From: an uncultured Verrucomicrobia subdivision 3 bacterium
Lineage (GTDB): Bacteria > Verrucomicrobiota > Verrucomicrobiia > Limisphaerales > UBA11358
DNA: 64,000 nucleotides
Direction of reading: 5' to 3'
Assembly: GCA_903918885.1 (NCBI GenBank)
Contig: CAIXFY010000004.1
Location: 1,166 to 65,165 of the forward strand
Shown: positions 1-64,000 of the stretch, one piece after another
How the letters are laid out: every line of letters begins with the position of its first letter
Position numbering within the stretch: the first letter of the stretch is position 1
Position numbers and translations under genes: made by a program
The notes under the pieces: generated by a model
The model's input: the letters and a program-made list of their open reading frames with translations, nothing else
The model's database searches: none
What the model was told of the DNA's origin: nothing

Positions 1-830
1 AGCCGCCGACCGAGGAGGAACAATTCCAGGTTTACCGCGAAGTGGCCGCCGCGCTGAAGCCGAACGGCGTCATCATCCGCACGCTCGACATCGGCGGCGA
101 CAAGTTCGCCTCCAACCTGCAGCTCGCGCAGGAGATGAATCCGTTTCTCGGCTGGCGCGCAATCCGTTTTTGCCTCGCGCAACCGGAACTCTTCCGCGCC
201 CAGCTGCGTGCGATTCTGCGCGCCAGCGCCGAGGGCAACATCAAGATGATGTATCCGATGATTTCCGGCCTAGACGAATTGAACCAAGCCAACGCGCTCC
301 TGGAAAAATGCAAGGCCGAGCTGCGCGCCGAAAAAATTCCGTTTGCGGAAAATCTCGAAGTCGGCGCGATGATTGAAATCCCGTCCGCCGTGCTCATCGC
401 GGATTCGCTGGCGAAGCGCGTGAAATTTTTCAGCATCGGCTCGAACGATTTAATTCAATACACGCTCGCCGCCGACCGCACGAACGAAAAGGTTTCGCAC
501 CTCTACGAGCCGACGCATCCGGCGATTTTGCGGCTCATCAAGATGACCGTGGACGCCGCGCACGCAAACGGCATCTGGGCGGGCGTCTGCGGCGAAATCG
601 GCGGCGACCCCGTGCTAGCGCCGTTGCTCGTCGGCCTTGGTGTGGATGAATTGAGTTGTGCGCCCGCCGTGATTGCGCAGGTGAAATACGTCATCCGTCG
701 CATCAAGCTGGAAGAGGCGCAACAACTGGCGGCGTTTGCGCTGGCCAGCGAGTCGCCTTCGCAAATCCTCGCTCGCTGTGTGGAGTTTGCGCGTCAAACT
801 GCACCGAGCTTGTTTGAAAAACAGGCTTGA
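1..830 (+). CDS. ptsI: Phosphoenolpyruvate-protein phosphotransferase (PTS enzyme I), C-terminal part; the 5' end lies outside the window
   Basis: The frame is open from nt 3. The translation contains IRTLDIGGDK, NPFLGWRAIRF, MYPMISG, GAMIEIPSA and FFSIGSNDLIQY, typical of the enzyme I PEP-utilising barrel. Stop at 828-830. Confidence 0.9.
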   Translation, partial: PPTEEEQFQVYREVAAALKPNGVIIRTLDIGGDKFASNLQLAQEMNPFLGWRAIRFCLAQPELFRAQLRAILRASAEGNIKMMYPMISGLDELNQANALLEKCKAELRAEKIPFAENLEVGAMIEIPSAVLIADSLAKRVKFFSIGSNDLIQYTLAADRTNEKVSHLYEPTHPAILRLIKMTVDAAHANGIWAGVCGEIGGDPVLAPLLVGLGVDELSCAPAVIAQVKYVIRRIKLEEAQQLAAFALASESPSQILARCVEFARQTAPSLFEKQA

Positions 831-899
831 ATCCGCTCAATGGAAGGGTGGTTTCGGCTACAGATTTTCGCTGCCATGAACCAGCCTGAAACAAATCAT

Positions 900-2402
900 T
901 CAGGGTTTTGGATCGGAATTTTCCCGAAGCATCCAACGCACAGCGAAGCTATCGTCTCGACCTTGATATTGCGAGGCTAGGTCGTAGTGATATTTGCCGG
1001 TATCAGTAATTTCGGAAACATTGTGCCAGCCAATTGACTGAGAGATGTTGGTGTAAGAATAATCTACTGAGTCGCTGAGCAGGTTTTTCAGCGGATGGAC
1101 AACTGGAAAAATGGCTCCCGCCAGCAACCCAGATGTGAGTAGCAGACAGAGTGGGTTTTTGAGGGAAATTTTTTCGGACTGAATCATCCGATCGGCGGCC
1201 AGCGCAAGGAACAGCATCGCTGGTGCGCTGGCCTGCACACGGAGGTCGCCGTAGATGCCGAATTTGTAAAGCGGCAGCAGCAACAGCACGACGCTGGAGC
1301 CAAAAAACAAGGGTCGCCATTCGTCGAGAATTTTTACCTTTCGCTCCACCAGCCAGAGCAACAGCAGCGGGGTAAATTGTAGCCACACGAAAAGCGAGTA
1401 GTAAAAAATCCATTCGGTGCCGGGCAGAAACGCCCCGATGAAACCTTTGTCGGGCAGCGGCAGATGGCCTTGAAAATAAACCCCCAGAATGCCCAGCAGA
1501 ACACCGCCGGCGATGAGATTCACTGGCTCCAAATATTTTTGCCAGCGCACCCGTGGCCATGCGGCCAAGGGCACAAGCAGCAGCCCCAGACTCGAGAGCG
1601 GGCTCCAAAAAACGCACGCCGCCCAGAGCAGGACAACGCCGCGAGGATTTTTCTGCACCCACAGTCTTTCATAAAGAAGCGCCGCGCCCAGCCAGCCGGT
1701 CAGTGCGTGTTGCGGTGCGTAGTTGAAACGGGTGAAGCTGTCGAAGCCGTTGAACAATAGCCCACCATAGAGCAGCTTGGGTTCCAGCTCTGCGCCGGTG
1801 ATAATGCCCGGAATGCCGTGCGATTTTAGCAGCGTCCAAAAAATACAGGTCGGGGCAAACAATAAAATCGCCGCCATGGTTTTCCACGGTGAATTCGTCA
1901 GGGTTGCAACCCACCAGAAAAACAACACCAGCCCAGCCGCCGTCCAAATAAAACTGATGGCGGGCACGGCATCCGCACCCAGCCAACATCCGCCCAGCGC
2001 GGGCACAAGGTAATAGCCCAGCGCATAGCAAAGATAAGTGCCTCCGTCGGCATGCGGATATTTGACCGGCCAACTCGAACCAGTCAGGTCGTGCCAAAGC
2101 AGGTTGTGCTTCACATAGTCGCTGCCTTGCGGCAGCACGCCGCCCACACCGGCCAGCAGCGTCCAGAGAAAGGCCACGGACAGGATTAGCAATATGCTGG
2201 TCAGTGTGAAGGTCGAGCGGGCAAGCATTTTCTTTTGCCAACCAAACGAAGCCACGCTCCAAGCCACAATCAATGCGGTTGGTATGCCGATGATGGGGCG
2301 CACCCAGCCAAGTAAAAAAATCAAATTAGGAAGCGCGAAATACGCCACGCCCAGCGTCAGAAAAATATCGCGCTTGAGAGCGGTCGGGGAATCGGTTTGC
2401 AC
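900..2402 (-). CDS. Polytopic integral membrane protein, possible GT-C-type glycosyltransferase or polymerase
   Basis: 500-aa ORF with a GTG start and about 12 or more hydrophobic segments. It is the last gene of the GT2-GtrA-oxidoreductase operon. I recognise no specific family motif. Confidence 0.5.
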   Translation of the reverse strand: MQTDSPTALKRDIFLTLGVAYFALPNLIFLLGWVRPIIGIPTALIVAWSVASFGWQKKMLARSTFTLTSILLILSVAFLWTLLAGVGGVLPQGSDYVKHNLLWHDLTGSSWPVKYPHADGGTYLCYALGYYLVPALGGCWLGADAVPAISFIWTAAGLVLFFWWVATLTNSPWKTMAAILLFAPTCIFWTLLKSHGIPGIITGAELEPKLLYGGLLFNGFDSFTRFNYAPQHALTGWLGAALLYERLWVQKNPRGVVLLWAACVFWSPLSSLGLLLVPLAAWPRVRWQKYLEPVNLIAGGVLLGILGVYFQGHLPLPDKGFIGAFLPGTEWIFYYSLFVWLQFTPLLLLWLVERKVKILDEWRPLFFGSSVVLLLLPLYKFGIYGDLRVQASAPAMLFLALAADRMIQSEKISLKNPLCLLLTSGLLAGAIFPVVHPLKNLLSDSVDYSYTNISQSIGWHNVSEITDTGKYHYDLASQYQGRDDSFAVRWMLRENSDPKP

Positions 2403-2474
2403 GCGGACAAACTGAAAGACTCCCGCAGCGCCGTCAAAACAATTGTCGCAACTAGGTGGTTTGAGCTCGGAAGC

Positions 2475-3791
2475 TTAAGCCGTCAACCGACTGCGGATGA
2501 GGGCGGCAATCTTTTCGCCCTCACGCACTGCAAAATTTGTTCCTCGATCTTCGGGGAAAATCTGCGAAAAATTTGCCAGAAAAACGCCGGGCAATGGCGT
2601 CTCATAGGCGGGAATTTTTCGTTCGTAGTCCGTGTCCACGATGTGCTGTGCGGCGCGGAAACGGAAAATGAATTTATCTTCCACCTTGCTGGCATCAAAC
2701 TGCGGAAATATTTTTGGCAGATAATCGAACCAGATGTTCCCCAGCGCGTCGTCCGTCAGGTTGAAAAGTTTTTCATCCGGCGCAAGATACGTGCCGATGT
2801 AATAGACGTTCTTCCCACCGTAGAAATCCTTGTCGACGAGTTTTGTGTGCCGAATGAAAACGAGGAACGGCGTGTCGGACGCACTGACATTGACCCAATA
2901 ATAATCGCCGAGACTCTGGTCGCTCGTGAACACCAAACACATCGCGCCAAGATATTCAATGCTGCGTAGCTGCGTCGCATAGTTGCTGAATTTCTCCTGA
3001 TTGGGCAACAGTTTTGCGAGTGCATACGACGAACCGGTAAAGATGCAGAAATCAAACGCAACTTTTTCGCCATTGATGATGGCCGAACGTTCATCCGCGA
3101 GGAAATTTTCCACCATCACGCTGGTCTGGATATTCACGCCGCGCGCGCGAATTTTATTTTCAAGCGCCTTGGTGACGAGATTGAAGCCGCCGCGAAAATA
3201 CCCGAGTTTTTCACCGCCACCCTTGGAGCGTGAGTTGGCGCGCGCATGGATGCGTGCCCAGAACCACGCCATCGAAACTTTATCAAAGTGCCGATCGAAT
3301 TTACCCTTGAGCAGCGGCGTCCAGATGCTTGCCATCGCACTCGAGCCACAGGCGCGCGTCATCCAGTCGTGCGCCGTTACGCGCACAAAGCCGCGCCAGT
3401 TTTTCCGGTGCTTAAGAAGCAACGCAGTGAAACCGGTGCGGAGCCGACCCAAAAAACTGCACGGTGTAAATTTCAGCAGATCGAGCGCAGTTTTGAACGG
3501 GTAGACCTTTCCGGCGTGGAAAATCCCAACTGAGCTGTCGCACCACATCAGTTTGTCTTCGAGCCTCAGTTCTTTGACCAAATCGAGAATCGCCGTGTCC
3601 GTCAAAAAAAGATGGTGGTAGGTTTTTTCCAGCGATGTGCCAGCGAGCGGGAAGCCTGCCGCGAGTCCGCCTAGTTGAGCGGAACTTTCGACAAGCATGA
3701 CGGCTAGATTTTTATCTGCCGAAAGCCGCAAGGCGGCAGTGAGGCCAGTGAAACCGCCGCCGACAATCAGGATTTTTTTGCGAGAAGACAT
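2475..3791 (-). CDS. NAD(P)/FAD-dependent oxidoreductase (amine oxidase / phytoene desaturase-like fold)
   Basis: N-terminal dinucleotide-binding motif KILIVGGGFTGLTAALRL followed by VESSAQLGGL. The ATG at 3791 overlaps the upstream gtrA-like stop in TGATG. The longer ORF reaching 3905 is probably a 5' over-extension. Confidence 0.75.
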   Translation of the reverse strand: MSSRKKILIVGGGFTGLTAALRLSADKNLAVMLVESSAQLGGLAAGFPLAGTSLEKTYHHLFLTDTAILDLVKELRLEDKLMWCDSSVGIFHAGKVYPFKTALDLLKFTPCSFLGRLRTGFTALLLKHRKNWRGFVRVTAHDWMTRACGSSAMASIWTPLLKGKFDRHFDKVSMAWFWARIHARANSRSKGGGEKLGYFRGGFNLVTKALENKIRARGVNIQTSVMVENFLADERSAIINGEKVAFDFCIFTGSSYALAKLLPNQEKFSNYATQLRSIEYLGAMCLVFTSDQSLGDYYWVNVSASDTPFLVFIRHTKLVDKDFYGGKNVYYIGTYLAPDEKLFNLTDDALGNIWFDYLPKIFPQFDASKVEDKFIFRFRAAQHIVDTDYERKIPAYETPLPGVFLANFSQIFPEDRGTNFAVREGEKIAALIRSRLTA

Positions 3792-4183
3792 CAGCTTTTG
3801 CGGAAGGAAATCAGCCGGTTCAAGTTGTATTGCAACAGCACGACCATGGCGAGCGTGGCGGCTTTGGAAAGATATTTGCCGAAGCCGCAGTCGCCGATCA
3901 GCCAACCCAGCAGTCCGCGCGAGGCAAGATAGCCCAGCGCCGCTACACCAAAAAAGCTCAACAGTCGCAATGCGATTCTGTCCGTCACGCGGAAATTAAA
4001 TTTTGCATTGAGAATGAAGGACAATAGCGTGCCGCTGGCGTAGCCGATGGCGTTCGCGGCTTGGTAATCGAGCAATTTCGTCACGACCAACAGCGAGTAG
4101 AAGCAAAAGTCTAAGCCGCCGCCGCTGAAACCGATGACGCAATAGAGCACGAGTTGCTGTTTGTGGAGCGAAAGATTTTTCAA
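3791..4183 (-). CDS. GtrA-family small membrane protein (putative lipid-linked sugar translocase component)
   Basis: 130 aa with four hydrophobic helices and GtrA-like layout (VIGFSGGGLDF ... FNFRVT). The TTG start overlaps the stop of the upstream GT2 gene. Confidence 0.7.
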   Translation of the reverse strand: MKNLSLHKQQLVLYCVIGFSGGGLDFCFYSLLVVTKLLDYQAANAIGYASGTLLSFILNAKFNFRVTDRIALRLLSFFGVAALGYLASRGLLGWLIGDCGFGKYLSKAATLAMVVLLQYNLNRLISFRKS

Positions 4184-5163
4184 GCGGCGGGCGGTTTTTT
4201 CTCCTGAAGATTGATGCCCGCACTATCACGCAACACCCAAAGCGGGCGGCCTTTCACTTCCTCGTAAATGCGTCCGATGTATTCGCCGAGGATGCCGAGG
4301 CAGATGAGTTGCACGCCGCCGAGGAATAAAATTGAAATCACAATCGTCGGAAAACCGGCGCCGGGTGCGAGGCCAATTTTGGAAAATTGCGTCGAAAAGA
4401 TTTTTTGTGCCAGCGTGAATACAACGCCAAAGAATGCAAACGCGGACGACCATAAGCCGAGATAGGTTGCAATCCGTAGTGGCGTGGCGGAAAACGAAAA
4501 AAGTCCGTCCATGGCCAGCGCGAATGATTTTTTGAAAGTGTATCGCGCTACGCCAGCGGCCCGTGCGGGGCGGTCAAACTCAATTGAAGTTTGACGGAAG
4601 CCGCACCATGTCCGCAGTCCGCGCAGGTAACGGCTGCGCTCGGGTAGCGAGTTCATCACGGCGACAACTTTTTTGTCGAGCAGACAGAAATCACCGGCGT
4701 CAGGAGACATGGGCAGCGGCGTCATTTTTTCGAGCAGCCGGTAGAAGCCCCACGCGAGAATTTTTTTCACCGGCGGATCGTGCCGCTCTCTGCGAATGGC
4801 AATCACGACTTCAAATCCAGCGCGCCATTTTTCAAGCAGATGCGCAATCTCGTCTGGCGGATCCTGCAAATCGGCATCAATAATCACGACGCAATCACCG
4901 GTCGCAAAATGCAGTCCGGCGCTGACGGCAATCTGATGGCCGAAGTTGCGTGCAAAGGAAACATAGTGCCAGCGCGGATCTCCGGCGTTTTTAGCTTTGA
5001 GCAGTTCCCAAGTGCGGTCGCTCGAGCCGTCGTCCACGCAGATGATTTCGTATTCGGCCGACCATGTTGCCGCGACTTCGCCGAGGTTTTGAAACAAGAC
5101 TGGCAGCACCGCTTCTTCGTTGAAGCAAGGCACAATGATGGAAATTTTTCCCGGACTGGCCAT
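4180..5163 (-). CDS. GT2 polyprenyl-phosphate glycosyltransferase (ArnC/GtrB/DPM1-like) with C-terminal transmembrane helices
   Basis: ISIIVPCFNEE, VDDGSSDRT and IIDADLQDPP motifs, followed by two C-terminal hydrophobic helices. ATG at 5163 is preferred over the TTG at 5208. Confidence 0.85.
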   Translation of the reverse strand: MASPGKISIIVPCFNEEAVLPVLFQNLGEVAATWSAEYEIICVDDGSSDRTWELLKAKNAGDPRWHYVSFARNFGHQIAVSAGLHFATGDCVVIIDADLQDPPDEIAHLLEKWRAGFEVVIAIRRERHDPPVKKILAWGFYRLLEKMTPLPMSPDAGDFCLLDKKVVAVMNSLPERSRYLRGLRTWCGFRQTSIEFDRPARAAGVARYTFKKSFALAMDGLFSFSATPLRIATYLGLWSSAFAFFGVVFTLAQKIFSTQFSKIGLAPGAGFPTIVISILFLGGVQLICLGILGEYIGRIYEEVKGRPLWVLRDSAGINLQEKKPPAA

Positions 5164-5243
5164 CTTGCAGGTGGTAGTTACCAATTTGTCTTTTAACCGC
5201 AAGCTCAAAACGGCGGCGGCGCGGATAATGGCCTTGTTCTGTT

Positions 5244-5729
5244 TTAATCCCGAAAGTTTCCAAATGACACGGCCACGGGAAAATCATGCCCGCGCACGGC
5301 GGCGATGACGGCTTGCAAATCGTCGCGGCTCTTGCCGGTCACGCGCACTTCGTCGCCTTGAATCTGCGTTGTCACTTTGAATTTACCGTCGCGGATGAAG
5401 CCGGTGATTTGCTTGGCAACGCTGGCTTCGATGCCGTTTTTTAATTTGATGCTCTGTCGGGCATGACCGAGCGGCGAGAGGTCGGGCTCGCATTGCTCGA
5501 TGCTTTTCATGCTCACGCCGCGCTTGGCGAGCTTGCCCACCACGATTTCGTTAAGCGTGCTGGCTTTGTAGGCGTCCTCGGCGGACATTTTAATTTCCGT
5601 TTTCTCCAAAAGGATTTCCCACTTGCTGCCCTTGAAGTCGAAGCGGTTGGCGAGTTCCTTTTTGGCCTGGTTGACGGCGTTCTCCACTTCCATGGAGTTG
5701 ATTTGTGAGACGATGTCGAATGAAGGCAT
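5244..5729 (-). CDS. yajQ: YajQ-family nucleotide-binding protein (UPF0234)
   Basis: 161 aa starting MPSFDIVSQINSMEVENAVNQAKKELANRFDFKGS, which is the canonical YajQ N-terminus. The ORF-track version reaching 5948 is a 5' over-extension. Confidence 0.85.
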   Translation of the reverse strand: MPSFDIVSQINSMEVENAVNQAKKELANRFDFKGSKWEILLEKTEIKMSAEDAYKASTLNEIVVGKLAKRGVSMKSIEQCEPDLSPLGHARQSIKLKNGIEASVAKQITGFIRDGKFKVTTQIQGDEVRVTGKSRDDLQAVIAAVRGHDFPVAVSFGNFRD

Positions 5730-5837
5730 GGCGTGAGCTTGGCAAATTTCACCCGATTTGTCATCAAAACGTGACATGGTTTGGAATTGAACCAGATGGT
5801 TTCTTTTGCGACTTTCTAGTGATTCACAGCCAGCCCA

Positions 5838-6560
5838 ATGCAAGAAATCAAATCCAACGCCGACCTCAAGCCCTGCCTCACTGCGGTGATGCCGGTCTAT
5901 AACGAAGCTGCGACCATTGCCGAAGTCGTTCAAGTGGTGCTTGCGCAACAGCCGGTGCAGCAGCTTGTCATTGTGGACGACTGCTCAACGGACGGGACTT
6001 GGGACAAGCTCCTTCCGCTCGCGCAAAACGAGCCGCGCATCAAACTCATCCGGCACGAGGTGAATCAGGGCAAAGGCGCGGCCTTGCGCACGGGCATCAG
6101 CCACGCGACCTCGGAACTAGTCATCATTCAGGATGCGGATCTGGAATACGACCCGACCGAATATTGTCGGCTGCTTGCGCCGATTCTGGCAGGCAAGGCG
6201 GATGTGGTTTTTGGGTCGCGGTTCATCGGTTCCGACGCGCATCGGGTTTTGTATTTTTGGCATTCGGTCGGCAACAGTTTTCTAACGTTGTGTTCCAACA
6301 TGGCGACGGATTTGAATCTCACGGACATGGAAACGTGCTACAAAGTTTTTCGCCGCGAAATCATCCAGAAAATTGCGATCGAAGAAAACCGGTTCGGCTT
6401 TGAACCGGAAATCACGGCCAAAGTGGCCACGTTAAAAGTTCGCATTTACGAGGTGGCCATCTCTTATTATGGACGCACTTATGCGGAAGGGAAAAAAATC
6501 GGCTGGCGCGACGGCTTCCGCGCTTTGTGGTGCATCTTGAAATATAATTTCTTCCGCTGA
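5838..6560 (+). CDS. Soluble GT2 glycosyltransferase (dolichyl/polyprenyl-phosphate sugar synthase-like)
   Basis: VMPVYNEAATI, VDDCSTDGT and IQDADLEYDP motifs in 240 aa. First gene of a tightly packed operon. Confidence 0.85.
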   Translation: MQEIKSNADLKPCLTAVMPVYNEAATIAEVVQVVLAQQPVQQLVIVDDCSTDGTWDKLLPLAQNEPRIKLIRHEVNQGKGAALRTGISHATSELVIIQDADLEYDPTEYCRLLAPILAGKADVVFGSRFIGSDAHRVLYFWHSVGNSFLTLCSNMATDLNLTDMETCYKVFRREIIQKIAIEENRFGFEPEITAKVATLKVRIYEVAISYYGRTYAEGKKIGWRDGFRALWCILKYNFFR

Positions 6561-6562
6561 CC

Positions 6563-8464
6563 ATGTCCGCTGTCGTTCAATTGTGGGTTTGGTTTTGCGC
6601 TTACTTGAATTTGGCCGGCTGGATTTTATCGGTGTGCCACCAGCTTGATAGTCTGGGCTATTGCATTGCTTTGGTGGTTTTCATTCTGACTACCCATGCC
6701 CTTCGACATCACTTCACAGTTCAGGATAACTTTTCAGACTGGCTGCGAAAATCCCGGCGGCGATTCCGAAAAATTCTGTCGGCGCTATTTTTGGTGGTCG
6801 CCAGCCTCGTATTTTTGGGCGGAGTTTTATACGCGCCGACCAACTATGACGCGCTCACCTACCGCTTGCCCCGTGTCTTGAACTGGCTCGCCGCTGGCCA
6901 CTGGTTCTGGGTTCCCACCATCAACGACCGTATGAATTATTCCGCCCCGGCTACGGAATGGCTGATCGCCCCGCAGCTCGCGATTTTTCATTCCGACCGG
7001 ACTTTGTTTTTGATGAATGCGGTCAGTTTTTTACTCATGCCAGGACTGCTTTTCTCCATCTTTCGGCAGACGGGCGTGGCCCGCAAAGTCGCCTGGACTT
7101 GGATGTGGATTTTGCCATTAGCTTGCGGTTACGCCACGCAGGCCGGCAGTTTGGGAAATGATCTTACCGGAGCCGTATTTGGTCTGGCCTCCGTGCATTT
7201 TGGTTTGCGCGCGCGGCGAACCGGAAAACTTCAAGATGTCTGTCTGGCGTTGCTGGCCGCCGCGTTGCTGACCGGCGTCAAGGTTTCCAACCTGCCGTTG
7301 GTGCTACCATGTCTGGTGGCGGTCTGGCCTGCACTTACGCTGTTCAAAAGAAATCTGTTGGCGGGTTTGGCTCTGCTGGGAATTACCTTTTTGGTTTCCG
7401 CTGGACCAATCATGGCGTTGAATGAATTTTATACCGGAAGTTGGACCGGCGATCCGCATAACTTAAGCCAGCTTCAGGCCAAAAATCCGGTGGCCGCTGC
7501 GTTTGGCAATAGCCTGCTGCTGCTCCAACAATCATTCCTGCCCCCCGTGCTGCCATCGGCGCATGAATGGTATCAACGCTTCAACGAAATTCTTCCCGCC
7601 GCGTGGCATGCCTGGCTCAGGCAAGATTTTCCACGCTACTATCTCGGCGGATTTAACGAACTGCCCAGCGAAGAAAATGCCGGACTCGGTTGCGGCATCT
7701 GTATCACGACGGTTATTTTAATGGCCGCCGCCTTTTTGCCGCTCACCCGCAAAAAAATCTGGAGCTGGGATGCCAGTTTGGCCATTGGCCTAGCGGCGTG
7801 GATTGCCTTTTTCGCTTTCATGCTCAAGATGGGATCCGAGGCGACCGCCCGACTTTTGCTTCCCTATTATCCACTGATGTTCCTGATGATTTTGCGGTCG
7901 CCAGTCCAAAACTTCTGGTTACATTTTCGAGTTTGGAAGATCTGGCTGATGCTCGTTGCTTTAAGTGTTTTGCCCGCCATTGTTTTTTCACCGTCACGAC
8001 CTTTGTGGCCGGCGCTCACAGTGTCACAGGCGTTGTTGAAAAAATATCCCGACAACCATCTGGCGCAGAGAATTGCCGCCGTTTATTCCGGCTACGCGGC
8101 GCGCAACGACCCACTCAAACCGCTACGGGCTCCTTTGCCGGGAAAAATTCAAAAAGTTGGTTTTATCGCCGGTTCCAACGACACGGAATATTCCTTGTGG
8201 CGGCCGTTCGGAACGCGCACGGTCGTATGTCTGCGCCAGCATCGCGCGCGAACCGGTCTGCTGTTGCCTGACGACATCGAATGGATCGTCATTCGCAAAC
8301 CGGTGTGGAGCGAGGCATCAGAAATCCCGTTCGACGTGTGGTGCGAACAACACCATGCGCAAAACGTGGTCACTGCGTCGATTGTCACGATTGTCGGCCG
8401 CGGCCCGGAAGAATGGTGTTTGGTGCATCTGGATCGCGCGCCCGTTCCGGCTGGCCGCCAGTGA
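6563..8464 (+). CDS. Large polytopic membrane protein, putative GT-C-fold glycosyltransferase using a lipid-linked sugar
   Basis: 633 aa, many transmembrane helices, an acidic/aromatic first-loop segment (PTNYDALTYRLPRVLNW) and a soluble C-terminal domain of about 150 aa. It starts 3 nt after the GT2 stop. Confidence 0.5.
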   Translation: MSAVVQLWVWFCAYLNLAGWILSVCHQLDSLGYCIALVVFILTTHALRHHFTVQDNFSDWLRKSRRRFRKILSALFLVVASLVFLGGVLYAPTNYDALTYRLPRVLNWLAAGHWFWVPTINDRMNYSAPATEWLIAPQLAIFHSDRTLFLMNAVSFLLMPGLLFSIFRQTGVARKVAWTWMWILPLACGYATQAGSLGNDLTGAVFGLASVHFGLRARRTGKLQDVCLALLAAALLTGVKVSNLPLVLPCLVAVWPALTLFKRNLLAGLALLGITFLVSAGPIMALNEFYTGSWTGDPHNLSQLQAKNPVAAAFGNSLLLLQQSFLPPVLPSAHEWYQRFNEILPAAWHAWLRQDFPRYYLGGFNELPSEENAGLGCGICITTVILMAAAFLPLTRKKIWSWDASLAIGLAAWIAFFAFMLKMGSEATARLLLPYYPLMFLMILRSPVQNFWLHFRVWKIWLMLVALSVLPAIVFSPSRPLWPALTVSQALLKKYPDNHLAQRIAAVYSGYAARNDPLKPLRAPLPGKIQKVGFIAGSNDTEYSLWRPFGTRTVVCLRQHRARTGLLLPDDIEWIVIRKPVWSEASEIPFDVWCEQHHAQNVVTASIVTIVGRGPEEWCLVHLDRAPVPAGRQ

Positions 8465-8527
8465 TCTGTTCTTGACGCGATCCGTATTCAGATAAGAGCC
8501 TTGGGCTTGGCGGATACCAAATTTTTT

Positions 8528-9460
8528 ATGCCAGATACAACTACGCCCACACCGAGCATTGCTGTGGTCATTCCCTGTCACCAAGAGGCGCTGACTATTG
8601 GCAAAGTCGTTTCCGATTTTCGCCGCGAACTGCCGGCTACGCAAATTTTTGTTTTCGACAACAACTGCACTGACGCCACCGCCGCGCTTGCCGCGCAAGC
8701 CGGTGCCATCGTCATCCGCGAAAAACGTCAGGGCAAAGGCTTCGTCGTCGCCGCAATTTTTTCCAAAGTAGACGCGGACATTCTCGTGATGGTGGACGGC
8801 GATGACACCTACGAGGCCGGCCACGTCCACAAACTCCTGGAACCGATTTTGCGCGGCGATGCCGATATGACCGTCGCCACTCGCCTGAGTGACCGCAGCG
8901 ACAAATCCTTCCGGCCGCTGCATGTCGCCGGCAACCAACTCGTCTGCCGCGTCATCAACTGGATGTATCAATCGGAATTGACTGATATTTTTTCTGGCTA
9001 CCGCGCCTTCACCCGCGACTGCGTCCGCCAAATTCCCATCACTGCACGCGGATTTGATGTGGAAACGGAACTCACCTTGCAGGCGCTGTATCGCGGTCAG
9101 GTCATCAAAGAAATGCCCGCGCCGTATCGCGCCCGGCCGGAAGGCAGCTTCTCCAAGCTCAACACTTTTAGCGACGGATTTCTGGTCTTGCTACGGCTGT
9201 TTTTAATTTTGAAATCCTACAAGCCGCTCACTTTTTTTGGCGGCGTCAGCATCATTTTATTTTTGCTGGGACTGGCCGTCGGTTCCCTGCCGGTGCACGA
9301 TTATCTGACCGACCTAAATCATTATGTGCATCGCGTGCCCAGCGCCATTCTCGCCGCCGCGCTGGTGTTGCTTGCATTTTTCTCGCTCGGCCTTGGTCTG
9401 ATTTTGAACAGCGTCAACCTCCGTCTGCTCGAACTCGAGAAGCTCATCACTAAACGCTGA
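8528..9460 (+). CDS. GT2 glycosyltransferase with two C-terminal transmembrane helices (GtrB/ArnC-like)
   Basis: IAVVIPCHQEA, VFDNNCTDAT and MVDGDDTYE motifs plus a hydrophobic C-terminus. ATG at 8528 is preferred over the TTG at 8501. Confidence 0.8.
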   Translation: MPDTTTPTPSIAVVIPCHQEALTIGKVVSDFRRELPATQIFVFDNNCTDATAALAAQAGAIVIREKRQGKGFVVAAIFSKVDADILVMVDGDDTYEAGHVHKLLEPILRGDADMTVATRLSDRSDKSFRPLHVAGNQLVCRVINWMYQSELTDIFSGYRAFTRDCVRQIPITARGFDVETELTLQALYRGQVIKEMPAPYRARPEGSFSKLNTFSDGFLVLLRLFLILKSYKPLTFFGGVSIILFLLGLAVGSLPVHDYLTDLNHYVHRVPSAILAAALVLLAFFSLGLGLILNSVNLRLLELEKLITKR

Positions 9461-9461
9461 A

Positions 9462-11330
9462 ATGGACATCGCCCCGCTCAAAACTTTACTGCTGAAAGGC
9501 GACCTGGAATTCTGGGCGCAATTGCAATCGCGCACGCGCGCGGCGGTGGATTTTGAGGAATTATTTCTGCTTTCGTCGCTCCGCAAAAAGGCGCACGCGC
9601 GCAAGCTGACACGACCCAAACCGCCGAAAGAAAAACTTCGGCTCGCCATCATCGGCGGTTGCAGTTTGTATCCGCTGCACGAACTCGTCGAGCACCTGTG
9701 TGAAGTGGAAAATTTTCCGGTCGAACTTTGGCAGGGCGATTACGACAATTATCTTTCCGAAATCATGGACGACGCCAGCGGGCTTTATGCGTTCGCACCC
9801 AACGTCGTTTTCCTACTGCCCGCCGAGCGCCGCTGTTTTTACACTGGCAAACTCACCGACCCGCGCGAACACGTGCAGGCCGAAGCGCAGCGCGTGGTGG
9901 ATTCCCTTTTGGAACTTGCGCGCAAGGTCAACGGGCAGACCGGCGCGGAAGTCATCACCACTAACTTCATGCTACCCGTGCGCCACGATCTCGGCGCGTT
10001 CCGTTCGCGCACGCTCGGCTCGGACTGGTCGTTTCGCAAATGGGTAAACCTCGAACTCGGCCTGAACGCCCCGTCATTCCTGCATATTTGCGATTGGGAG
10101 TTTTTGGCGAATCGAATTGGCGGCCTCGCTGCGCGCGACGAACGTTCGTGGTTTGAAAGCAAACAGCCGTGTTCCTCCGCATTACTTGTGGAACTCGCGC
10201 GCGAAGTTGCGCAGTTGATTTTTTCCCTGAAACGCGCGCCAAAAAAAGTTTTGGTTCTCGATTTGGACAATACGCTTTGGGGCGGCGTGGTGGCGGATGA
10301 TGGTTTGGAAGGCATCGAACTTGGCGACACCTCGCCGCGCGGCGAGGCGTTCAAGGCGTTTCAAAAATACATCGCCGCGCTTAAGCCGCGTGGCGTATTG
10401 CTGGCCGTGTGCAGCAAAAATGATTTTGCCAAAGCCGCCGAGCCGTTTGAAAAACATCCCGACATGGTTTTGAAAATGGAGGACATCGTTTCCTTCAAGG
10501 CGAATTGGGAGCCGAAGTCGGAAAATATCCGGGCGATGGCGGCGGAATTAAATCTTGGCCTCGACAGTTTTGTTTTTGTGGACGACAACCCGGCGGAGAT
10601 TGAGATCGTCCGCCAGTTTGTTCCGGAAGTGACGACGATTTTGCTCGGGCCGGACCCGGCGGATTATGTCGCGCAACTCGCCGACTGCCGGTTGTTTGAA
10701 CCGCGCAATATCACGGGCGAAGACGCCGAGCGCACACAGCAGTATCGTTCCGACGTGCAGCGAAAAAATCTGGAGGCGAGTGTCACGGACATGGCGTCGT
10801 ATCTCGAATCGCTGCAAATGGCGGCGGTCATCAGCGAGTTCACGCCGGTGGATGTGCCGCGCCTGTCGCAGCTTATCAACAAGAGCAACCAGTTCAACCT
10901 CACCACGCGCCGCCGCAGCGAGGCGGAAGTCAGTGCGGTGATGAATGATAAAAATTTCATCGGCTATTCCGTGCGGCTCAAAGACAAGTTTGGCGACCAC
11001 GGTTTGATTTCCATCGTTATCGGGGAAAAATCCGGCGACATGTTGCAGGTGGACACTTGGCTGATGAGCTGTCGCGTGCTTAAGCGCGGCGTGGAAGAGG
11101 AAGTGTTGAACGAGTTGGTCCGGCTGGCAAAATCAAAAAATTGTTTGCGACTTGAAGGGGCTTTTCTGCCGACGCCGAAGAACGAAATGGTGCGTGATTT
11201 CTACCTGCGGATGGGATTTACTTTGACCGCCGAATCGGAAACGAAACGTGAATTTGAACTGCGGCTGGAAAATTTTCTGCCCGTGCCAACGAAAATTAAA
11301 ATCATCCGCCGCGCCTATGAATCAAGCTGA
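9462..11330 (+). CDS. FkbH-like HAD-IIIC phosphatase domain protein with C-terminal GNAT-like domain
   Basis: HAD nucleophile motif VLVLDLDNTLWGG, then AVCSKND and FVDDNPAE. The C-terminal acyltransferase-like region carries WLMSCRVLKRGVEEE. The N-terminal domain of about 250 aa is typical of FkbH-like proteins in glycan loci. Confidence 0.8.
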   Translation: MDIAPLKTLLLKGDLEFWAQLQSRTRAAVDFEELFLLSSLRKKAHARKLTRPKPPKEKLRLAIIGGCSLYPLHELVEHLCEVENFPVELWQGDYDNYLSEIMDDASGLYAFAPNVVFLLPAERRCFYTGKLTDPREHVQAEAQRVVDSLLELARKVNGQTGAEVITTNFMLPVRHDLGAFRSRTLGSDWSFRKWVNLELGLNAPSFLHICDWEFLANRIGGLAARDERSWFESKQPCSSALLVELAREVAQLIFSLKRAPKKVLVLDLDNTLWGGVVADDGLEGIELGDTSPRGEAFKAFQKYIAALKPRGVLLAVCSKNDFAKAAEPFEKHPDMVLKMEDIVSFKANWEPKSENIRAMAAELNLGLDSFVFVDDNPAEIEIVRQFVPEVTTILLGPDPADYVAQLADCRLFEPRNITGEDAERTQQYRSDVQRKNLEASVTDMASYLESLQMAAVISEFTPVDVPRLSQLINKSNQFNLTTRRRSEAEVSAVMNDKNFIGYSVRLKDKFGDHGLISIVIGEKSGDMLQVDTWLMSCRVLKRGVEEEVLNELVRLAKSKNCLRLEGAFLPTPKNEMVRDFYLRMGFTLTAESETKREFELRLENFLPVPTKIKIIRRAYESS

Positions 11331-11562
11331 AGTCATCGCCCAGTTGCAGACCATTTTTGACACCGTGTTTCTGGAGCCGGTGGTGCTCACGCCCGCCATC
11401 AGCGCCAACGACGTGCCGGAATGGGATTCGCTTACGCACATCTCGCTGATGGTCGCGGTGGAGAAATCCTTCGGCGTCCGTTTTCGCGTCGGCGAGGTGG
11501 AAAATGCCAAGAACGTCGGAGAATTCGCGGAGCTCATTCTCAAGCGCAAACAGGAAGCATGA
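11317..11562 (+). CDS. Acyl/peptidyl carrier protein
   Basis: 81 aa with a phosphopantetheine-site-like motif VPEWDSLTHISLMVAVE. It overlaps the FkbH-like stop by 14 nt. Confidence 0.8.
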   Translation: MNQAEVIAQLQTIFDTVFLEPVVLTPAISANDVPEWDSLTHISLMVAVEKSFGVRFRVGEVENAKNVGEFAELILKRKQEA

Positions 11563-12668
11563 TGCGCCCGGCATTCGGCTCAAACAAGTCCGCTGCAGCC
11601 TTTGCGCTGTTGCTGCTGCTCTTGCTCCTCTCGCCGGTGTTGGTCGGGAAAAATTTTCTGCCGCCGCGCGAGCAAAGTTATTCCGTGCAGGCCTGGGGCA
11701 ACGGTCCGTATCCGTGGATTCGCAACCAGATTTTCGAGGAGACCAACGCGATTGACATCGCGTTCATGGGGTCGTCGCACATCTTCAACGCTATCAACAC
11801 GCCGCAGGTGCAGGCGGAGCTTTCCAAAAAGCTTGGGCGACCGGCGGTGGTGTGCACCATCGCGTGGGGCGGCGCTGGCTACGACGGCTTGTATTTCATC
11901 GCGCAGGATTTGCTGGCGCATCGCCGGGTGCGGATGATGGTCTTCTACGATGAAGATCCGGGTGTCGGCGCCCGCAACTCGGCGTCGGTCTCGTGGTTCC
12001 GCTGGGCGGATGACGCCGCCGCGTTGGGCGGATTGCCATTGCCCGAGCAGGCGTTGTTTTACTTCGCGTCCATTGTGGGAATGCCCCGAAACTTGTTGTG
12101 TGCACTACGCCCAAATCTGCCGGCACCACTCATCACGGATAAAAAAAATTACTGGGAAACGATTGCGGATGCGCCCAATCCCGTCACGCAGCTCGGGGCG
12201 TTATCGTATGGCAAGGGATTTGCGCCCACGCCGATGGCCGCCGCCGCACCCTTTGAGAAATTTATTCCCGATGTCGAGGCGACGCCGGTGGAGGTCGCGA
12301 TCTGGTCACCGGAAACCAAAACGAATTTTACTTTTTCCACCGCACCTGTTCCTGACTGGCAGACTCATTTTGCGCGGCAACTGGGGGAATTGTTTCGCAA
12401 CCACGATGTCCAGCCGGTGATGCTCCAGCTGCCGGTGCTGGCGGATGCGCGTGCGGCGGTGCTGGTGGAGCGCACGGATTGGACAAAAATATTTGGCGGC
12501 GATTTCAAATTGATCGGCATTCCCCCGACAAGCATGTTCGGTAGTCTGACGGACGGTGAAGTGCGCAAACTCTACGGCGACCCGTTTCATTTTAATCGCA
12601 ATGGTCAGGAATATTTTACCCGGCTCATTACTCCGGCGCTGCTGCAAATTTATGAAGCCCGCCATTGA
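11559..12668 (+). CDS. Membrane-anchored extracytoplasmic SGNH-like protein, DltD-like candidate O-acyltransferase
   Basis: N-terminal hydrophobic anchor AAAFALLLLLLLLSPVLVG, a Ser-block motif IAFMGSSHIF near the N-terminus and a D-x-x-H block (GDPFHFNRNG) near the C-terminus. The ATG overlaps the ACP stop (ATGATG). Confidence 0.55.
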   Translation: MMRPAFGSNKSAAAFALLLLLLLLSPVLVGKNFLPPREQSYSVQAWGNGPYPWIRNQIFEETNAIDIAFMGSSHIFNAINTPQVQAELSKKLGRPAVVCTIAWGGAGYDGLYFIAQDLLAHRRVRMMVFYDEDPGVGARNSASVSWFRWADDAAALGGLPLPEQALFYFASIVGMPRNLLCALRPNLPAPLITDKKNYWETIADAPNPVTQLGALSYGKGFAPTPMAAAAPFEKFIPDVEATPVEVAIWSPETKTNFTFSTAPVPDWQTHFARQLGELFRNHDVQPVMLQLPVLADARAAVLVERTDWTKIFGGDFKLIGIPPTSMFGSLTDGEVRKLYGDPFHFNRNGQEYFTRLITPALLQIYEARH

Positions 12669-12777
12669 ACGCCTCAGTTATGCACTCATCGTCGTGTTGG
12701 CTCTTGCCGCGCTGTGGCTGGTGTTTAATGCGCCGGCCAATTTCCTGAACGCCCGCGTGGTCTATCAGGGCTTCTGA
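12652..12777 (+). CDS. 41-aa single-pass membrane peptide, DltX-like (not in the ORF track as a separate gene)
   Basis: MKPAIERLSYALIVVLALAALWLVFNAPANFLNARVVYQGF has one transmembrane helix and the extreme C-terminus VVYQGF, resembling the DltX F-I-Y-N-E-F end. It overlaps the upstream stop by 17 nt and ends 2 nt before the MBOAT ATG. Confidence 0.55.
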   Translation: MKPAIERLSYALIVVLALAALWLVFNAPANFLNARVVYQGF

Positions 12778-12779
12778 CC

Positions 12780-13997
12780 ATGGAAACACCTTATCTGCTC
12801 CTCGGCCTACTGTCCTATGTCGTTCTTGGACGCCTGACGATGCGCCACCTCACGGGCGTGAGGCGCGAATCCGTTTTTGCCGCGCTGAACGTAACCAGCG
12901 TCTTCTTTTTCCTTTTTTACGGCGGCAAGGAGCATTTCGTTTTGCGCTTTATTATTTATCTGGCGCTCATCGTCGGGCTGTATCTCGTGCTGCGTTTGTT
13001 TGCCCAAAAGCGCGGCGCGTGGCCTTGGCTGGCGTTCGCCGCGCCCCTCGCGGCGCTCATCATCGTGCGCTATGTGCCGGGTGAATGGTATGTGGCGCTC
13101 GGCCACGCGCTGGGCAAAACGTGGCGTGGCGTGCCAAACATGATCGGTATTTCGTATCTTGCATACCGGTGCAGCCGGCTGGTGTTGGAAATTCGCAACG
13201 GCGTGGTGAAGCAACCCAATTTTCCAGAATATGTGAACTTCGCCTTTTTCCTACCCACGATGCCCGTGGGCCCGATTAACACCTACCAAAATTTCCGGCG
13301 CGGCTTCGTGGAAAAATACGACGTGCCGCTGGGGCGCGCGGCGTTGCGCATCCTCGTGGGCGCAGTCAAATATCAGTTCCTTGCCGGTCTTTGCAACCAA
13401 CTCACTTACTCCGGCCTGCTGCTCGACGATCATCCGCATCACTGGGTCGACTTGCCGGTGGCGATGCTGTTCTACTATTTGTTTTTGTATCTGAATTTTT
13501 CCGGTTTCTGCGACATGGCCATCGGTGCCGCCGCGCTGATGGGCATTCCCGTGCCGGAAAATTTCGACAATCCCTTCGCCGCGCGTAACGTGAAGGACTT
13601 CTGGAACCGCTGGCACATCACGCTCTCGGCGTGGATGCGCGACGTGTTTTTTTCGCCGCTCTCGAAGTATCTCGTCGGCAAAATGGGCATCCAACTTACC
13701 AACCACGCAGTCGCGTTGACCATCGCCATCGTCTTCCTGCTGGTTGGCATTTGGCACGGTGCAGGATGGAACTTTGCGGCTTACGGTGCGGTGCATGCGC
13801 TTGGCGTGGTGGCAAACCACTACTACACGGTTTTCCTGAAGAAAAAACTGGGGCGTGAAAAATTCAAGGCCTATAACGAAAACCGCTGGATTCGTGCCGC
13901 CGCCGCCGCGGGCACATTCTGCTACTGCGGTGCGAGCTTGATTTTCTTTGCCAACACGTTTCCGCAAATCAAAGATATTTTCTCCAACCTGCAATGA
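12780..13997 (+). CDS. MBOAT-family membrane O-acyltransferase (DltB/AlgI-like)
   Basis: FWNRWHITLSAWMRDVFFSPL and the conserved-His region VGIWHGAGWNF. About 10 transmembrane helices. Confidence 0.9.
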   Translation: METPYLLLGLLSYVVLGRLTMRHLTGVRRESVFAALNVTSVFFFLFYGGKEHFVLRFIIYLALIVGLYLVLRLFAQKRGAWPWLAFAAPLAALIIVRYVPGEWYVALGHALGKTWRGVPNMIGISYLAYRCSRLVLEIRNGVVKQPNFPEYVNFAFFLPTMPVGPINTYQNFRRGFVEKYDVPLGRAALRILVGAVKYQFLAGLCNQLTYSGLLLDDHPHHWVDLPVAMLFYYLFLYLNFSGFCDMAIGAAALMGIPVPENFDNPFAARNVKDFWNRWHITLSAWMRDVFFSPLSKYLVGKMGIQLTNHAVALTIAIVFLLVGIWHGAGWNFAAYGAVHALGVVANHYYTVFLKKKLGREKFKAYNENRWIRAAAAAGTFCYCGASLIFFANTFPQIKDIFSNLQ

Positions 13998-14410
13998 ACT
14001 CGCATCTGACATTTCACCATTTCGGCCTCGCCGTGCGCCGGCCAGCCGAGGCGCGTAAATTTGTTGCCCGTCTTGACTACGTGATGGGCGAATCCGTCTT
14101 TGACCCGGCGCAGAACGTGCATCTCCAGCTCTGCACGCACACCGCACATCCGGCGGTGGAAATAATCTGGCCCGGCGATACCGCCGGCCCGGTGGACAAG
14201 TTCGTTCAGCGCCACGCCTCCGGCATCATTTATCATTTGTGTTATGAGACGGATAATCTCACTGCCGCGCTCGCGGGATTGGAGGCTGCGGGATTGCGCC
14301 CGATGTGTGTTTCACCTGCCACGCCCGCGCTGCTGTTCGAAGGACGCATGGTTTCGTTTTACAACGTTGTCGGCATCGGGTTGGTGGAAATATTAGCGGC
14401 GTCACATTGA
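13994..14410 (+). CDS. VOC-superfamily protein (glyoxalase I / methylmalonyl-CoA epimerase-like)
   Basis: 138 aa. The N-terminal FHHFGLAV motif is typical of VOC metal-binding modules. The ATG overlaps the MBOAT stop (ATGA). Confidence 0.65.
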   Translation: MNSHLTFHHFGLAVRRPAEARKFVARLDYVMGESVFDPAQNVHLQLCTHTAHPAVEIIWPGDTAGPVDKFVQRHASGIIYHLCYETDNLTAALAGLEAAGLRPMCVSPATPALLFEGRMVSFYNVVGIGLVEILAASH

Positions 14411-14504
14411 GCCAAAAATTGAACAGTGAAAGGCATAGCGACTGCGTGCAGTGTTTTTCACTTTCCCGCTTGGGTTTGATATGCGTGCCCCTTTGCGTCG
14501 AAAA

Positions 14505-15779
14505 TTATTTTGCCGCCGATAAATTATGCGCGGCCAGCCATTGTTTGATGGGCTGGAGATCGACGGTGAAACGATAATCGTAACTGGCGGAGATGATTAG
14601 GGGATGCCAGTTGAAACCCACCACTTGGGAAATCCACTCGAGATAGCCATCCAGCCCAAACTCCACTGGCATGATGGCCATGACCTCGCAGCCGGGCTTG
14701 CAGAAAATGCAATTGGTGAATCCGCTGCCAAACATGCCAGCGACGGCGTCTGCCTCGGAAAATAATTTGATTTGTTGAGCGAATGAAAGTTGCATCACGT
14801 CCACGACCGTCCAGCCGTGGTCGGTGAAACATTTTTCCAGTTCCAGCCGGTTCAGCGGCTCGCGCGACAATCCCAAGCGCTGGAGATAAATCTTCTTGGG
14901 GCCGGAATAAGTCGCGTCCCGTTTCGGTAAAAAAGTCCGGCGGAGAAAATCCATGCCATAGGGATTGTAGCCTTGCAGCATCGTGGTGAAGGAACTGAAG
15001 TAGTAATTTTCCACATGCAGATGCCGCTCCGTGACCGGCCGGCAGCGTTCCCGCAGGCCCATGAGTTCCAGCGCCTCCATTTCGTTCCGGTGCAATCGTG
15101 GCGGGATTAAGATGTGGGTGTCGGCCGGAAATTCCGTAAGAAGCGCCAGCCGCGGCAGGGCATCCAGCAGCCAGTGGGTGTAATTCGGATAGGCGTTGAG
15201 ATTGGCGGGCGTCCAGCGGGAAACGATGCTCGTCCAATTTCCCTGCAAGCGCACCGGCGGCGGCAGTCGAAGATAGCGGGCGGACGGATCTTGCCACCAG
15301 CGGCCCGGCCCATAGGCGGATTCGATGCAAAGCTGTTTTTTTTCCAACATCAACCCAAGGCTCTCCGCGACCAACCGCACTTCCGAATGTTGGCTCCAAA
15401 AAATGGGCCAAGGCTGTTCCTTGTGCTGATAATATCCGCCTCTGGCCATCAGTGAATCCTCCGCGACCGCCGGGCAGCCTTGGTCATGCAGCACAATTTT
15501 CCCTGGGATTTTTGGGGAGCTCGTGCGCAGGGCTTGATAGACGGAATACGTTCGTGCTGGCGGGCCAAAATTTTCACGGTCACGCCAGACGTGTCGCCAA
15601 AAAACCAAGAATGCTTCCCAGAATCCCGCCGCAAGTGTCGCTTGCAACCATTTGACCACGGCATGCCCGGTTCGCCAATGTCGCAGTTTGAAAGCGACTC
15701 GGGATTTTATTTTTTGCAGCGATTGCACGGTAAGAAAAATAAAGGTCGGAAACCAAAGTTCAAAGTTCAAACTGCGCAT
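14505..15779 (-). CDS. GT61/DUF563-family glycosyltransferase
   Basis: THWLLDALPRLALL and the C-terminal region GMFGSGFTNCIFCKPG are typical of DUF563 capsular-type glycosyltransferases. Confidence 0.7.
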   Translation of the reverse strand: MRSLNFELWFPTFIFLTVQSLQKIKSRVAFKLRHWRTGHAVVKWLQATLAAGFWEAFLVFWRHVWRDRENFGPPARTYSVYQALRTSSPKIPGKIVLHDQGCPAVAEDSLMARGGYYQHKEQPWPIFWSQHSEVRLVAESLGLMLEKKQLCIESAYGPGRWWQDPSARYLRLPPPVRLQGNWTSIVSRWTPANLNAYPNYTHWLLDALPRLALLTEFPADTHILIPPRLHRNEMEALELMGLRERCRPVTERHLHVENYYFSSFTTMLQGYNPYGMDFLRRTFLPKRDATYSGPKKIYLQRLGLSREPLNRLELEKCFTDHGWTVVDVMQLSFAQQIKLFSEADAVAGMFGSGFTNCIFCKPGCEVMAIMPVEFGLDGYLEWISQVVGFNWHPLIISASYDYRFTVDLQPIKQWLAAHNLSAAK

Positions 15780-15916
15780 CAATTTTGCGCGTCGTCATCA
15801 CCGAGCAAGGTTTTTGCCCCTCAAGTTTCAGATTTCCTTTCCGGCTTTGGGTTGGCACGATGCATTTGACCATGAGTCGTTTTGCCGTAGCCCGCAAATT
15901 TCAGATTTAATTTTTA

Positions 15917-17284
15917 ATGCTGCACCACCTGCACCGATTTCGCCGCTGGGCGGGCGTGGACCGCGCGGTGTTTTTTTCCAACGCCGCGCAGGTCACGCGG
16001 CTGTTCACCGGCCCCATCACCATGGCGCTGGTGTTGCGTTATCTCACGCCGGAAATCCAAGGTTATTTTTACGCCTTTTCAGGCGTGGTGGCCATGCAGG
16101 TTTTTTTGGAAATGGGATTCTCGCAGAACATTCTCCAGTTCGCCTCCCATGAATACGCCAAGCTCCATTTCTCGCCGGCTGGAACGCTGGTGGGCGACCG
16201 CGTGGCGCAGTCGCGGTTGATTTCACTGGGGCGGCTGGCGTTTCGCTATTACGCCATCGCGGCCGGTATTTTTCTGGCGGCCATCGGCATTGGAGGCCAC
16301 ATTTTTTTTGCCAATTCCGGCCAACATGGAGTCGCTTGGCAAGGCGCGTGGTGGGTCATTGCCGTTACCGCCGCTGGTTCGCTGGCCATCAATCCCGCTT
16401 GGTCATTACTGCAGGGCTGCAATCAGGTGGCTGTGGTGGCCAAATTCAATTTCTGGGCGGCGCTGGCCACGTTTGGAGCCAACGCGCTGGCGTTGATTTG
16501 CGGCGCGGGGATATATGCGTCCGCTATCGGCGCGGCATTCAGTTTACTCTTAAATACGGCCTATTTGCTCTGGCGTTGGCGGTTTTTTTTCGGCCAGTTT
16601 CTGGAAATTCCGCAACATGGCGAGGTGTCGTGGCGTCATGAAATCTGGCCGTTCCAATGGCGCATTGCCGTGAGTTGGATGTCCGGTTACTTCGTCTTCG
16701 ACATCATCAATCCGATTGCGTTTTATTTTTGCGGGCCGGTGGCGGCTGGGCGGCTGGGTATGAGTCTGCAACTGGTTCGCATGATTGCCAATATCTCGCT
16801 GCAATGGATCAATACCAAAGGACCGCAGTTTGGCATGCTGGTCGCGCGCCGGGCGTGGACGGAACTGGACGCGCTCTGGCGACGGAGCACAATTCAGATG
16901 TTTGTATTTTACCTGCTGGGCTACGCGGCATTTCTGGCGGCCATTCCTTTTATCGGGCTGCTGCTGCCAAAAATTCCGGCGCGCTTGGCTTCCTTTGAAG
17001 TCAATGCATGGCTGGGCGGGGCACTCGTCACCCAAGTTTTGATTGGGGCGATGGCCATGGAACTGCGGGCGCACAAGCGGGAGCCGTTCATGTGGATGTC
17101 GGTCCTGAATGCAGTGTTGAGCGTCGCCTTTATGCTGCCTTTGACCTGGGCAGGCGGAGTGAGTGGCGAGGCCATGGGCTATGCGCTGGCGCTTTGGGCG
17201 GTTTTTGTTCCGAGTATTTTCATCTACCGGCGGAAGCGGATAGAGTATCGCATCCACGCCGACAGTTCGGCGGGAGCGAGCTAG
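15917..17284 (+). CDS. wzx: Polysaccharide flippase (Wzx / MOP superfamily)
   Basis: 455 aa with about 12 transmembrane helices. The N-terminal region has the layout of oligosaccharide flippases, and it lies within a glycan locus. Confidence 0.65.
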   Translation: MLHHLHRFRRWAGVDRAVFFSNAAQVTRLFTGPITMALVLRYLTPEIQGYFYAFSGVVAMQVFLEMGFSQNILQFASHEYAKLHFSPAGTLVGDRVAQSRLISLGRLAFRYYAIAAGIFLAAIGIGGHIFFANSGQHGVAWQGAWWVIAVTAAGSLAINPAWSLLQGCNQVAVVAKFNFWAALATFGANALALICGAGIYASAIGAAFSLLLNTAYLLWRWRFFFGQFLEIPQHGEVSWRHEIWPFQWRIAVSWMSGYFVFDIINPIAFYFCGPVAAGRLGMSLQLVRMIANISLQWINTKGPQFGMLVARRAWTELDALWRRSTIQMFVFYLLGYAAFLAAIPFIGLLLPKIPARLASFEVNAWLGGALVTQVLIGAMAMELRAHKREPFMWMSVLNAVLSVAFMLPLTWAGGVSGEAMGYALALWAVFVPSIFIYRRKRIEYRIHADSSAGAS

Positions 17285-17361
17285 TTATCTGGCGAGTTTT
17301 GCTAGCTTCAGGTTGCGAAACTTTATATTCATGTCTTCCGATCAAATAATATTTTCGTCAT

Positions 17362-18138
17362 ATGAGCGATCCAAGCAACTCTGTTGGCGTTGACGCCACA
17401 TGGGAAAATCCGCAAATAGTTTCAGAGCACATCGAGCCTCAATTTGCGAATGCCGCTTATCTTCATTATGCCGACTTGAACGAATTTATTAAAAAACAGG
17501 CGGCGGAATTACAGGCTTTGCCGTCTTATGTCTTGCTGGATTATGGAGCCGGGTCTGCTCCCTACAAAAAATATTTTTCCAAGGCCGATTACCGGAGTGC
17601 CGACATCGCGCCGTCACCTCGGCTGCATTATGTTATCCGGCCTGATTCGACGGTTCCAGAAGCGGATGCTTCGTTTGATGTCATTATTTCCACGCAGGTT
17701 GCCGAGCATGTCCGCAATCCTAGTGTTTATTTCAAAGAATGTTTTCGCTTACTCAAGCCCGGCGGCCGGCTGATTCTTACCACTCATGGCATCTGGGAGG
17801 AACACGGCAGCCCTTATGATTTTCAACGGTGGACAGATGAAGGCATCAAGCGAGATCTGACTGCCGCCGGCTTCCCGCCGCCGTCCCTATTCAAATTAAC
17901 TTGCGGTGTCCGTGCGGCCGTTTTGTTTTTTACAAGAACTCTTTTTGATTGCCGCGCTCCGGAAAATCGGTTCAAAAGAATATGCTTCAAGGCATTCCGA
18001 TTTTCTTACAGCCGGATCTTTAGCCGGCTGCACCGGCTTTTAGACAACTGGTTTCCTCAAGATCGCGTTGTCCGGGTGGATGTCGCCGCCTACAACCCCG
18101 TTTTTTACGTTGTCATAGCTGCGGTCGCCAAAAAATAA
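17362..18138 (+). CDS. Class I SAM-dependent methyltransferase
   Basis: VLLDYGAGSAPY (motif I) and LKPGGRLILTTHG (post-II). Confidence 0.75.
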   Translation: MSDPSNSVGVDATWENPQIVSEHIEPQFANAAYLHYADLNEFIKKQAAELQALPSYVLLDYGAGSAPYKKYFSKADYRSADIAPSPRLHYVIRPDSTVPEADASFDVIISTQVAEHVRNPSVYFKECFRLLKPGGRLILTTHGIWEEHGSPYDFQRWTDEGIKRDLTAAGFPPPSLFKLTCGVRAAVLFFTRTLFDCRAPENRFKRICFKAFRFSYSRIFSRLHRLLDNWFPQDRVVRVDVAAYNPVFYVVIAAVAKK

Positions 18139-19079
18139 TGCAAAAGCTTTCGGTCATCATCTGCACGCACAACCCGCGCGGAGAATCTCTTCAGCGCACC
18201 TTGGAAGCATTGCGGAAACAAACTTTGCCCAAGAGTGATTGGGAATTGCTGGTGGTGGACAACGGCTCAACCCCCCCCGTCGCGCAAATGTTCGAGGTTG
18301 TCTGGCATCCGCTCGCCCGCCATGTCCGCGAGGAAGCATTGGGCCTCACTCCAGCCCGACGGCGCGGCATTATGGAATCAACGGCGGAAATTTTGGTGTT
18401 TGTAGATGACGACAATGTGCTTGCCCCCGATTATCTCGAACAGGCGCTGGCGGTCGGTGCACAATGGCCGTTTGTGGGCGTTTGGGGCGGCAGTTGTGTC
18501 GCTGAATATGAAGCGCCCGTGCCGGACTGGATCGGCGATCAGCTCTGGCGTTTGACCGTCTTTGAAGTGAAGGAAGATGTGTGGAGCAATTTGCGGGACA
18601 ACTTTGCCACGTTTCCCGTCGGTGCGGGCATGTGTGTCCGCCGGGCGGTGGCGCGCCGCTATGTGGAATGGTGCGGCCAAAATAAAATCAGCAGCGCACT
18701 GGATCGTTCGGGCAAAGGACTGGGCGGCTATGGCGACATGGATTTATGCCAGTGCGCGATTGACATCGGACTCGGCACGGGTCGTTCCACCAAACTCAAA
18801 CTCACCCACCTCATTCCCGCCGCGCGCTTGACGCTGGATTATTTTGTCCGCCACATGGAAGGCGATGCTGCGTCGCAACTGGCGTATCGCGCCATGCGCG
18901 GCCTGCCTTACCGCCATCTGGCAAAAGATAATTTGTTCCACGAACTCGTTTGGCAATTGAGCTGGCTGGTTCACCGGCAACCTTGGGAACGGCAGCATTT
19001 GCACGCAGCGTATCGTCGCGGCATCAAAAAAGGATTAGAGCTGGCAAAAGAGATTGAAGCCGTTCGACTGAAGACATGA
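18138..19079 (+). CDS. GT2 glycosyltransferase
   Basis: LSVIICTHNPRGESLQRTLEAL, VVDNGSTPP and VFVDDDNV motifs. TAATG overlap with the upstream gene. Confidence 0.85.
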   Translation: MQKLSVIICTHNPRGESLQRTLEALRKQTLPKSDWELLVVDNGSTPPVAQMFEVVWHPLARHVREEALGLTPARRRGIMESTAEILVFVDDDNVLAPDYLEQALAVGAQWPFVGVWGGSCVAEYEAPVPDWIGDQLWRLTVFEVKEDVWSNLRDNFATFPVGAGMCVRRAVARRYVEWCGQNKISSALDRSGKGLGGYGDMDLCQCAIDIGLGTGRSTKLKLTHLIPAARLTLDYFVRHMEGDAASQLAYRAMRGLPYRHLAKDNLFHELVWQLSWLVHRQPWERQHLHAAYRRGIKKGLELAKEIEAVRLKT

Positions 19080-20077
19080 GCCTGACCGACCTCATTGAAC
19101 GCTGCGCGTCGACGAACGGCAAAACCGGGGTCTATTGCCTCGCTAACGACGCTGCGGGCGAATGGTTTGAGGCCTTTGTCCGCAGTTTGCGGAAATACAA
19201 CCCCACACTGCCGCTGACGGTCATTCCTTATGATGCCTCCATAACTCGACTCAAAACGCTTCAGGCACAGTTTCATTTCAGCGTGATGGGAGAGCTGGAT
19301 TGCGCGCGCTTTGATGCCATTGCTCATCGGGTCGCTGGCCAGCGTCTGCCCGGTGGAACCTTTCGCAAGCTTTGCTGTTTTTTTGGCGAATACGATACCT
19401 TCCTATTTTTGGATTCGGACATTGTGGTCACGCAGCCGCTCCAGCCCTTCTTCGACGCCTTTGAAAAAACGGTGGCAGATTTCGTCTATTTTGACACCGA
19501 CATGACCATGGTTTACACACCGGAATTTGCCCATCAAATGGTGGCGAAATACGGTTCTGCCGGCTTCAATTCAGGAGCTTTCATCGCCCGGCGCGGATGT
19601 TTTAACGAGGAGGAAATTATGGCGTCCGTCGAATCGGGTGAAAAAATCCGCGACCATTTTTCCATTTGGGGCGAACAGCCATTCTTCAATTATCTGATCG
19701 ATATTTCCCAGCGGCGCAAACAGTCTGCCGCCGAACTATTGCCCGGCACGACGAACAAACCTTGGGCGCGGGTGAATTTCCATTACGATGCCGGGCAGGA
19801 TCGGTATCTGGATTCCGTAGGCCGGACGATGCCGTTTATTCACTGGGCGGGCTGCGAATGGCCGACGATGTTCCGGTCGGAAATTTTTTTACGTTTCCGC
19901 TTGTTGGGGATGAGTGGCGGGGAACGGGTTGCTTACCGGTTGAATTTTTATTGGCGGCGTTTCCGGAAGAACCTGAAGCACGTTTTGCTGAAAATCCGTC
20001 CGCTCGCCGGTTGGATGGAACGACGTGAGGCGCGATTGCAGCGAAAACGATTGTCGGCCAACGCCAAATCCTCATGA
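19076..20077 (+). CDS. Putative GT-A-fold nucleotide-sugar transferase (GT8-like)
   Basis: VYCLANDAAGEWFEAFVRSL and a DxD-like FLFLDSDIVV. ATGA overlaps on both sides. Confidence 0.45.
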   Translation: MSLTDLIERCASTNGKTGVYCLANDAAGEWFEAFVRSLRKYNPTLPLTVIPYDASITRLKTLQAQFHFSVMGELDCARFDAIAHRVAGQRLPGGTFRKLCCFFGEYDTFLFLDSDIVVTQPLQPFFDAFEKTVADFVYFDTDMTMVYTPEFAHQMVAKYGSAGFNSGAFIARRGCFNEEEIMASVESGEKIRDHFSIWGEQPFFNYLIDISQRRKQSAAELLPGTTNKPWARVNFHYDAGQDRYLDSVGRTMPFIHWAGCEWPTMFRSEIFLRFRLLGMSGGERVAYRLNFYWRRFRKNLKHVLLKIRPLAGWMERREARLQRKRLSANAKSS

Positions 20078-20931
20078 CCAATCCCGTCAAAAAACTTCTC
20101 GCCCGCGCGGCGCGTCAGGAAAAAATCTGGCGCACGCTGGAAGCCTCCCTGCTGAAGCTGACCCGTTTTCTTGAACGCGAGCATTTCCGCAACGATAATG
20201 CGCCGCGACCGCCGCAGGTAGATTTGAGTGCCGCCCTGAAACAGTTTTCCCCAGATATGACGGTGCGCCACGGTCCGTTTCGCGGCATGAAATATCCGGG
20301 CGAAAAATCCGTGGGCAGCGTGCTTGTGCCCAAGCTGCTCGGCTCCTACGAGCGTGAATTGCATCCGCTCTTGGAGCGACTGAAGGAGCGGAATTATTCC
20401 GAGATTGTGGACATCGGCTGTGCCGAAGGATTCTATGCCGTGGGTTTGGCGCGGATGTTTCCGGACGCAAAGATCTTTGCCTGCGATACTAACCCGGAGG
20501 CGGTGCGATTGTGTCGGCGCATGGCGGAAGAAAATGGCGTGAACAACCGTTTGGTGACCGGTGCTTTTTGCGATGCAAAGACGCTGGCATCGCTGCCGCT
20601 TACCCGTCGGGCGCTGGTCTTGAGTGACTGCGAAGGCTACGAGAAACATCTGTTTACGCCGGAAACTGTGCGGGCATTGGCAGTGCACGACGTGCTGATC
20701 GAAGTGCATGACATGGTGGACATCGAGATTTCCGCACGGCTGCGGTCGGTCTTTCAGCCAACACACCAATTGGAAGTTATGGTTTCCGTGGATGATATCC
20801 GCAAGGCACAGACTTATGATTATCCAGAACTGAAACCGTTCTCTTTGGCCGAGCGCAAAGTGCTGCTGCAAGAATGGCGTGCGGCCAGTATGGACTGGTT
20901 TTATTTTTCACCGCGAATTTCCGGTGGATGA
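20074..20931 (+). CDS. Class I SAM-dependent methyltransferase
   Basis: IVDIGCAEGFYAVGLA (motif I) and KIFACDTNPEAV (acidic motif II). Confidence 0.7.
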   Translation: MTNPVKKLLARAARQEKIWRTLEASLLKLTRFLEREHFRNDNAPRPPQVDLSAALKQFSPDMTVRHGPFRGMKYPGEKSVGSVLVPKLLGSYERELHPLLERLKERNYSEIVDIGCAEGFYAVGLARMFPDAKIFACDTNPEAVRLCRRMAEENGVNNRLVTGAFCDAKTLASLPLTRRALVLSDCEGYEKHLFTPETVRALAVHDVLIEVHDMVDIEISARLRSVFQPTHQLEVMVSVDDIRKAQTYDYPELKPFSLAERKVLLQEWRAASMDWFYFSPRISGG

Positions 20932-20992
20932 CATTTGAAAATTGAAATGCGTCGGAGAAGGTTTAATCTCCGAAGAAATACGAGTTGAAACC

Positions 20993-22528
20993 ATGACTAA
21001 CCCAACCGCCGCGATGCGAATGCTGATCACTTATGCGATCTGCATTCCGTTGGCTGTCATCATTGGCTATGTGTTGACGAATCCGCTGGATTACGGGACG
21101 ATTGGTTTTCTGGGGATTATCGCTTTCGTTCTGATTTCGCCGATTTTAATCAAGTGGTATTACCCGCTTTTAATATTTGGCTTGGCTTGTCCTGCCATCA
21201 TGTTTTTTCTGCCTGGGCGGCCACTGATGTCGCAGGCCGTGGTATTGCTGGCAGTGGGGATTATCGTCAGTGAGCAAATCTTGAAGGGACAAAAACCTTT
21301 TACTCCAGTTCGAATCGTTATCGCCCCGTTGGTGTTTCTCGCGGCGGTAATCTTTATGACCGCCGAGCTCAATGGTGGCATCGGTTTCCACTCATTTGGG
21401 TCAGACACCGGGGGCGGTAAAAAATATGCCGAGGTTTTCATCGGTATCGCCACATTTTTTGCCGTTGCCAGTCGGGCGATTCCTTCCAGTCAAAGGAAAC
21501 TTTACATCGGCCTCGCTTTTTTGCCGGGGCTGACGGGCATCATCAGTCAGCTTTTCCCCGTCCTGCCCAGCCCTTTAAATTATGTCAACCTCTTGTTCCC
21601 TCCCCTCGTTGTCAGTCCGGAAGAAATCGTCATTGGCCAGACGCGTCTGGTGTCCTTTTCGTTTGCCGTGGGAACGATTGCGGTGTTCATGCTGGTTCGT
21701 TATGGCCTCCGAGGTATTTTTGATTTTTCGAAGCCTTGGCGTTCCCTGATTTTTCTCGCCTCATTTGGCTTGAGTATGCTGGGCGGCTTTCGATCCTCAT
21801 TCTCGGGAACCGTATTAACTATTTTGCTGATGTTTTTTCTCGAACGCATGCATCGCACCCGCCTTTTACCGGTGGTGTTAATGGCTAGTGTGCTAGCTTT
21901 CACTTTGATGGCCTGTTTTTCGGACAAAATGCCCTATACCTTACAGCGTTCCATGTCGTTTCTACCATTTGATTGGAAGCCGGAAGTGATTATAGATGCA
22001 CAAGGGAGCTCGGAGTGGCGCTTTGCCATCTGGCGCGCCACCTGGCCAATGGTTCCAAGTCATCTTTTATTGGGAAAAGGGTTCACCATCAACAAGGACG
22101 ATTTTGACATGATGGGGCAAGGCACTTTTGCCGGGCACCAAATCGACGAAGCCAACAATCCGCTGGCGCTTTCCAATGATTATCACAGCGGTCCGTTGAG
22201 CACCCTTATGGGCTTTGGCGTCTGGGGCGGCATTGGGGTAATCTGGTTGATGGGAGCCGCCTTGTATGTGCTGTATCAGAACTACAAATATGGCGATCCA
22301 GATTTGATTGCTTTTAACGTCTTCAACCTCGCTAGCATGATAGTCACTGTGATTTTCTTTTTCCTCGTCTTCGGCAGTTTCGCTGGCGACATCGGGAATA
22401 TTGCCAAAACGGTCGGTTTCAGCCTCGCCATGAATGGCGGGCTCGCCAGACGTCCGGCCAAACCAGTTTTCAATCCGACCATCAAGCCCCTCAAGTCTGG
22501 GGTGGCCATATCTCCGCAACCCGCTTAA
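20993..22528 (+). CDS. O-antigen ligase/polymerase-family membrane protein (Wzy_C-like)
   Basis: About 510 aa and polytopic, with a large loop after the transmembrane cluster carrying conserved R/H residues. It lies between a methyltransferase and a GT9 gene. The region is visibly more AT-rich. Confidence 0.6.
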   Translation: MTNPTAAMRMLITYAICIPLAVIIGYVLTNPLDYGTIGFLGIIAFVLISPILIKWYYPLLIFGLACPAIMFFLPGRPLMSQAVVLLAVGIIVSEQILKGQKPFTPVRIVIAPLVFLAAVIFMTAELNGGIGFHSFGSDTGGGKKYAEVFIGIATFFAVASRAIPSSQRKLYIGLAFLPGLTGIISQLFPVLPSPLNYVNLLFPPLVVSPEEIVIGQTRLVSFSFAVGTIAVFMLVRYGLRGIFDFSKPWRSLIFLASFGLSMLGGFRSSFSGTVLTILLMFFLERMHRTRLLPVVLMASVLAFTLMACFSDKMPYTLQRSMSFLPFDWKPEVIIDAQGSSEWRFAIWRATWPMVPSHLLLGKGFTINKDDFDMMGQGTFAGHQIDEANNPLALSNDYHSGPLSTLMGFGVWGGIGVIWLMGAALYVLYQNYKYGDPDLIAFNVFNLASMIVTVIFFFLVFGSFAGDIGNIAKTVGFSLAMNGGLARRPAKPVFNPTIKPLKSGVAISPQPA

Positions 22529-22534
22529 ACCCGA

Positions 22535-23515
22535 GTGAAACCACGGTTGCTAGTTCTCGAACTTTGGGGTCTGGGTGATCTCGTCATTGCCACGCCGTTT
22601 TTACAAGCGGCCGCAGAAAAATATTCCGTTACCCTCCTCGCCAAGCCCTTCGCCGAGGAATTGCGTCCCCGCCTGTGGCCGACAATCGAAGTCATTCCCT
22701 TCATCGCTCCGTGGACCGCCTTTCGCGACAAATACCAGTTTTGGCACTGGCCCTGGCGGGAGTTATCGCTGCTCCGGAAAAAATTATTGGCACAGCAATT
22801 TGACTGCGGCGTTTCCGCCCGCTGGGATCCTCGCGATCATCTGGCTTTGAAATTATCCGGCGCCCGGGAACGACTTGGCTTCTCTCGCCTAAAAAGCCGT
22901 CGCTACCTCACGCACGAACTAGTCCGCCCCGAACCCTTGGCTCACCGTTACGAATCCTGGCGCATTGCGGGGGCTGCGCTGGATTTGGCCGTGCCGCCAC
23001 GCGATAAAATTTTTGCCACTACCAATGCCTTGCCGCCGCGCGTGCTCATCCACACCGGCGCGCGTCTGCCTCTGCGCGTCTGGCCGCTGGAAAATTTTTC
23101 CGAACTGGTCACGCGCTTGCGCCAAAGCAACTACACCGTGCAAATCGCCTGCGACGCCGACCAGTTGAACTGGTGGCAAGTCCGGGGCGAGCAGGCCATC
23201 TGCCCGCGCGATGTCACGGAATTATTCCGCTGGCTGGATCAGGGCGGCGTGTTCATCGGGAACGACTCTGGCCCTGGTCACCTCGCGGCCGCGTGCGGCC
23301 TGCCGACCTTCACGTTGTTCGGCCCGCAGCTCCATGAGTGGTTTGCGCCGCTACATCCCGCTTCGGAAATTTTCGAGGGCAAGGCGTGCCCCTACAAACC
23401 CTGCTCGGATTACTGCCGGTTTGCCGAACCTTTCTGCCTGCGCAAAGTATCCGTCGCAGAAGTCTGGCCGCGTGTCGTCGGCTTCGCGCAACGTCATCTT
23501 TCCATTGGCTGTTGA
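22535..23515 (+). CDS. GT9 glycosyltransferase (heptosyltransferase family)
   Basis: LVLELWGLGDLVIATPFL and GNDSGPGHLAAACGLPTFTLFGP motifs. GTG start. Confidence 0.85.
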   Translation: MKPRLLVLELWGLGDLVIATPFLQAAAEKYSVTLLAKPFAEELRPRLWPTIEVIPFIAPWTAFRDKYQFWHWPWRELSLLRKKLLAQQFDCGVSARWDPRDHLALKLSGARERLGFSRLKSRRYLTHELVRPEPLAHRYESWRIAGAALDLAVPPRDKIFATTNALPPRVLIHTGARLPLRVWPLENFSELVTRLRQSNYTVQIACDADQLNWWQVRGEQAICPRDVTELFRWLDQGGVFIGNDSGPGHLAAACGLPTFTLFGPQLHEWFAPLHPASEIFEGKACPYKPCSDYCRFAEPFCLRKVSVAEVWPRVVGFAQRHLSIGC

Positions 23516-23584
23516 TTTTCCAGTTCAGCTTTCCCGCTTGCTGCTCGAATACGGCAAAGGCATTCTTATTTTCATACAAAAATT

Positions 23585-24640
23585 ATGAGTGTCGCCCTTG
23601 TCACTGGTTCCGCCGGGTTGATCGGCTCCGAGACCTGCAAACGCTACCACGCGGAAGGTTTTGAAATCGTGGGCATGGACAATGACATGCGGGCAAAATT
23701 TTTTGGCGCGGAAGCCTCGACTGCGCTGACGCGGACGAAGCTGGAGAAGTCGCTGAAAAATTACCGGCACGAAAACGTGGACATTCGCGACAACGACGCG
23801 GTCAACGCGCTCTTCGCCAAGCTCGGCGCGTCCGTCAAAGTCGTCGTCCACACCGCCGCGCAACCGTCGCACGACTGGGCCGCGCGCGAACCGCACACGG
23901 ATTTTGGCGTGAACGCCGTCGGCACTTTGAATTTGCTCGAAGCCACGCGGCAACATTGTCCCGAAGCTGTTTTCATTTTCACCAGCACGAACAAAGTTTA
24001 CGGCGACACGCCGAATCTATTGCCGTTGCGTGAATTGGAATTGCGCTGGGAAATTGATTCGTCGCACATCTACCACACGGGCATTGACGAAACGATGTCC
24101 ATTGACCAGACCAAGCATTCGCTCTTCGGCGCGAGCAAAGTTGCGGCGGACATTTTGGTGCAGGAATACGGTCGCTACTTCGGTATGAAGACAGCGATTT
24201 TTCGCGGCGGTTGTCTCACCGGCCCAGCGCACGCCGGCACAGAGTTACACGGCTTTCTCGCCTACCTGATGAAATGCACCGCGACCGACCGGCCGTATCG
24301 CGTGTTCGGCTACAAGGGCAAGCAGGTGCGTGACAACATCCACAGCCACGATCTCGTCGAGGCGTTCTGGCAATTCACGCTCAAGCCGCGTTCCGGCGAA
24401 GTCTATAACATGGGCGGCAGCCGCTATTCAAACTGCTCAATGCTCGAAGCAATTGGAATGTGCGAAGCCATCAGCGGTAAAAAACTGGATTACACTTACG
24501 TCGAGGACAACCGCATCGGCGACCACATCTGGTATGTCAGCGACGTGCGGAAATTTCAGAAGCATTATCCGAATTGGAAATACCGGTTCGACCTGAAAGC
24601 CATCTTGGAACAGATTCACGCCGCAGTTATCGCCAGTTAA
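23585..24640 (+). CDS. NAD-dependent sugar epimerase/dehydratase (extended SDR)
   Basis: [12 protein letters not shown] Rossmann motif and a YGASKVAAD catalytic YxxxK. Confidence 0.85.
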
Positions 24641-24644
24641 CTGC

Positions 24645-24730
24645 ATGAAAATTCTCATTACCGACATATGTGGTTTCGTGGGCAGCACGTTGCCACGCGC
24701 GCTACGAGAATTCGCTCCGCCCCGACAGTT
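24645..24730 (+). pseudogene. 5' remnant of an SDR epimerase gene paralogous to the intact gene at 26643
   Basis: MKILITDICGFVGSTLPRALRE aligns with MKILITGSCGFVGSTLTRTLLE of the 26643 gene. By eye the DNA looks roughly three-quarters identical over about 80 nt, after which similarity is lost. Confidence 0.6.
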
Positions 24731-24756
24731 TGATTCCCTGATGCCGGAGAACAATG

Positions 24757-26443
24757 TCAATTTGGCGGACTGTTTGTATCGGCTTTGTTCCAGAAAACTC
24801 GGGTTTTATATTGTTGGATTTCCTCGTCGGCGATTTTATGTTCTGACGGGGTGAGGACTGGTAGCCAATTCTTGATGGCGGCTTGGGCCGTTATAGACCC
24901 GTTCAGCGCCGCGATGCCAAGCCAAGTGTAGGCCTTTGTTTTATCGGGCGCGACGCCCTGGCCAGCCTGATACATTTTACCTAACGATTCTTGGGAAAAA
25001 AATAATCTCCGGCGCAGTAATCCAAGTATTCGTAGCAGCCCGTTCATACCAATAAAACGCTTTTTGGGGATCGGTCGGCACTCCCTCTCGGCCATGCAAA
25101 TAGCGCTTGGCCAATTGAAATTGCGCCTGCACCACGCCGTTTTCTGCTTGGGCAGTCAAAACGCGCAACATCTTAACTTCTTGCTCTGGGGTAGCGAGCT
25201 TGCCGATTGAGTAAATCTGGCTGGAAAAAAAACAGAGGGTCATGACAACAACACCCATCGCAAATAGACCCAGACCGACAACGGACGGGCGGACGCTCCA
25301 TGGATGCCCTGACAAATCAGTTGCGGATTCTTGCACTGCCCGCCCTTTAATCTCGGTATCGTCTCCGAATGCCATTTCTTCTTCACGCTCATAAATCCGC
25401 CAGCGATGGGTCAGAAGTATCAGGCATGGCGGGAGCACCTGCATGAAAACCCGAAACTCCCGATAGGATCCATAATATAAAAGCGCGGCACTGAAGGCCA
25501 GAATCACCAACAAGTAAGGCCGTTGCGCCTTGCCCCAACACAAAACCGCCGCTGCCACGAGCGTTCCTGCATTCACAAAAAAGACGTTATTCAGCTTGGG
25601 AACGAATATGAAGTCCAAGTTCTCTTTCAGTATCGCCGGCGACAACAAATCAGTCAGGCTGGCCGAATTGTTCATAGAAAAGGCGGCCGTAGTCACCGAC
25701 CATTGGGCGAGAAACATTTTTTTACAAATCGCGTAGCTGGCCACCAGCGCGATAAACATCAATAGCCGCCGACCAAAATTCCAGCGGTCATAAAACAGTA
25801 ACAACAAGGCGCAGACCAAAACAGTTTCCTTAAACAGGCAGCCGATAAGGATGGCCAAAGCCATCATTACCGGTTGTTTTTGCTCAAAAAAAATGATGCC
25901 CAAAGTGAAAAATAACGTCGCCGGAATATCCCATGGATAAAAATAATAACCGGCGGCGGGCGAAAAATAATAAATCATGCCGGCGAAAATCCCCAAATTA
26001 ATCAAAAGCGCGTGTCGCAGCGATAAAGTCACCGCCAGAAAAAGCAAAAACAACCAGCAGGTGTGGTAAAGCGCGAAAATACTGCTGTATTGCTTAAGCG
26101 TGTGACTCGGATCCCACAAGTCCAACCAGAAACCGGAAAAAAACATCCCCAAAAACCGCCCGCCCCAAACCGGAGACATGTCGTCAAAATGAAAATTAGC
26201 CAGCGAGCAAGAACTGAAGACCCAGTAATTCAAAGTGTCGCCCCCTCTGACCAGCGCCATGGGAGATCCCCGCATCAAAAAATAGAAAGCCGCACACATT
26301 GACACCGCCATCACCAATTCCAGAAACAGTGATCGCCAAACAAATGTGCGACGGGCAGCGTCAAACGCGCGGCTGAAGCTGAAAACGGCAAACAATTGGC
26401 GGACGTTGATACTAGGTTCAGTAGAATTCGGAGTTATGCTCAT
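24757..26443 (-). pseudogene. Polytopic membrane protein with C-terminal Sel1-like repeats; reading frame interrupted near 24996-25002
   Basis: ORF 24977-26458 ends ...AKRYLHGREGVPTDPQKAFYWYERAA and then stops. The overlapping ORF 24757-25095 continues in another frame with LGKMYQAGQGVAPDKTKAYTWLGIAALNG. One fewer T in the T7 run (A7 on the + strand) would join the two. Confidence 0.5.
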
Positions 26444-26642
26444 GATTATCGGCCTCAATTACACCCAGTTGAATCAAGTATAAATAGCACCCGCAATTTG
26501 TCGAATAATTGCTCCTGAAAAATTAGAGTTGGCGGGCTCCGCTTTCGCGACGGCCGTGTCATTTGTCTGTCTGCATCCGGCAAAATCGAGATTTTGGGGC
26601 TTTGAATCCTGGAGAAATCCATGTTCACTGTGGGTAGACGCT

Positions 26643-27710
26643 ATGAAAATTTTAATCACCGGCAGCTGCGGCTTCGTGGGCAGCACGCTCACGCGCACGC
26701 TGCTGGAATCCACGCCCGGCTTGCAGATTTTCGGCGTGGATAATTTCATTCGCCCCGGCAGCGAACTCAACCGCCCTGAGCTTGCCGCGCTCGGCGTTAA
26801 AGTTTTCCACGCGGACGTCCGCAGCGCGACGGATTTTGAAACTTTGCCCGCCGTTGATTTCGTAATTGATGCTGCTGCGAATCCCAGCGTGCTCGCGGGC
26901 ATGGACGGCAAGACCAGCTCGCGGCAACTGCTCGAACATAATTTGTGGGGCACAATCAACATTCTCGAATACTGCAAGACCCATCGCGCCGGTTTGATTT
27001 TGTTGAGCACCAGCCGCGTCTATTCTGTTCCGCCGCTTGCTGGGCTGCCGATGGAAGTTCATCAAAAGACATTCCGACCGAAGCAGAATGAAAAACTGCC
27101 GGAAGGAATTTCGGCGGAGGGCGTCAGCGAGAAATTTTCCACCACGCCGCCCATTTCACTTTACGGCTCCAGCAAGCTCGCGAGTGAGGTGGTTGCGCTT
27201 GAATACGGCGCGACGTTTAATTTTCCCGTCTGGATTAACCGCTGCGGTGTGCTGGCGGGCGCGGGGCAATTTGGGAAAGCTGACCAAGGGATTTTTTCGT
27301 TCTGGCTGAATTCACATCTCCGTAAGCGCCCGCTGAAATACATTGGCTTCGACGGTGGCGGTCATCAAGTGCGCGACTGTCTGCATCCGCGCGACCTTGT
27401 GCCGGTGCTGCTCGCGCAAATGAGCAATGCTGACAATGGTAAACCACGCATCGCTAATTTCAGCGGCGGCGCAAAAAACTCCATGTCGCTCGCGCAACTC
27501 ACGGACTGGTGCGACGCGCGTTTCGGCAAGCATCCCGTGGCGAGCGAGGCCACACCGCGCCCGTTCGACATCCCGTGGATGGTTTTGGATTCCACGCTCG
27601 CAGAAAAAACGTGGAACTGGTCGCCGAAAATTTTATTGCCGCAGGTGTTGGATGAAATCGCCAAACACGCGGAACAAAATCCAAATTGGCTGGACATTTC
27701 CAATTCCTGA
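26643..27710 (+). CDS. NAD-dependent sugar epimerase/dehydratase (CDP-paratose-2-epimerase-like SDR)
   Basis: MKILITGSCGFVGSTL Rossmann motif and YGSSKLASE (YxxxK). The ATG at 26643 is preferred over the upstream start. Confidence 0.85.
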   Translation: MKILITGSCGFVGSTLTRTLLESTPGLQIFGVDNFIRPGSELNRPELAALGVKVFHADVRSATDFETLPAVDFVIDAAANPSVLAGMDGKTSSRQLLEHNLWGTINILEYCKTHRAGLILLSTSRVYSVPPLAGLPMEVHQKTFRPKQNEKLPEGISAEGVSEKFSTTPPISLYGSSKLASEVVALEYGATFNFPVWINRCGVLAGAGQFGKADQGIFSFWLNSHLRKRPLKYIGFDGGGHQVRDCLHPRDLVPVLLAQMSNADNGKPRIANFSGGAKNSMSLAQLTDWCDARFGKHPVASEATPRPFDIPWMVLDSTLAEKTWNWSPKILLPQVLDEIAKHAEQNPNWLDISNS

Positions 27711-28480
27711 TGCCGCAAAACGCGCCCAATCCGAATGCAGCACCGCTGAAATTATATTCCGTCATCATCCCCGCGCGCGATGAAGAAGAGTCGCTGCCGG
27801 CGACGATTGAACATTTGCATCTGGAATTTTCCCTGAATAACGTGCCGCACGAAATCGTCGTCGTGGACGACGGCAGCAGCGACAAAACGTGGGAGGTTTT
27901 ACAAAAACTAAAGACTAAAATTCCGACGCTGAATCCGATTCAAAACACCGGCGAACACGGCTTTGGCCGCGCCATCACGTTCGGTTTGCAACACTGCACC
28001 GGTGATGCGGTGGTCATCATGATGGCCGACGAGTCTGACGATGCGCGCGATGCGGTGCGGTATTGGCAACTGCTAAACGAAGGCTGGGATTGCGTGTTCG
28101 GCAGCCGCTTCGTGAAAGGCGGCGGCACGATTGATTATCCAAAGGTGAAGCTGTTCGTAAATCGCCTAGCAAATTTTTTTATCCGGGTGATTTTTCAGAT
28201 TCCGTTAAACGATACCACGAACGCGTTCAAGGCTTATCGCCGTTCGGTCATTGAAGGGTGCGAGCCGCTGATTGCGCCGCATTTTAATCTCACGGTAGAA
28301 ATTCCGCTCAAGGCCATTGTGCGCGGTTATTCGTGGACCATCTTGCCGATTACTTGGCGCAATCGCCGCTTTGGCGAAGCCAAATTAAAAATTAAAGAGA
28401 TGGGCAGCCGCTATCTTTTCATCTGCGCCTACGTCTGGCTGGAAAAATATTTCAGCCGCGGCGACTACAAGAAACGTTGA
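27710..28480 (+). CDS. GT2 polyprenyl-phosphate sugar synthase-like glycosyltransferase
   Basis: YSVIIPARDEEESL, VVDDGSSDKT and MMADESDD motifs. TGATG overlap with the upstream epimerase. Confidence 0.85.
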   Translation: MPQNAPNPNAAPLKLYSVIIPARDEEESLPATIEHLHLEFSLNNVPHEIVVVDDGSSDKTWEVLQKLKTKIPTLNPIQNTGEHGFGRAITFGLQHCTGDAVVIMMADESDDARDAVRYWQLLNEGWDCVFGSRFVKGGGTIDYPKVKLFVNRLANFFIRVIFQIPLNDTTNAFKAYRRSVIEGCEPLIAPHFNLTVEIPLKAIVRGYSWTILPITWRNRRFGEAKLKIKEMGSRYLFICAYVWLEKYFSRGDYKKR

Positions 28481-28489
28481 GAACGTCGA

Positions 28490-29998
28490 ATGAAATTCGC
28501 CAACTCGCCCCGCTTCTGGCTGCTATTGTCGCTGCTCATTTTACCGCTGACCGTGAGCAACGACAGCCTCTGGCTTGATGAAGGTGATACGGCCGTGTAT
28601 GCGCAGCAGCCGGATTTTTCAGCTTGGCGGCAATGGCTGGTGCACGACCGTCTGGCGGATTGCCAGATGCCGCTGGCAATGTTGTCGGCCTGGGTCGGCG
28701 GAAAAGTCTTTGGCACGCAGGAATGGCAATTGCGGGCCCTTAACCTCGTCTGGGGGGTGCTGGCGCTAGTGGCATTGAGTCGGGCAGGGCGGCGTTTGCA
28801 AATGCCGTGGCTGCCGGTGCTACTGGCGATTCAACCTTATTTCTGGTTCTACCTAAATGAAGCCCGACCTTACGCGCTGCTGCTGGCTGGCGGTGCGTGG
28901 CTATTGGCGGCGCTCGTGGAATTTAATTTCCAGCGAGGGTCTGGAACGCGATGGGCTTGGCAACTAGCTGCCGTAAGTTTTTTTCTTTTTGCAGCAACCT
29001 TGTTGGCGCCATTGCCCGTGGCCATGGTGGTTTTTACCGGTGGGCTGCTGGCTTGGCGACAAGGCTGGCGATTGGAATGGAGAGCGCTAAAGATTTTGGG
29101 CTGCGGTCTGTTGGCCTGTGCGCCGCTGGCAATCTATTACATCACCACGCTGCTCCGGGGTGTAAAAAGTTCGCAGATGTGGCAGGTGGATTTGAAATTT
29201 GTCCTCTACGTGTTTTATGAACTCATGGGAATGGGCGGGCTGGGGTTGTCACCGCTTGAAATCCGTTCGCTCGCCCGCTCGCCAAATCTGTTTCATGAAT
29301 TGCTCGTCCGCACTCCGCAACTAATCCTGCCACTGCTGCTCGGAATTTTGCTGTTATTCGTCCTATGTAGCGGGCTGCGCCGCCAATGGCGTGCGGGGCG
29401 GCGCGCGATGATTTTAGGAATCGCGGGCGTTCCGCTACTGACAGCGACGGCATTTATCGCCGAAAGTTTGCTGCTGCAAAAGGCGTTTTGGGCGCGGCAT
29501 TATGCGCCGGTGTTTCCGTTTTACGTTGCACTGCTTGGCTTGGCGGGGGCTGGGCTGTGGATGAATTCCCGGAAATGGCTGCGCGCGATACTGCTCTTGA
29601 TTGTGGCGCTGCTGTTGTGGTCGGCGCTGAACTTCCGTTTTTCCCCGGCGCTGCGAAAGGAAAATTATCGGGACGCCGCAGCATTTGCAAAAACCGCATT
29701 GGCGAAAGGTTGGGATGTCTGGTGGTTGGCGGGTTATTATTCCGCCAGCTACTATGGGCTGGGCGTTTCTTATGATTACCCGGAATCTGGAAAAGTATTT
29801 GCCGCCTGGGTCTCGCCACTAAACCTGCTAAAGCTCCCGCCACCAGCGGTCATCGTCTTAAGCCGGCCAGACGCCCACGACATTGATGATGTGGGCAGGA
29901 AAATAATTGCCGAAAATAATTACCGCGTGGCTGCCCGGTTTCAGGGTTTTACCATCTGGACCAACTCGGCCAGCATTTCTTTGACGCATTTGCGTTAA
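28490..29998 (+). CDS. GT-C glycosyltransferase, ArnT/PMT-like (GT39/GT83-type)
   Basis: 502 aa and polytopic. The first-loop acidic motif DSLWLDEGDTAVYA is typical of ArnT-like enzymes. It directly follows the GT2 gene. Confidence 0.7.
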   Translation: MKFANSPRFWLLLSLLILPLTVSNDSLWLDEGDTAVYAQQPDFSAWRQWLVHDRLADCQMPLAMLSAWVGGKVFGTQEWQLRALNLVWGVLALVALSRAGRRLQMPWLPVLLAIQPYFWFYLNEARPYALLLAGGAWLLAALVEFNFQRGSGTRWAWQLAAVSFFLFAATLLAPLPVAMVVFTGGLLAWRQGWRLEWRALKILGCGLLACAPLAIYYITTLLRGVKSSQMWQVDLKFVLYVFYELMGMGGLGLSPLEIRSLARSPNLFHELLVRTPQLILPLLLGILLLFVLCSGLRRQWRAGRRAMILGIAGVPLLTATAFIAESLLLQKAFWARHYAPVFPFYVALLGLAGAGLWMNSRKWLRAILLLIVALLLWSALNFRFSPALRKENYRDAAAFAKTALAKGWDVWWLAGYYSASYYGLGVSYDYPESGKVFAAWVSPLNLLKLPPPAVIVLSRPDAHDIDDVGRKIIAENNYRVAARFQGFTIWTNSASISLTHLR

Positions 29999-30017
29999 TG
30001 CGGAAACAAAAAACGCT

Positions 30018-31169
30018 TTAGCTCTGCGACTTTCCATTGATGACTTCCCGGTAAATCTCCAAATGCTTTTGCGCGATAACCAGCGGATGAAACCGGCGTT
30101 GCGCCTGCGCTTTGGCCTCGGCCGCGACGCGTTTTGCAAAATCACGATCCGCTAAAAAACGCGCCACCGACGTCCGAAAAGTTTCCGGTTTTTCCGGGTC
30201 GCAGAGCAGACCGTTCACCTCGTGCTGGATGAGATCGGGCACGCCACCGATGTTTGAGGCCAGCACCGGCACACCGGCGGCCATGGCTTCCAGCACCACC
30301 ATGGGACAATTATCTTCGCGCGTCGGCAGCGCGAGAAACGCCGCCGTCGCCAGTTGTGCCTTCAACTGTTCACGGTTGAGAAAACCGATGTGTTGACACC
30401 AGCTTCTCTCGCGCACCAACTGATAAAATTCCGCACCGTAGGCGTCCTTTGACGGCTCGCTGGCAAATAAAATTCGGAAAGACTGTTCCGCCGCTAGCGG
30501 ATTCAGCGCCCGGATGAAATCATTTTGGTTTTTATGTTTCACCACCGTGCCGACGCATAATCCGGCTGGCGGCGCGGTCGAGCTGGATGCCGACTGCACG
30601 TCAAAAAAGGTCGGGTCTACCGCATTGGGAACAATCCAGGTTTTTTTGGCGAGCGCCGCCACAGCCCGCTGGGTGTAACTGGTGATGCACACGACGCCGC
30701 GCGTGCGCGGCAGCACGAACGCTTCCAGCCGAGCCGCCAGCCAGTTATAGGAAAAGGCTGGATAGCGGTTCGCGCGGGCGACGGCGCGCATGTTGCCGTG
30801 CAGTGTGAGCACGTTGGGAAAGCCGCTGAAAACCGCGCTCATGGCGCAGTCCGCCTCCGTGCCTTGTCCGTGAACGATGTCCGGCTGGATTTCCCGGATT
30901 TTTTCCCGCGTGGCGCGAATGCAACCTTGGAACAAAGTTTTCATCCAACCGATTTGAGGGACAACCACGCTGTGGAAAAAGATGTTGGGCGCGATTTTCT
31001 CCGGCGATTTCACCGGCTGGCGGATGCAGGAGACGACGTGAACTTCAATTTCCGGAATCATCGCCAGCCCAATCAGCAGCGCGGTGGGCGCGGTGCCGAA
31101 GTGCGGCGTGGGATTGGCATAATCCTTATGCGGCTCGCGGTTGTCGGTGGTCAGGATGACGATGCGCAT
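30018..31169 (-). CDS. GT4 (GT-B) glycosyltransferase
   Basis: C-terminal EDNCPMVVLEAMAAGVPVLASNIGGVPDLI motif. Confidence 0.85.
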   Translation of the reverse strand: MRIVILTTDNREPHKDYANPTPHFGTAPTALLIGLAMIPEIEVHVVSCIRQPVKSPEKIAPNIFFHSVVVPQIGWMKTLFQGCIRATREKIREIQPDIVHGQGTEADCAMSAVFSGFPNVLTLHGNMRAVARANRYPAFSYNWLAARLEAFVLPRTRGVVCITSYTQRAVAALAKKTWIVPNAVDPTFFDVQSASSSTAPPAGLCVGTVVKHKNQNDFIRALNPLAAEQSFRILFASEPSKDAYGAEFYQLVRERSWCQHIGFLNREQLKAQLATAAFLALPTREDNCPMVVLEAMAAGVPVLASNIGGVPDLIQHEVNGLLCDPEKPETFRTSVARFLADRDFAKRVAAEAKAQAQRRFHPLVIAQKHLEIYREVINGKSQS

Positions 31170-31209
31170 GAAAATTTCGGCGGCAATCTGCAGGTGGTGC
31201 GAGGACGTG

Positions 31210-32094
31210 TCAGGGTGTTTTTTTCAGCGGTTTACGGAGGACGAGGAACACATACGACGGTGCCAGTTTTTGAAAAAAGTTGGTGCGGTGGTAGCGGTAG
31301 TTCCATTCCGTCAGCCGACAGCACAGGCTATCCAGCCCGATCCAGAACGGGGAATTATAGGTGTCTATCCCGCCGCGGTCGCGGAGGTGGCGCAAGGGTG
31401 GAAATTCAAAATAGGCTCGCCGCACAATTTCGAATCCGGTTTGCAACAGGATTTTTTCGAGGAGTTCACGAGGAAATCCGCGTTCGCACGGGGCCAGACC
31501 GGCCTTACGCGGGAGCGGCCAGGGACCCAGCGTGGTGCTGGGTTCCTTGACCAGAACGATGCCGCCGGGCTTGAGCACGCGGTAGAGTTCACGGGCGACA
31601 TGCGAGAGGTTGGGAATGTGGTGCAGCACGGCGATGTTGACTGCCGTGTAAAAAAAATCATCCACAAACAAAAGCGTGCCGTCCACCTGCGCCTTGGCAT
31701 AGGTCGTAGTCGCGTCGTTGTGAAAATAGCCCTCGGCGGATTCGACGATGTAAAGGTGCTCGATGAACTTTCGCACGGGGCGAAATTCCTCCCCATTCCC
31801 GCTGCCCAGACCCAGCACCCGGCCGAGCGTGCCACGGCCTGCCAGCGCGGGCTGGTAGCCATGCTTCCAATGGAGACAATCATTGTTGGGCATGGTGTCT
31901 TGCGCAATTTGCCCGCGATTCTTGTAGATTTCAAAGCAGGCATTCTCCTCCATCTGATACCACTCGCGAATTTCCTCCAGCGTGAAGTCGTCACCCCAAA
32001 GTTTGCGACCCGAATAATATTCCTGCAACTGCGCCGCCGAAAGCTGGCGGAGCCGCGAATGCTGCCGGATTTCTGGATTGACCGGGTTTTTCAT
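31210..32094 (-). CDS. Class I SAM-dependent methyltransferase
   Basis: VLGLGSGNGEEF (motif I) and LKPGGIVLVKEP. The ATG at 32094 is preferred over the TTG at 32157. Confidence 0.7.
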   Translation of the reverse strand: MKNPVNPEIRQHSRLRQLSAAQLQEYYSGRKLWGDDFTLEEIREWYQMEENACFEIYKNRGQIAQDTMPNNDCLHWKHGYQPALAGRGTLGRVLGLGSGNGEEFRPVRKFIEHLYIVESAEGYFHNDATTTYAKAQVDGTLLFVDDFFYTAVNIAVLHHIPNLSHVARELYRVLKPGGIVLVKEPSTTLGPWPLPRKAGLAPCERGFPRELLEKILLQTGFEIVRRAYFEFPPLRHLRDRGGIDTYNSPFWIGLDSLCCRLTEWNYRYHRTNFFQKLAPSYVFLVLRKPLKKTP

Positions 32095-32179
32095 GGTGAA
32101 AACTACAGTCTGATTGTCTTGGTCGGCCAACCTAGAGACGCGACTAACACAAGTCAAACAGATAAGAAGCCCCCGGAAT

Positions 32180-33124
32180 TTAGCGTGGCGGCGCGCTGGC
32201 CGGGCGGGAAAATTTTTCCGTTCGCCGCCGTAAATCGGCGAGCGCGGCGACGATTTTTTGGCTGACTTCTTCCGGCTCCGGGTGGCGCACTTCGTTGGTC
32301 ACGATGTAGGTCGGCACCTTGAAAACATTCCAGCGTTCGCAATTGTCCAGCCGCCATTGGCCGGGCGCCCAGATTAAAATGGCCGTGCCGGATAACTGCG
32401 CGAGGTGCATCGGCCCGCTCAATTCGCCCGCCAGCAGGCGCGCGGAGCGGATGGCGGCGACACTCATTGCTAGGTCTTCTGAGCGCCGGTCTTCCACGCC
32501 GGGTGGGCAGTAGGCATAACGTGGATGGCCGATGCAGAAAAATTTCAGATTTTGGGCGCGGCAGTATTCCGTCACGCGGTCACAGAGTTCCAACGGATAA
32601 TTCCGGGTTTGATCTGGGCCCTCTTTTTTTACCTGCCGAAAATGGAAAGCGACGTCTTGCATGGCGTCAGCGCTGGGCGGGTTGCCGAGCAGTTCGTATT
32701 TGGCCGGAAGGAAATAACGTTGATGGAGGCTGGTGCAAACGTTCAGCGCGGTCATCAAGTCATAATCTTTCAGGCCGAGTGCGGAGGCCTTTTGATGTGC
32801 CATTGCCGCGAGCTGTGCGGGTGAAAATTTTCCATGTTTGTAGCCGGCGGTTTCCAGTCTGACCTCGTGGTGATGGACTTGGCAGCCGGGATAAAGGCAG
32901 TCGCGTCCGGGATAGGTGATGACATGGACTTGCTCGTAGCGCGGCACTTGGGCACGCACCCAAGGCTGCCAGTCCATCAGTTCGTGTCCAAATTCACCCA
33001 CATACGGCCCTGCAACCAAGACGCGGCGGGGGAAAATCCTGATTTTTAGATCTGCCAGCGCCCCGGAAACTTTTTCGCGGAGGGAGAATTCATATTTTCC
33101 CGCTGATATGGCTGGCTGGCTCAT
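32180..33124 (-). CDS. Hypothetical protein, distant GT9-like GT-B glycosyltransferase
   Basis: The C-terminal LAGELSGPMHLAQLSGTAILIW resembles the GT9 GNDSGPMHLAAALG motif. N-terminal VAGPYVGEFGHELM. Confidence 0.4.
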   Translation of the reverse strand: MSQPAISAGKYEFSLREKVSGALADLKIRIFPRRVLVAGPYVGEFGHELMDWQPWVRAQVPRYEQVHVITYPGRDCLYPGCQVHHHEVRLETAGYKHGKFSPAQLAAMAHQKASALGLKDYDLMTALNVCTSLHQRYFLPAKYELLGNPPSADAMQDVAFHFRQVKKEGPDQTRNYPLELCDRVTEYCRAQNLKFFCIGHPRYAYCPPGVEDRRSEDLAMSVAAIRSARLLAGELSGPMHLAQLSGTAILIWAPGQWRLDNCERWNVFKVPTYIVTNEVRHPEPEEVSQKIVAALADLRRRTEKFSRPASAPPR

Positions 33125-33279
33125 GTTGGGGTTTCTTCGCCGTCTGAAAGCCGGCGGGAAAATTTGCGTGGCAACAACCGCAGAATAAAACCACAGACGG
33201 CTGGTTTTTTAGCGGCACCGGTTAAGACTTTGCTTATCAAGCGCCGTTCGTCGGCGTTTAATTGACCTTCAATTTCCAT
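33121..33279 (-). CDS. Candidate 52-aa small ORF, translationally coupled to the GT9-like gene
   Basis: Hand translation gives MEIEGQLNADERRLISKVLTGAAKKPAVCGFILRLLPRKFSRRLSDGEETPT. Its TGA overlaps the downstream ATG (ATGA). No homology is known to me. Confidence 0.25.
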   Translation of the reverse strand: MEIEGQLNADERRLISKVLTGAAKKPAVCGFILRLLPRKFSRRLSDGEETPT

Positions 33280-33447
33280 CGTTCTTCCATCTCGTAGGTG
33301 GTGTGAAATTAGGCGGCCATTTTACAACTGGCAAGCTTCATTGCTCGACCTCGATTGCTAGATGGCTTTCTTGACGTTCAAAAATTAATTTCTATGCTTC
33401 GGGTCATCGCTGCCAACAACCTATCCCCCCAACCTTATTCTAACCAC

Positions 33448-34149
33448 ATGACTGCCAAGACTGTTTTTTTGCGGATGCTCTTAAAGGAGTTCCCTGCGCT
33501 TTATTTTCGGCTCATCCGAATTCCTAATCTGTGCACAGCAACTCAAGATGAAAAATTCTGGAAACTCCACGCCCAATTGCTCCTCGATGGCCGCTGCACC
33601 CAGTTTCCCCGCGAGCGTTACAATCTTTGGAAGCTGGCGCAGCAGTTGCAGCCTCTGGCCGGAGCCTATGCCGAGGCCGGCGTTTATGATGGCGGGAGTG
33701 CGCGCATTCTTTGCGCGGCCAAGGGCGCGGATCATTTGCACCTGTTTGACACGTTCGCCGGCATGCCCGCAACGGATCCCAAGGCCGATCCTCATTTTAG
33801 CGTCGGCCAGTTTGCCGATACCAATCGCCAGAAGGTGGCTGACTATCTGGCGGCTTTTCCGAATGTCCACCTCCATCAAGGATTTTTTCCCGACTCGGCC
33901 AAAGATGTTCCCGCCGATCGCCGCTTCAAATTTGTCCATCTGGATTTGGACATCTATCGATCCACCCTCGACGGGCTGCGGTATTTTTATCCTCGGCTTG
34001 TCCGCAAAGGCGCCATTATCTCGCATGACTACGGCAACAAAACCGCGCCCGGCGTGAAGCAGGCCTTTGATGAATTTCTTGCCGAAACGGACGAGCCATT
34101 GATCCAACTTTGGGATACCCAATGCGTCCTCATTAAAACCCGGGATTAA
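33448..34149 (+). CDS. TylF/MycF-family (macrocin-O-methyltransferase-like) SAM methyltransferase
   Basis: AEAGVYDGGSARIL and FVHLDLDIYRSTLDGLRYFYPRLVRKGAIISHDY are characteristic of this family. Confidence 0.8.
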   Translation: MTAKTVFLRMLLKEFPALYFRLIRIPNLCTATQDEKFWKLHAQLLLDGRCTQFPRERYNLWKLAQQLQPLAGAYAEAGVYDGGSARILCAAKGADHLHLFDTFAGMPATDPKADPHFSVGQFADTNRQKVADYLAAFPNVHLHQGFFPDSAKDVPADRRFKFVHLDLDIYRSTLDGLRYFYPRLVRKGAIISHDYGNKTAPGVKQAFDEFLAETDEPLIQLWDTQCVLIKTRD

Positions 34150-34173
34150 TTTCCGTAGCCAAACATCCAGCCG

Positions 34174-35088
34174 TCATTTCGCCCGTAAAAAATCCACCGT
34201 TGCCCGCAGTCGGGTCGCAAAGTCGTCTGGCCAGACAAAACCGGCTGCCCGCAACCGGCCGATGTTCGCGCAGGAATGTTTCACATCACCCGCCCGTTCC
34301 ACGCCGTGCTGCAATTCCGAAGCGGAACCGGCCAAGTCCTGAATCTGCCGGGCGAGCTGGTTGATGGTGATAGCTTTTCCCCCAGCCACATTGAACACGC
34401 CTGTGGCGGCAGATTCCGTGGCGAGAAAAATATTCGCGGCGGCCACCATTTGCACCGGCACAAAATCGCGCGTCTGTTCGCCGTCGCCATGGATGACGAG
34501 CGGTTCGCTGCGTAAGGCACGTTCGATGAACGCCGGCACGGCGGCCGCATACTGGCTGCGCGGATTCTGGCGTGGCCCAAAGACGTTGAAGTAGCGCAGT
34601 GCCACCGTGGCCAGAAGACCTTGAAGGGTAAATTGTTCGCAAAGCCGCTCGCCCTCAAGCTTCGTCGCGCCGTAAGGGCTGGTCGGTTCGGGCGACATGG
34701 TTTCCACTTTCGGCATCACCGGGCTGTTGCCATAAATCGCGGCGGAACTGCTGAACGCCAGTTTTTTGACCCCCGCCCGTGCGGCTTCCTCCAAAACCAG
34801 CGACGTGCCGCGCGTATTGATTTCCGCACAACGCTCCGGCTGCTGCACGGATTCCGGCACACTCACCATCGCGGCCAGATGAAAAACATAATCCACATTG
34901 GCCATCGCCTGACGAACGACGATGCGATCCAGAACGCTGCCCGCAATAAATTCACAGCGCAGTCCGTCCAGATTATGCCGGAAGCCGGAAGCCAAATTAT
35001 CCAGCACGCGCACCTCGGCACGCGTGTGGAGCTGCTCCACGATATGGCTACCGATGAATCCCGCGCCGCCGGTGACAAGGATTTTCAT
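34174..35088 (-). CDS. NAD-dependent nucleotide-sugar epimerase (UDP-glucose 4-epimerase / WbpP-like SDR)
   Basis: MKILVTGGAGFIGSHIVEQL and YGATKLEGE (YxxxK). The ATG at 35088 is preferred. Confidence 0.85.
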   Translation of the reverse strand: MKILVTGGAGFIGSHIVEQLHTRAEVRVLDNLASGFRHNLDGLRCEFIAGSVLDRIVVRQAMANVDYVFHLAAMVSVPESVQQPERCAEINTRGTSLVLEEAARAGVKKLAFSSSAAIYGNSPVMPKVETMSPEPTSPYGATKLEGERLCEQFTLQGLLATVALRYFNVFGPRQNPRSQYAAAVPAFIERALRSEPLVIHGDGEQTRDFVPVQMVAAANIFLATESAATGVFNVAGGKAITINQLARQIQDLAGSASELQHGVERAGDVKHSCANIGRLRAAGFVWPDDFATRLRATVDFLRAK

Positions 35089-35178
35089 TTGATTTCGTTC
35101 GCGCAAGGCTGGCGGATTCAACTGCGGCTGGCCATAAAAATTTTGCCAAGCGCCTTGTTTTCTGCGAAGCAATGGCCG

Positions 35179-36393
35179 GTGAATTCAGCCGCCCCAACCA
35201 CATCCAGTCAACTGCCCCGAATTTTATTCGTCCATGATTTCCGGCCCGACTCGCTGGTGATTGCGGATTTGCTCCGGCAATTGTTACGCGGCTATCCGGC
35301 GGAAAAATTGTCTTGGTGGTCGTTTCGCCAGACCGGCCTATATCAGCAGCCCGACCTACGCGCGGCGCGTTGTCATGAATTTCCCTTGCCAGAGCGCCTG
35401 GTTCCGCATGTTCGTCTGGCTGGGCTAAAATCCGCCTTGCTGGAGAATGTCTGGGTGCCGCGCGCCGCCCGGCATCTGGAACAGACCATAGCCGCTGAAA
35501 ACCCCGATTTGGTCGGCGCGCTGCTCTATGGCTGGAGCGTGCCGGTGCTGGCCAAAGTGCATTGGCCGACGAATCAACGACTGCATGTGGGGCTCTGGGA
35601 TTTTCCTGACAGCAATGACATGCGGGGCAAGCTGGGCGAAGCCCGCAGTGCACGATTTGTCAGCCAAATCCATCAACTGGTGCAGCGGTCGAATACTTTC
35701 GATGCCATCTGCCCCGGCATGTTGGCCGAGTTGCGTGCGCATACGGGTCGAGCCGACGGATTGCTCGTCCATTCCGGCTTTGAGCCGCACCATCTGCAAG
35801 CCCTCGAAGCAACGACGATGCCAGCGTCGCCCCACACCGTGCGGATTGCCTATGTGGGTTCGATCATTTCCGAAAAAGGATTTTTATCAGCGCTGGCAGC
35901 ATTGAAAGCCGTGCGAAGCGCGTTGCAAAAAAAAATTGTGTTGGAATTTTTTGGCGGGAGAAATTACTGCCAGCGTGCGTGGTTTGAGCCGGACTGGATG
36001 CACGAGCACGGCATGTTTACCGACGATGGCCTAGTGGTGGCGCTGCGGCGTTGCGATTGGGGTGTCGTGGTGATGGATCCCGAAGGCGAAGATTTGCGCT
36101 ACAGCCGCTTCAGCTTTCCGAACAAGGTTGGCACTTATCTTTCCGCTGGCGTGCCCGTGCTGGGATTCGGCAATCCGCAGAGCAGCCTCGCGCAACTCAT
36201 GCAGGAAAACCGGCTGGGTCGTTTTACCGGCGCGATAACGCAAGGTGAACTGGAGAAATTTTTGTCCGAAAGCCTGCGGCTGCCCGCGCCGCGCGAATTT
36301 TTCCGCACAGAAATTTTGCAATGTGCGCGCACCGAGTTTAACGCCGCCGAAATGCGCGCCCGGCTTTGGCGCTTGTGGGGCGCAGCTGTTTAG
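35179..36393 (+). CDS. Putative GT-B-fold glycosyltransferase
   Basis: RILFVHDF N-terminus, RIAYVGSIISEKG and FSFPNKVGTYLSAGVPVLGFG. I suggest the GTG at 35179, because the 5' part of ORF 34621-36393 is antisense to the epimerase. Confidence 0.45.
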   Translation: MNSAAPTTSSQLPRILFVHDFRPDSLVIADLLRQLLRGYPAEKLSWWSFRQTGLYQQPDLRAARCHEFPLPERLVPHVRLAGLKSALLENVWVPRAARHLEQTIAAENPDLVGALLYGWSVPVLAKVHWPTNQRLHVGLWDFPDSNDMRGKLGEARSARFVSQIHQLVQRSNTFDAICPGMLAELRAHTGRADGLLVHSGFEPHHLQALEATTMPASPHTVRIAYVGSIISEKGFLSALAALKAVRSALQKKIVLEFFGGRNYCQRAWFEPDWMHEHGMFTDDGLVVALRRCDWGVVVMDPEGEDLRYSRFSFPNKVGTYLSAGVPVLGFGNPQSSLAQLMQENRLGRFTGAITQGELEKFLSESLRLPAPREFFRTEILQCARTEFNAAEMRARLWRLWGAAV

Positions 36394-37424
36394 GCCGCTG
36401 GTGCAGTTTGAACTTTCTCACCTAGCGCCCGCTGGCAGGCTTGGAAAACTTCCGCGACGGAAATCGCGGCCATGCATTTGATTTCATGCGGGCAATTCGT
36501 GAACCAGTGCAGACGCGGCACGCGATGGTGGCAGCCCTGACATCCCACGCCGCTGGTCACAAAAAACGTGCTCTCGCTTTCCAAGAACAAAAACCGCGCC
36601 GAAGTCGGCCCCCACAGGCCGACGGCTGGTGTTCGCACCGAGACCGCGATGTGCAGTAGGCCGGAGTCGATACCCACGAACAGATCCGCCTGCGCGATCA
36701 GCGCGATAGTTTCCGGCAGCGTCAATTCGTTCACCAGGCAGACTGCGCCGGACACGGGCTGGAAATCATCCGCCGCCGCGCCGGCGTAGCTGCCTGCCCG
36801 CGCGCCGAGTTGTGCAACCGTGCCGCCGGTCGCGGTTTTGATTTTTTCCACGAGCGTGGCCCACGATGCGCGCGACCAATGTTTCACCGGGTAACTCGGC
36901 CCGGGGTGGATTAAAACCAGCGGACGACCTTCGAGCTTCCATTGTTTGCGAAGCGCGGAAATTTTTTCATCCAATGCCGGTTTGATTTTTAAGTGCGGAT
37001 GTTCGCCGGTCACGGTTACGTCATTTTGTCGCGCGTAACTTTGCAAAAAATGTTCCTTGTGGTTGGACGTGAACTGGTCGTCGTCCGAACCGAAGCTGTA
37101 AAATCCTGCAAGCAGCCAGCGATACCAGAAACTGATTAGCCCAATTTCACGGAAGCTGGTGATGAAATTCGTCACGCCGCCCATTTCCGGCACGCACGCG
37201 GAACTCGCATCGCAGTTGTAGATGAATGTCGCACCGGAGTGTATTTTTTTCAGTTCGAGGCACGCCGGAATTGAGCAAAGGATGTCGCCCATGCCGGCAA
37301 AACGCGAAAAGATCACCGGGCGTTTTCCCGTTTTCAAAATGACCGGCAAAATGACCATCAGCACATACCAGAACGCTTGCGCATGGCGTTTAAGCAGGCC
37401 GGGAATTTTTTTGAAAGCGTTCAT
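36390..37424 (-). CDS. GT9 glycosyltransferase (heptosyltransferase family)
   Basis: FSRFAGMGDILCSIPACLELKK and VGIDSGLLHIAVSVRTPAVGLWGPT. Confidence 0.8.
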   Translation of the reverse strand: MNAFKKIPGLLKRHAQAFWYVLMVILPVILKTGKRPVIFSRFAGMGDILCSIPACLELKKIHSGATFIYNCDASSACVPEMGGVTNFITSFREIGLISFWYRWLLAGFYSFGSDDDQFTSNHKEHFLQSYARQNDVTVTGEHPHLKIKPALDEKISALRKQWKLEGRPLVLIHPGPSYPVKHWSRASWATLVEKIKTATGGTVAQLGARAGSYAGAAADDFQPVSGAVCLVNELTLPETIALIAQADLFVGIDSGLLHIAVSVRTPAVGLWGPTSARFLFLESESTFFVTSGVGCQGCHHRVPRLHWFTNCPHEIKCMAAISVAEVFQACQRALGEKVQTAPAA

Positions 37425-37437
37425 CAGCGCGCGTTGT

Positions 37438-39642
37438 TTACAGCCGGTTCCACCAAATCGGCGTGGGCTTAGGCACTTCCACGGTCACGCGCTGGTCGGG
37501 GCTAGCTTTGGTGTAAATCGCGTAGCGCGTGGCTTTGAGGTTGAAATGTCCGTGCCACAGCCGCCGCACGCGGTGGTTCAAAATCCACAACGGCCTCAAG
37601 ATCCGCAGCCACGCGGGGATCATTTTTTGCGTCTCCGCCATTTCGCGGATGGCATTTGGTTTGAGGTTCATGTTCTCGCCGGTGTCGGCAAAAACGGAAG
37701 TGAACTCGTTGCTGAACTCCATCGGCACCTTGTTTTTCATCAGCGCCAGCATCCAATGAAAGTCGCCGAGATCACGCCACTTGGTATCGAAGAAAATCTC
37801 GCGCTCGTGAATGACTTTGCGGCGGATAAAGATGCTGCTCGTCAGCACCGGGAAACGGAACCAGATCTGTTGCGCGTTCGGAACCATGGCATGCCGATGG
37901 CAAATATATTTGCCCGCGCCGTCGGTGACGATGCTGCCGGCCAGCAGCACTTCGACTTTTGGATTTTCCTCGAAGAATTTTTTTACCGCCGCCAGTGCGC
38001 CGGGCAGGTATTGCTCGTCGCAATTCAGATACGCAAGGATGTCGCCGGTTGCGCGCCGGTAGCCACGGTTGACGGCGTCATACATCCCGGCGTCCTTTTC
38101 GATGAATGCCTTCACGCGCGGGTCGTGCGGGAGCCAGTCCTGGGTGCCATCGTCCGAACACGAATCTTGCACGATATGTTCGAGCGCCACGTCCTGCTGA
38201 TCTGCGACAGAATTGATGCAGAGTTTAAGCCATTCCGAATTGCGGAAGCTGGGCGTGATGATGGAAAATGTCAGCGCGTCCGGCTGCGGGCGGCTCAGTT
38301 TTGCTTGCGCCACCAGTTCCATCCGAATCCGGCCGATGGTCAGCACCAGAATTTCCAGCAGCACAAAACGCGTGAAGCTATTCCAAGCAAACAGCAGCGG
38401 CGAGCGATAATCCGCATCGCCTTCATATTGCACCACGGGTGCCACCACGGCATACGCCAGCACAAACAGCGTGGCCCAGCGCGTATTTACCACCAGTGTG
38501 AGCAGCACACACGGCACGGCGTAAAAAAGCATGAACATCAGATGCGGATTCGAATGAAGATGAATCCAGAGAATCCCGGCAAACATCGCGGTGGCTGTCA
38601 GGATGGTATCCCAATGCCTTTTCAAATCCGTGACCAACGACAATTTTTCATCCAGCGCGCCGGAAGGCGGGTTGACCACCCAGTTTTTGAGCAGACGGTA
38701 GATGCGCAGCCACGCGAGCGGGAAAAATTCAAACCCCGCCCGCACCAGCGAATCATAAAATGTCAGCAACTTTCCCATCACAAAATGATAAGCCTGCTCG
38801 GCCGGCGGCGGCTCGTCCTGAACCGCTTGCGGCGGTAGCTTCAACCAATCCGCCTGTAGCCGTTCCCAGCGATGGCGATAGCGCTCCAGCTTTTTAACCA
38901 CGCTTGGCGAAACGAGTTCGCGCTCGTATTTTTGTCGCTCAATGATGCCCCGCCGCAGATACGCATGGTGCGGTGCTTTGTAAATCGTGGACAAATCCGC
39001 CGTGTTCAGCTCCAGCATCCGCGCGTCATACGGCACGTTCAGAAACGCGCACAGATCGCGGCAGGTTTTCTCCGTCTGATCCACAATATCCGCGTAGTCC
39101 ACCCGAAAAACCCGTGCTCCAGCCAAGTCAATTTTCGCCGTCTGACGGATGAGTTGCTCCTGATGATAAATCAACCGGCTTAACATGCCGGGCTTGCCAA
39201 AAAAACGGGAGGTCTGCCCCGCCTTCAGCACGCTGCGATAAACCTCCGCCGGGTTACGCCAAACAATGATGAAAGTTGCGTCCGGATAATGCTGATGCAA
39301 TTGCACCAACCGGTCGCAGTAAAACGGCGACTTCTCGCCATAGGCCGTCGCCCCCTTGATCGCGCCGAAAGCACGATACAAATCCGAAGGCGCACAGATT
39401 TTTTTTAAGGAAGAAAAATCATCATCCTTAACCAGCCGATGCCGCGACAGCGCCTCATTGTAAAATTCAATGCGCTCTGCCCAGTTGCGCCGAAACCGCG
39501 CGCCCAGCAGCGGCCGCGGAAAGTTCCACACGTCGCATTCGAACATCAGCGCCAGTTGCGGATGCTGATTTAGAATCGAACAAAGCAGCGAAGTGCCGGA
39601 GCGGAACACGCCCACTGCAAAAATTGGATGGTCGGTTTTCAT
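37438..39642 (-). CDS. Tripartite fusion: N-terminal sulfotransferase, central transmembrane block, C-terminal GT2 glycosyltransferase
   Basis: PAPS 5'-PSB-like motif VGVFRSGTSLLCS and 3'-PB-like IIVWRNPAEVYRS. Four to five hydrophobic helices at about aa 350-440. GT2 motifs follow: FSIITPSFRNSEWL, QDSCSDDGT and YLNCDEQY. Confidence 0.75.
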   Translation of the reverse strand: MKTDHPIFAVGVFRSGTSLLCSILNQHPQLALMFECDVWNFPRPLLGARFRRNWAERIEFYNEALSRHRLVKDDDFSSLKKICAPSDLYRAFGAIKGATAYGEKSPFYCDRLVQLHQHYPDATFIIVWRNPAEVYRSVLKAGQTSRFFGKPGMLSRLIYHQEQLIRQTAKIDLAGARVFRVDYADIVDQTEKTCRDLCAFLNVPYDARMLELNTADLSTIYKAPHHAYLRRGIIERQKYERELVSPSVVKKLERYRHRWERLQADWLKLPPQAVQDEPPPAEQAYHFVMGKLLTFYDSLVRAGFEFFPLAWLRIYRLLKNWVVNPPSGALDEKLSLVTDLKRHWDTILTATAMFAGILWIHLHSNPHLMFMLFYAVPCVLLTLVVNTRWATLFVLAYAVVAPVVQYEGDADYRSPLLFAWNSFTRFVLLEILVLTIGRIRMELVAQAKLSRPQPDALTFSIITPSFRNSEWLKLCINSVADQQDVALEHIVQDSCSDDGTQDWLPHDPRVKAFIEKDAGMYDAVNRGYRRATGDILAYLNCDEQYLPGALAAVKKFFEENPKVEVLLAGSIVTDGAGKYICHRHAMVPNAQQIWFRFPVLTSSIFIRRKVIHEREIFFDTKWRDLGDFHWMLALMKNKVPMEFSNEFTSVFADTGENMNLKPNAIREMAETQKMIPAWLRILRPLWILNHRVRRLWHGHFNLKATRYAIYTKASPDQRVTVEVPKPTPIWWNRL

Positions 39643-39673
39643 CGGCAATAATTGGTCGAAATCATCTTTAGGC

Positions 39674-41329
39674 TTACAGGCGCACCCGGAATTTCTGTGC
39701 TACCGGAATCCGCCGGCCCATGCCGAACGCGCGCGGCGACACCTTCAAGCCCGGCGCGGCCTGCCGCCGTTTGTATTCGCTGAAAGTGATTTTGTTCACC
39801 ACGTCGTTCACCACCGCCGCGTCGAAGCCGCGTGAAATAATTTCCGCCTTGCCCAAATTTTTCACGACATACAGATCCAAGATCGCGTCGAGAATTTCAT
39901 ACGGCGGCAACGAGTCTTGATCCTTCTGTCCCGGACGCAGCTCCGCGCTCGGTGGCTTCGTGATGGAATCTTGCGGAATGATTTCCCGCTCGCGGTTCAC
40001 CCACTTCGCGATTTTGTAAACGTCTGTTTTTAGAACGTCAGCGATGGGGGCGAGCGCGCCGTTCATGTCGCCGTAAAGCGTGCAATAGCCCACGGCCATC
40101 TCCGATTTGTTGCCCGTCGTCAGCACCAGCCCGCCGAATTTGTTCGAAAGCGCCATCAACGTCACGCCGCGCAAACGCGACTGGATGTTTTCCTCCGCCT
40201 CGTTCGGTTTCGTGCCCGCGAAAACTTTTTGCAACTGCGCTTCGACCGCTTGGAATGCCGGTTCAATCGGCAACACCTCGTAACGGATGCCGAGATTGCG
40301 CGCCAATTTTTCCGCGTCAGTCAAACTGCCTTCGCTCGAATAGCGCGCGGGCATCGCTACGCCCAAGACATTTTCCGCGCCGAGCGCATCGGCGGCGGTA
40401 ACCGCGATGAGCGCGGAATCAATGCCGCCGCTTAAGCCCAGCAGCACCGATTTGAAACCGCACTTGCGGACGTAATCGCGAATACCCAGCGACAGCGCAG
40501 AAAAAAGCAACTGCTCACGCGGGGGAAATTCATTGCCGACTTCGGACTTCTGGCTTCTAACTTCGGACGAAAGATCCACCACCAAGACTTCCTCCACAAA
40601 ACCCTTGCCCAGCACCAGCACTTCGCCGCGCGCGTTGAGCGCGACGCTGTGGCCGTCAAAAATCAATTCATCGTTCGCGCCAACGGCGTTGACTTGTGCG
40701 AGCGGGATTTTTTCATCGCGCGCCACGCGGCGTAACATTTCCAGCCGCGTTCGCTCTTTGCCATCGTGCCACGGCGAGGCGGACAAATTCAAAATCACCT
40801 CCGCGCCCTGCGCCATCAGCTCGCGCACGGGGTCGCGCCGATACAAGCGTTCCGGCCAAAAATCCTCATCGTTCCAGATGTCCTCACAAATCGTGATGCC
40901 GATTTTTCTGCCGTTGAAAACGAACGGCTCGTTCTTTTTCGCTGGCTCGAAATAACGGTCTTCGTCAAAAACGTCGTAGGTCGGCAGCAAGCTTTTGGTC
41001 GTGCGCCAGACGATTTTTCCGTTTTGCAAAACGGCAGCGGAATTTTTTAAGGCGCGGCCGGGCAGCTCCAAATTTTTTTCGACGAAGCCGACGCAGAGCG
41101 GAATTTTACCAATTTGTTTGGCCGTTTCTTCCAGCGCGGCAAGATTGGCGGCGACAAAATCTTCCCGCAGCAGCAGGTCGCGCGGCGGATAGCCGCAGAG
41201 AAATAATTCCGGTGCGAGGACAAGTTCCGCGCCCCGCGCCCCGGCTTCGCGGTAGGCGGACAACAGTTTTTCGCGGTTGGCCGCGAAATCGCCGATGGTC
41301 GGGTTGAGCTGGAGCAGGCCAACGATCAT
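39674..41329 (-). CDS. nadE: Glutamine-dependent NAD+ synthetase
   Basis: N-terminal nitrilase/CN-hydrolase domain (LQLNPTIGDFAANREK) plus a C-terminal synthetase domain with the LGLSGGIDS P-loop. Confidence 0.92.
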   Translation of the reverse strand: MIVGLLQLNPTIGDFAANREKLLSAYREAGARGAELVLAPELFLCGYPPRDLLLREDFVAANLAALEETAKQIGKIPLCVGFVEKNLELPGRALKNSAAVLQNGKIVWRTTKSLLPTYDVFDEDRYFEPAKKNEPFVFNGRKIGITICEDIWNDEDFWPERLYRRDPVRELMAQGAEVILNLSASPWHDGKERTRLEMLRRVARDEKIPLAQVNAVGANDELIFDGHSVALNARGEVLVLGKGFVEEVLVVDLSSEVRSQKSEVGNEFPPREQLLFSALSLGIRDYVRKCGFKSVLLGLSGGIDSALIAVTAADALGAENVLGVAMPARYSSEGSLTDAEKLARNLGIRYEVLPIEPAFQAVEAQLQKVFAGTKPNEAEENIQSRLRGVTLMALSNKFGGLVLTTGNKSEMAVGYCTLYGDMNGALAPIADVLKTDVYKIAKWVNREREIIPQDSITKPPSAELRPGQKDQDSLPPYEILDAILDLYVVKNLGKAEIISRGFDAAVVNDVVNKITFSEYKRRQAAPGLKVSPRAFGMGRRIPVAQKFRVRL

Positions 41330-41402
41330 TTTTGATTTAAGATTTTGGACTAATGATTTTCAAGGCGCAGCAATCTTAAATCCTAAATCATCAATCGTAA
41401 AT

Positions 41403-42602
41403 CTATTCCATGCTGCCGATGGCTGCGGCGAGCGTGGCCAGATGGCGTTCCAGCGTGAAGTGGGCGGCGAAATGCGCGCGGGCGGGCTCGCCGCTGTCGT
41501 TGGCGAGCACTTTCAGAATCGCAGCAGCAATCTCCTCCGGCTCCTGTCCGCCGACGAGGCCGCGATGATTCGGCGGCAGCATTTCCGGCAATGAACGCCA
41601 GCGCGTGGTGACGATGGGCAGACCGAAGGCCATCGCTTCGATAAGGTTGACCGGCTGGTTTTCGCCAAGGTAGCGCGTGGGAAAAAGGAACAGGTCAGTC
41701 TCACGCAACAACTGCTCTTTCCGCTCGCCGGAAACAAAGCCGGCATGCTGGACGGCGGTGGCCACGGTGGGATTTTTCAGTAACTCCTCGAATTCGACCT
41801 GTTCATCGTAGGTCACAAAATTGCCGGCGCAGGTCAGTTGCAAACGCGCTGGAAATTTTTTCTCCGCGAGCATCCGGTTGGCGACCAGCACGCCGGCGAT
41901 GGCGGCAAAAACCCCCTTTTCCCGCGTGCAATGAGCCAGAAATAAAATGTTCACCGTGATCGGTGCGGGAGAATTTTCTCCGGCAAACATCTGCCGCCGC
42001 TGTTCAAACCGTTCACGCCGGTGCGGCTGAATGGAGTTTTCAAAGTCGGGACACGGATCGGGAATGCCATTGTTCACGACCGCGATTTTGTGTGAGAGCA
42101 GTTTTTCTGCGTCAAAAAAATTATAATGCGAGAGCACGAGGCTCAGGTTGACGGGACGGTAGCAACGAAACGTCGCGGCGCGCGAGGTGATGGTGGTCTG
42201 GGTCTCCAGCCATTTGCCTAGTCCGGCGGCGTGCCAGTGCAAAATCACATTTTTGAAAAATGGGCGGCAGAGAAACATCACCAGCCAGTCGCGCCAGAGC
42301 GCGACGCGTTTGCCGGGCGCGGGGACGCAATAAAAATTTTTCACGCCGTAGCGGAACCGGATCCAGACAGCCTGCAAACAGAACCATAAAATGAGCAGTA
42401 GTTTGACACCTTGAAATTCGCCGATGTCTTCCAACCCGCGCGAGAAACGAGCGTTGACGTGGTAGCACTCAATGTCGTGCGAATTCGCGCCGCCGGATTT
42501 TTTCTTGCGTGCGTCGCCGCCAAAGCCATCAAGCATGAGCTTGACCATGTAGCTCTGGCCGTGGTGCGGCGGCGGCGTGTGGGCGAAGACGAGCAATTTC
42601 AT
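41403..42602 (-). CDS. GT4 (GT-B) glycosyltransferase
   Basis: MKLLVFAHTPPPHHGQS N-terminus and a C-terminal FLFPTRYLGENQPVNLIEAMAFGLPIVTT motif. Confidence 0.8.
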   Translation of the reverse strand: MKLLVFAHTPPPHHGQSYMVKLMLDGFGGDARKKKSGGANSHDIECYHVNARFSRGLEDIGEFQGVKLLLILWFCLQAVWIRFRYGVKNFYCVPAPGKRVALWRDWLVMFLCRPFFKNVILHWHAAGLGKWLETQTTITSRAATFRCYRPVNLSLVLSHYNFFDAEKLLSHKIAVVNNGIPDPCPDFENSIQPHRRERFEQRRQMFAGENSPAPITVNILFLAHCTREKGVFAAIAGVLVANRMLAEKKFPARLQLTCAGNFVTYDEQVEFEELLKNPTVATAVQHAGFVSGERKEQLLRETDLFLFPTRYLGENQPVNLIEAMAFGLPIVTTRWRSLPEMLPPNHRGLVGGQEPEEIAAAILKVLANDSGEPARAHFAAHFTLERHLATLAAAIGSME

Positions 42603-42610
42603 TTCTGATT

Positions 42611-42684
42611 TGCGATTTACGATATACGATTTACGCGCCGCATGAATTTTGGAATCGTAAATCGTAATTCATAAATCGTAAATG
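42611..42684. repeat. Cluster of CGATTTACG / CGTAAATCG 9-mers in inverted arrangement in a divergent promoter region
   Basis: CGATTTACG at 42613-42621 and 42627-42635. The reverse complement CGTAAATCG is at 42656-42664, and CGTAAATG at 42677-42684 overlaps the ATG of the GT26 gene. A further AATCGTAAATC lies at 41393-41403. Confidence 0.6.
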
Positions 42685-43446
42685 ACTAACCGTGTCAATG
42701 TCCTCGGCGTCGGCATCAGCGTGCTGAATCTTCAGACCGCGCTGGCCGCCATCGCCACGGTAGTGCGGGCGAAACGCAAGGGCTACATTTGTGTCACCGG
42801 TGTCCATGGCGTGATGGAGGCGCAGACACACGATGGCTTCAAGAAAATCCTGAACGGCGCTTTTCTTTGCACGCCCGACGGGATGCCGATGGTCTGGGCA
42901 GGAAAACTGAACGGCCACCGTGAAATGAGCCGCGTCTACGGGCCGGATCTGATGTTGGATGTCTGCGCGTGGAGCGAGGCGAGTGGCGCGAAACATTTTT
43001 TTTACGGCGGCGCAGATGGCGTGGCGGAACTGCTGGCGCAAAAATTAAAAATGAAATTCCCGAAACTGCAAGTCGCTGGCACCTTCACGCCTCCGTTCCG
43101 CGCGTTGAACGAAGCCGAGGTGAAAAATTTGCAGGCGCAGATTTCTGCCGTGCAACCGGATATTTTATGGGTCGGCTTGAGCACGCCAAAGCAGGAAAAG
43201 TTTATGGCGGAATTTTTGCCGAAGCTGGACGCGACGCTGATGATTGGCGTGGGCGCGGCATTTGATTTTCATAGTGGCCGCGTGCGGCAGGCGCCACGCT
43301 GGATGCAGCGCAGCGGGCTGGAATGGTTTTACCGCCTGTGTAGCGAGCCGCGCCGGCTGGCGAAGCGCTATTTCCGCAACAACCCGCGGTTCGTCCTGAA
43401 ATTTTTCGGCCAGTTGGCTGGACTCAAGAAATATCATCTGGACTGA
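42682..43446 (+). CDS. WecB/TagA/CpsF-family (GT26) glycosyltransferase
   Basis: VNVLGVGISVLNL, GVHGVMEA, ILWVGLSTPKQEKF and GLEWFYRL motifs. Confidence 0.88.
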   Translation: MTNRVNVLGVGISVLNLQTALAAIATVVRAKRKGYICVTGVHGVMEAQTHDGFKKILNGAFLCTPDGMPMVWAGKLNGHREMSRVYGPDLMLDVCAWSEASGAKHFFYGGADGVAELLAQKLKMKFPKLQVAGTFTPPFRALNEAEVKNLQAQISAVQPDILWVGLSTPKQEKFMAEFLPKLDATLMIGVGAAFDFHSGRVRQAPRWMQRSGLEWFYRLCSEPRRLAKRYFRNNPRFVLKFFGQLAGLKKYHLD

Positions 43447-43488
43447 AAGCCTCCGTAGCGGGCAATTTACCGGCAACTTTCACAGAAC

Positions 43489-44376
43489 ATGAGCATGACA
43501 CGAACCATGGCGAAAGCGCTGGCGGCCAGCCCGTTTTTCCGGAAGGGCAGAAAACTCTTTGAGGAAAATCGCCGTGCGTGGGATTTGCCATTGAGCAAGT
43601 TGGAAAAACTTCAGGTCGGCGCTTATCTAATTCTTGAAGATTATTCGAAGAGTTTATTCCCGCCCCGGTTTGAAGATCAGGCCAAGGCTTATGCCATGGA
43701 AATTAATTATCGCACGCAGTTGGCGGGGATAAGTCTGGAGACAACGCGGCAGACGGAGCTGCGCAAGCCGTTTTGGTTTGGGCGCGGCGGCGTTGAATTT
43801 TTGACCGGATATTCACGATTGGTGACTGTGCTGGAGCAGTTGAAGGTTTCCCCGCCGTCGCGGCTGCTGGAACTCGGTTGCGGCACGGGCTGGATGGCGG
43901 AGTTCCTCGCCATCACCGGATTTGACGTGGTGGCGACTTCGATTGCGCTGACCGATATCGCGGATGCGCAAAGGCGACAGCAAAGCATCGTGGCCAAGGG
44001 GTTGGAGGCAAAACTGCGCTTTGAAATCGCGGCGATGGAATCGGTCGTAGAGACCGTTGGGCCGAGGAATCATTACGATGCCGTCTTGGTGTTCGAAGCC
44101 TTGCACCACGCGTTCGACTGGCGGAAGACGGTGCAATCGGCCTTTGATTGCCTTCGACCCGGCGGCTGGATTTTGATCTGTAATGAACCGAACGTATTGC
44201 ACACGTTCATTTCTTATCGCGCTGCCAAATTGGTGAACACGCATGAAATTGGTTTCAGCCGGGGCGAGCTACGGCGGCATCTTTCTGTCACCGGTTTCAC
44301 CGAAGTAAAATATCTCGGCAGTTCGCTCCATTTGTGGACGAAGAAACACTGGTTTGTCGCCCAAAAGCCGGCGTGA
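43489..44376 (+). CDS. Class I SAM-dependent methyltransferase
   Basis: LLELGCGTGWMAEFLA (motif I) and LRPGGWILICNEP. Confidence 0.75.
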   Translation: MSMTRTMAKALAASPFFRKGRKLFEENRRAWDLPLSKLEKLQVGAYLILEDYSKSLFPPRFEDQAKAYAMEINYRTQLAGISLETTRQTELRKPFWFGRGGVEFLTGYSRLVTVLEQLKVSPPSRLLELGCGTGWMAEFLAITGFDVVATSIALTDIADAQRRQQSIVAKGLEAKLRFEIAAMESVVETVGPRNHYDAVLVFEALHHAFDWRKTVQSAFDCLRPGGWILICNEPNVLHTFISYRAAKLVNTHEIGFSRGELRRHLSVTGFTEVKYLGSSLHLWTKKHWFVAQKPA

Positions 44377-44456
44377 TGTTTCCAAGCCAAATAAAGTAAT
44401 TTTAATTTGAGTGGAATCATCGGTTTGAGCATCATAAAAGCTGAAACAATGCACCG

Positions 44457-45407
44457 ATGAGCGAAACGCAAAATCAGGAAACGTCCGTAAATTTCTGGCG
44501 GGACACTGTGGAATGCTGGCAACGGCTACCCAACAGGGTTTTCTTTTTTTCCCTGCTGGCTGTCTGGCTCGCGCTGTTTCAGTTTCTGGGCAACTCACTT
44601 TTGGGCTACGTCCACACGCGTTCGCTCTTCATCTGGCTGTATGGCGACTATAACAATCCGAATCCCACCGCCGATGACGGGCCGGTCAGCCTGATTCCGT
44701 TTTTGGTCATCTGGCTGTTTTGGCGGAAGCGCCAGACGTTGCTCGCGTTGCCGCTTAAATTATGGTGGCCGGGAATTATTTTTCTCGCCGCTGCCGCCGG
44801 GTTGCACCTCGTAGGCTATGTGGTGCAACAGCCGCGCTTCTCGGTGCTGGCTTTGTTCGTTGGAATTTTCGGCTTGATGGGTTTGGCCTGGGGGCGCGCT
44901 TGGCTGAAAGAAGGAATATTTCCCTACTGGCTGTTCATTTTTTCGATTCCGATGCAAGCGCTGGTCACGCCGGTCACTTTCAAATTGCGATTGCTGGTGA
45001 CGTGGATGACCGCCACCGCCGCCAATCTGCTGACCATCAACGTGACGCGGGCCGGCACACAATTGATGTCGCCGGACGGAAGTTTTCAATACGACGTGGC
45101 GGCCGCGTGCAGCGGCATGCGCAGTCTGGTGGCCATTTTTTTGCTGGCGACGGTTTATGGATTTGTGCTGTTCCGTTCGCCGGGCAAACGCGCCTTCATG
45201 ATGGCGCTGGCGTTGCCGCTGTCGGTGCTGGGAAATTTCACACGGCTGATGTGCATCATTTTCGCGGCGGAAATGGGCGGTCAATCCATGGGAAACTTCG
45301 TGCATGAAAACTGGTTCTTCAGTTTGCTGCCCTACATTCCCGCGTTTGCGGGATTGTGGCTGGCCGGCCGTTGGCTGGAAAAAAAATCGGAAACCGAAAA
45401 CACATGA
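44457..45407 (+). CDS. Exosortase (EpsH-family transpeptidase)
   Basis: Polytopic, with a Cys motif AACSGMRSLVA, an Arg motif GNFTRLMCI and a His region FVHENWFF in the expected order. Confidence 0.85.
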   Translation: MSETQNQETSVNFWRDTVECWQRLPNRVFFFSLLAVWLALFQFLGNSLLGYVHTRSLFIWLYGDYNNPNPTADDGPVSLIPFLVIWLFWRKRQTLLALPLKLWWPGIIFLAAAAGLHLVGYVVQQPRFSVLALFVGIFGLMGLAWGRAWLKEGIFPYWLFIFSIPMQALVTPVTFKLRLLVTWMTATAANLLTINVTRAGTQLMSPDGSFQYDVAAACSGMRSLVAIFLLATVYGFVLFRSPGKRAFMMALALPLSVLGNFTRLMCIIFAAEMGGQSMGNFVHENWFFSLLPYIPAFAGLWLAGRWLEKKSETENT

Positions 45408-46126
45408 ACGACGCTCGCAAAAAGTGGCTGCTGTTTCTGACCGCGCTGGCATTGATTGCCGGCACGGCTGGCGCATTGGTCTGGCTGCGGGCGTATCAAC
45501 GGCTGGGCGAGCCGGGCTTGCGGGCGGTGACGGTTCCCGGCAGCGTCGTGCTGAAACTGGCGTTGCCTGAAAATGTTTTGGATTTCACTTCCACCAATGT
45601 ATCCACGGCCCAAGTGGTTTTGGATTATCTGCCCAAAGACACGAGCTTTGCGCAACGCTATTACTCGGCACCGGATGGCGCGTGGGCGATGGCCAATGTC
45701 ATTCTCATGGGCGCGGATCGCACCAGCATTCACCGGCCGGAATATTGTCTGCCGGGCCAGGGTTGGCAGATTCGTGACCAGCGCGAAGTAAAATTGCAAA
45801 TCGCCGGTGAAACCCCTTACGAACTTCCGGTGCAAAAGTGGACGATTGCCAATACCTTCACCGCACCCGACGGCACGAAACAATCCGTCAGCGGACTTTA
45901 TGTCTTCTGGTTTGCCACGAAAAATCAGGTTACGGCCGATTTTGCCACCATGCTAAAATCCATGCTCTTCAGCCAGATCCGGCATGGCGTGGTGCAACGC
46001 TGGGCTTATGTCTCCTATTTCACCGCTTGCCCGCCCGGTCAGGAAGAACCTGTTTTTGACCGCGTCAAACAACTGATTACCGCCAGCGCGCCGGAATTTC
46101 AACTGCCGCCGACTGCTGCCAAATGA
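45404..46126 (+). CDS. EpsI-family exosortase-associated protein
   Basis: N-terminal anchor plus SIHRPEYCLPGQGWQI, matching the EpsI H-x-P-x-x-C-L-P-G-x-G-W signature. ATGA overlap with the exosortase gene. Confidence 0.8.
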   Translation: MNDARKKWLLFLTALALIAGTAGALVWLRAYQRLGEPGLRAVTVPGSVVLKLALPENVLDFTSTNVSTAQVVLDYLPKDTSFAQRYYSAPDGAWAMANVILMGADRTSIHRPEYCLPGQGWQIRDQREVKLQIAGETPYELPVQKWTIANTFTAPDGTKQSVSGLYVFWFATKNQVTADFATMLKSMLFSQIRHGVVQRWAYVSYFTACPPGQEEPVFDRVKQLITASAPEFQLPPTAAK

Positions 46127-46181
46127 AATTGAGTTTTCGCATCCGTTCGCTATGTTGAACTAACCGTAGACAAAATTTTTC

Positions 46182-47579
46182 ATGTTGCAACGCGACCGCC
46201 AGATTCGGACCCAGATTCATCAGCTTGCTGATGCGGGTCTATTTGCGATGAGCTTCTGGCTGGCCTACTACTTCCGCAGCCAACCCTTCGTCAGCGAATG
46301 GTTTCCGAACAATCCCGTCCATCTGGACGACTTTGACCGGGTAATGCGCTTTTTGTTCGCCCTCGTGCCCGCCGCCCCGCTCGTGCTTGAATCGCAGGGC
46401 TTTTACAAACGGAACATCATCAGCACTCGCGCTACAATTTTTTGGCCGCTCGCCAAATCCTGCCTGATTGTAACCGTCGGGCTCGTGCTGCTGCTCTTCC
46501 TGTTCCGGGAATCCGCGCCGCGCGGCGTGATGATTCTTTTCGGCTGCACCAGTTTCGCCTTGGTCTGGATCAAGGAAGAAGTTTTGCGCGTCGCCCTCCG
46601 CAGCCGCATGGCCAAGGCCCAATACCGCCGCCGCGTCATTCTCGCGGGCATTCCCGCGGAAACCGCCCGGCTCCGCAGCGAAGTCTCGGCCAGTTACGGC
46701 GACAGCCTCGAAATCGTCGGGGAATTCAACCTGGCGGATGCACCGGTGCTGCAACTCGTCGAACAGTTGCACGAACATTCGGCCAGCGGCGTCATCGTCA
46801 GTGCACGGCACACGCAGTTCGAGCGCGTGGAGAACATCATCAAGGTCTGCGAAGTCGAAGGCGTCGAGGCCTGGCTCGTGGCAGATTTCTTCGCCACAAA
46901 AATCGCCCGCGCCAGCTTTGACGAGATGTTTGGACATCCGCTAATCGTCTTCCGCTCCACGCCGGAAACTTCCTGGCAAATGCTGGTGAAACTGTTACTG
47001 GATTTTTTTGGCTCGCTGCTTCTGCTGCTCCTGTTCGGGATGCCGATGCTGGTCATCGCGCTGTTGATCAAAATCACTTCGCCTGGCCCGGTGATGTTTC
47101 GGCAACAGCGTTCCGGGCTCAACGGCGCGCCGTTCAACATCTACAAATTCCGCACCATGACGACGAACGCCGAGCAGTTGCAGCACGAACTGGCCGCGAT
47201 GAACGAGATGTCCGGCCCCGTTTTCAAGGTGACCAACGACCCGCGCGTTACACCCCTCGGCGTCCGGCTGCGGAAGTGGAGCCTCGACGAACTGCCGCAA
47301 TTGTTCAATGTTCTCAAAGGTGAAATGAGTCTCGTCGGTCCGCGCCCGCTGCCCGTCAACGAGGTGAAGCGCTTCAACGATCTCGCGCATCGGCGCCGTT
47401 TGTCCGTCAAGCCCGGCCTCACCTGCCTCTGGCAAATCGGCGGGCGCAACAAGATTTCCGATTTCAAGGAATGGGTGCGTCTCGACCTTGAATACATCGA
47501 CAACTGGTCAATCTGGCTCGACCTCGCCATTCTTTTGCGCACAATTCCAGCGGTTTTGCGCACCACGGGAGCCAAATAA
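46182..47579 (+). CDS. Polyprenyl glycosylphosphotransferase (bacterial sugar transferase, WbaP/EpsB-like priming enzyme)
   Basis: Four N-terminal transmembrane helices, then [30 protein letters not shown] and [21 protein letters not shown]. Confidence 0.9.
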
Positions 47580-47587
47580 TTTTCAAC

Positions 47588-48532
<945 letters not shown>

Positions 48533-48572
48533 CTTGGCAGACGCGCGCCGGAGCGCGTAAGCTGGCGGACGA

Positions 48573-49460
48573 ATGATTTTCCGCGCCCGCCAATTTGAAT
48601 TCGTCTTTCCGCGTCCGGCGCTCGTCATGGGCATCGTCAACGTCACGCCGGATTCCTTTTCCGACGGCGGAAAATTTCTGGAAGCTGATGCCGCCGTTGA
48701 CCACGCGCTGAAACTCGTCGCGCAGGGCGCGGACATCCTCGACATCGGCGGCGAATCCACCCGGCCCGGCGCCGAACCCGTCGGCGAAGCCGAAGAATTG
48801 CGCCGCGTCATTCCCGTCATCGAAAAACTTGCGCCGCAAATTAAAATTCCCATCTCGATTGACACGAGCAAGCCCGCCGTCGCCCGCGCCGCGCTGGCCG
48901 CCGGCGCGAGCATTGTCAACGACGTCGCCGCCGCCACCCGCACGGATTTTGCGATGTGGGAAATTGTCGCCGAATACCGCGCCGGCTACGTCGTCATGCA
49001 CGCGCAGGGTTCGCCATCCACGATGCAGGAAAATCCGCACTACGCGGACGTCGTGCACCAAGTCGGCGGATTCTTTTCCGAACGGCTTAGCCAGATGCTG
49101 AACGAGGTGGGCGTGTCGATGGAACAGGTGGTTTTGGATCCGGGCATCGGTTTTGGAAAGTCACTGGAGCATAATTTGCAGTTGCTCGCGGGCTTGCGGA
49201 GTTTTACAAAGTGGCGGCGTCCGTTGCTCGTCGGCGTTTCGCGCAAGTCGTTCATCATGAAATTGCTCGCCGCGGAGACGGCAGACCGTTTGCCAGCGTC
49301 GCTCGCTTGCACCACGCTGGCGCTGGCGTCAGGCGCGCAGATCATCCGCACGCATGACGTGCCGGAGACCTTGATGGCAATGCGGATGACCGAGGCCGTG
49401 CTGGCCGAACCGGCAGCAAAAAATCTGCCGTGTCTTGTCTGCGGTCGCAGCGGAAAGTGA
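48573..49460 (+). CDS. folP: Dihydropteroate synthase
   Basis: MGIVNVTPDSFSDGG, DIGGESTRPG, NDV and RTHDV motifs. Confidence 0.92.
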   Translation: MIFRARQFEFVFPRPALVMGIVNVTPDSFSDGGKFLEADAAVDHALKLVAQGADILDIGGESTRPGAEPVGEAEELRRVIPVIEKLAPQIKIPISIDTSKPAVARAALAAGASIVNDVAAATRTDFAMWEIVAEYRAGYVVMHAQGSPSTMQENPHYADVVHQVGGFFSERLSQMLNEVGVSMEQVVLDPGIGFGKSLEHNLQLLAGLRSFTKWRRPLLVGVSRKSFIMKLLAAETADRLPASLACTTLALASGAQIIRTHDVPETLMAMRMTEAVLAEPAAKNLPCLVCGRSGK

Positions 49461-49481
49461 ATTTTTTGTCCGAAAATAAAC

Positions 49482-50354
49482 ATGTGGACTGACCTCAAAA
49501 ACGGTTGGCATCCCGCGATGGAAGTTTTAATCCTCGCGGTGCTGATCTATTACGGCTTTCGCTTCGTGCGCGGCACGCGCGGCTGGCCGGTGGTTATCGG
49601 TTTTGTCGTCGTGCTGCTCGCGCTGACGGCGGCGACAACGATTTTGGATTTGAAAGTTCTCCGCTGGATTCTCGGCAGCGCGTCCGTGTTTATCGCCTTG
49701 GGCACGCTGGTGATTTTTCAGCCAGAATTACGCCGTATGTTGGCAGAGCTGGGTAATCTGCCGCTCTTCGCCAGCACCAGCGAACAGCGCGAGAGTATCG
49801 AAGTCATTATCCAAACCGTCGAACGTCTGGCCGACGTTAAAATCGGCGCGCTCATCGCCATCGAGCAGTCTATCCAGTTGCAGGAGGCGACCGAGGCCGG
49901 CATCAAGGTAGATTGCGATGTCACGGCGGAAATGCTCGAGACGATTTTTTTCCCGAACAACGCCGTGCACGACGGCGGCGTCATCATCAAAGGCGATCGC
50001 ATCGCTTACGGCGCGTGTATTTTTCCGTTGTCGCAACGCACGGATTTGAACAAGTCGCTCGGCACGCGTCACCGCGCGGCGATTGGTTTGACCGAGGAAA
50101 CGGACGCGCTCGTCGTCGTCGTGTCCGAGGAGAACGGCATGATTTCCCACGCTTACAAGGGCCAGCTCGTGCGCGGCGTGACGCTCGAAGAATTGCGCGC
50201 GTTCCTGACCTCCGTGATTTTGCGCCCCGCCCGCACGAACAATGTCATCAAGTGGATACGCGCGTGGTTTAGCGAACGCAATAAACCCGTCGGCCCCGCC
50301 GTCATCACGCGGCACGAACCGCGTCCGGCCGCGAAACCCACGACTGGCAAATGA
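49482..50354 (+). CDS. cdaA: Membrane-bound diadenylate cyclase CdaA
   Basis: Three N-terminal transmembrane helices. The DAC domain has HDGGVIIKG (the DGA-motif position) and LGTRHRAAIGLTEETDALVVVVSEE (the RHR motif). Confidence 0.9.
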   Translation: MWTDLKNGWHPAMEVLILAVLIYYGFRFVRGTRGWPVVIGFVVVLLALTAATTILDLKVLRWILGSASVFIALGTLVIFQPELRRMLAELGNLPLFASTSEQRESIEVIIQTVERLADVKIGALIAIEQSIQLQEATEAGIKVDCDVTAEMLETIFFPNNAVHDGGVIIKGDRIAYGACIFPLSQRTDLNKSLGTRHRAAIGLTEETDALVVVVSEENGMISHAYKGQLVRGVTLEELRAFLTSVILRPARTNNVIKWIRAWFSERNKPVGPAVITRHEPRPAAKPTTGK

Positions 50355-50776
50355 AATTTCTCTCCGCATTCCGCGCGTGGCTGGTCGACGACGTCGGCTG
50401 GAAAATTTTTTCGCTGATTCTCGCCGTTGCCATCTGGCTGACAGTTCATCGGATTTTGATGGAGTCCGCGCTGCCCATTGCGAACACCGGCGGCAGCACA
50501 CTCACTTACGGCAACCTGCCCGTGCTCGTCGTCGCCGCCGCGTCCGACGTGCACCTTTACCGCGTCGCGCCGGAGACGGTGAAGGTCACGGTCAGCGGCT
50601 CGCCGGAAATCATTTCCGTGCTGCAAGCCAACCAAATTCGCGCCACGGTGGATTTGACCGGCATTGATTCGGCGCGCGACCTCAAACGCAGCGTGGACGT
50701 CGCTGTGCCGTCGGGCGTCACCGTCGTCAGTGTCGAACCAGCCAAAGTCGGCGTCATCGTGCCGCCCGCAAAATAA
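50351..50776 (+). CDS. cdaR: YbbR-domain protein (short CdaR-like regulator of CdaA)
   Basis: N-terminal transmembrane helix plus one YbbR-like beta domain. ATGA overlap with cdaA, and it sits between cdaA and glmM. Confidence 0.6.
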   Translation: MKFLSAFRAWLVDDVGWKIFSLILAVAIWLTVHRILMESALPIANTGGSTLTYGNLPVLVVAAASDVHLYRVAPETVKVTVSGSPEIISVLQANQIRATVDLTGIDSARDLKRSVDVAVPSGVTVVSVEPAKVGVIVPPAK

Positions 50777-50782
50777 TTTCCC

Positions 50783-52545
<1,763 letters not shown>

Positions 52546-52574
52546 CTAGAAGTTTTCGCCGGCATTTCGGAGTT

Positions 52575-54482
52575 TCAAAATTGCAGGCGCAGGCCGCCGT
52601 AAAAGCCTCGGCCCAGCGACGGATAGCCGAAGACTTCCTGATAGCGTTCGTCCGTCAGATTTTCCGCGCGGGCGAAAATTTCCAGATGCTTTTGCACCTG
52701 CCAGCGCAAGGCGAGATTCAGCTTGGTGTAGAACGGCAATGCCACCGTGCTGGCGGGAAAGGTGTAGTAATTCACATCGGTTCGCATGCCGATGAATTGG
52801 GCCGAGGCGTCCGCGTCCAGTTTGGGTGTAATCTGCCAGTTGAGGTTGAGGCTGCCACTGTGTTCCGGGCGGCGAACCAGTTCCGCGCCGGTGGTGAGAT
52901 TCTCGGTGTCCGTCCAGGTGTAGCTGGCGCGGGCGGTGAGATTGGTCAGCACCTGCCAGGCGACAAAACTTTCCACGCCAAAGGTCCGCGCACGCGCGAC
53001 ATTTTCCGGCGCAAAAAACGGATTGCCAACGTATTGGATGAGATTGTCAAAGTTGTTGTGAAAAAACGTCGCGCCGAAGCGAAGTTTGTTTTGAAACAGC
53101 GGTTGCTCGAAGCCGGCGTCCCAGCCGACGCTTTTTTCCGGCTGCAAATTCGGATTGCTGAAATTCGGATAATACAGATCGGAAATGCTCGGCGCGCGAA
53201 AGCCGGTGCCGACGCTGGCTCGGAAAATAGTTTCCGCCTCCGGCACAGTGAAGCGTCCGCCGAAACGATAAGTTCCGTGCGTGCCATAAGTGTCGGAGTC
53301 ATCCACACGGCCACCGGCGGTGAGCGTCACGCGTTCGATGGGTGTGAAATCGTATTGCGCGTAGGCCGAATAGGTGTTGATTGTTTTGGCCAGAACGCTG
53401 TTGTTGGTGTAGCTGAAGGCCGGGTCGGTGTAAACATCGGTCAAATTTCCTGAATTATTTTCAACGGTTCCGCCAATGAGAAACGTGTGCTGCTCGGACA
53501 GCTTGAACACATTTTGAAAATCCACCTGGTTGCGCCGGCCGACGGTCTGCGAAAAATCCGACACGCCGTAGTTCGCCGCGTTTGTCGGCTGGTCATAATT
53601 GCCCTGCTCGCGCGCGTAAGACAATTTTAGCTTGGCATTCCACCAATCCGTCGGGTCGGCATTGAGGATTAGGCCGAACAGATAGCTTTCCGTTTTCAAA
53701 CGCGCAGTCGGGTCGTCGGTGAAAATATCACCGGGCACGCCGTCGTTGTTGTGAAAATAATTCGCCAGCAGCGTGGCGCTGAAGCGGTCACTGAAATCGT
53801 AGCGCGCGTGGCCGCCGAAATGATATTGCTCGTAATCGCTGTTGATGCGGTCGTTTTCGCTGCGCGCGTAGCTGCCGTCAGCAGCGACGGAAAGCTGGCC
53901 GAGGCTGTCGGAGAAATGTCCCCGCGTGATGGAAGTGTTGAAGGAGCCGTATTCCGTTTCGAGCGAGCCGGTGGGCAGGCAGGTGCCGCGCTTGGTGACA
54001 ATGTTGATGACGCCGCCGGCGGCCTCGGAACCGTAGAGCGTGCTTTGCGCCCCGCGCAAAATCTCGATGCGCTCGACGTTGTCCACGGGCAGCTGGCTGA
54101 AATCGTATTGGTTGTTGAACGGGCTGTTGACGCGGATGCCGTCCACGAGCACGAGCGTCTGGTTGTTGTTCGCGCCGCGCAGAAACACACCTTGCACCGT
54201 GCCGGGCTGACCGGTGGCAGCGACGGCCACGCCGGGTTGCGCGTGCAACACATCAACGACCATGTGCTGCTGCGACTGCGCAATTTCCTCGCGGGTGATG
54301 ACGGTGGTGGACGTGGGCGATTTTTCCTGCGGCGTGGCGATGCGTGTGGCGGTGATGGTGATTTCCTCCGGCGCGTTGGTTTCCACAACGGCGGCGGGCG
54401 TGGGAACGGAATTGGTTTCGGCGGCGCCCAAGATTGTCGGCGTCAGGAACAAGCTGGCAATAGCCAGCGAACGGATTTTCAT
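52575..54482 (-). CDS. TonB-dependent outer-membrane receptor, BtuB-like (probable cobalamin/corrinoid uptake)
   Basis: Signal peptide MKIRSLAIASLFLTPTILGA, TonB-box-like EITITATR and plug-domain motifs. The barrel ends GLRLQF. It is preceded by a cobalamin riboswitch. Confidence 0.88.
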   Translation of the reverse strand: MKIRSLAIASLFLTPTILGAAETNSVPTPAAVVETNAPEEITITATRIATPQEKSPTSTTVITREEIAQSQQHMVVDVLHAQPGVAVAATGQPGTVQGVFLRGANNNQTLVLVDGIRVNSPFNNQYDFSQLPVDNVERIEILRGAQSTLYGSEAAGGVINIVTKRGTCLPTGSLETEYGSFNTSITRGHFSDSLGQLSVAADGSYARSENDRINSDYEQYHFGGHARYDFSDRFSATLLANYFHNNDGVPGDIFTDDPTARLKTESYLFGLILNADPTDWWNAKLKLSYAREQGNYDQPTNAANYGVSDFSQTVGRRNQVDFQNVFKLSEQHTFLIGGTVENNSGNLTDVYTDPAFSYTNNSVLAKTINTYSAYAQYDFTPIERVTLTAGGRVDDSDTYGTHGTYRFGGRFTVPEAETIFRASVGTGFRAPSISDLYYPNFSNPNLQPEKSVGWDAGFEQPLFQNKLRFGATFFHNNFDNLIQYVGNPFFAPENVARARTFGVESFVAWQVLTNLTARASYTWTDTENLTTGAELVRRPEHSGSLNLNWQITPKLDADASAQFIGMRTDVNYYTFPASTVALPFYTKLNLALRWQVQKHLEIFARAENLTDERYQEVFGYPSLGRGFYGGLRLQF

Positions 54483-54705
54483 TTGTGCTGATCTTTCAAT
54501 TTGTTCGCGGAATAAAATTTCCGAAAACGGTTTTTGCTTTGGAAGACCAGCGCAGAGCCGGAAGAATTTTGAAAATAAAAAACCTCCAGACTCCGGCAAA
54601 ACGGGGAATGAAGGCATTCAACGAGTCCCGCCGAAAACAGCTCGGCGGGCTGGCTCCATCCTTCTCTTTGCGGAGAAGTGCTCCGAGTCGCTCGAAGCCG
54701 ACGAG

Positions 54706-54845
54706 CGCAATCAAACCGGTATCCTGACTCTGGCTTCAGACCTTTTCCCGCCTTCCCGCCTTGCGGCAGTGGCATTGGGAATTGTAGCCGTTACAGTGGC
54801 GCAACCGTCCCGGATTCACACCGGGTTCCCAGACATTTGACTGCG
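54706..54845 (-). promoter_or_regulatory. Cobalamin (B12) riboswitch aptamer in the 5' leader of the TonB-dependent receptor
   Basis: The minus strand reads ...CGCAGTCAAATGTCTGGGAACCCGGTGTGAATCCGGGACGGTTGCGCCACTGTAACGG...AAGCCAGAGTCAGGATACCGGTTTGATTGCG. The GGGAA/GGTG/AATCC/GCCACTG core and the B12-box-like GCCAGAGTCAGGATACC are present. CGCAGTCAA and TTGATTGCG can form P1. Confidence 0.85.
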
Positions 54846-54984
54846 ATGAGCGGAATTGCTTCCGCCGTTTCAAAGAACGCATCTTTTTTACGCCAAATTT
54901 TTTTTAAACCAAGACAATTTTTGCCCATGCGGAAAACTTGCGCCGAATCGCCAATAAATTCATACTGTCCCAACTAAATTATTT

Positions 54985-55980
54985 ATGAGCAAACCTCCCA
55001 TTCGTGTCGCCATCACCGGCGCTGCCGGCCAAATCGGTTATTCACTTCTGTTCCGCATCGCCTCCGGCGCGGCGTTCGGCCCGGATCAGCCGGTGATTCT
55101 TCATCTCCTCGAAATTCCCGACGAAAAAGCCATGGCCGCGCTACACGGCGTCTGTATGGAACTCGATGACTGCGCATTTCCGCTGCTCAAGGGACTCGTG
55201 CCGACTTCAAACCTCGACGAAGGTTTCAAGGGCGTGAACTGGGCGCTGCTCGTCGGCGCGGTGCCGCGCAAAGCGGGCATGGAGCGTAAAGATTTACTCG
55301 GCATCAACGGCAAGATTTTCACCGGCCAAGGCAATGCCATCGCCAAGAACGCCGCGAGCGACATCCGCGTGCTCGTCGTCGGCAATCCGTGCAACACAAA
55401 TTCGCTCATCGCCGCGAACAACGCGCCGGGCGTGCCAAAGAACCGTTTCTTTGCCATGACCGCGCTCGACGAAAACCGCGCCAAGAGCCAGCTCGCACAG
55501 AAGGCCAGCGTGGATGTCACCGCTGTCACCAATCTCGCCATCTGGGGCAATCACAGCGCCACGATGTATCCCGATTTTTACAACACCAAAATCAACGGGC
55601 GCCCGGTGCCGGAAGTTATCAGCCACGCGGAATGGTTGGAAAAAGATTTCATCGCCACCGTGCAACAGCGCGGTGCGGCTATCATCAAAGCGCGCGGCCT
55701 TTCGAGTGCGGCGAGCGCGGCGAACGCGGCGTGCAACACCGTTTACAAGCTCACGCATCCGACGCCCGCTGGCGACTGGTTCAGCGTGGGCGTGCATTCC
55801 GACGGCAGCTACGGCATCGAGAAGGGTTTGATTTTCAGCTATCCGGTCCGCAGCAATGGCAAGGATTTTGAAATTGTCCAGGGCGTGCCGCTCAACGATT
55901 TCAGCAAGGCGAAAATCGCCGCGACGGAAAATGAATTGAAGGAAGAAAAGTCGCTCGTCGCTGACTTGATCAAGAAATAA
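54985..55980 (+). CDS. mdh: Malate dehydrogenase (NAD-dependent)
   Basis: [30 protein letters not shown] and WGNHS motifs in 331 aa. Confidence 0.93.
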
Positions 55981-55993
55981 TCATCGCAACCAC

Positions 55994-56029
55994 GGCGGCA
56001 ATCTCGCGTTGCGGGGTTGCCGCTTTTTT
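55994..56029 (+). terminator. Rho-independent terminator downstream of mdh
   Basis: GGCGGCAA ... TTGCCGC stem followed by TTTTTT, 14 nt after the mdh stop. Confidence 0.7.
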
Positions 56030-56118
56030 GTGAACCACGAAATACACGAAATGAGGAAAATTCAGAAAGGCCTTTTGCATTCGTGTATTTTGTGCGTTTC
56101 GTGGTTAAATTGTTTTGA

Positions 56119-56514
56119 ATGAAATCGCGCCCCAGAATCGGTGAAGTTGGCGAGCTGTCCATCCCCACGGACATGAAGCACGCCGTGGAATTTCATGGCG
56201 ACGGTATGCCCGCCGTCGTCTCCACACCGAATATCATCCAGTTTCTCGAACGCACTGCGCGCCACACGCTCGCACCGCATCTCGAAGCGGACGAGCGTTC
56301 CGTGGGTCTGGAGATTGACATCCGCCACCTCGCACCAACGCCGGTCGGCCAGACGATTCATTGTCGCGCGCAAGTGATCGCCGTCGAAGACCGCAAAGTG
56401 ACTTTCCAAATCGAAGCCCGCGATGCGCACGAAGTCATCGTGCGCGGCCTGCACAAACGCGCGATCATCCACACGGAAAGTTTCAGCCGCAAAGTGAAGT
56501 CCAAAGGCGGCTGA
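56119..56514 (+). CDS. Hotdog-fold thioesterase (FlK-like family)
   Basis: 131 aa. VVSTPNIIQFLERTA and SVGLEIDIRHLAPTPVG...VEDRKVTFQIEARD fit the hotdog layout. Confidence 0.65.
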   Translation: MKSRPRIGEVGELSIPTDMKHAVEFHGDGMPAVVSTPNIIQFLERTARHTLAPHLEADERSVGLEIDIRHLAPTPVGQTIHCRAQVIAVEDRKVTFQIEARDAHEVIVRGLHKRAIIHTESFSRKVKSKGG

Positions 56515-56536
56515 TTTTGGCTGTAGATTTTCACAG

Positions 56537-56577
56537 ATGAAACCCAGATTTCTCAATTGAAATTATCTGGGTTTCAT
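56537..56577 (+). terminator. Perfect 13-bp stem-loop after the thioesterase gene, possible terminator
   Basis: ATGAAACCCAGAT, a 15-nt loop, then ATCTGGGTTTCAT followed by TTTG. The U-tract is short. Confidence 0.45.
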
Positions 56578-56604
56578 TTGCGAAAATTTGTAGCGTAACT
56601 TTTC

Positions 56605-57915
56605 GTGAGTTCACCCATCGAACAAGCCAAATTCATTCGCGCTGCGCTGCCACCCGGCGGTTTGTTTGCTGGATTGGAGTGGAAGACTTCTCTCTCGCCG
56701 TTTCCGCTGGGCGAAAATCTGGCGAAAGAGATCGAAGCGCTGGGGCGCGTGCTGCTGCAATTTTATCGCGCGACCAATCTGCTTTACCGCAAGAGTGTCG
56801 AGGGCAAGCAGCCGGAATGGATCGCGCGCTGGCTCGATCTCGGCAAACCGCGTGAATTGATCGAGCTTCAGCGTTCGGCGGCTTTCAAGAACGATGTGCC
56901 GCGCGTCATACGCCCGGACATTTTGCTGACGGAAAATGGTTTCAGCATCACGGAGCTAGATTCCGTGCCGGGCGGCATCGGGCTGACCGGCTGGCTGAAT
57001 CAAACGTATTCAAAGACTGGCGCGTCCTTGCTTGGCGGAACGGACGGAATGCTGCGCGGGTTTGAATCCATTTTTGGCGACGCGAAGCAGGTTCACATTG
57101 TCGTGTCAGATGAGGCGGCGACGTATCGGCCGGAAATGGAATGGATCGCAAATCAGATCGGCAATTCAAAATTCAAAATTCAAAATTCAAAATTTGAAGG
57201 TTTCGCCGAGGGTGATGCGGTTTATCGGTTCTTCGAGCTGTTCGATTTGCCTAACGTGGTGAATGCAAAGAGGATTTTTGAACTCGCGGCGGATAACAAG
57301 ATTCGCCTGACGCCGCCGCCCAAACCGATGTTCGAGGAGAAGATGCTGTTTGCGCTGTTGTGGAACCGGAATCTCCAAAATTTCTGGCGTCAGGAACTGG
57401 GCGAAGGTTTTCTGGCGCGGCTCAAGCAAGTCATTCCTTACACGTGGCTCGTGGATCCGGCGCCGCTGCCGCCGCACGCGGCGATTCCCGAGTTGAATCT
57501 CACAGACTGGTCGCAATTAAAAATAATGTCGCAGAAGGAGCGCGACTTGATTTTGAAGGTTTCGGGCTTTTCGGAAAATGCGTGGGGTGCGCGCGGGGTT
57601 TTTCTTGGCAGCGATTTGTCGCAGGCGGATTGGAGTGCGGCGGTGGACGCGGCGCTGAAGAATTTTGTAACGTCGCCGAGCGTGTTGCAACGGTTCCACA
57701 AGCCTTCGATTGTCGAAACAAGTTGGTTTGATTTTGCGAAAAACGAGGTTGTGCCCATGAAAGGCCGGGCGCGGCTATGTCCGTATTATTTTGTCAGCGG
57801 TGAAGGTGATGCGGCGCGGCCGGCGCTCGGCGGCGTGCTGGCTACGATTGTGCCGGCGGACAAAAAAATTGTGCACGGCATGACCGACGCCGTGCTTGCC
57901 CCGTGTTCGATTTGA
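56605..57915 (+). CDS. Hypothetical protein, possibly ATP-grasp-like ligase
   Basis: 436 aa with a GTG start. Segments RPDILLTENGFSITELDSVPGGIG, FEEKMLFALLW and LILKVSGFSENAWGARGVFLG resemble glutathionylspermidine-synthase-type ATP-grasp proteins. I have no firm family call. Confidence 0.35.
   Translation: MSSPIEQAKFIRAALPPGGLFAGLEWKTSLSPFPLGENLAKEIEALGRVLLQFYRATNLLYRKSVEGKQPEWIARWLDLGKPRELIELQRSAAFKNDVPRVIRPDILLTENGFSITELDSVPGGIGLTGWLNQTYSKTGASLLGGTDGMLRGFESIFGDAKQVHIVVSDEAATYRPEMEWIANQIGNSKFKIQNSKFEGFAEGDAVYRFFELFDLPNVVNAKRIFELAADNKIRLTPPPKPMFEEKMLFALLWNRNLQNFWRQELGEGFLARLKQVIPYTWLVDPAPLPPHAAIPELNLTDWSQLKIMSQKERDLILKVSGFSENAWGARGVFLGSDLSQADWSAAVDAALKNFVTSPSVLQRFHKPSIVETSWFDFAKNEVVPMKGRARLCPYYFVSGEGDAARPALGGVLATIVPADKKIVHGMTDAVLAPCSI
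57164..57191 (+). repeat. Four perfect tandem copies of the heptamer ATTCAAA inside the 56605-57915 CDS
   Basis: ATTCAAA x4 at 57164-57191 followed by a degenerate ATTTGAA. It encodes NSKFKIQNSKFE. Confidence 0.9.
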
Positions 57916-57933
57916 CAGATAAAACATCAAAGT

Positions 57934-58758
57934 ATGAAGTTTCCAGCGATTATAAAACGCGAGCCGCTCGTGGTGGAGGCCGGAGTGTCGAAGCTTGCCA
58001 AAGTCAACTTCGCGCGCAATCCGTATCCCGCGTTACTGAAGGAGCCGGCGCAATTTTGGGACGAAATCTTTATCGCGAATGAAGCCTACATGCTAGATGA
58101 GATTACGCATCCACGGATCCGGAGGAAGTTGGCGTATGATGCCGGGGCGCATCAACTTTTTTTGGAATACATCGAAGGCGCGACGCTCAATGAACTGGTT
58201 ATGGCGGGTGTGACGGTCAAAGACCCGGCGCGGACGCATCAGCTCCTCCAGAATATCGCGGAGACGGTGGCGGACATGCACGCTGGCATCTTGTGTGCTG
58301 GCCCGATGGTTCACAATGATTTGAAGAGCATGAATGTGCTCGTGCCGATGGTGGCGCCGCAAGAAACGATGTTGATTGATTTTTCGCACTCCTATTTTGA
58401 AGGGCGGCTGCCGCCTTTTATCACGGATGAGAAGCACAATCCGACAGGGACAGCCAAGTATCGAGCGCCAGAGAAATGGGCAGGAGACTACACGCAGGGA
58501 TTCAAAAGCGACGTCTTTGCCTTTGGCGTCATGGCGTATTATGCGTATACGGGCAAACATCCATTCGTGGGGGATGCTGCCCAGATTGAGCAGCAGATTC
58601 GCGAGATAACGCCCGCGTCGCCGATTGAATTGGATGTCAAAGTCCCGCGCAACACGATGGTTTTAATGATGTCGTGTCTAGAAAAAAAACCAGAGCGGCG
58701 ACCCACCATGGAACAGGTAGCGCACTATTACGCCGCTTCAGCCGTATTGTTTAAATAA
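57934..58758 (+). CDS. Stand-alone Ser/Thr protein kinase domain protein
   Basis: Catalytic loop VHNDLKSMNVLV, LIDFS (the DFG position), GTAKYRAPE and DVFAFGVMAYYAYTGKHPF. Confidence 0.8.
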   Translation: MKFPAIIKREPLVVEAGVSKLAKVNFARNPYPALLKEPAQFWDEIFIANEAYMLDEITHPRIRRKLAYDAGAHQLFLEYIEGATLNELVMAGVTVKDPARTHQLLQNIAETVADMHAGILCAGPMVHNDLKSMNVLVPMVAPQETMLIDFSHSYFEGRLPPFITDEKHNPTGTAKYRAPEKWAGDYTQGFKSDVFAFGVMAYYAYTGKHPFVGDAAQIEQQIREITPASPIELDVKVPRNTMVLMMSCLEKKPERRPTMEQVAHYYAASAVLFK

Positions 58759-58786
58759 CAATGCGTGCAAGAACCCTGATTCAAAA

Positions 58787-58861
58787 TGGAGCCAGTTGTC
58801 GGACTTGAACCGACGACCGACGGTTTACAAAACCGTTGCTCTACCACTGAGCTAAACTGGC
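58787..58861 (-). tRNA. tRNA-Thr (anticodon UGU) with encoded CCA
   Basis: The minus strand reads GCCAGTT TA GCTC AGTGGTA GAGC A ACGGT TTTGTAA ACCGT CGGTC GTCGG TTCAAGT CCGAC AACTGGC T CCA. All four stems pair, and the anticodon loop carries TGT. Confidence 0.92.
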
Positions 58862-59000
58862 TTCCGAAGAAAAGAATATAACGCCGCCAAAGTAATTTCC
58901 TTTGGCATCCGCCGAAAGCAAAATCTTCTATGCGCGACAATTTCTTTTCCCTGCGCACCGGTTGGCTATAGAATCCTCGCAACGAAAAGAGAGAAATGAC

Positions 59001-60641
59001 ATGGCCATATCACCACTTGCCAGCAAACCCGCACCGAAAAATCTACTCGTGGATCTCGCACGGTTGGAACGCGATTATTATGAGCGCCAACCCGACTTAG
59101 CCGATGCGAACCAGTTGGTCAGCTTCGGGACGAGCGGGCATCGTGGCACATCGTTGAACGGCACGTTCACCGAAGTGCACATTCTTGCGATTACGCAGGC
59201 TATTTGTGATTACCGGCAAGCTCATGGTCCGGATGGTCCGCTCATCATCGGCAAGGACACACACGCGCTGTCCGCGCCCGCGCAGCGCACTGCGCTCGAA
59301 GTGCTCGCGGCGAATGGGATTGAAACTTTCATTCAACGCGACGACGGCGTGACGGCGACGCCGGTGGTCTCGCATGCAATTCTTACTTTCAATCGCGGCC
59401 ACAAAACTGGTTTAGCCGATGGCATTATCATCACGCCGTCGCACAATCCGCCGGAAGATGGCGGCTTCAAATACAATCCACCGAACGGCGGTCCGGCGGA
59501 CACGGATGTGACCAAGTGGGTGCAAAACCGCGCGAACGAACTGTTGCGCGGAAATAATTCCGGCGTGAAGAGAATTTCCTTCGAGTCCGCGCTCAAGGCC
59601 GCGACCACGCACGCGAAAGATTTTATTCTGCCTTACGTTGAGGATTTAAAAAACGTCGTGGACATGGAGGCAATCCGCGCGGCCAATTTGAAACTTGGCG
59701 TGGATCCGCTCGGTGGCGCGTCGCTGCCGTTGTGGGAACCGATCAATTCAATTTACAAATTGAACATCGAGGTAGTGAATCCAAAGCTCGATCCGCAGTT
59801 CGCGTTCATGACGGTGGATCACGACGGAAAAATTCGCATGGATTGTTCGAGTCCTTTTGCGATGGCCGGCCTTGTCGGGCTGAAGGACAAATACCGCGTC
59901 GCGTTCGCCAACGACCCGGACGCCGACCGGCACGGCATCGTCACGCCGTCGGCGGGCCTGATGAATCCGAATCATTATCTGGCCGTGGCCATTGGTTATT
60001 TGCTGACGCATCGGCCGCAATGGTCGCCGAATGTCATCGTCGGCAAGACGCTCGTCAGCAGCGGCATGATTGACCGCGTGGTCGCGAAGCTGGGCCGCAA
60101 GCTCTGTGAAACGCCGGTCGGTTTCAAATGGTTCGCGCCGGGATTGTTCGACGGCTCGTTTGCTTTCGGCGGCGAGGAGAGCGCGGGCGCAAGTTTCCTG
60201 CGGCGCGATGGCACGGTGTGGACAACCGACAAGGACGGCCCGATTATGAACTTGCTCGCGGCGGAAATCACTGCTGTCACCGGCAAAGATCCGGGCGAAC
60301 ATTTCCGCGCATTGACGACGGAATTCGGCACGCCATTTTACACGCGCATTGACGCGGCGGCGACACCGGAGCAAAAGACAAAGCTCTCCAAGCTTTCGCC
60401 AGAAGCGGTGAAGGAATCGAAGCTCGCCGGCGAAGCCATCACCGCGAAGCTGACGAAAGCGCCGGGCAACCACGCGTCCATCGGTGGCCTGAAAGTCACG
60501 ACGGCGAACGGTTGGTTCGCCGCGCGGCCGTCCGGCACGGAAAATATTTACAAGATTTACGCGGAAAGTTTCCGCGACGAGGCGCACCTCAAAACCATCG
60601 TCAGCGAAGCGCAGCAGATCGTCACCAACTCGCTGGCCTGA
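59001..60641 (+). CDS. pgm: Phosphoglucomutase (alpha-D-glucose-phosphate specific)
   Basis: 546 aa with active site [24 protein letters not shown] and GGEESAG motifs. ATG at 59001. Confidence 0.93.
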
Positions 60642-60659
60642 AATTTCAAAACCAAATCC

Positions 60660-62309
60660 ATGAGCAAAAAATCTGTCATCAAACCTTTGACGCAACGTCC
60701 GGCGTGGAAAGCGCTGGCCACTCACCAGAAGAAAATCGCCAAGCTGCATCTGCGCGAATTGTTCGCCGCCAACAAGCAGCGCGGTGAAAAGCTGACCGCC
60801 GAAGCCATCGGGCTTTTTCTCGATTACTCGAAGAACCGCATCACCGCCGAAACGCTCAAGCTGCTACTGCAACTGGCGAAGGAATCCAATTTGCGCGGAC
60901 GGATGGACGCGATGTTTGCCGGCGAGAAAATTAATTTCACGGAGAATCGTGCGGTGCTGCACACCGCGCTGCGCGCGCCGAAGAACGCGAAGGTTTTTGT
61001 GGATGGAAAAAATGTCGTGCCGGATGTCCACGCGGTTTTAGACAAGATGACGGAGTTCGCCAAGCGCGTCCGCAGCGGCGCGTGGAAAGGCCACACCGGC
61101 AAGCGCATCAAGAACATCGTCAACATCGGCATCGGCGGTTCCGACCTCGGTCCGGTGATGGCTTACGAGGCGCTGCGGCATTACAGCCAGCGCGATCTGG
61201 TGTTCCGCTTCGTGTCGAACGTGGACGGCGCGGATTTCGTCGAGGCGATGCAGGATTTGAACCCGGCGGAAACGCTGTTCGTCGTTTCGTCCAAAACTTT
61301 CACGACGCAGGAGACGATGACGAATGCGGAAAGCGCGCGCGACTGGCTGCTGCGCGGTCTCGGCGGAAATAAAAAAGCGGTGGCAAAACATTTTGTCGCC
61401 GTCTCGACGAACGCGGAAAAAGTTTCGGCGTTCGGCATTGATACGGCGAACATGTTTGGCTTTTGGGACTGGGTCGGCGGGCGTTATTCGATGGACTCGG
61501 CCATCGGGCTTTCGACGATGCTGGCGGTCGGGCCGGAAAATTTCCGCGCGCTGCTCGCCGGCTTTCACGAGATGGACGAGCATTTCCGCACCGCGCCATT
61601 TGAAAAGAATTTGCCGGTGTTGATGGCGCTGCTGTCGGTTTGGAACACGAATTTCCTCGGCGCGGAAACGGTGGCGGTGCTGCCTTACGAAAATTATTTG
61701 AAGCGCTTTCCGGCGTATTTGCAGCAGTTGACGATGGAGAGCAATGGCAAATCCGTCACGCTCGATGGCAAGAAGGTGAATTACGAGACCAGCCCGATTT
61801 ACTGGGGCGAGCCGGGCACGAACGGACAGCATTCGTTCTACCAGCTCATCCACCAAGGCACGCGGCTGATTCCGTGCGATTTCATCGCGTTTGGCAAGGC
61901 GCTCACGCCGTTGGGACGGCACCACGATTTGCTGCTGGCGAACGCGCTGGCGCAGAGCGAGGCGCTGGCGTTCGGCAAGACGGCGGCGGAAGTGAAGGCG
62001 GAAAAAGTCGCCGACGCGCTCGTGCCGCATAAAGTTTTTGAGGGCAACCGTCCGTCGAATACAATTCTCGCCGACCGGCTCACGCCGGCGGTGCTGGGCA
62101 AACTGGTCGCGCTTTACGAACACATTGTCTTCGTGCAGGGCGCGATCTGGAGTGTGAATCCGTTCGACCAATGGGGCGTGGAGCTGGGCAAGGCGCTGGC
62201 ACAACGCATCGTTCCGGAGCTGGAAAACACAACGCTGCCACCGCTCAAGCATGACAGTTCGACGAATAACTTAATTCGCCGCTACCGAAAAATGAAGTCG
62301 GCGCGGTGA
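60660..62309 (+). CDS. pgi: Glucose-6-phosphate isomerase
   Basis: 549 aa with [24 protein letters not shown] and MESNGK motifs. Confidence 0.95.
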
Positions 62310-62324
62310 ATCAAGTCGGTGCGG

Positions 62325-62363
62325 GTCGGCGGAAATAGTCGCCGGAAATAGTCGCCGGAAATC
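62325..62363 (+). repeat. Three tandem 13-nt units (GTCGSCGGAAATM) ending 5 nt before the next start codon
   Basis: GTCGGCGGAAATA, GTCGCCGGAAATA and GTCGCCGGAAATC at 62325-62363. The ATG of the MBL gene is at 62369. Confidence 0.85.
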
Positions 62364-62368
62364 ATTTT

Positions 62369-63757
62369 ATGAAAATCACTCCGCTCGGCGCGGCTGGCGG
62401 TGAAGTCACCGGCTCGTGCTATCTCGTCCAAACCAAATCCGCCCGCGTGCTCGTGGACTGTGGTTTGTTTCAGGGCGACCAGCGTGTGGACGTTTTGAAC
62501 CGCGCGTCGTTATCGGTGAAGAATCTCGACGCGGTTTTGATCACGCACGGACACCTCGACCACACGGGGCGTTTGCCATTGCTGGCCAGGGCGAATTACT
62601 CCGGACCGGTTTTCGCGACGCCGGCGACGATTGAGATGTCCGCGCTGATTTTGCGCGATTCGGCGCACATCCAGACGCAGGACGTCGAGCGCGTGAACCG
62701 CAAGCGCGAGCGCGCGGCCGAGCCGCCGGTGGAACCGCTTTACACGGCGGCGCACACGGAGCAAATCATCGAGCGGTTCAAGGCGGTTCCGTATCAGGAA
62801 GCAGTGACGGTCGCGCCGGGCATTAAGGCGATCTGGCACGAGGCGGGTCACATGCTCGGCTCGGCGAGCATTCAGTTGATCGTGGATGATGAGGGAAAAA
62901 AGAAGCGTGTGGTTTTTTCCGGCGACCTCGGGCCGCGCAGCGCGCCGATTTTGAAATGCTACGAGCCGTTCAAACAGGCGGACATGGTGTTTCTGGAATC
63001 CACTTACGGCGACCGCGACCACCGGCCGTTCGGCGAAACGGTGGAGGAATTCAAGGCCATCGTGAAACAGGCGGTGAATGCCGGAGGGAAAATTCTGGTG
63101 CCGACTTTCGCGGTCGGACGCGCGCAGTTGCTGATGCTACTGTTGAGCCAGATGTTCCGCAAAAAGGAAGTGCGGCCGTTTCCCATTTTTCTCGACAGCC
63201 CAATGGCCATCGCGGCGACGAACATTTACGAGCATCACCATGAATTGTTCGACGACGAAATGCTGAAATACGTCGAACAAAAGCCGGTGACGGATGACTT
63301 GAAAACTTTGACGCTGTGCGCGACGGCGGAGGATTCCAAAAAAATCAACGATCAGCCGGGGCCGTGCCTCGTGATGGCCGGCGCGGGCATGTGCAACGCG
63401 GGGCGCATCCTGCATCACCTCAAGGCGAACCTTTGGAAGCCGGAGACGCACGTCGTCATCGTCGGCTATCAGGGCGAAGGCTCGCTGGGGCGGCAGTTGG
63501 TGGACGGGAAAAAGCTCGTGAGCATCTTTGGCGAAAAAATCGCGGTGAAGGCGCAGGTGCATACGCTGGGGGGCTTCAGCGCGCACGCGGGGCAGACGGA
63601 TTTGCTGGCGTGGTTTGATGTTATTGCGCCATGCAAACCGCGCGTGGTGCTGACGCATGGGGAAAACTCGCCGCGCCAGATTCTGGCGGAACAAATTCAG
63701 CAACGATTCGGTGGGAAGGTATTATTGCCTAATTTAAACGAAGTGATTTTGCTTTGA
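62369..63757 (+). CDS. MBL-fold beta-CASP hydrolase (RNA-metabolising metallo-beta-lactamase family)
   Basis: ITHGHLDHTGRLP (HxHxDH) followed by beta-CASP-type segments and a C-terminal GGFSAHAGQ and LTHGE. Confidence 0.85.
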   Translation: MKITPLGAAGGEVTGSCYLVQTKSARVLVDCGLFQGDQRVDVLNRASLSVKNLDAVLITHGHLDHTGRLPLLARANYSGPVFATPATIEMSALILRDSAHIQTQDVERVNRKRERAAEPPVEPLYTAAHTEQIIERFKAVPYQEAVTVAPGIKAIWHEAGHMLGSASIQLIVDDEGKKKRVVFSGDLGPRSAPILKCYEPFKQADMVFLESTYGDRDHRPFGETVEEFKAIVKQAVNAGGKILVPTFAVGRAQLLMLLLSQMFRKKEVRPFPIFLDSPMAIAATNIYEHHHELFDDEMLKYVEQKPVTDDLKTLTLCATAEDSKKINDQPGPCLVMAGAGMCNAGRILHHLKANLWKPETHVVIVGYQGEGSLGRQLVDGKKLVSIFGEKIAVKAQVHTLGGFSAHAGQTDLLAWFDVIAPCKPRVVLTHGENSPRQILAEQIQQRFGGKVLLPNLNEVILL

Positions 63758-64000
63758 GGTTGGCGAAATTGGCATTGTTGGCGATGGCTTGATATTTCTT
63801 GTTCTGAAACAGCCTGTTCGTGCCTCAAAAAAAGTCAGTGCGACCAATAACGAGACACAGCACCTCGGCGCGCGTCATGGCTTGATTTTTTCACGGCCAT
63901 TAAATATTTGAAATAATACATAAATAGTTGATTGATCACTACTGTCCGGTTAAGGTTTTGCTGACAGCGATTTTATTTCGGTAAAATCTGGCTATTCTCG

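Follow-up and report, generated by a model that had tools for sequence, protein, structure and literature searches.

A six-gene cassette in a Verrucomicrobia genome that may encode a Dlt-like acyl relay loaded by an FkbH-type enzyme

Positions 9462–14410 of the window (64,000 nt of contig CAIXFY010000004.1, from an uncultured Verrucomicrobia subdivision 3 bacterium) carry a cassette of six genes, G1–G6. We consider it moderately probable that their products constitute an ACP-dependent MBOAT/Tyr-shuttle/SGNH relay and that this relay transfers glyceryl, or a 2-hydroxyacyl group derived from it, to an LPS-type glycan; within this relay, we infer the acyl group carried, its Tyr-bound intermediate and its final acceptor. 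The Gram-positive Dlt system, which hands an acyl group from one side of the membrane to the other, has the same build, whereas here an FkbH-type protein is the predicted loader in place of an adenylating enzyme. Because the carrier is predicted to be charged by this FkbH-type protein, probably with a glyceryl unit from glycolysis, the product is most likely a cell-surface glycan bearing a novel type of ester. The L-glycerate ester borne by gellan provides a chemical precedent (PMC9104527). An FkbH-loaded, Dlt-like relay had been proposed in the initial annotation, and the computational tests named beforehand for it all gave favorable or neutral results.

Reading of the sequence recovered all six ORFs on the + strand at the coordinates claimed for them, together with every motif quoted (DLDNTLWGG, CSKND, VDDNP, WDSL, GSSH, DPFH, VVYQGF-stop, WNRWHITLS, and WHGAGW). 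The genes are consecutive and coupled, their junctions being overlaps of 4–17 nt or a 2-nt gap: G1/G2 overlap by 14 nt (G2 ATG 11317, G1 stop 11330); G2/G3 by 4 nt at ATGA, with AGGAAG upstream (G3 ATG 11559, G2 stop 11562); G3/G4 by 17 nt (G4 ATG 12652, G3 stop 12668); G4/G5 are separated by 2 nt (G4 stop 12777, G5 ATG 12780); and G5/G6 overlap by 4 nt (G6 ATG 13994, G5 stop 13997). The description of a coupled block of six holds for G1–G6 but not for its upstream limit: a GT2 gene (8501–9460, + strand) ends 1 nt 5′ of G1, so that the block extends beyond this edge and the GT2 gene probably shares an operon with G1.

G1 (9462–11330, + strand) encodes a 622-aa FkbH-family loader comprising an FkbH_N domain (residues ~61–251), a HAD-IIIC phosphatase domain (262–387) and a GNAT-fold C-terminal domain (~450–620). 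Its assignment to the FkbH/HAD-IIIC family was upheld by TIGR01686 (313.4 bits; cut-off 146.65) and TIGR01681 (75.3 bits; cut-off 35.75), and residues 56–416 match PDB entry 3slr (E 3.5e-60, PDB sequence search), which Foldseek also retrieved (E 5e-22) among more than 400 matches at E ≤ 0.001. GNAT acetyltransferases fill the listed top 50 Foldseek matches for the C-terminal domain, in agreement with its designation as GNAT-like. The HAD residues are D267xD269xT271, S318, K346 and D374-D375, while Cys537 sits in an MSCRV motif within the GNAT-fold domain, a cysteine motif common to G1 and distant homologues; the motif residues of G1 are unchanged across 29 orthologues. Characterized FkbH enzymes such as OzmB convert 1,3-bisphosphoglycerate to phosphoglyceryl-S-Cys, dephosphorylate it through the HAD domain and pass the glyceryl unit to an ACP. 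This mechanism and its glyceryl-ACP product have been described (PMC9057759, PMC7489565).

The adjoining gene, G2 (11317–11562, + strand), encodes a discrete 81-aa acyl carrier protein in which Ser38 of EWDSLTH is the predicted phosphopantetheine site. That G2 is a carrier protein with a WDSL serine is supported by matches to PDB ACPs (best 2lml, E 2.6e-14), on which we base the ACP identity; the PF00550 (PP-binding) profile narrowly missed its cut-off (20.7 versus 20.8 bits), and no DltC model match was obtained among Pfam/NCBIfam profiles. Counterparts in related loci are 67–94% identical and always directly 3′ of the FkbH gene, and FkbH-adjoining ACPs of Sinorhizobium meliloti and Rhodobacteraceae are 38–41% identical to G2.

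Turning to the membrane components, G5 (12780–13997, + strand) encodes a short, 405-aa DltB-like MBOAT bearing the WNRWHITLS and WHGAGW histidines, with no C-terminal extension, extra C-terminal helices or Tyr motif of its own. PF03062 (67.4 bits) confirmed its annotation as an MBOAT, and TIGR04091 (DltB) scored 204 bits, under the equivalog cut-off of 375. As anticipated, its nearest relative is DltB (PDB 6bug, E 5.6e-39; 8jem, E 6.4e-39), with which residues 40–391 are colinear and both His blocks matched. To our knowledge, DltB is the only MBOAT with a carrier-protein donor. A Tyr motif is found on G4 (12652–12777, + strand), a 41-aa single-pass microprotein; a basic N-terminus and one TM helix precede its 15-residue tail, which closes with V-V-Y38-Q-G-F41-stop. 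All 28 related loci have an ORF of 41–43 aa directly 5′ of the MBOAT gene, which persists though identity to the window G4 drops to ~37%, and gene callers also called a G4-type peptide in loci L037 and L038. The Tyr and the C-terminal Phe are invariant in all 28 (consensus x-V-Y-Q-G-F); the position that opens the motif holds Val, Ser, Ala, Ile or Pro, not Phe. An FXYXXF acyl-Tyr shuttle has been established experimentally for DltX and PatA (PMC12148441); G4 has a similar Tyr-x-x-Phe tail but not the leading Phe. The earlier likening of G4 to DltX is thus sustained by the conserved peptide, its tail and its position but not by the Pfam DltX profile, which gave no match, and we propose by analogy that G4 may act as a DltX-like acyl shuttle.

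G3 (11559–12668, + strand) encodes a 369-aa extracytoplasmic protein with an SGNH fold, anchored at its N-terminus and resembling DltD in architecture; it has GSS (G70-S71-S72, numbered on the 368-aa product P0001), WGGxG and [D/N]xxH343 motifs. It gave no Pfam, NCBIfam or PDB sequence match; its top PDB profile match was a non-significant one to PatB, in an alignment that pairs the Ser and His blocks. The AF2 model is confident (pLDDT 90.6), and Foldseek placed DltD 3bma first (E 6.3e-5, probability 1.0), followed by 6pfx, 7dxm and 6o93, the matches being DltD and SGNH esterases, with TM scores of only ~0.35. Divergent relatives match PF19040 (SGNH; 5 of 56) and PF16822 (AlgX; 3 of 56) weakly, and GSS and H343 are kept down to ~30% identity. 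Fold, motif and position therefore favor the annotated DltD-type SGNH protein, while a significant DltD sequence-profile match is missing; the labels DltC, DltD and DltX for G2, G3 and G4 are best read as architectural analogies, not profile-based membership. G3 is the fastest-diverging part and is duplicated in several genomes (one to three copies per cassette), so it probably sets acceptor specificity, and one relay may feed several terminal transferases.

The final gene, G6 (13994–14410, + strand), encodes a 138-aa VOC (glyoxalase/epimerase-fold) protein, as annotated (PF13669, 53.8 bits). It scored 35.8 bits against TIGR03081 (methylmalonyl-CoA epimerase; cut-off 115), and PDB comparisons returned glyoxalase I (3hdp, E 2.9e-11) and methylmalonyl-CoA epimerase (3rmu, E 2e-5). 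We propose that G6 is an accessory protein acting on acyl-ACP. A full-length or nearly full-length VOC gene occurs in nine of the 28 loci and in L037, and VOC genes adjoin FkbH/ACP genes on Rhodobacteraceae and C. perfringens plasmids; being missing from most loci, it would have a peripheral role.

A survey of gene neighborhoods, as the initial annotation had suggested, showed that in 23 of 28 loci, and also in L037, FkbH and ACP genes adjoin the membrane module. The order FkbH–ACP–G3 (one to three copies)–41–43-aa peptide–MBOAT recurs in these 23 of 28 independently assembled genomes which, with the peptide present in all 28, indicates that the cassette is more than chance. Three loci (L002, L013 and L027) have a G3–peptide–MBOAT module with no FkbH or ACP gene within 10 kb; L010 retains just a remnant of an ACP, and in L015, which does have an ACP, a methyltransferase occupies the usual FkbH position. 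Since the genome of L013 has a second locus (L026) with the full set, and in view of the L010 remnant, the FkbH-less modules appear secondary. Cassette hosts are mostly assigned to Verrucomicrobiota, a diderm phylum; the window's host is given as a soil/freshwater Verrucomicrobium. The combination recurs independently beyond this lineage, with fused-motif versions in cultured Alphaproteobacteria: FkbH–ACP–MBOAT–SGNH-like clusters lie on S. meliloti pSymB and, with a VOC gene, on a Rhodobacteraceae plasmid. In both, the MBOAT itself bears the Tyr motif as a fusion, ending FLYQGF and FIYFNF, respectively.

Together, these proteins may operate as follows. By family precedent, G1 would use 1,3-bisphosphoglycerate to form phosphoglyceryl-S-Cys537, its HAD domain would strip the phosphate, and the glyceryl unit would pass to the phosphopantetheine arm on G2 Ser38. 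Where present, G6 might then change the thioester at C2, perhaps most plausibly by epimerization to L-glyceryl. Homology to DltB suggests that acyl-ACP would dock at the cytoplasmic face of G5, where the conserved WHGAGW histidine would catalyze acyl transfer, by way of the MBOAT tunnel, to Tyr38 of G4, whose VVYQGF tail would lie on the periplasmic side. The fold and motifs of G3 suggest that the acyl-Tyr tail would swing to this membrane-anchored protein, whose GSS serine (S71 or S72, with H343) would accept the acyl group and esterify a hydroxyl of a periplasmic glycan. From its context, the likeliest glycan is an LPS O-antigen or a core-type polymer made by the surrounding locus.

The likeness of G5 to DltB and the identical four-part membrane architecture would also suit an ordinary Dlt D-alanylation system with its DltA ligase encoded elsewhere. 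We regard this as extremely improbable: an AMP-binding signature was not found in the 29 loci (502 kb), in keeping with the annotated lack of a DltA-like ligase, in 23 of 28 loci the place of the loader is taken by FkbH, G5 falls well short of the DltB equivalog cut-off, G2, G3 and G4 lack matches to the DltC, DltD and DltX models, and the hosts are mostly assigned to a diderm phylum, with an LPS-type locus. It is somewhat less remote, though still very unlikely, that the MBOAT takes acyl-CoA (acetyl-CoA), like PatA/AlgI, while FkbH and ACP merely share the operon and serve a separate cytoplasmic acylation, such as the N-glyceroylation of amino sugars that has been suggested for the flagellar glycans of Campylobacter, where cj1302 is an FkbH-domain gene of the flagellar glycosylation locus (PMC7099621). 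FkbH–ACP pairs do occur with cytoplasmic acyltransferases (a WcbI-family enzyme in Niveispirillum, other enzymes in Subdoligranulum) and with PKS/NRPS genes, so adjacency alone is no proof that they feed the MBOAT; the three FkbH/ACP-less modules, L010 and L015 point the same way. However, the cassette encodes no cytoplasmic acyltransferase able to use acyl-ACP, FkbH–ACP adjoins MBOAT and SGNH-like genes in two phyla with different gene orders, the FkbH-less modules look secondary, and the closest relative of G5 is the one MBOAT with a known carrier-protein donor.

More serious, although still unlikely, is that the relay runs as described with a cargo other than glycerate, either another small acyl unit or a glyceryl-ACP converted before transfer: D-lactyl or pyruvyl via the VOC protein, or a methylated glyceryl via methyltransferases of the locus. 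The core of G1 is only 28% identical to a homologue from a PKS/NRPS cluster and G1 has an extra 260-aa N-terminal domain; G6 is as near to glyoxalase I, which yields a lactoyl thioester, as to methylmalonyl-CoA epimerase; and the window has methyltransferase genes close by, while in L037 and L015 such genes adjoin the cassette. Set against this, the HAD and Cys motifs of G1 are intact, and the cassette of most loci lacks a VOC gene as well as any dehydrogenase or dehydratase. We give rather less credence to an acceptor that is not LPS-type (peptidoglycan, a glycolipid, a polyprenyl-linked intermediate, a glycoprotein or another periplasmic or outer-leaflet molecule). Known MBOAT–SGNH pairs modify peptidoglycan, alginate, cellulose and teichoic acids (PMC12148441), and the cassette, whose flanks vary from genome to genome, behaves as a mobile module. 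The coupled GT2 gene and a nearby gene for an unclassified 633-aa polytopic membrane protein (6563–8464, + strand) would also suit the modification of a lipid-linked or post-export sugar. The GT2 product is of polyprenyl-phosphate hexosyltransferase type (PF00535, 61.6 bits; best NCBIfam match AglJ at 236 bits, under its cut-off, with a further match to Dol-P-hexose transferase) with C-terminal TM helices, and a GT2 gene lies directly 5′ of FkbH in L005, L008 and L037. The 633-aa protein, which has no Pfam, NCBIfam or PDB sequence match, could be a GT-C-type partner of polyprenyl-P-sugar synthases; homologues occur near the cassette in L001, L005, L008 and L024, and L037 has a 654-aa membrane protein at the equivalent position. 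An LPS-type acceptor nevertheless accords better with the full O-unit toolkit flanking the cassette in the window (GT2, GT61, GT8 and GT9 genes, a Wzy_C/O-antigen-ligase-like gene and a Wzx-like gene) and with its recurrent neighbors: a Wzy_C/O-antigen-ligase-like gene paired with a GT9 heptosyltransferase gene adjoins it in four further genomes (L007, L009, L017 and L019), and Wzy_C-like genes alone do so in L020.

The cassette comprises six genes on the + strand that encode an FkbH-type loader (G1, 9462–11330, 622 aa), an ACP (G2, 11317–11562, 81 aa), a membrane-anchored SGNH-like protein (G3, 11559–12668, 369 aa), a microprotein (G4, 12652–12777, 41 aa), an MBOAT protein (G5, 12780–13997, 405 aa) and a VOC protein (G6, 13994–14410, 138 aa). 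The coupling described in the initial annotation is plain in the DNA, with overlaps of 14, 4, 17 and 4 nt and a single 2-nt gap. A GT2 gene (8501–9460) ends 1 nt before G1 and is itself preceded, across gaps of 36 and 2 nt, by a gene for a 633-aa membrane protein and a further GT2 gene, a spacing so close that the coupled block probably starts near 5838. A scan of 5000–16000 for consensus promoters and terminators was uninformative, with counts at or below shuffle expectation.

Related loci were collected by a pattern scan seeded from G3 and taking one genome per species, which yielded 28 loci, mostly in Verrucomicrobiota MAGs. Identity to the window is 67–86% for FkbH, 67–94% for the ACP, 51–83% for the MBOAT and 40–64% for G3, the fastest-evolving part of the cassette. 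FkbH and then ACP genes lie immediately upstream of G3 in 23 of the 28 loci, a recurrence that agrees with the earlier grouping of FkbH, ACP and MBOAT genes into one unit. G3 is present in two or three tandem copies in L001, L002, L005 and L014, the paralogues being 45–64% identical to the window G3. L005 carries a second shuttle-peptide gene between its G3 copies, and L017 has two tandem membrane modules with one intact FkbH gene, the second module (ACP–G3–peptide–MBOAT) following a 60-aa FkbH remnant. These tandem G3 paralogues and the extra peptide and module copies suggest that several acceptor specificities are served by one loader. No FkbH or ACP gene occurs within 10 kb of G3–peptide–MBOAT in L002, L013 and L027; the MAG that contributed L013 also carries a complete set, at L026. 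The genes upstream in FkbH-less loci were considered as a source of an alternative loader and set aside as unrelated (beta-CASP RNase, T2SS F, nucleotidyltransferase, GT2 and HSP90). L010 looks like a decayed or rearranged cassette copy: its truncated ACP (4660–4780) keeps the first ~24 residues intact, then loses frame and runs into G3, and the contig encodes no FkbH protein. In L015, a methyltransferase gene precedes that of the ACP. Bifidobacteriaceae, Pseudomonadales or Sulfotelmatobacter is the label given to several MAGs whose verrucomicrobial cassettes are nearly identical, probably through mistakes in binning or taxonomy and not because the cassette was transferred horizontally.

G1 was initially annotated as an FkbH/HAD-IIIC enzyme, and it exceeds the curated cut-offs of both relevant models, scoring 313.4 bits against the FkbH-domain model TIGR01686 (cut-off 146.65; residues 261–588) and 75.3 bits against the HAD-IIIC model TIGR01681 (cut-off 35.75). 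Residues 56–416 match 3slr, the N-terminal part of Bacteroides fragilis BF1531 (E 3.5e-60), and the HAD phosphatase motifs D267-L-D269-N-T271, S318, K346 and D374-D375 are invariant among 29 orthologues. The reconstituted FkbH enzyme OzmB converts 1,3-bisphosphoglycerate via phosphoglyceryl-S-enzyme and glyceryl-S-enzyme to glyceryl-ACP, and the same glyceryl-ACP chemistry is predicted by homology for the FkbH-like proteins Mad7 and Mad14 (PMC9057759, PMC7489565). By analogy with the S-enzyme intermediate described in PMC9057759, Cys537 of G1 is a putative site of a glyceryl-S-enzyme intermediate. Its motif, WLMSC537RV, aligns with MSCRV or LSCRA in homologues from S. meliloti, Rhodobacteraceae, C. 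perfringens and B. thuringiensis, the last of which sits inside an NRPS/PKS cluster. The AlphaFold model of G1 is moderate (pLDDT 67, pTM 0.48), derives from a shallow alignment (at least 77% identity) and serves domain-level fold assignment only. Foldseek returned more than 400 matches to it overall at E≤0.001, and GNAT acetyltransferases make up the top 50 listed for the C-terminal domain (target TM 0.6–0.72), as expected for the GNAT-like domain proposed there. The discrete ACP gene G2, which overlaps the 3' end of G1, encodes a small acidic protein containing EWDS38L. Its PP-binding score of 20.7 is just below the 20.8 cut-off, and it matches solved ACPs (best 2lml, E 2.6e-14); its profile similarity is to generic ACPs only, with a DltC-specific model absent among the matches.

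The MBOAT assignment of G5 is secure, with 67.4 bits to PF03062 and the WHGAGW His present. Its sole NCBIfam match is DltB (TIGR04091; 204.4 bits, E 3e-60), below the 375-bit equivalog cut-off, and on sequence comparison we assign G5 as a DltB homologue and not an equivalog. Its alignment to DltB structures (6bug, E 5.6e-39) runs from one end to the other, WNRWHITLS pairing with WNRWHMSLS and WHGAGW with WHGITW. It has the length of DltB and ends in ...KDIFSNLQ, without a Tyr motif. G4 (MKPAIERLSYALIVVLALAALWLVFNAPANFLNARVVYQGF) has a basic N-terminus, a single hydrophobic helix and a 15-residue tail. A 41–43-aa ORF lies directly before the MBOAT gene in all 28 loci, and ORFs of this type are called by independent gene callers too. 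Tyr and the terminal Phe are invariant in these peptides, within the consensus x-V-Y-Q-G-F-stop, and the remainder falls to ~37% identity. Where the FXYXXF motif of DltX, as defined in PMC12148441, begins with F, these peptides have V, S, A, I or P. For the equation of G4 with DltX the observations point both ways: size, a single TM helix, position beside the MBOAT gene and the invariant Y-x-x-F-stop tail speak for it, whereas no Pfam family, DltX included, matched G4, and the DltX model matched none of 26 G4-type peptides even at E≤10.

Searches with G3 against Pfam and NCBIfam, by phmmer and by two profile searches of PDB sequences gave nothing significant and no link to DltD. Close relatives of the protein exceed 300 in number, and the representative library contains 778 clusters at 50% identity, none of them with a Pfam domain. 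An AlphaFold model built on 42 sequences (pLDDT 90.6, pTM 0.90) places a TM helix at the N-terminus, ahead of an alpha/beta domain. Foldseek searches of the PDB with this model ranked six DltD 3bma chains first (best E 6.3e-5, prob 1.0), then DltD 6pfx, 7dxm and 6o93 together with SGNH esterases; TM-scores are low, at ~0.35, and so give support at the level of fold and not of family membership. Close relatives have invariant G70-S71-S72, W102-G-G-x-G106 and H343 (numbered on a 368-aa product); three positions before H343, the 42 sequences have D (28), N (13) or T (1). At ~30% identity, D65 and H343 are invariant and G70 and S72 at least 90% conserved. Among 56 divergent relatives, five match the SGNH model of AT3-fused domains (PF19040) and three that of AlgX (PF16822), all weakly. 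The top PDB matches of the family profile are to PatB, with a non-significant E of 1.2, and align the Ser and His blocks. Based on the fold search, the conserved Ser/His motifs and the weak SGNH and AlgX matches, we assign G3 as a predicted anchored SGNH-type O-acyltransferase-like protein, DltD-like in architecture. The DltD-type SGNH assignment made at the outset has in its favour the fold search, which ranks DltD first, and the invariant GSS and H343, and against it the low TM-scores and the lack of a DltD profile match or a PDB sequence match.

Turning to FkbH clusters outside Verrucomicrobiota, a translated search of plasmids with G1 returned 204 records. A cluster on S. meliloti pSymB (L030, CP050512.1, 815–5849), found in ~40 pSymB records and adjoining a GT2 gene and genes for calcium-binding proteins, encodes an MBOAT, a 409-aa anchored protein, an ACP and an FkbH/HAD-IIIC protein. 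The MBOAT (522 aa) ends in FLYQGF, the ACP is 41% identical to G2 and the FkbH protein 43% identical to G1. GGSTT and DPGH blocks mark the N-terminally anchored 409-aa protein, for which Pfam gave no match, and its annotation as a 'TonB-dependent receptor' is probably wrong; hhalign to the G3 family is not significant, though the Ser block aligns. The Rhodobacteraceae SC52 plasmid pSC52_6 (L033, 6410–12197) carries genes for an ACP, FkbH, an MBOAT of 515 aa ending in FIYFNF, a 358-aa protein, a VOC protein and a hexapeptide acyltransferase, beside sulfotransferase, sulfate adenylyltransferase and AT3-type acyltransferase genes. Its anchored 358-aa protein has GSS and DAAH and aligns with the G3 family (hhalign prob 90%, E 1.8e-6). 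Both alphaproteobacterial clusters resemble the window in FkbH (39–43% identical to G1) and ACP (38–41% identical to G2) and in combining an MBOAT with an anchored protein that bears GSS or GGS and DxxH blocks, and the Rhodobacteraceae cluster keeps the VOC gene as well. Unlike G5, their MBOATs are 515–522 aa long with the shuttle fused and no microprotein, and the gene order differs. At least two phyla thus contain clusters of FkbH, ACP, MBOAT and SGNH-like genes, some with a fused Tyr motif and others with a split one. We found no literature on the S. meliloti or Rhodobacteraceae cluster. FkbH–ACP pairs also occur without an MBOAT: with a WcbI-family acetyltransferase in Niveispirillum, with a VOC protein on a Clostridium perfringens plasmid, with hotdog and SDR genes in Subdoligranulum, and with fatty-acid or PKS-type and NRPS genes on other plasmids. 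FkbH-family ('HAD-IIIC phosphatase') relatives number thousands in public data, and many of those examined lie outside polyketide/NRPS clusters.

G6 falls, as first proposed, in the VOC superfamily (PF13669, 53.8 bits). It scores 35.8 bits against methylmalonyl-CoA epimerase (TIGR03081), under the 114.95 equivalog cut-off, and has sub-threshold similarity to glyoxalase I as well. A full-length or nearly full-length VOC gene is found in 9 of the 28 loci and in the further locus L037, and L001 and L002 retain no more than fragments. More speculatively, G6 might epimerise a 2-hydroxyacyl thioester in the manner of methylmalonyl-CoA epimerase, and the recurring association of VOC, FkbH and ACP genes suggests that the FkbH product is the general substrate of the VOC enzyme. 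The VOC–ACP–FkbH groups without an MBOAT span 5835–9160 of the C. perfringens plasmid locus L035, beside ABC transporter genes and a radical SAM gene, and 7306–12401 of the Subdoligranulum locus L039, beside hotdog and SDR genes and one for a 335-aa protein.

The cassette is set among genes for surface-glycan synthesis. Among the products of the window flanks are five GT2 enzymes, of which two or three resemble polyprenyl-phosphate-sugar synthases (AglJ, PgfS or ArnC, with every score below the cut-off), together with GT61, GT8, GT9 (heptosyltransferase family) and GT4 proteins, a Wzy_C/O-antigen-ligase-like protein, a Wzx-like flippase, methyltransferases and sugar epimerases/dehydratases. 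At 20942–23515, the Wzy_C/O-antigen-ligase-like gene (528 aa) is followed by the GT9 heptosyltransferase-family gene. This pair also stands beside the cassette in L007, L009, L017 and L019, a recurrence that hints at an LPS-linked glycan; L020 has Wzy_C-like genes without a GT9 partner. The pair of GT2 and large membrane protein genes recurs in the flanks of other genomes, which otherwise vary, and the cassette acts like a plug-in module for loci of LPS or EPS type.

We propose that G1 would load an acyl group onto Ser38 of G2, from which it would pass via the G5 His to Tyr38 of G4, then to G3 (Ser71/72 and His343) and finally to a glycan hydroxyl. An ACP-fed MBOAT/Tyr-shuttle/SGNH relay of this kind is likely; with some reserve, we also favour the specific version in which it carries a glyceryl cargo to an LPS-type glycan. 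The relay put forward in the initial annotation is supported by the observed family memberships of G1 and G5, the modelled fold of G3, the conservation of G4 and the lack of an adenylase, and each chemical step in the chain is a prediction. The established counterpart is the Gram-positive Dlt machine, in which DltC gives up its D-Ala to DltB, which moves it onto the invariant Tyr within the FXYXXF motif at the DltX C-terminus, and DltD takes it on its Ser and esterifies it to lipoteichoic acid (PMC12148441). Like Dlt, the window has adjacent genes for a donor that is a carrier protein, for a short MBOAT of DltB type in which both His blocks are kept, for a single-pass microprotein of its own whose C-terminal tail has Tyr-x-x-Phe, and for an N-terminally anchored partner with a predicted SGNH fold for which DltD is the first match of the model. 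It differs in having an FkbH/HAD-IIIC enzyme in the loader position and no DltA adenylase, in a predicted glyceryl rather than D-alanyl cargo, in the motif (x-V-Y-Q-G-F versus F-x-Y-x-x-F), and in a diderm host with an LPS-type locus and a G3 gene that is often duplicated; G2, G3 and G4 fall short of the DltC, DltD and DltX profiles, and the DltB score of G5 is below the equivalog cut-off. An ordinary Dlt system with DltA encoded at a distance would share these likenesses. A PROSITE-type AMP-binding motif was absent from all six frames of the window and the 28 loci (502 kb), and Pfam searches of the genes upstream of the FkbH-less loci found no adenylating ligase. This agrees with the earlier claim that no DltA-like ligase is present and, with FkbH in the loader slot of 23 of the 28 loci, leads us to reject a remote DltA.

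PatA/PatB, AlgI/AlgJ/AlgX and WssH/WssI likewise combine an MBOAT with a periplasmic SGNH transferase acting on a Gram-negative envelope polymer. The pairing that marks PatAB/AlgIJX-type systems, an MBOAT with a catalytic His next to an extracytoplasmic SGNH partner, is seen in G5 and G3 as judged by motifs and fold, and the AlgX and AT3-linked SGNH models are those that divergent G3 relatives weakly match. PatA/PatB-type pairs also use a C-terminal acyl-Tyr shuttle motif, PatA auto-acetylating an FXYXXF-type motif for PatB (PMC12148441). However, PatA/PatB-type MBOATs carry this motif on two extra C-terminal helices and draw on acetyl-CoA, and these systems are described as having neither a carrier protein nor a DltX-like microprotein (PMC12148441), whereas the window has a carrier protein, a dedicated loader and the motif on the separate G4. 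With OzmB-type pathways the window shares an FkbH domain above the trusted cut-off, intact HAD and Cys motifs and an adjacent discrete ACP. Polyketide, tetronate and zwittermicin-type pathways either oxidise their glyceryl-ACP, giving (methoxy)malonyl-ACP, or condense it in the cytoplasm through FabH-like, PKS or NRPS enzymes; the downstream genes of the window encode the putative membrane relay instead, and G1 has an extra 260-aa FkbH_N domain, as in BF1531 (3slr). A polyketide or tetronate cluster was rejected on the absence of KS, FabH-like, FkbK/I/G-type and NRPS genes from 1–31 kb of the window. Glyceroyl-type substituents have been suggested to depend on cj1302 of Campylobacter jejuni. 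This FkbH-domain gene lies in a flagellar glycosylation locus (PMC7099621) and so, like G1, belongs to a surface-glycan locus and not to a polyketide cluster; unlike the window, the cj1302 locus has no MBOAT relay, and the acyl group there is presumably attached to a nucleotide sugar in the cytoplasm.

The ACP-fed relay is predicted to leave glycerate, or a related 2-hydroxyacyl group, in ester linkage to a surface glycan of a Gram-negative cell. Surface-glycan esters can affect charge, phage recognition and immune recognition. To our knowledge, the L-glycerate ester of gellan has no assigned gene, and a wider class of such relays, if one exists, would offer candidate genes for polysaccharide glyceryl esters of this kind. 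Glyceryl esters do exist on bacterial polysaccharides, since gellan has one, and surface-glycan esters can alter gel properties, as shown for gellan (PMC9104527). If the relay operates as proposed, FkbH-family proteins would gain a role beyond natural products, and the G3 family, ~780 clusters at 50% identity without a Pfam model, would gain a function. A recent statement that non-Dlt pathways have neither a carrier protein nor a DltX-like microprotein (PMC12148441, 2025) would be contradicted by the cassette, which encodes a carrier protein and a putative DltX-like microprotein, outside Firmicutes and with a loader predicted to be ATP-independent. Our literature search, partial in coverage, found no description of an FkbH-fed or ACP-linked MBOAT–SGNH system. 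More tentatively, the cassette could represent a widespread, uncharacterised ACP-dependent MBOAT–SGNH class in Gram-negatives, in which FkbH would load a dedicated ACP with an acyl group from glycolytic 1,3-bisphosphoglycerate without adenylation, and glycerate or 2-hydroxyacyl esters would be placed on LPS or exopolysaccharides via an acyl-Tyr shuttle that is split in Verrucomicrobiota and fused in Alphaproteobacteria. Dlt would in that case be one branch of a larger ACP-fed relay family. The related clusters on S. meliloti pSymB and the Rhodobacteraceae plasmid bring this proposal within reach of tractable organisms.

Polyprenyl-phosphate-sugar-synthase-type GT2 genes lie at 5838–9460, together with the gene for the 633-aa polytopic protein, and at 4180–5208 (−). 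The 633-aa protein matched no family and belongs to an uncharacterised one; with the GT2 enzymes, it resembles a Gtr/GT-C-type periplasmic glycosylation module within the operon of the proposed relay. Between the divergent GT2 genes, an ORF at 5244–5948 (−) contains MPSFDIVSQINSMEVENAV in its C-terminal ~160 residues, a part that may be of the YajQ/UPF0234 nucleotide-binding type.
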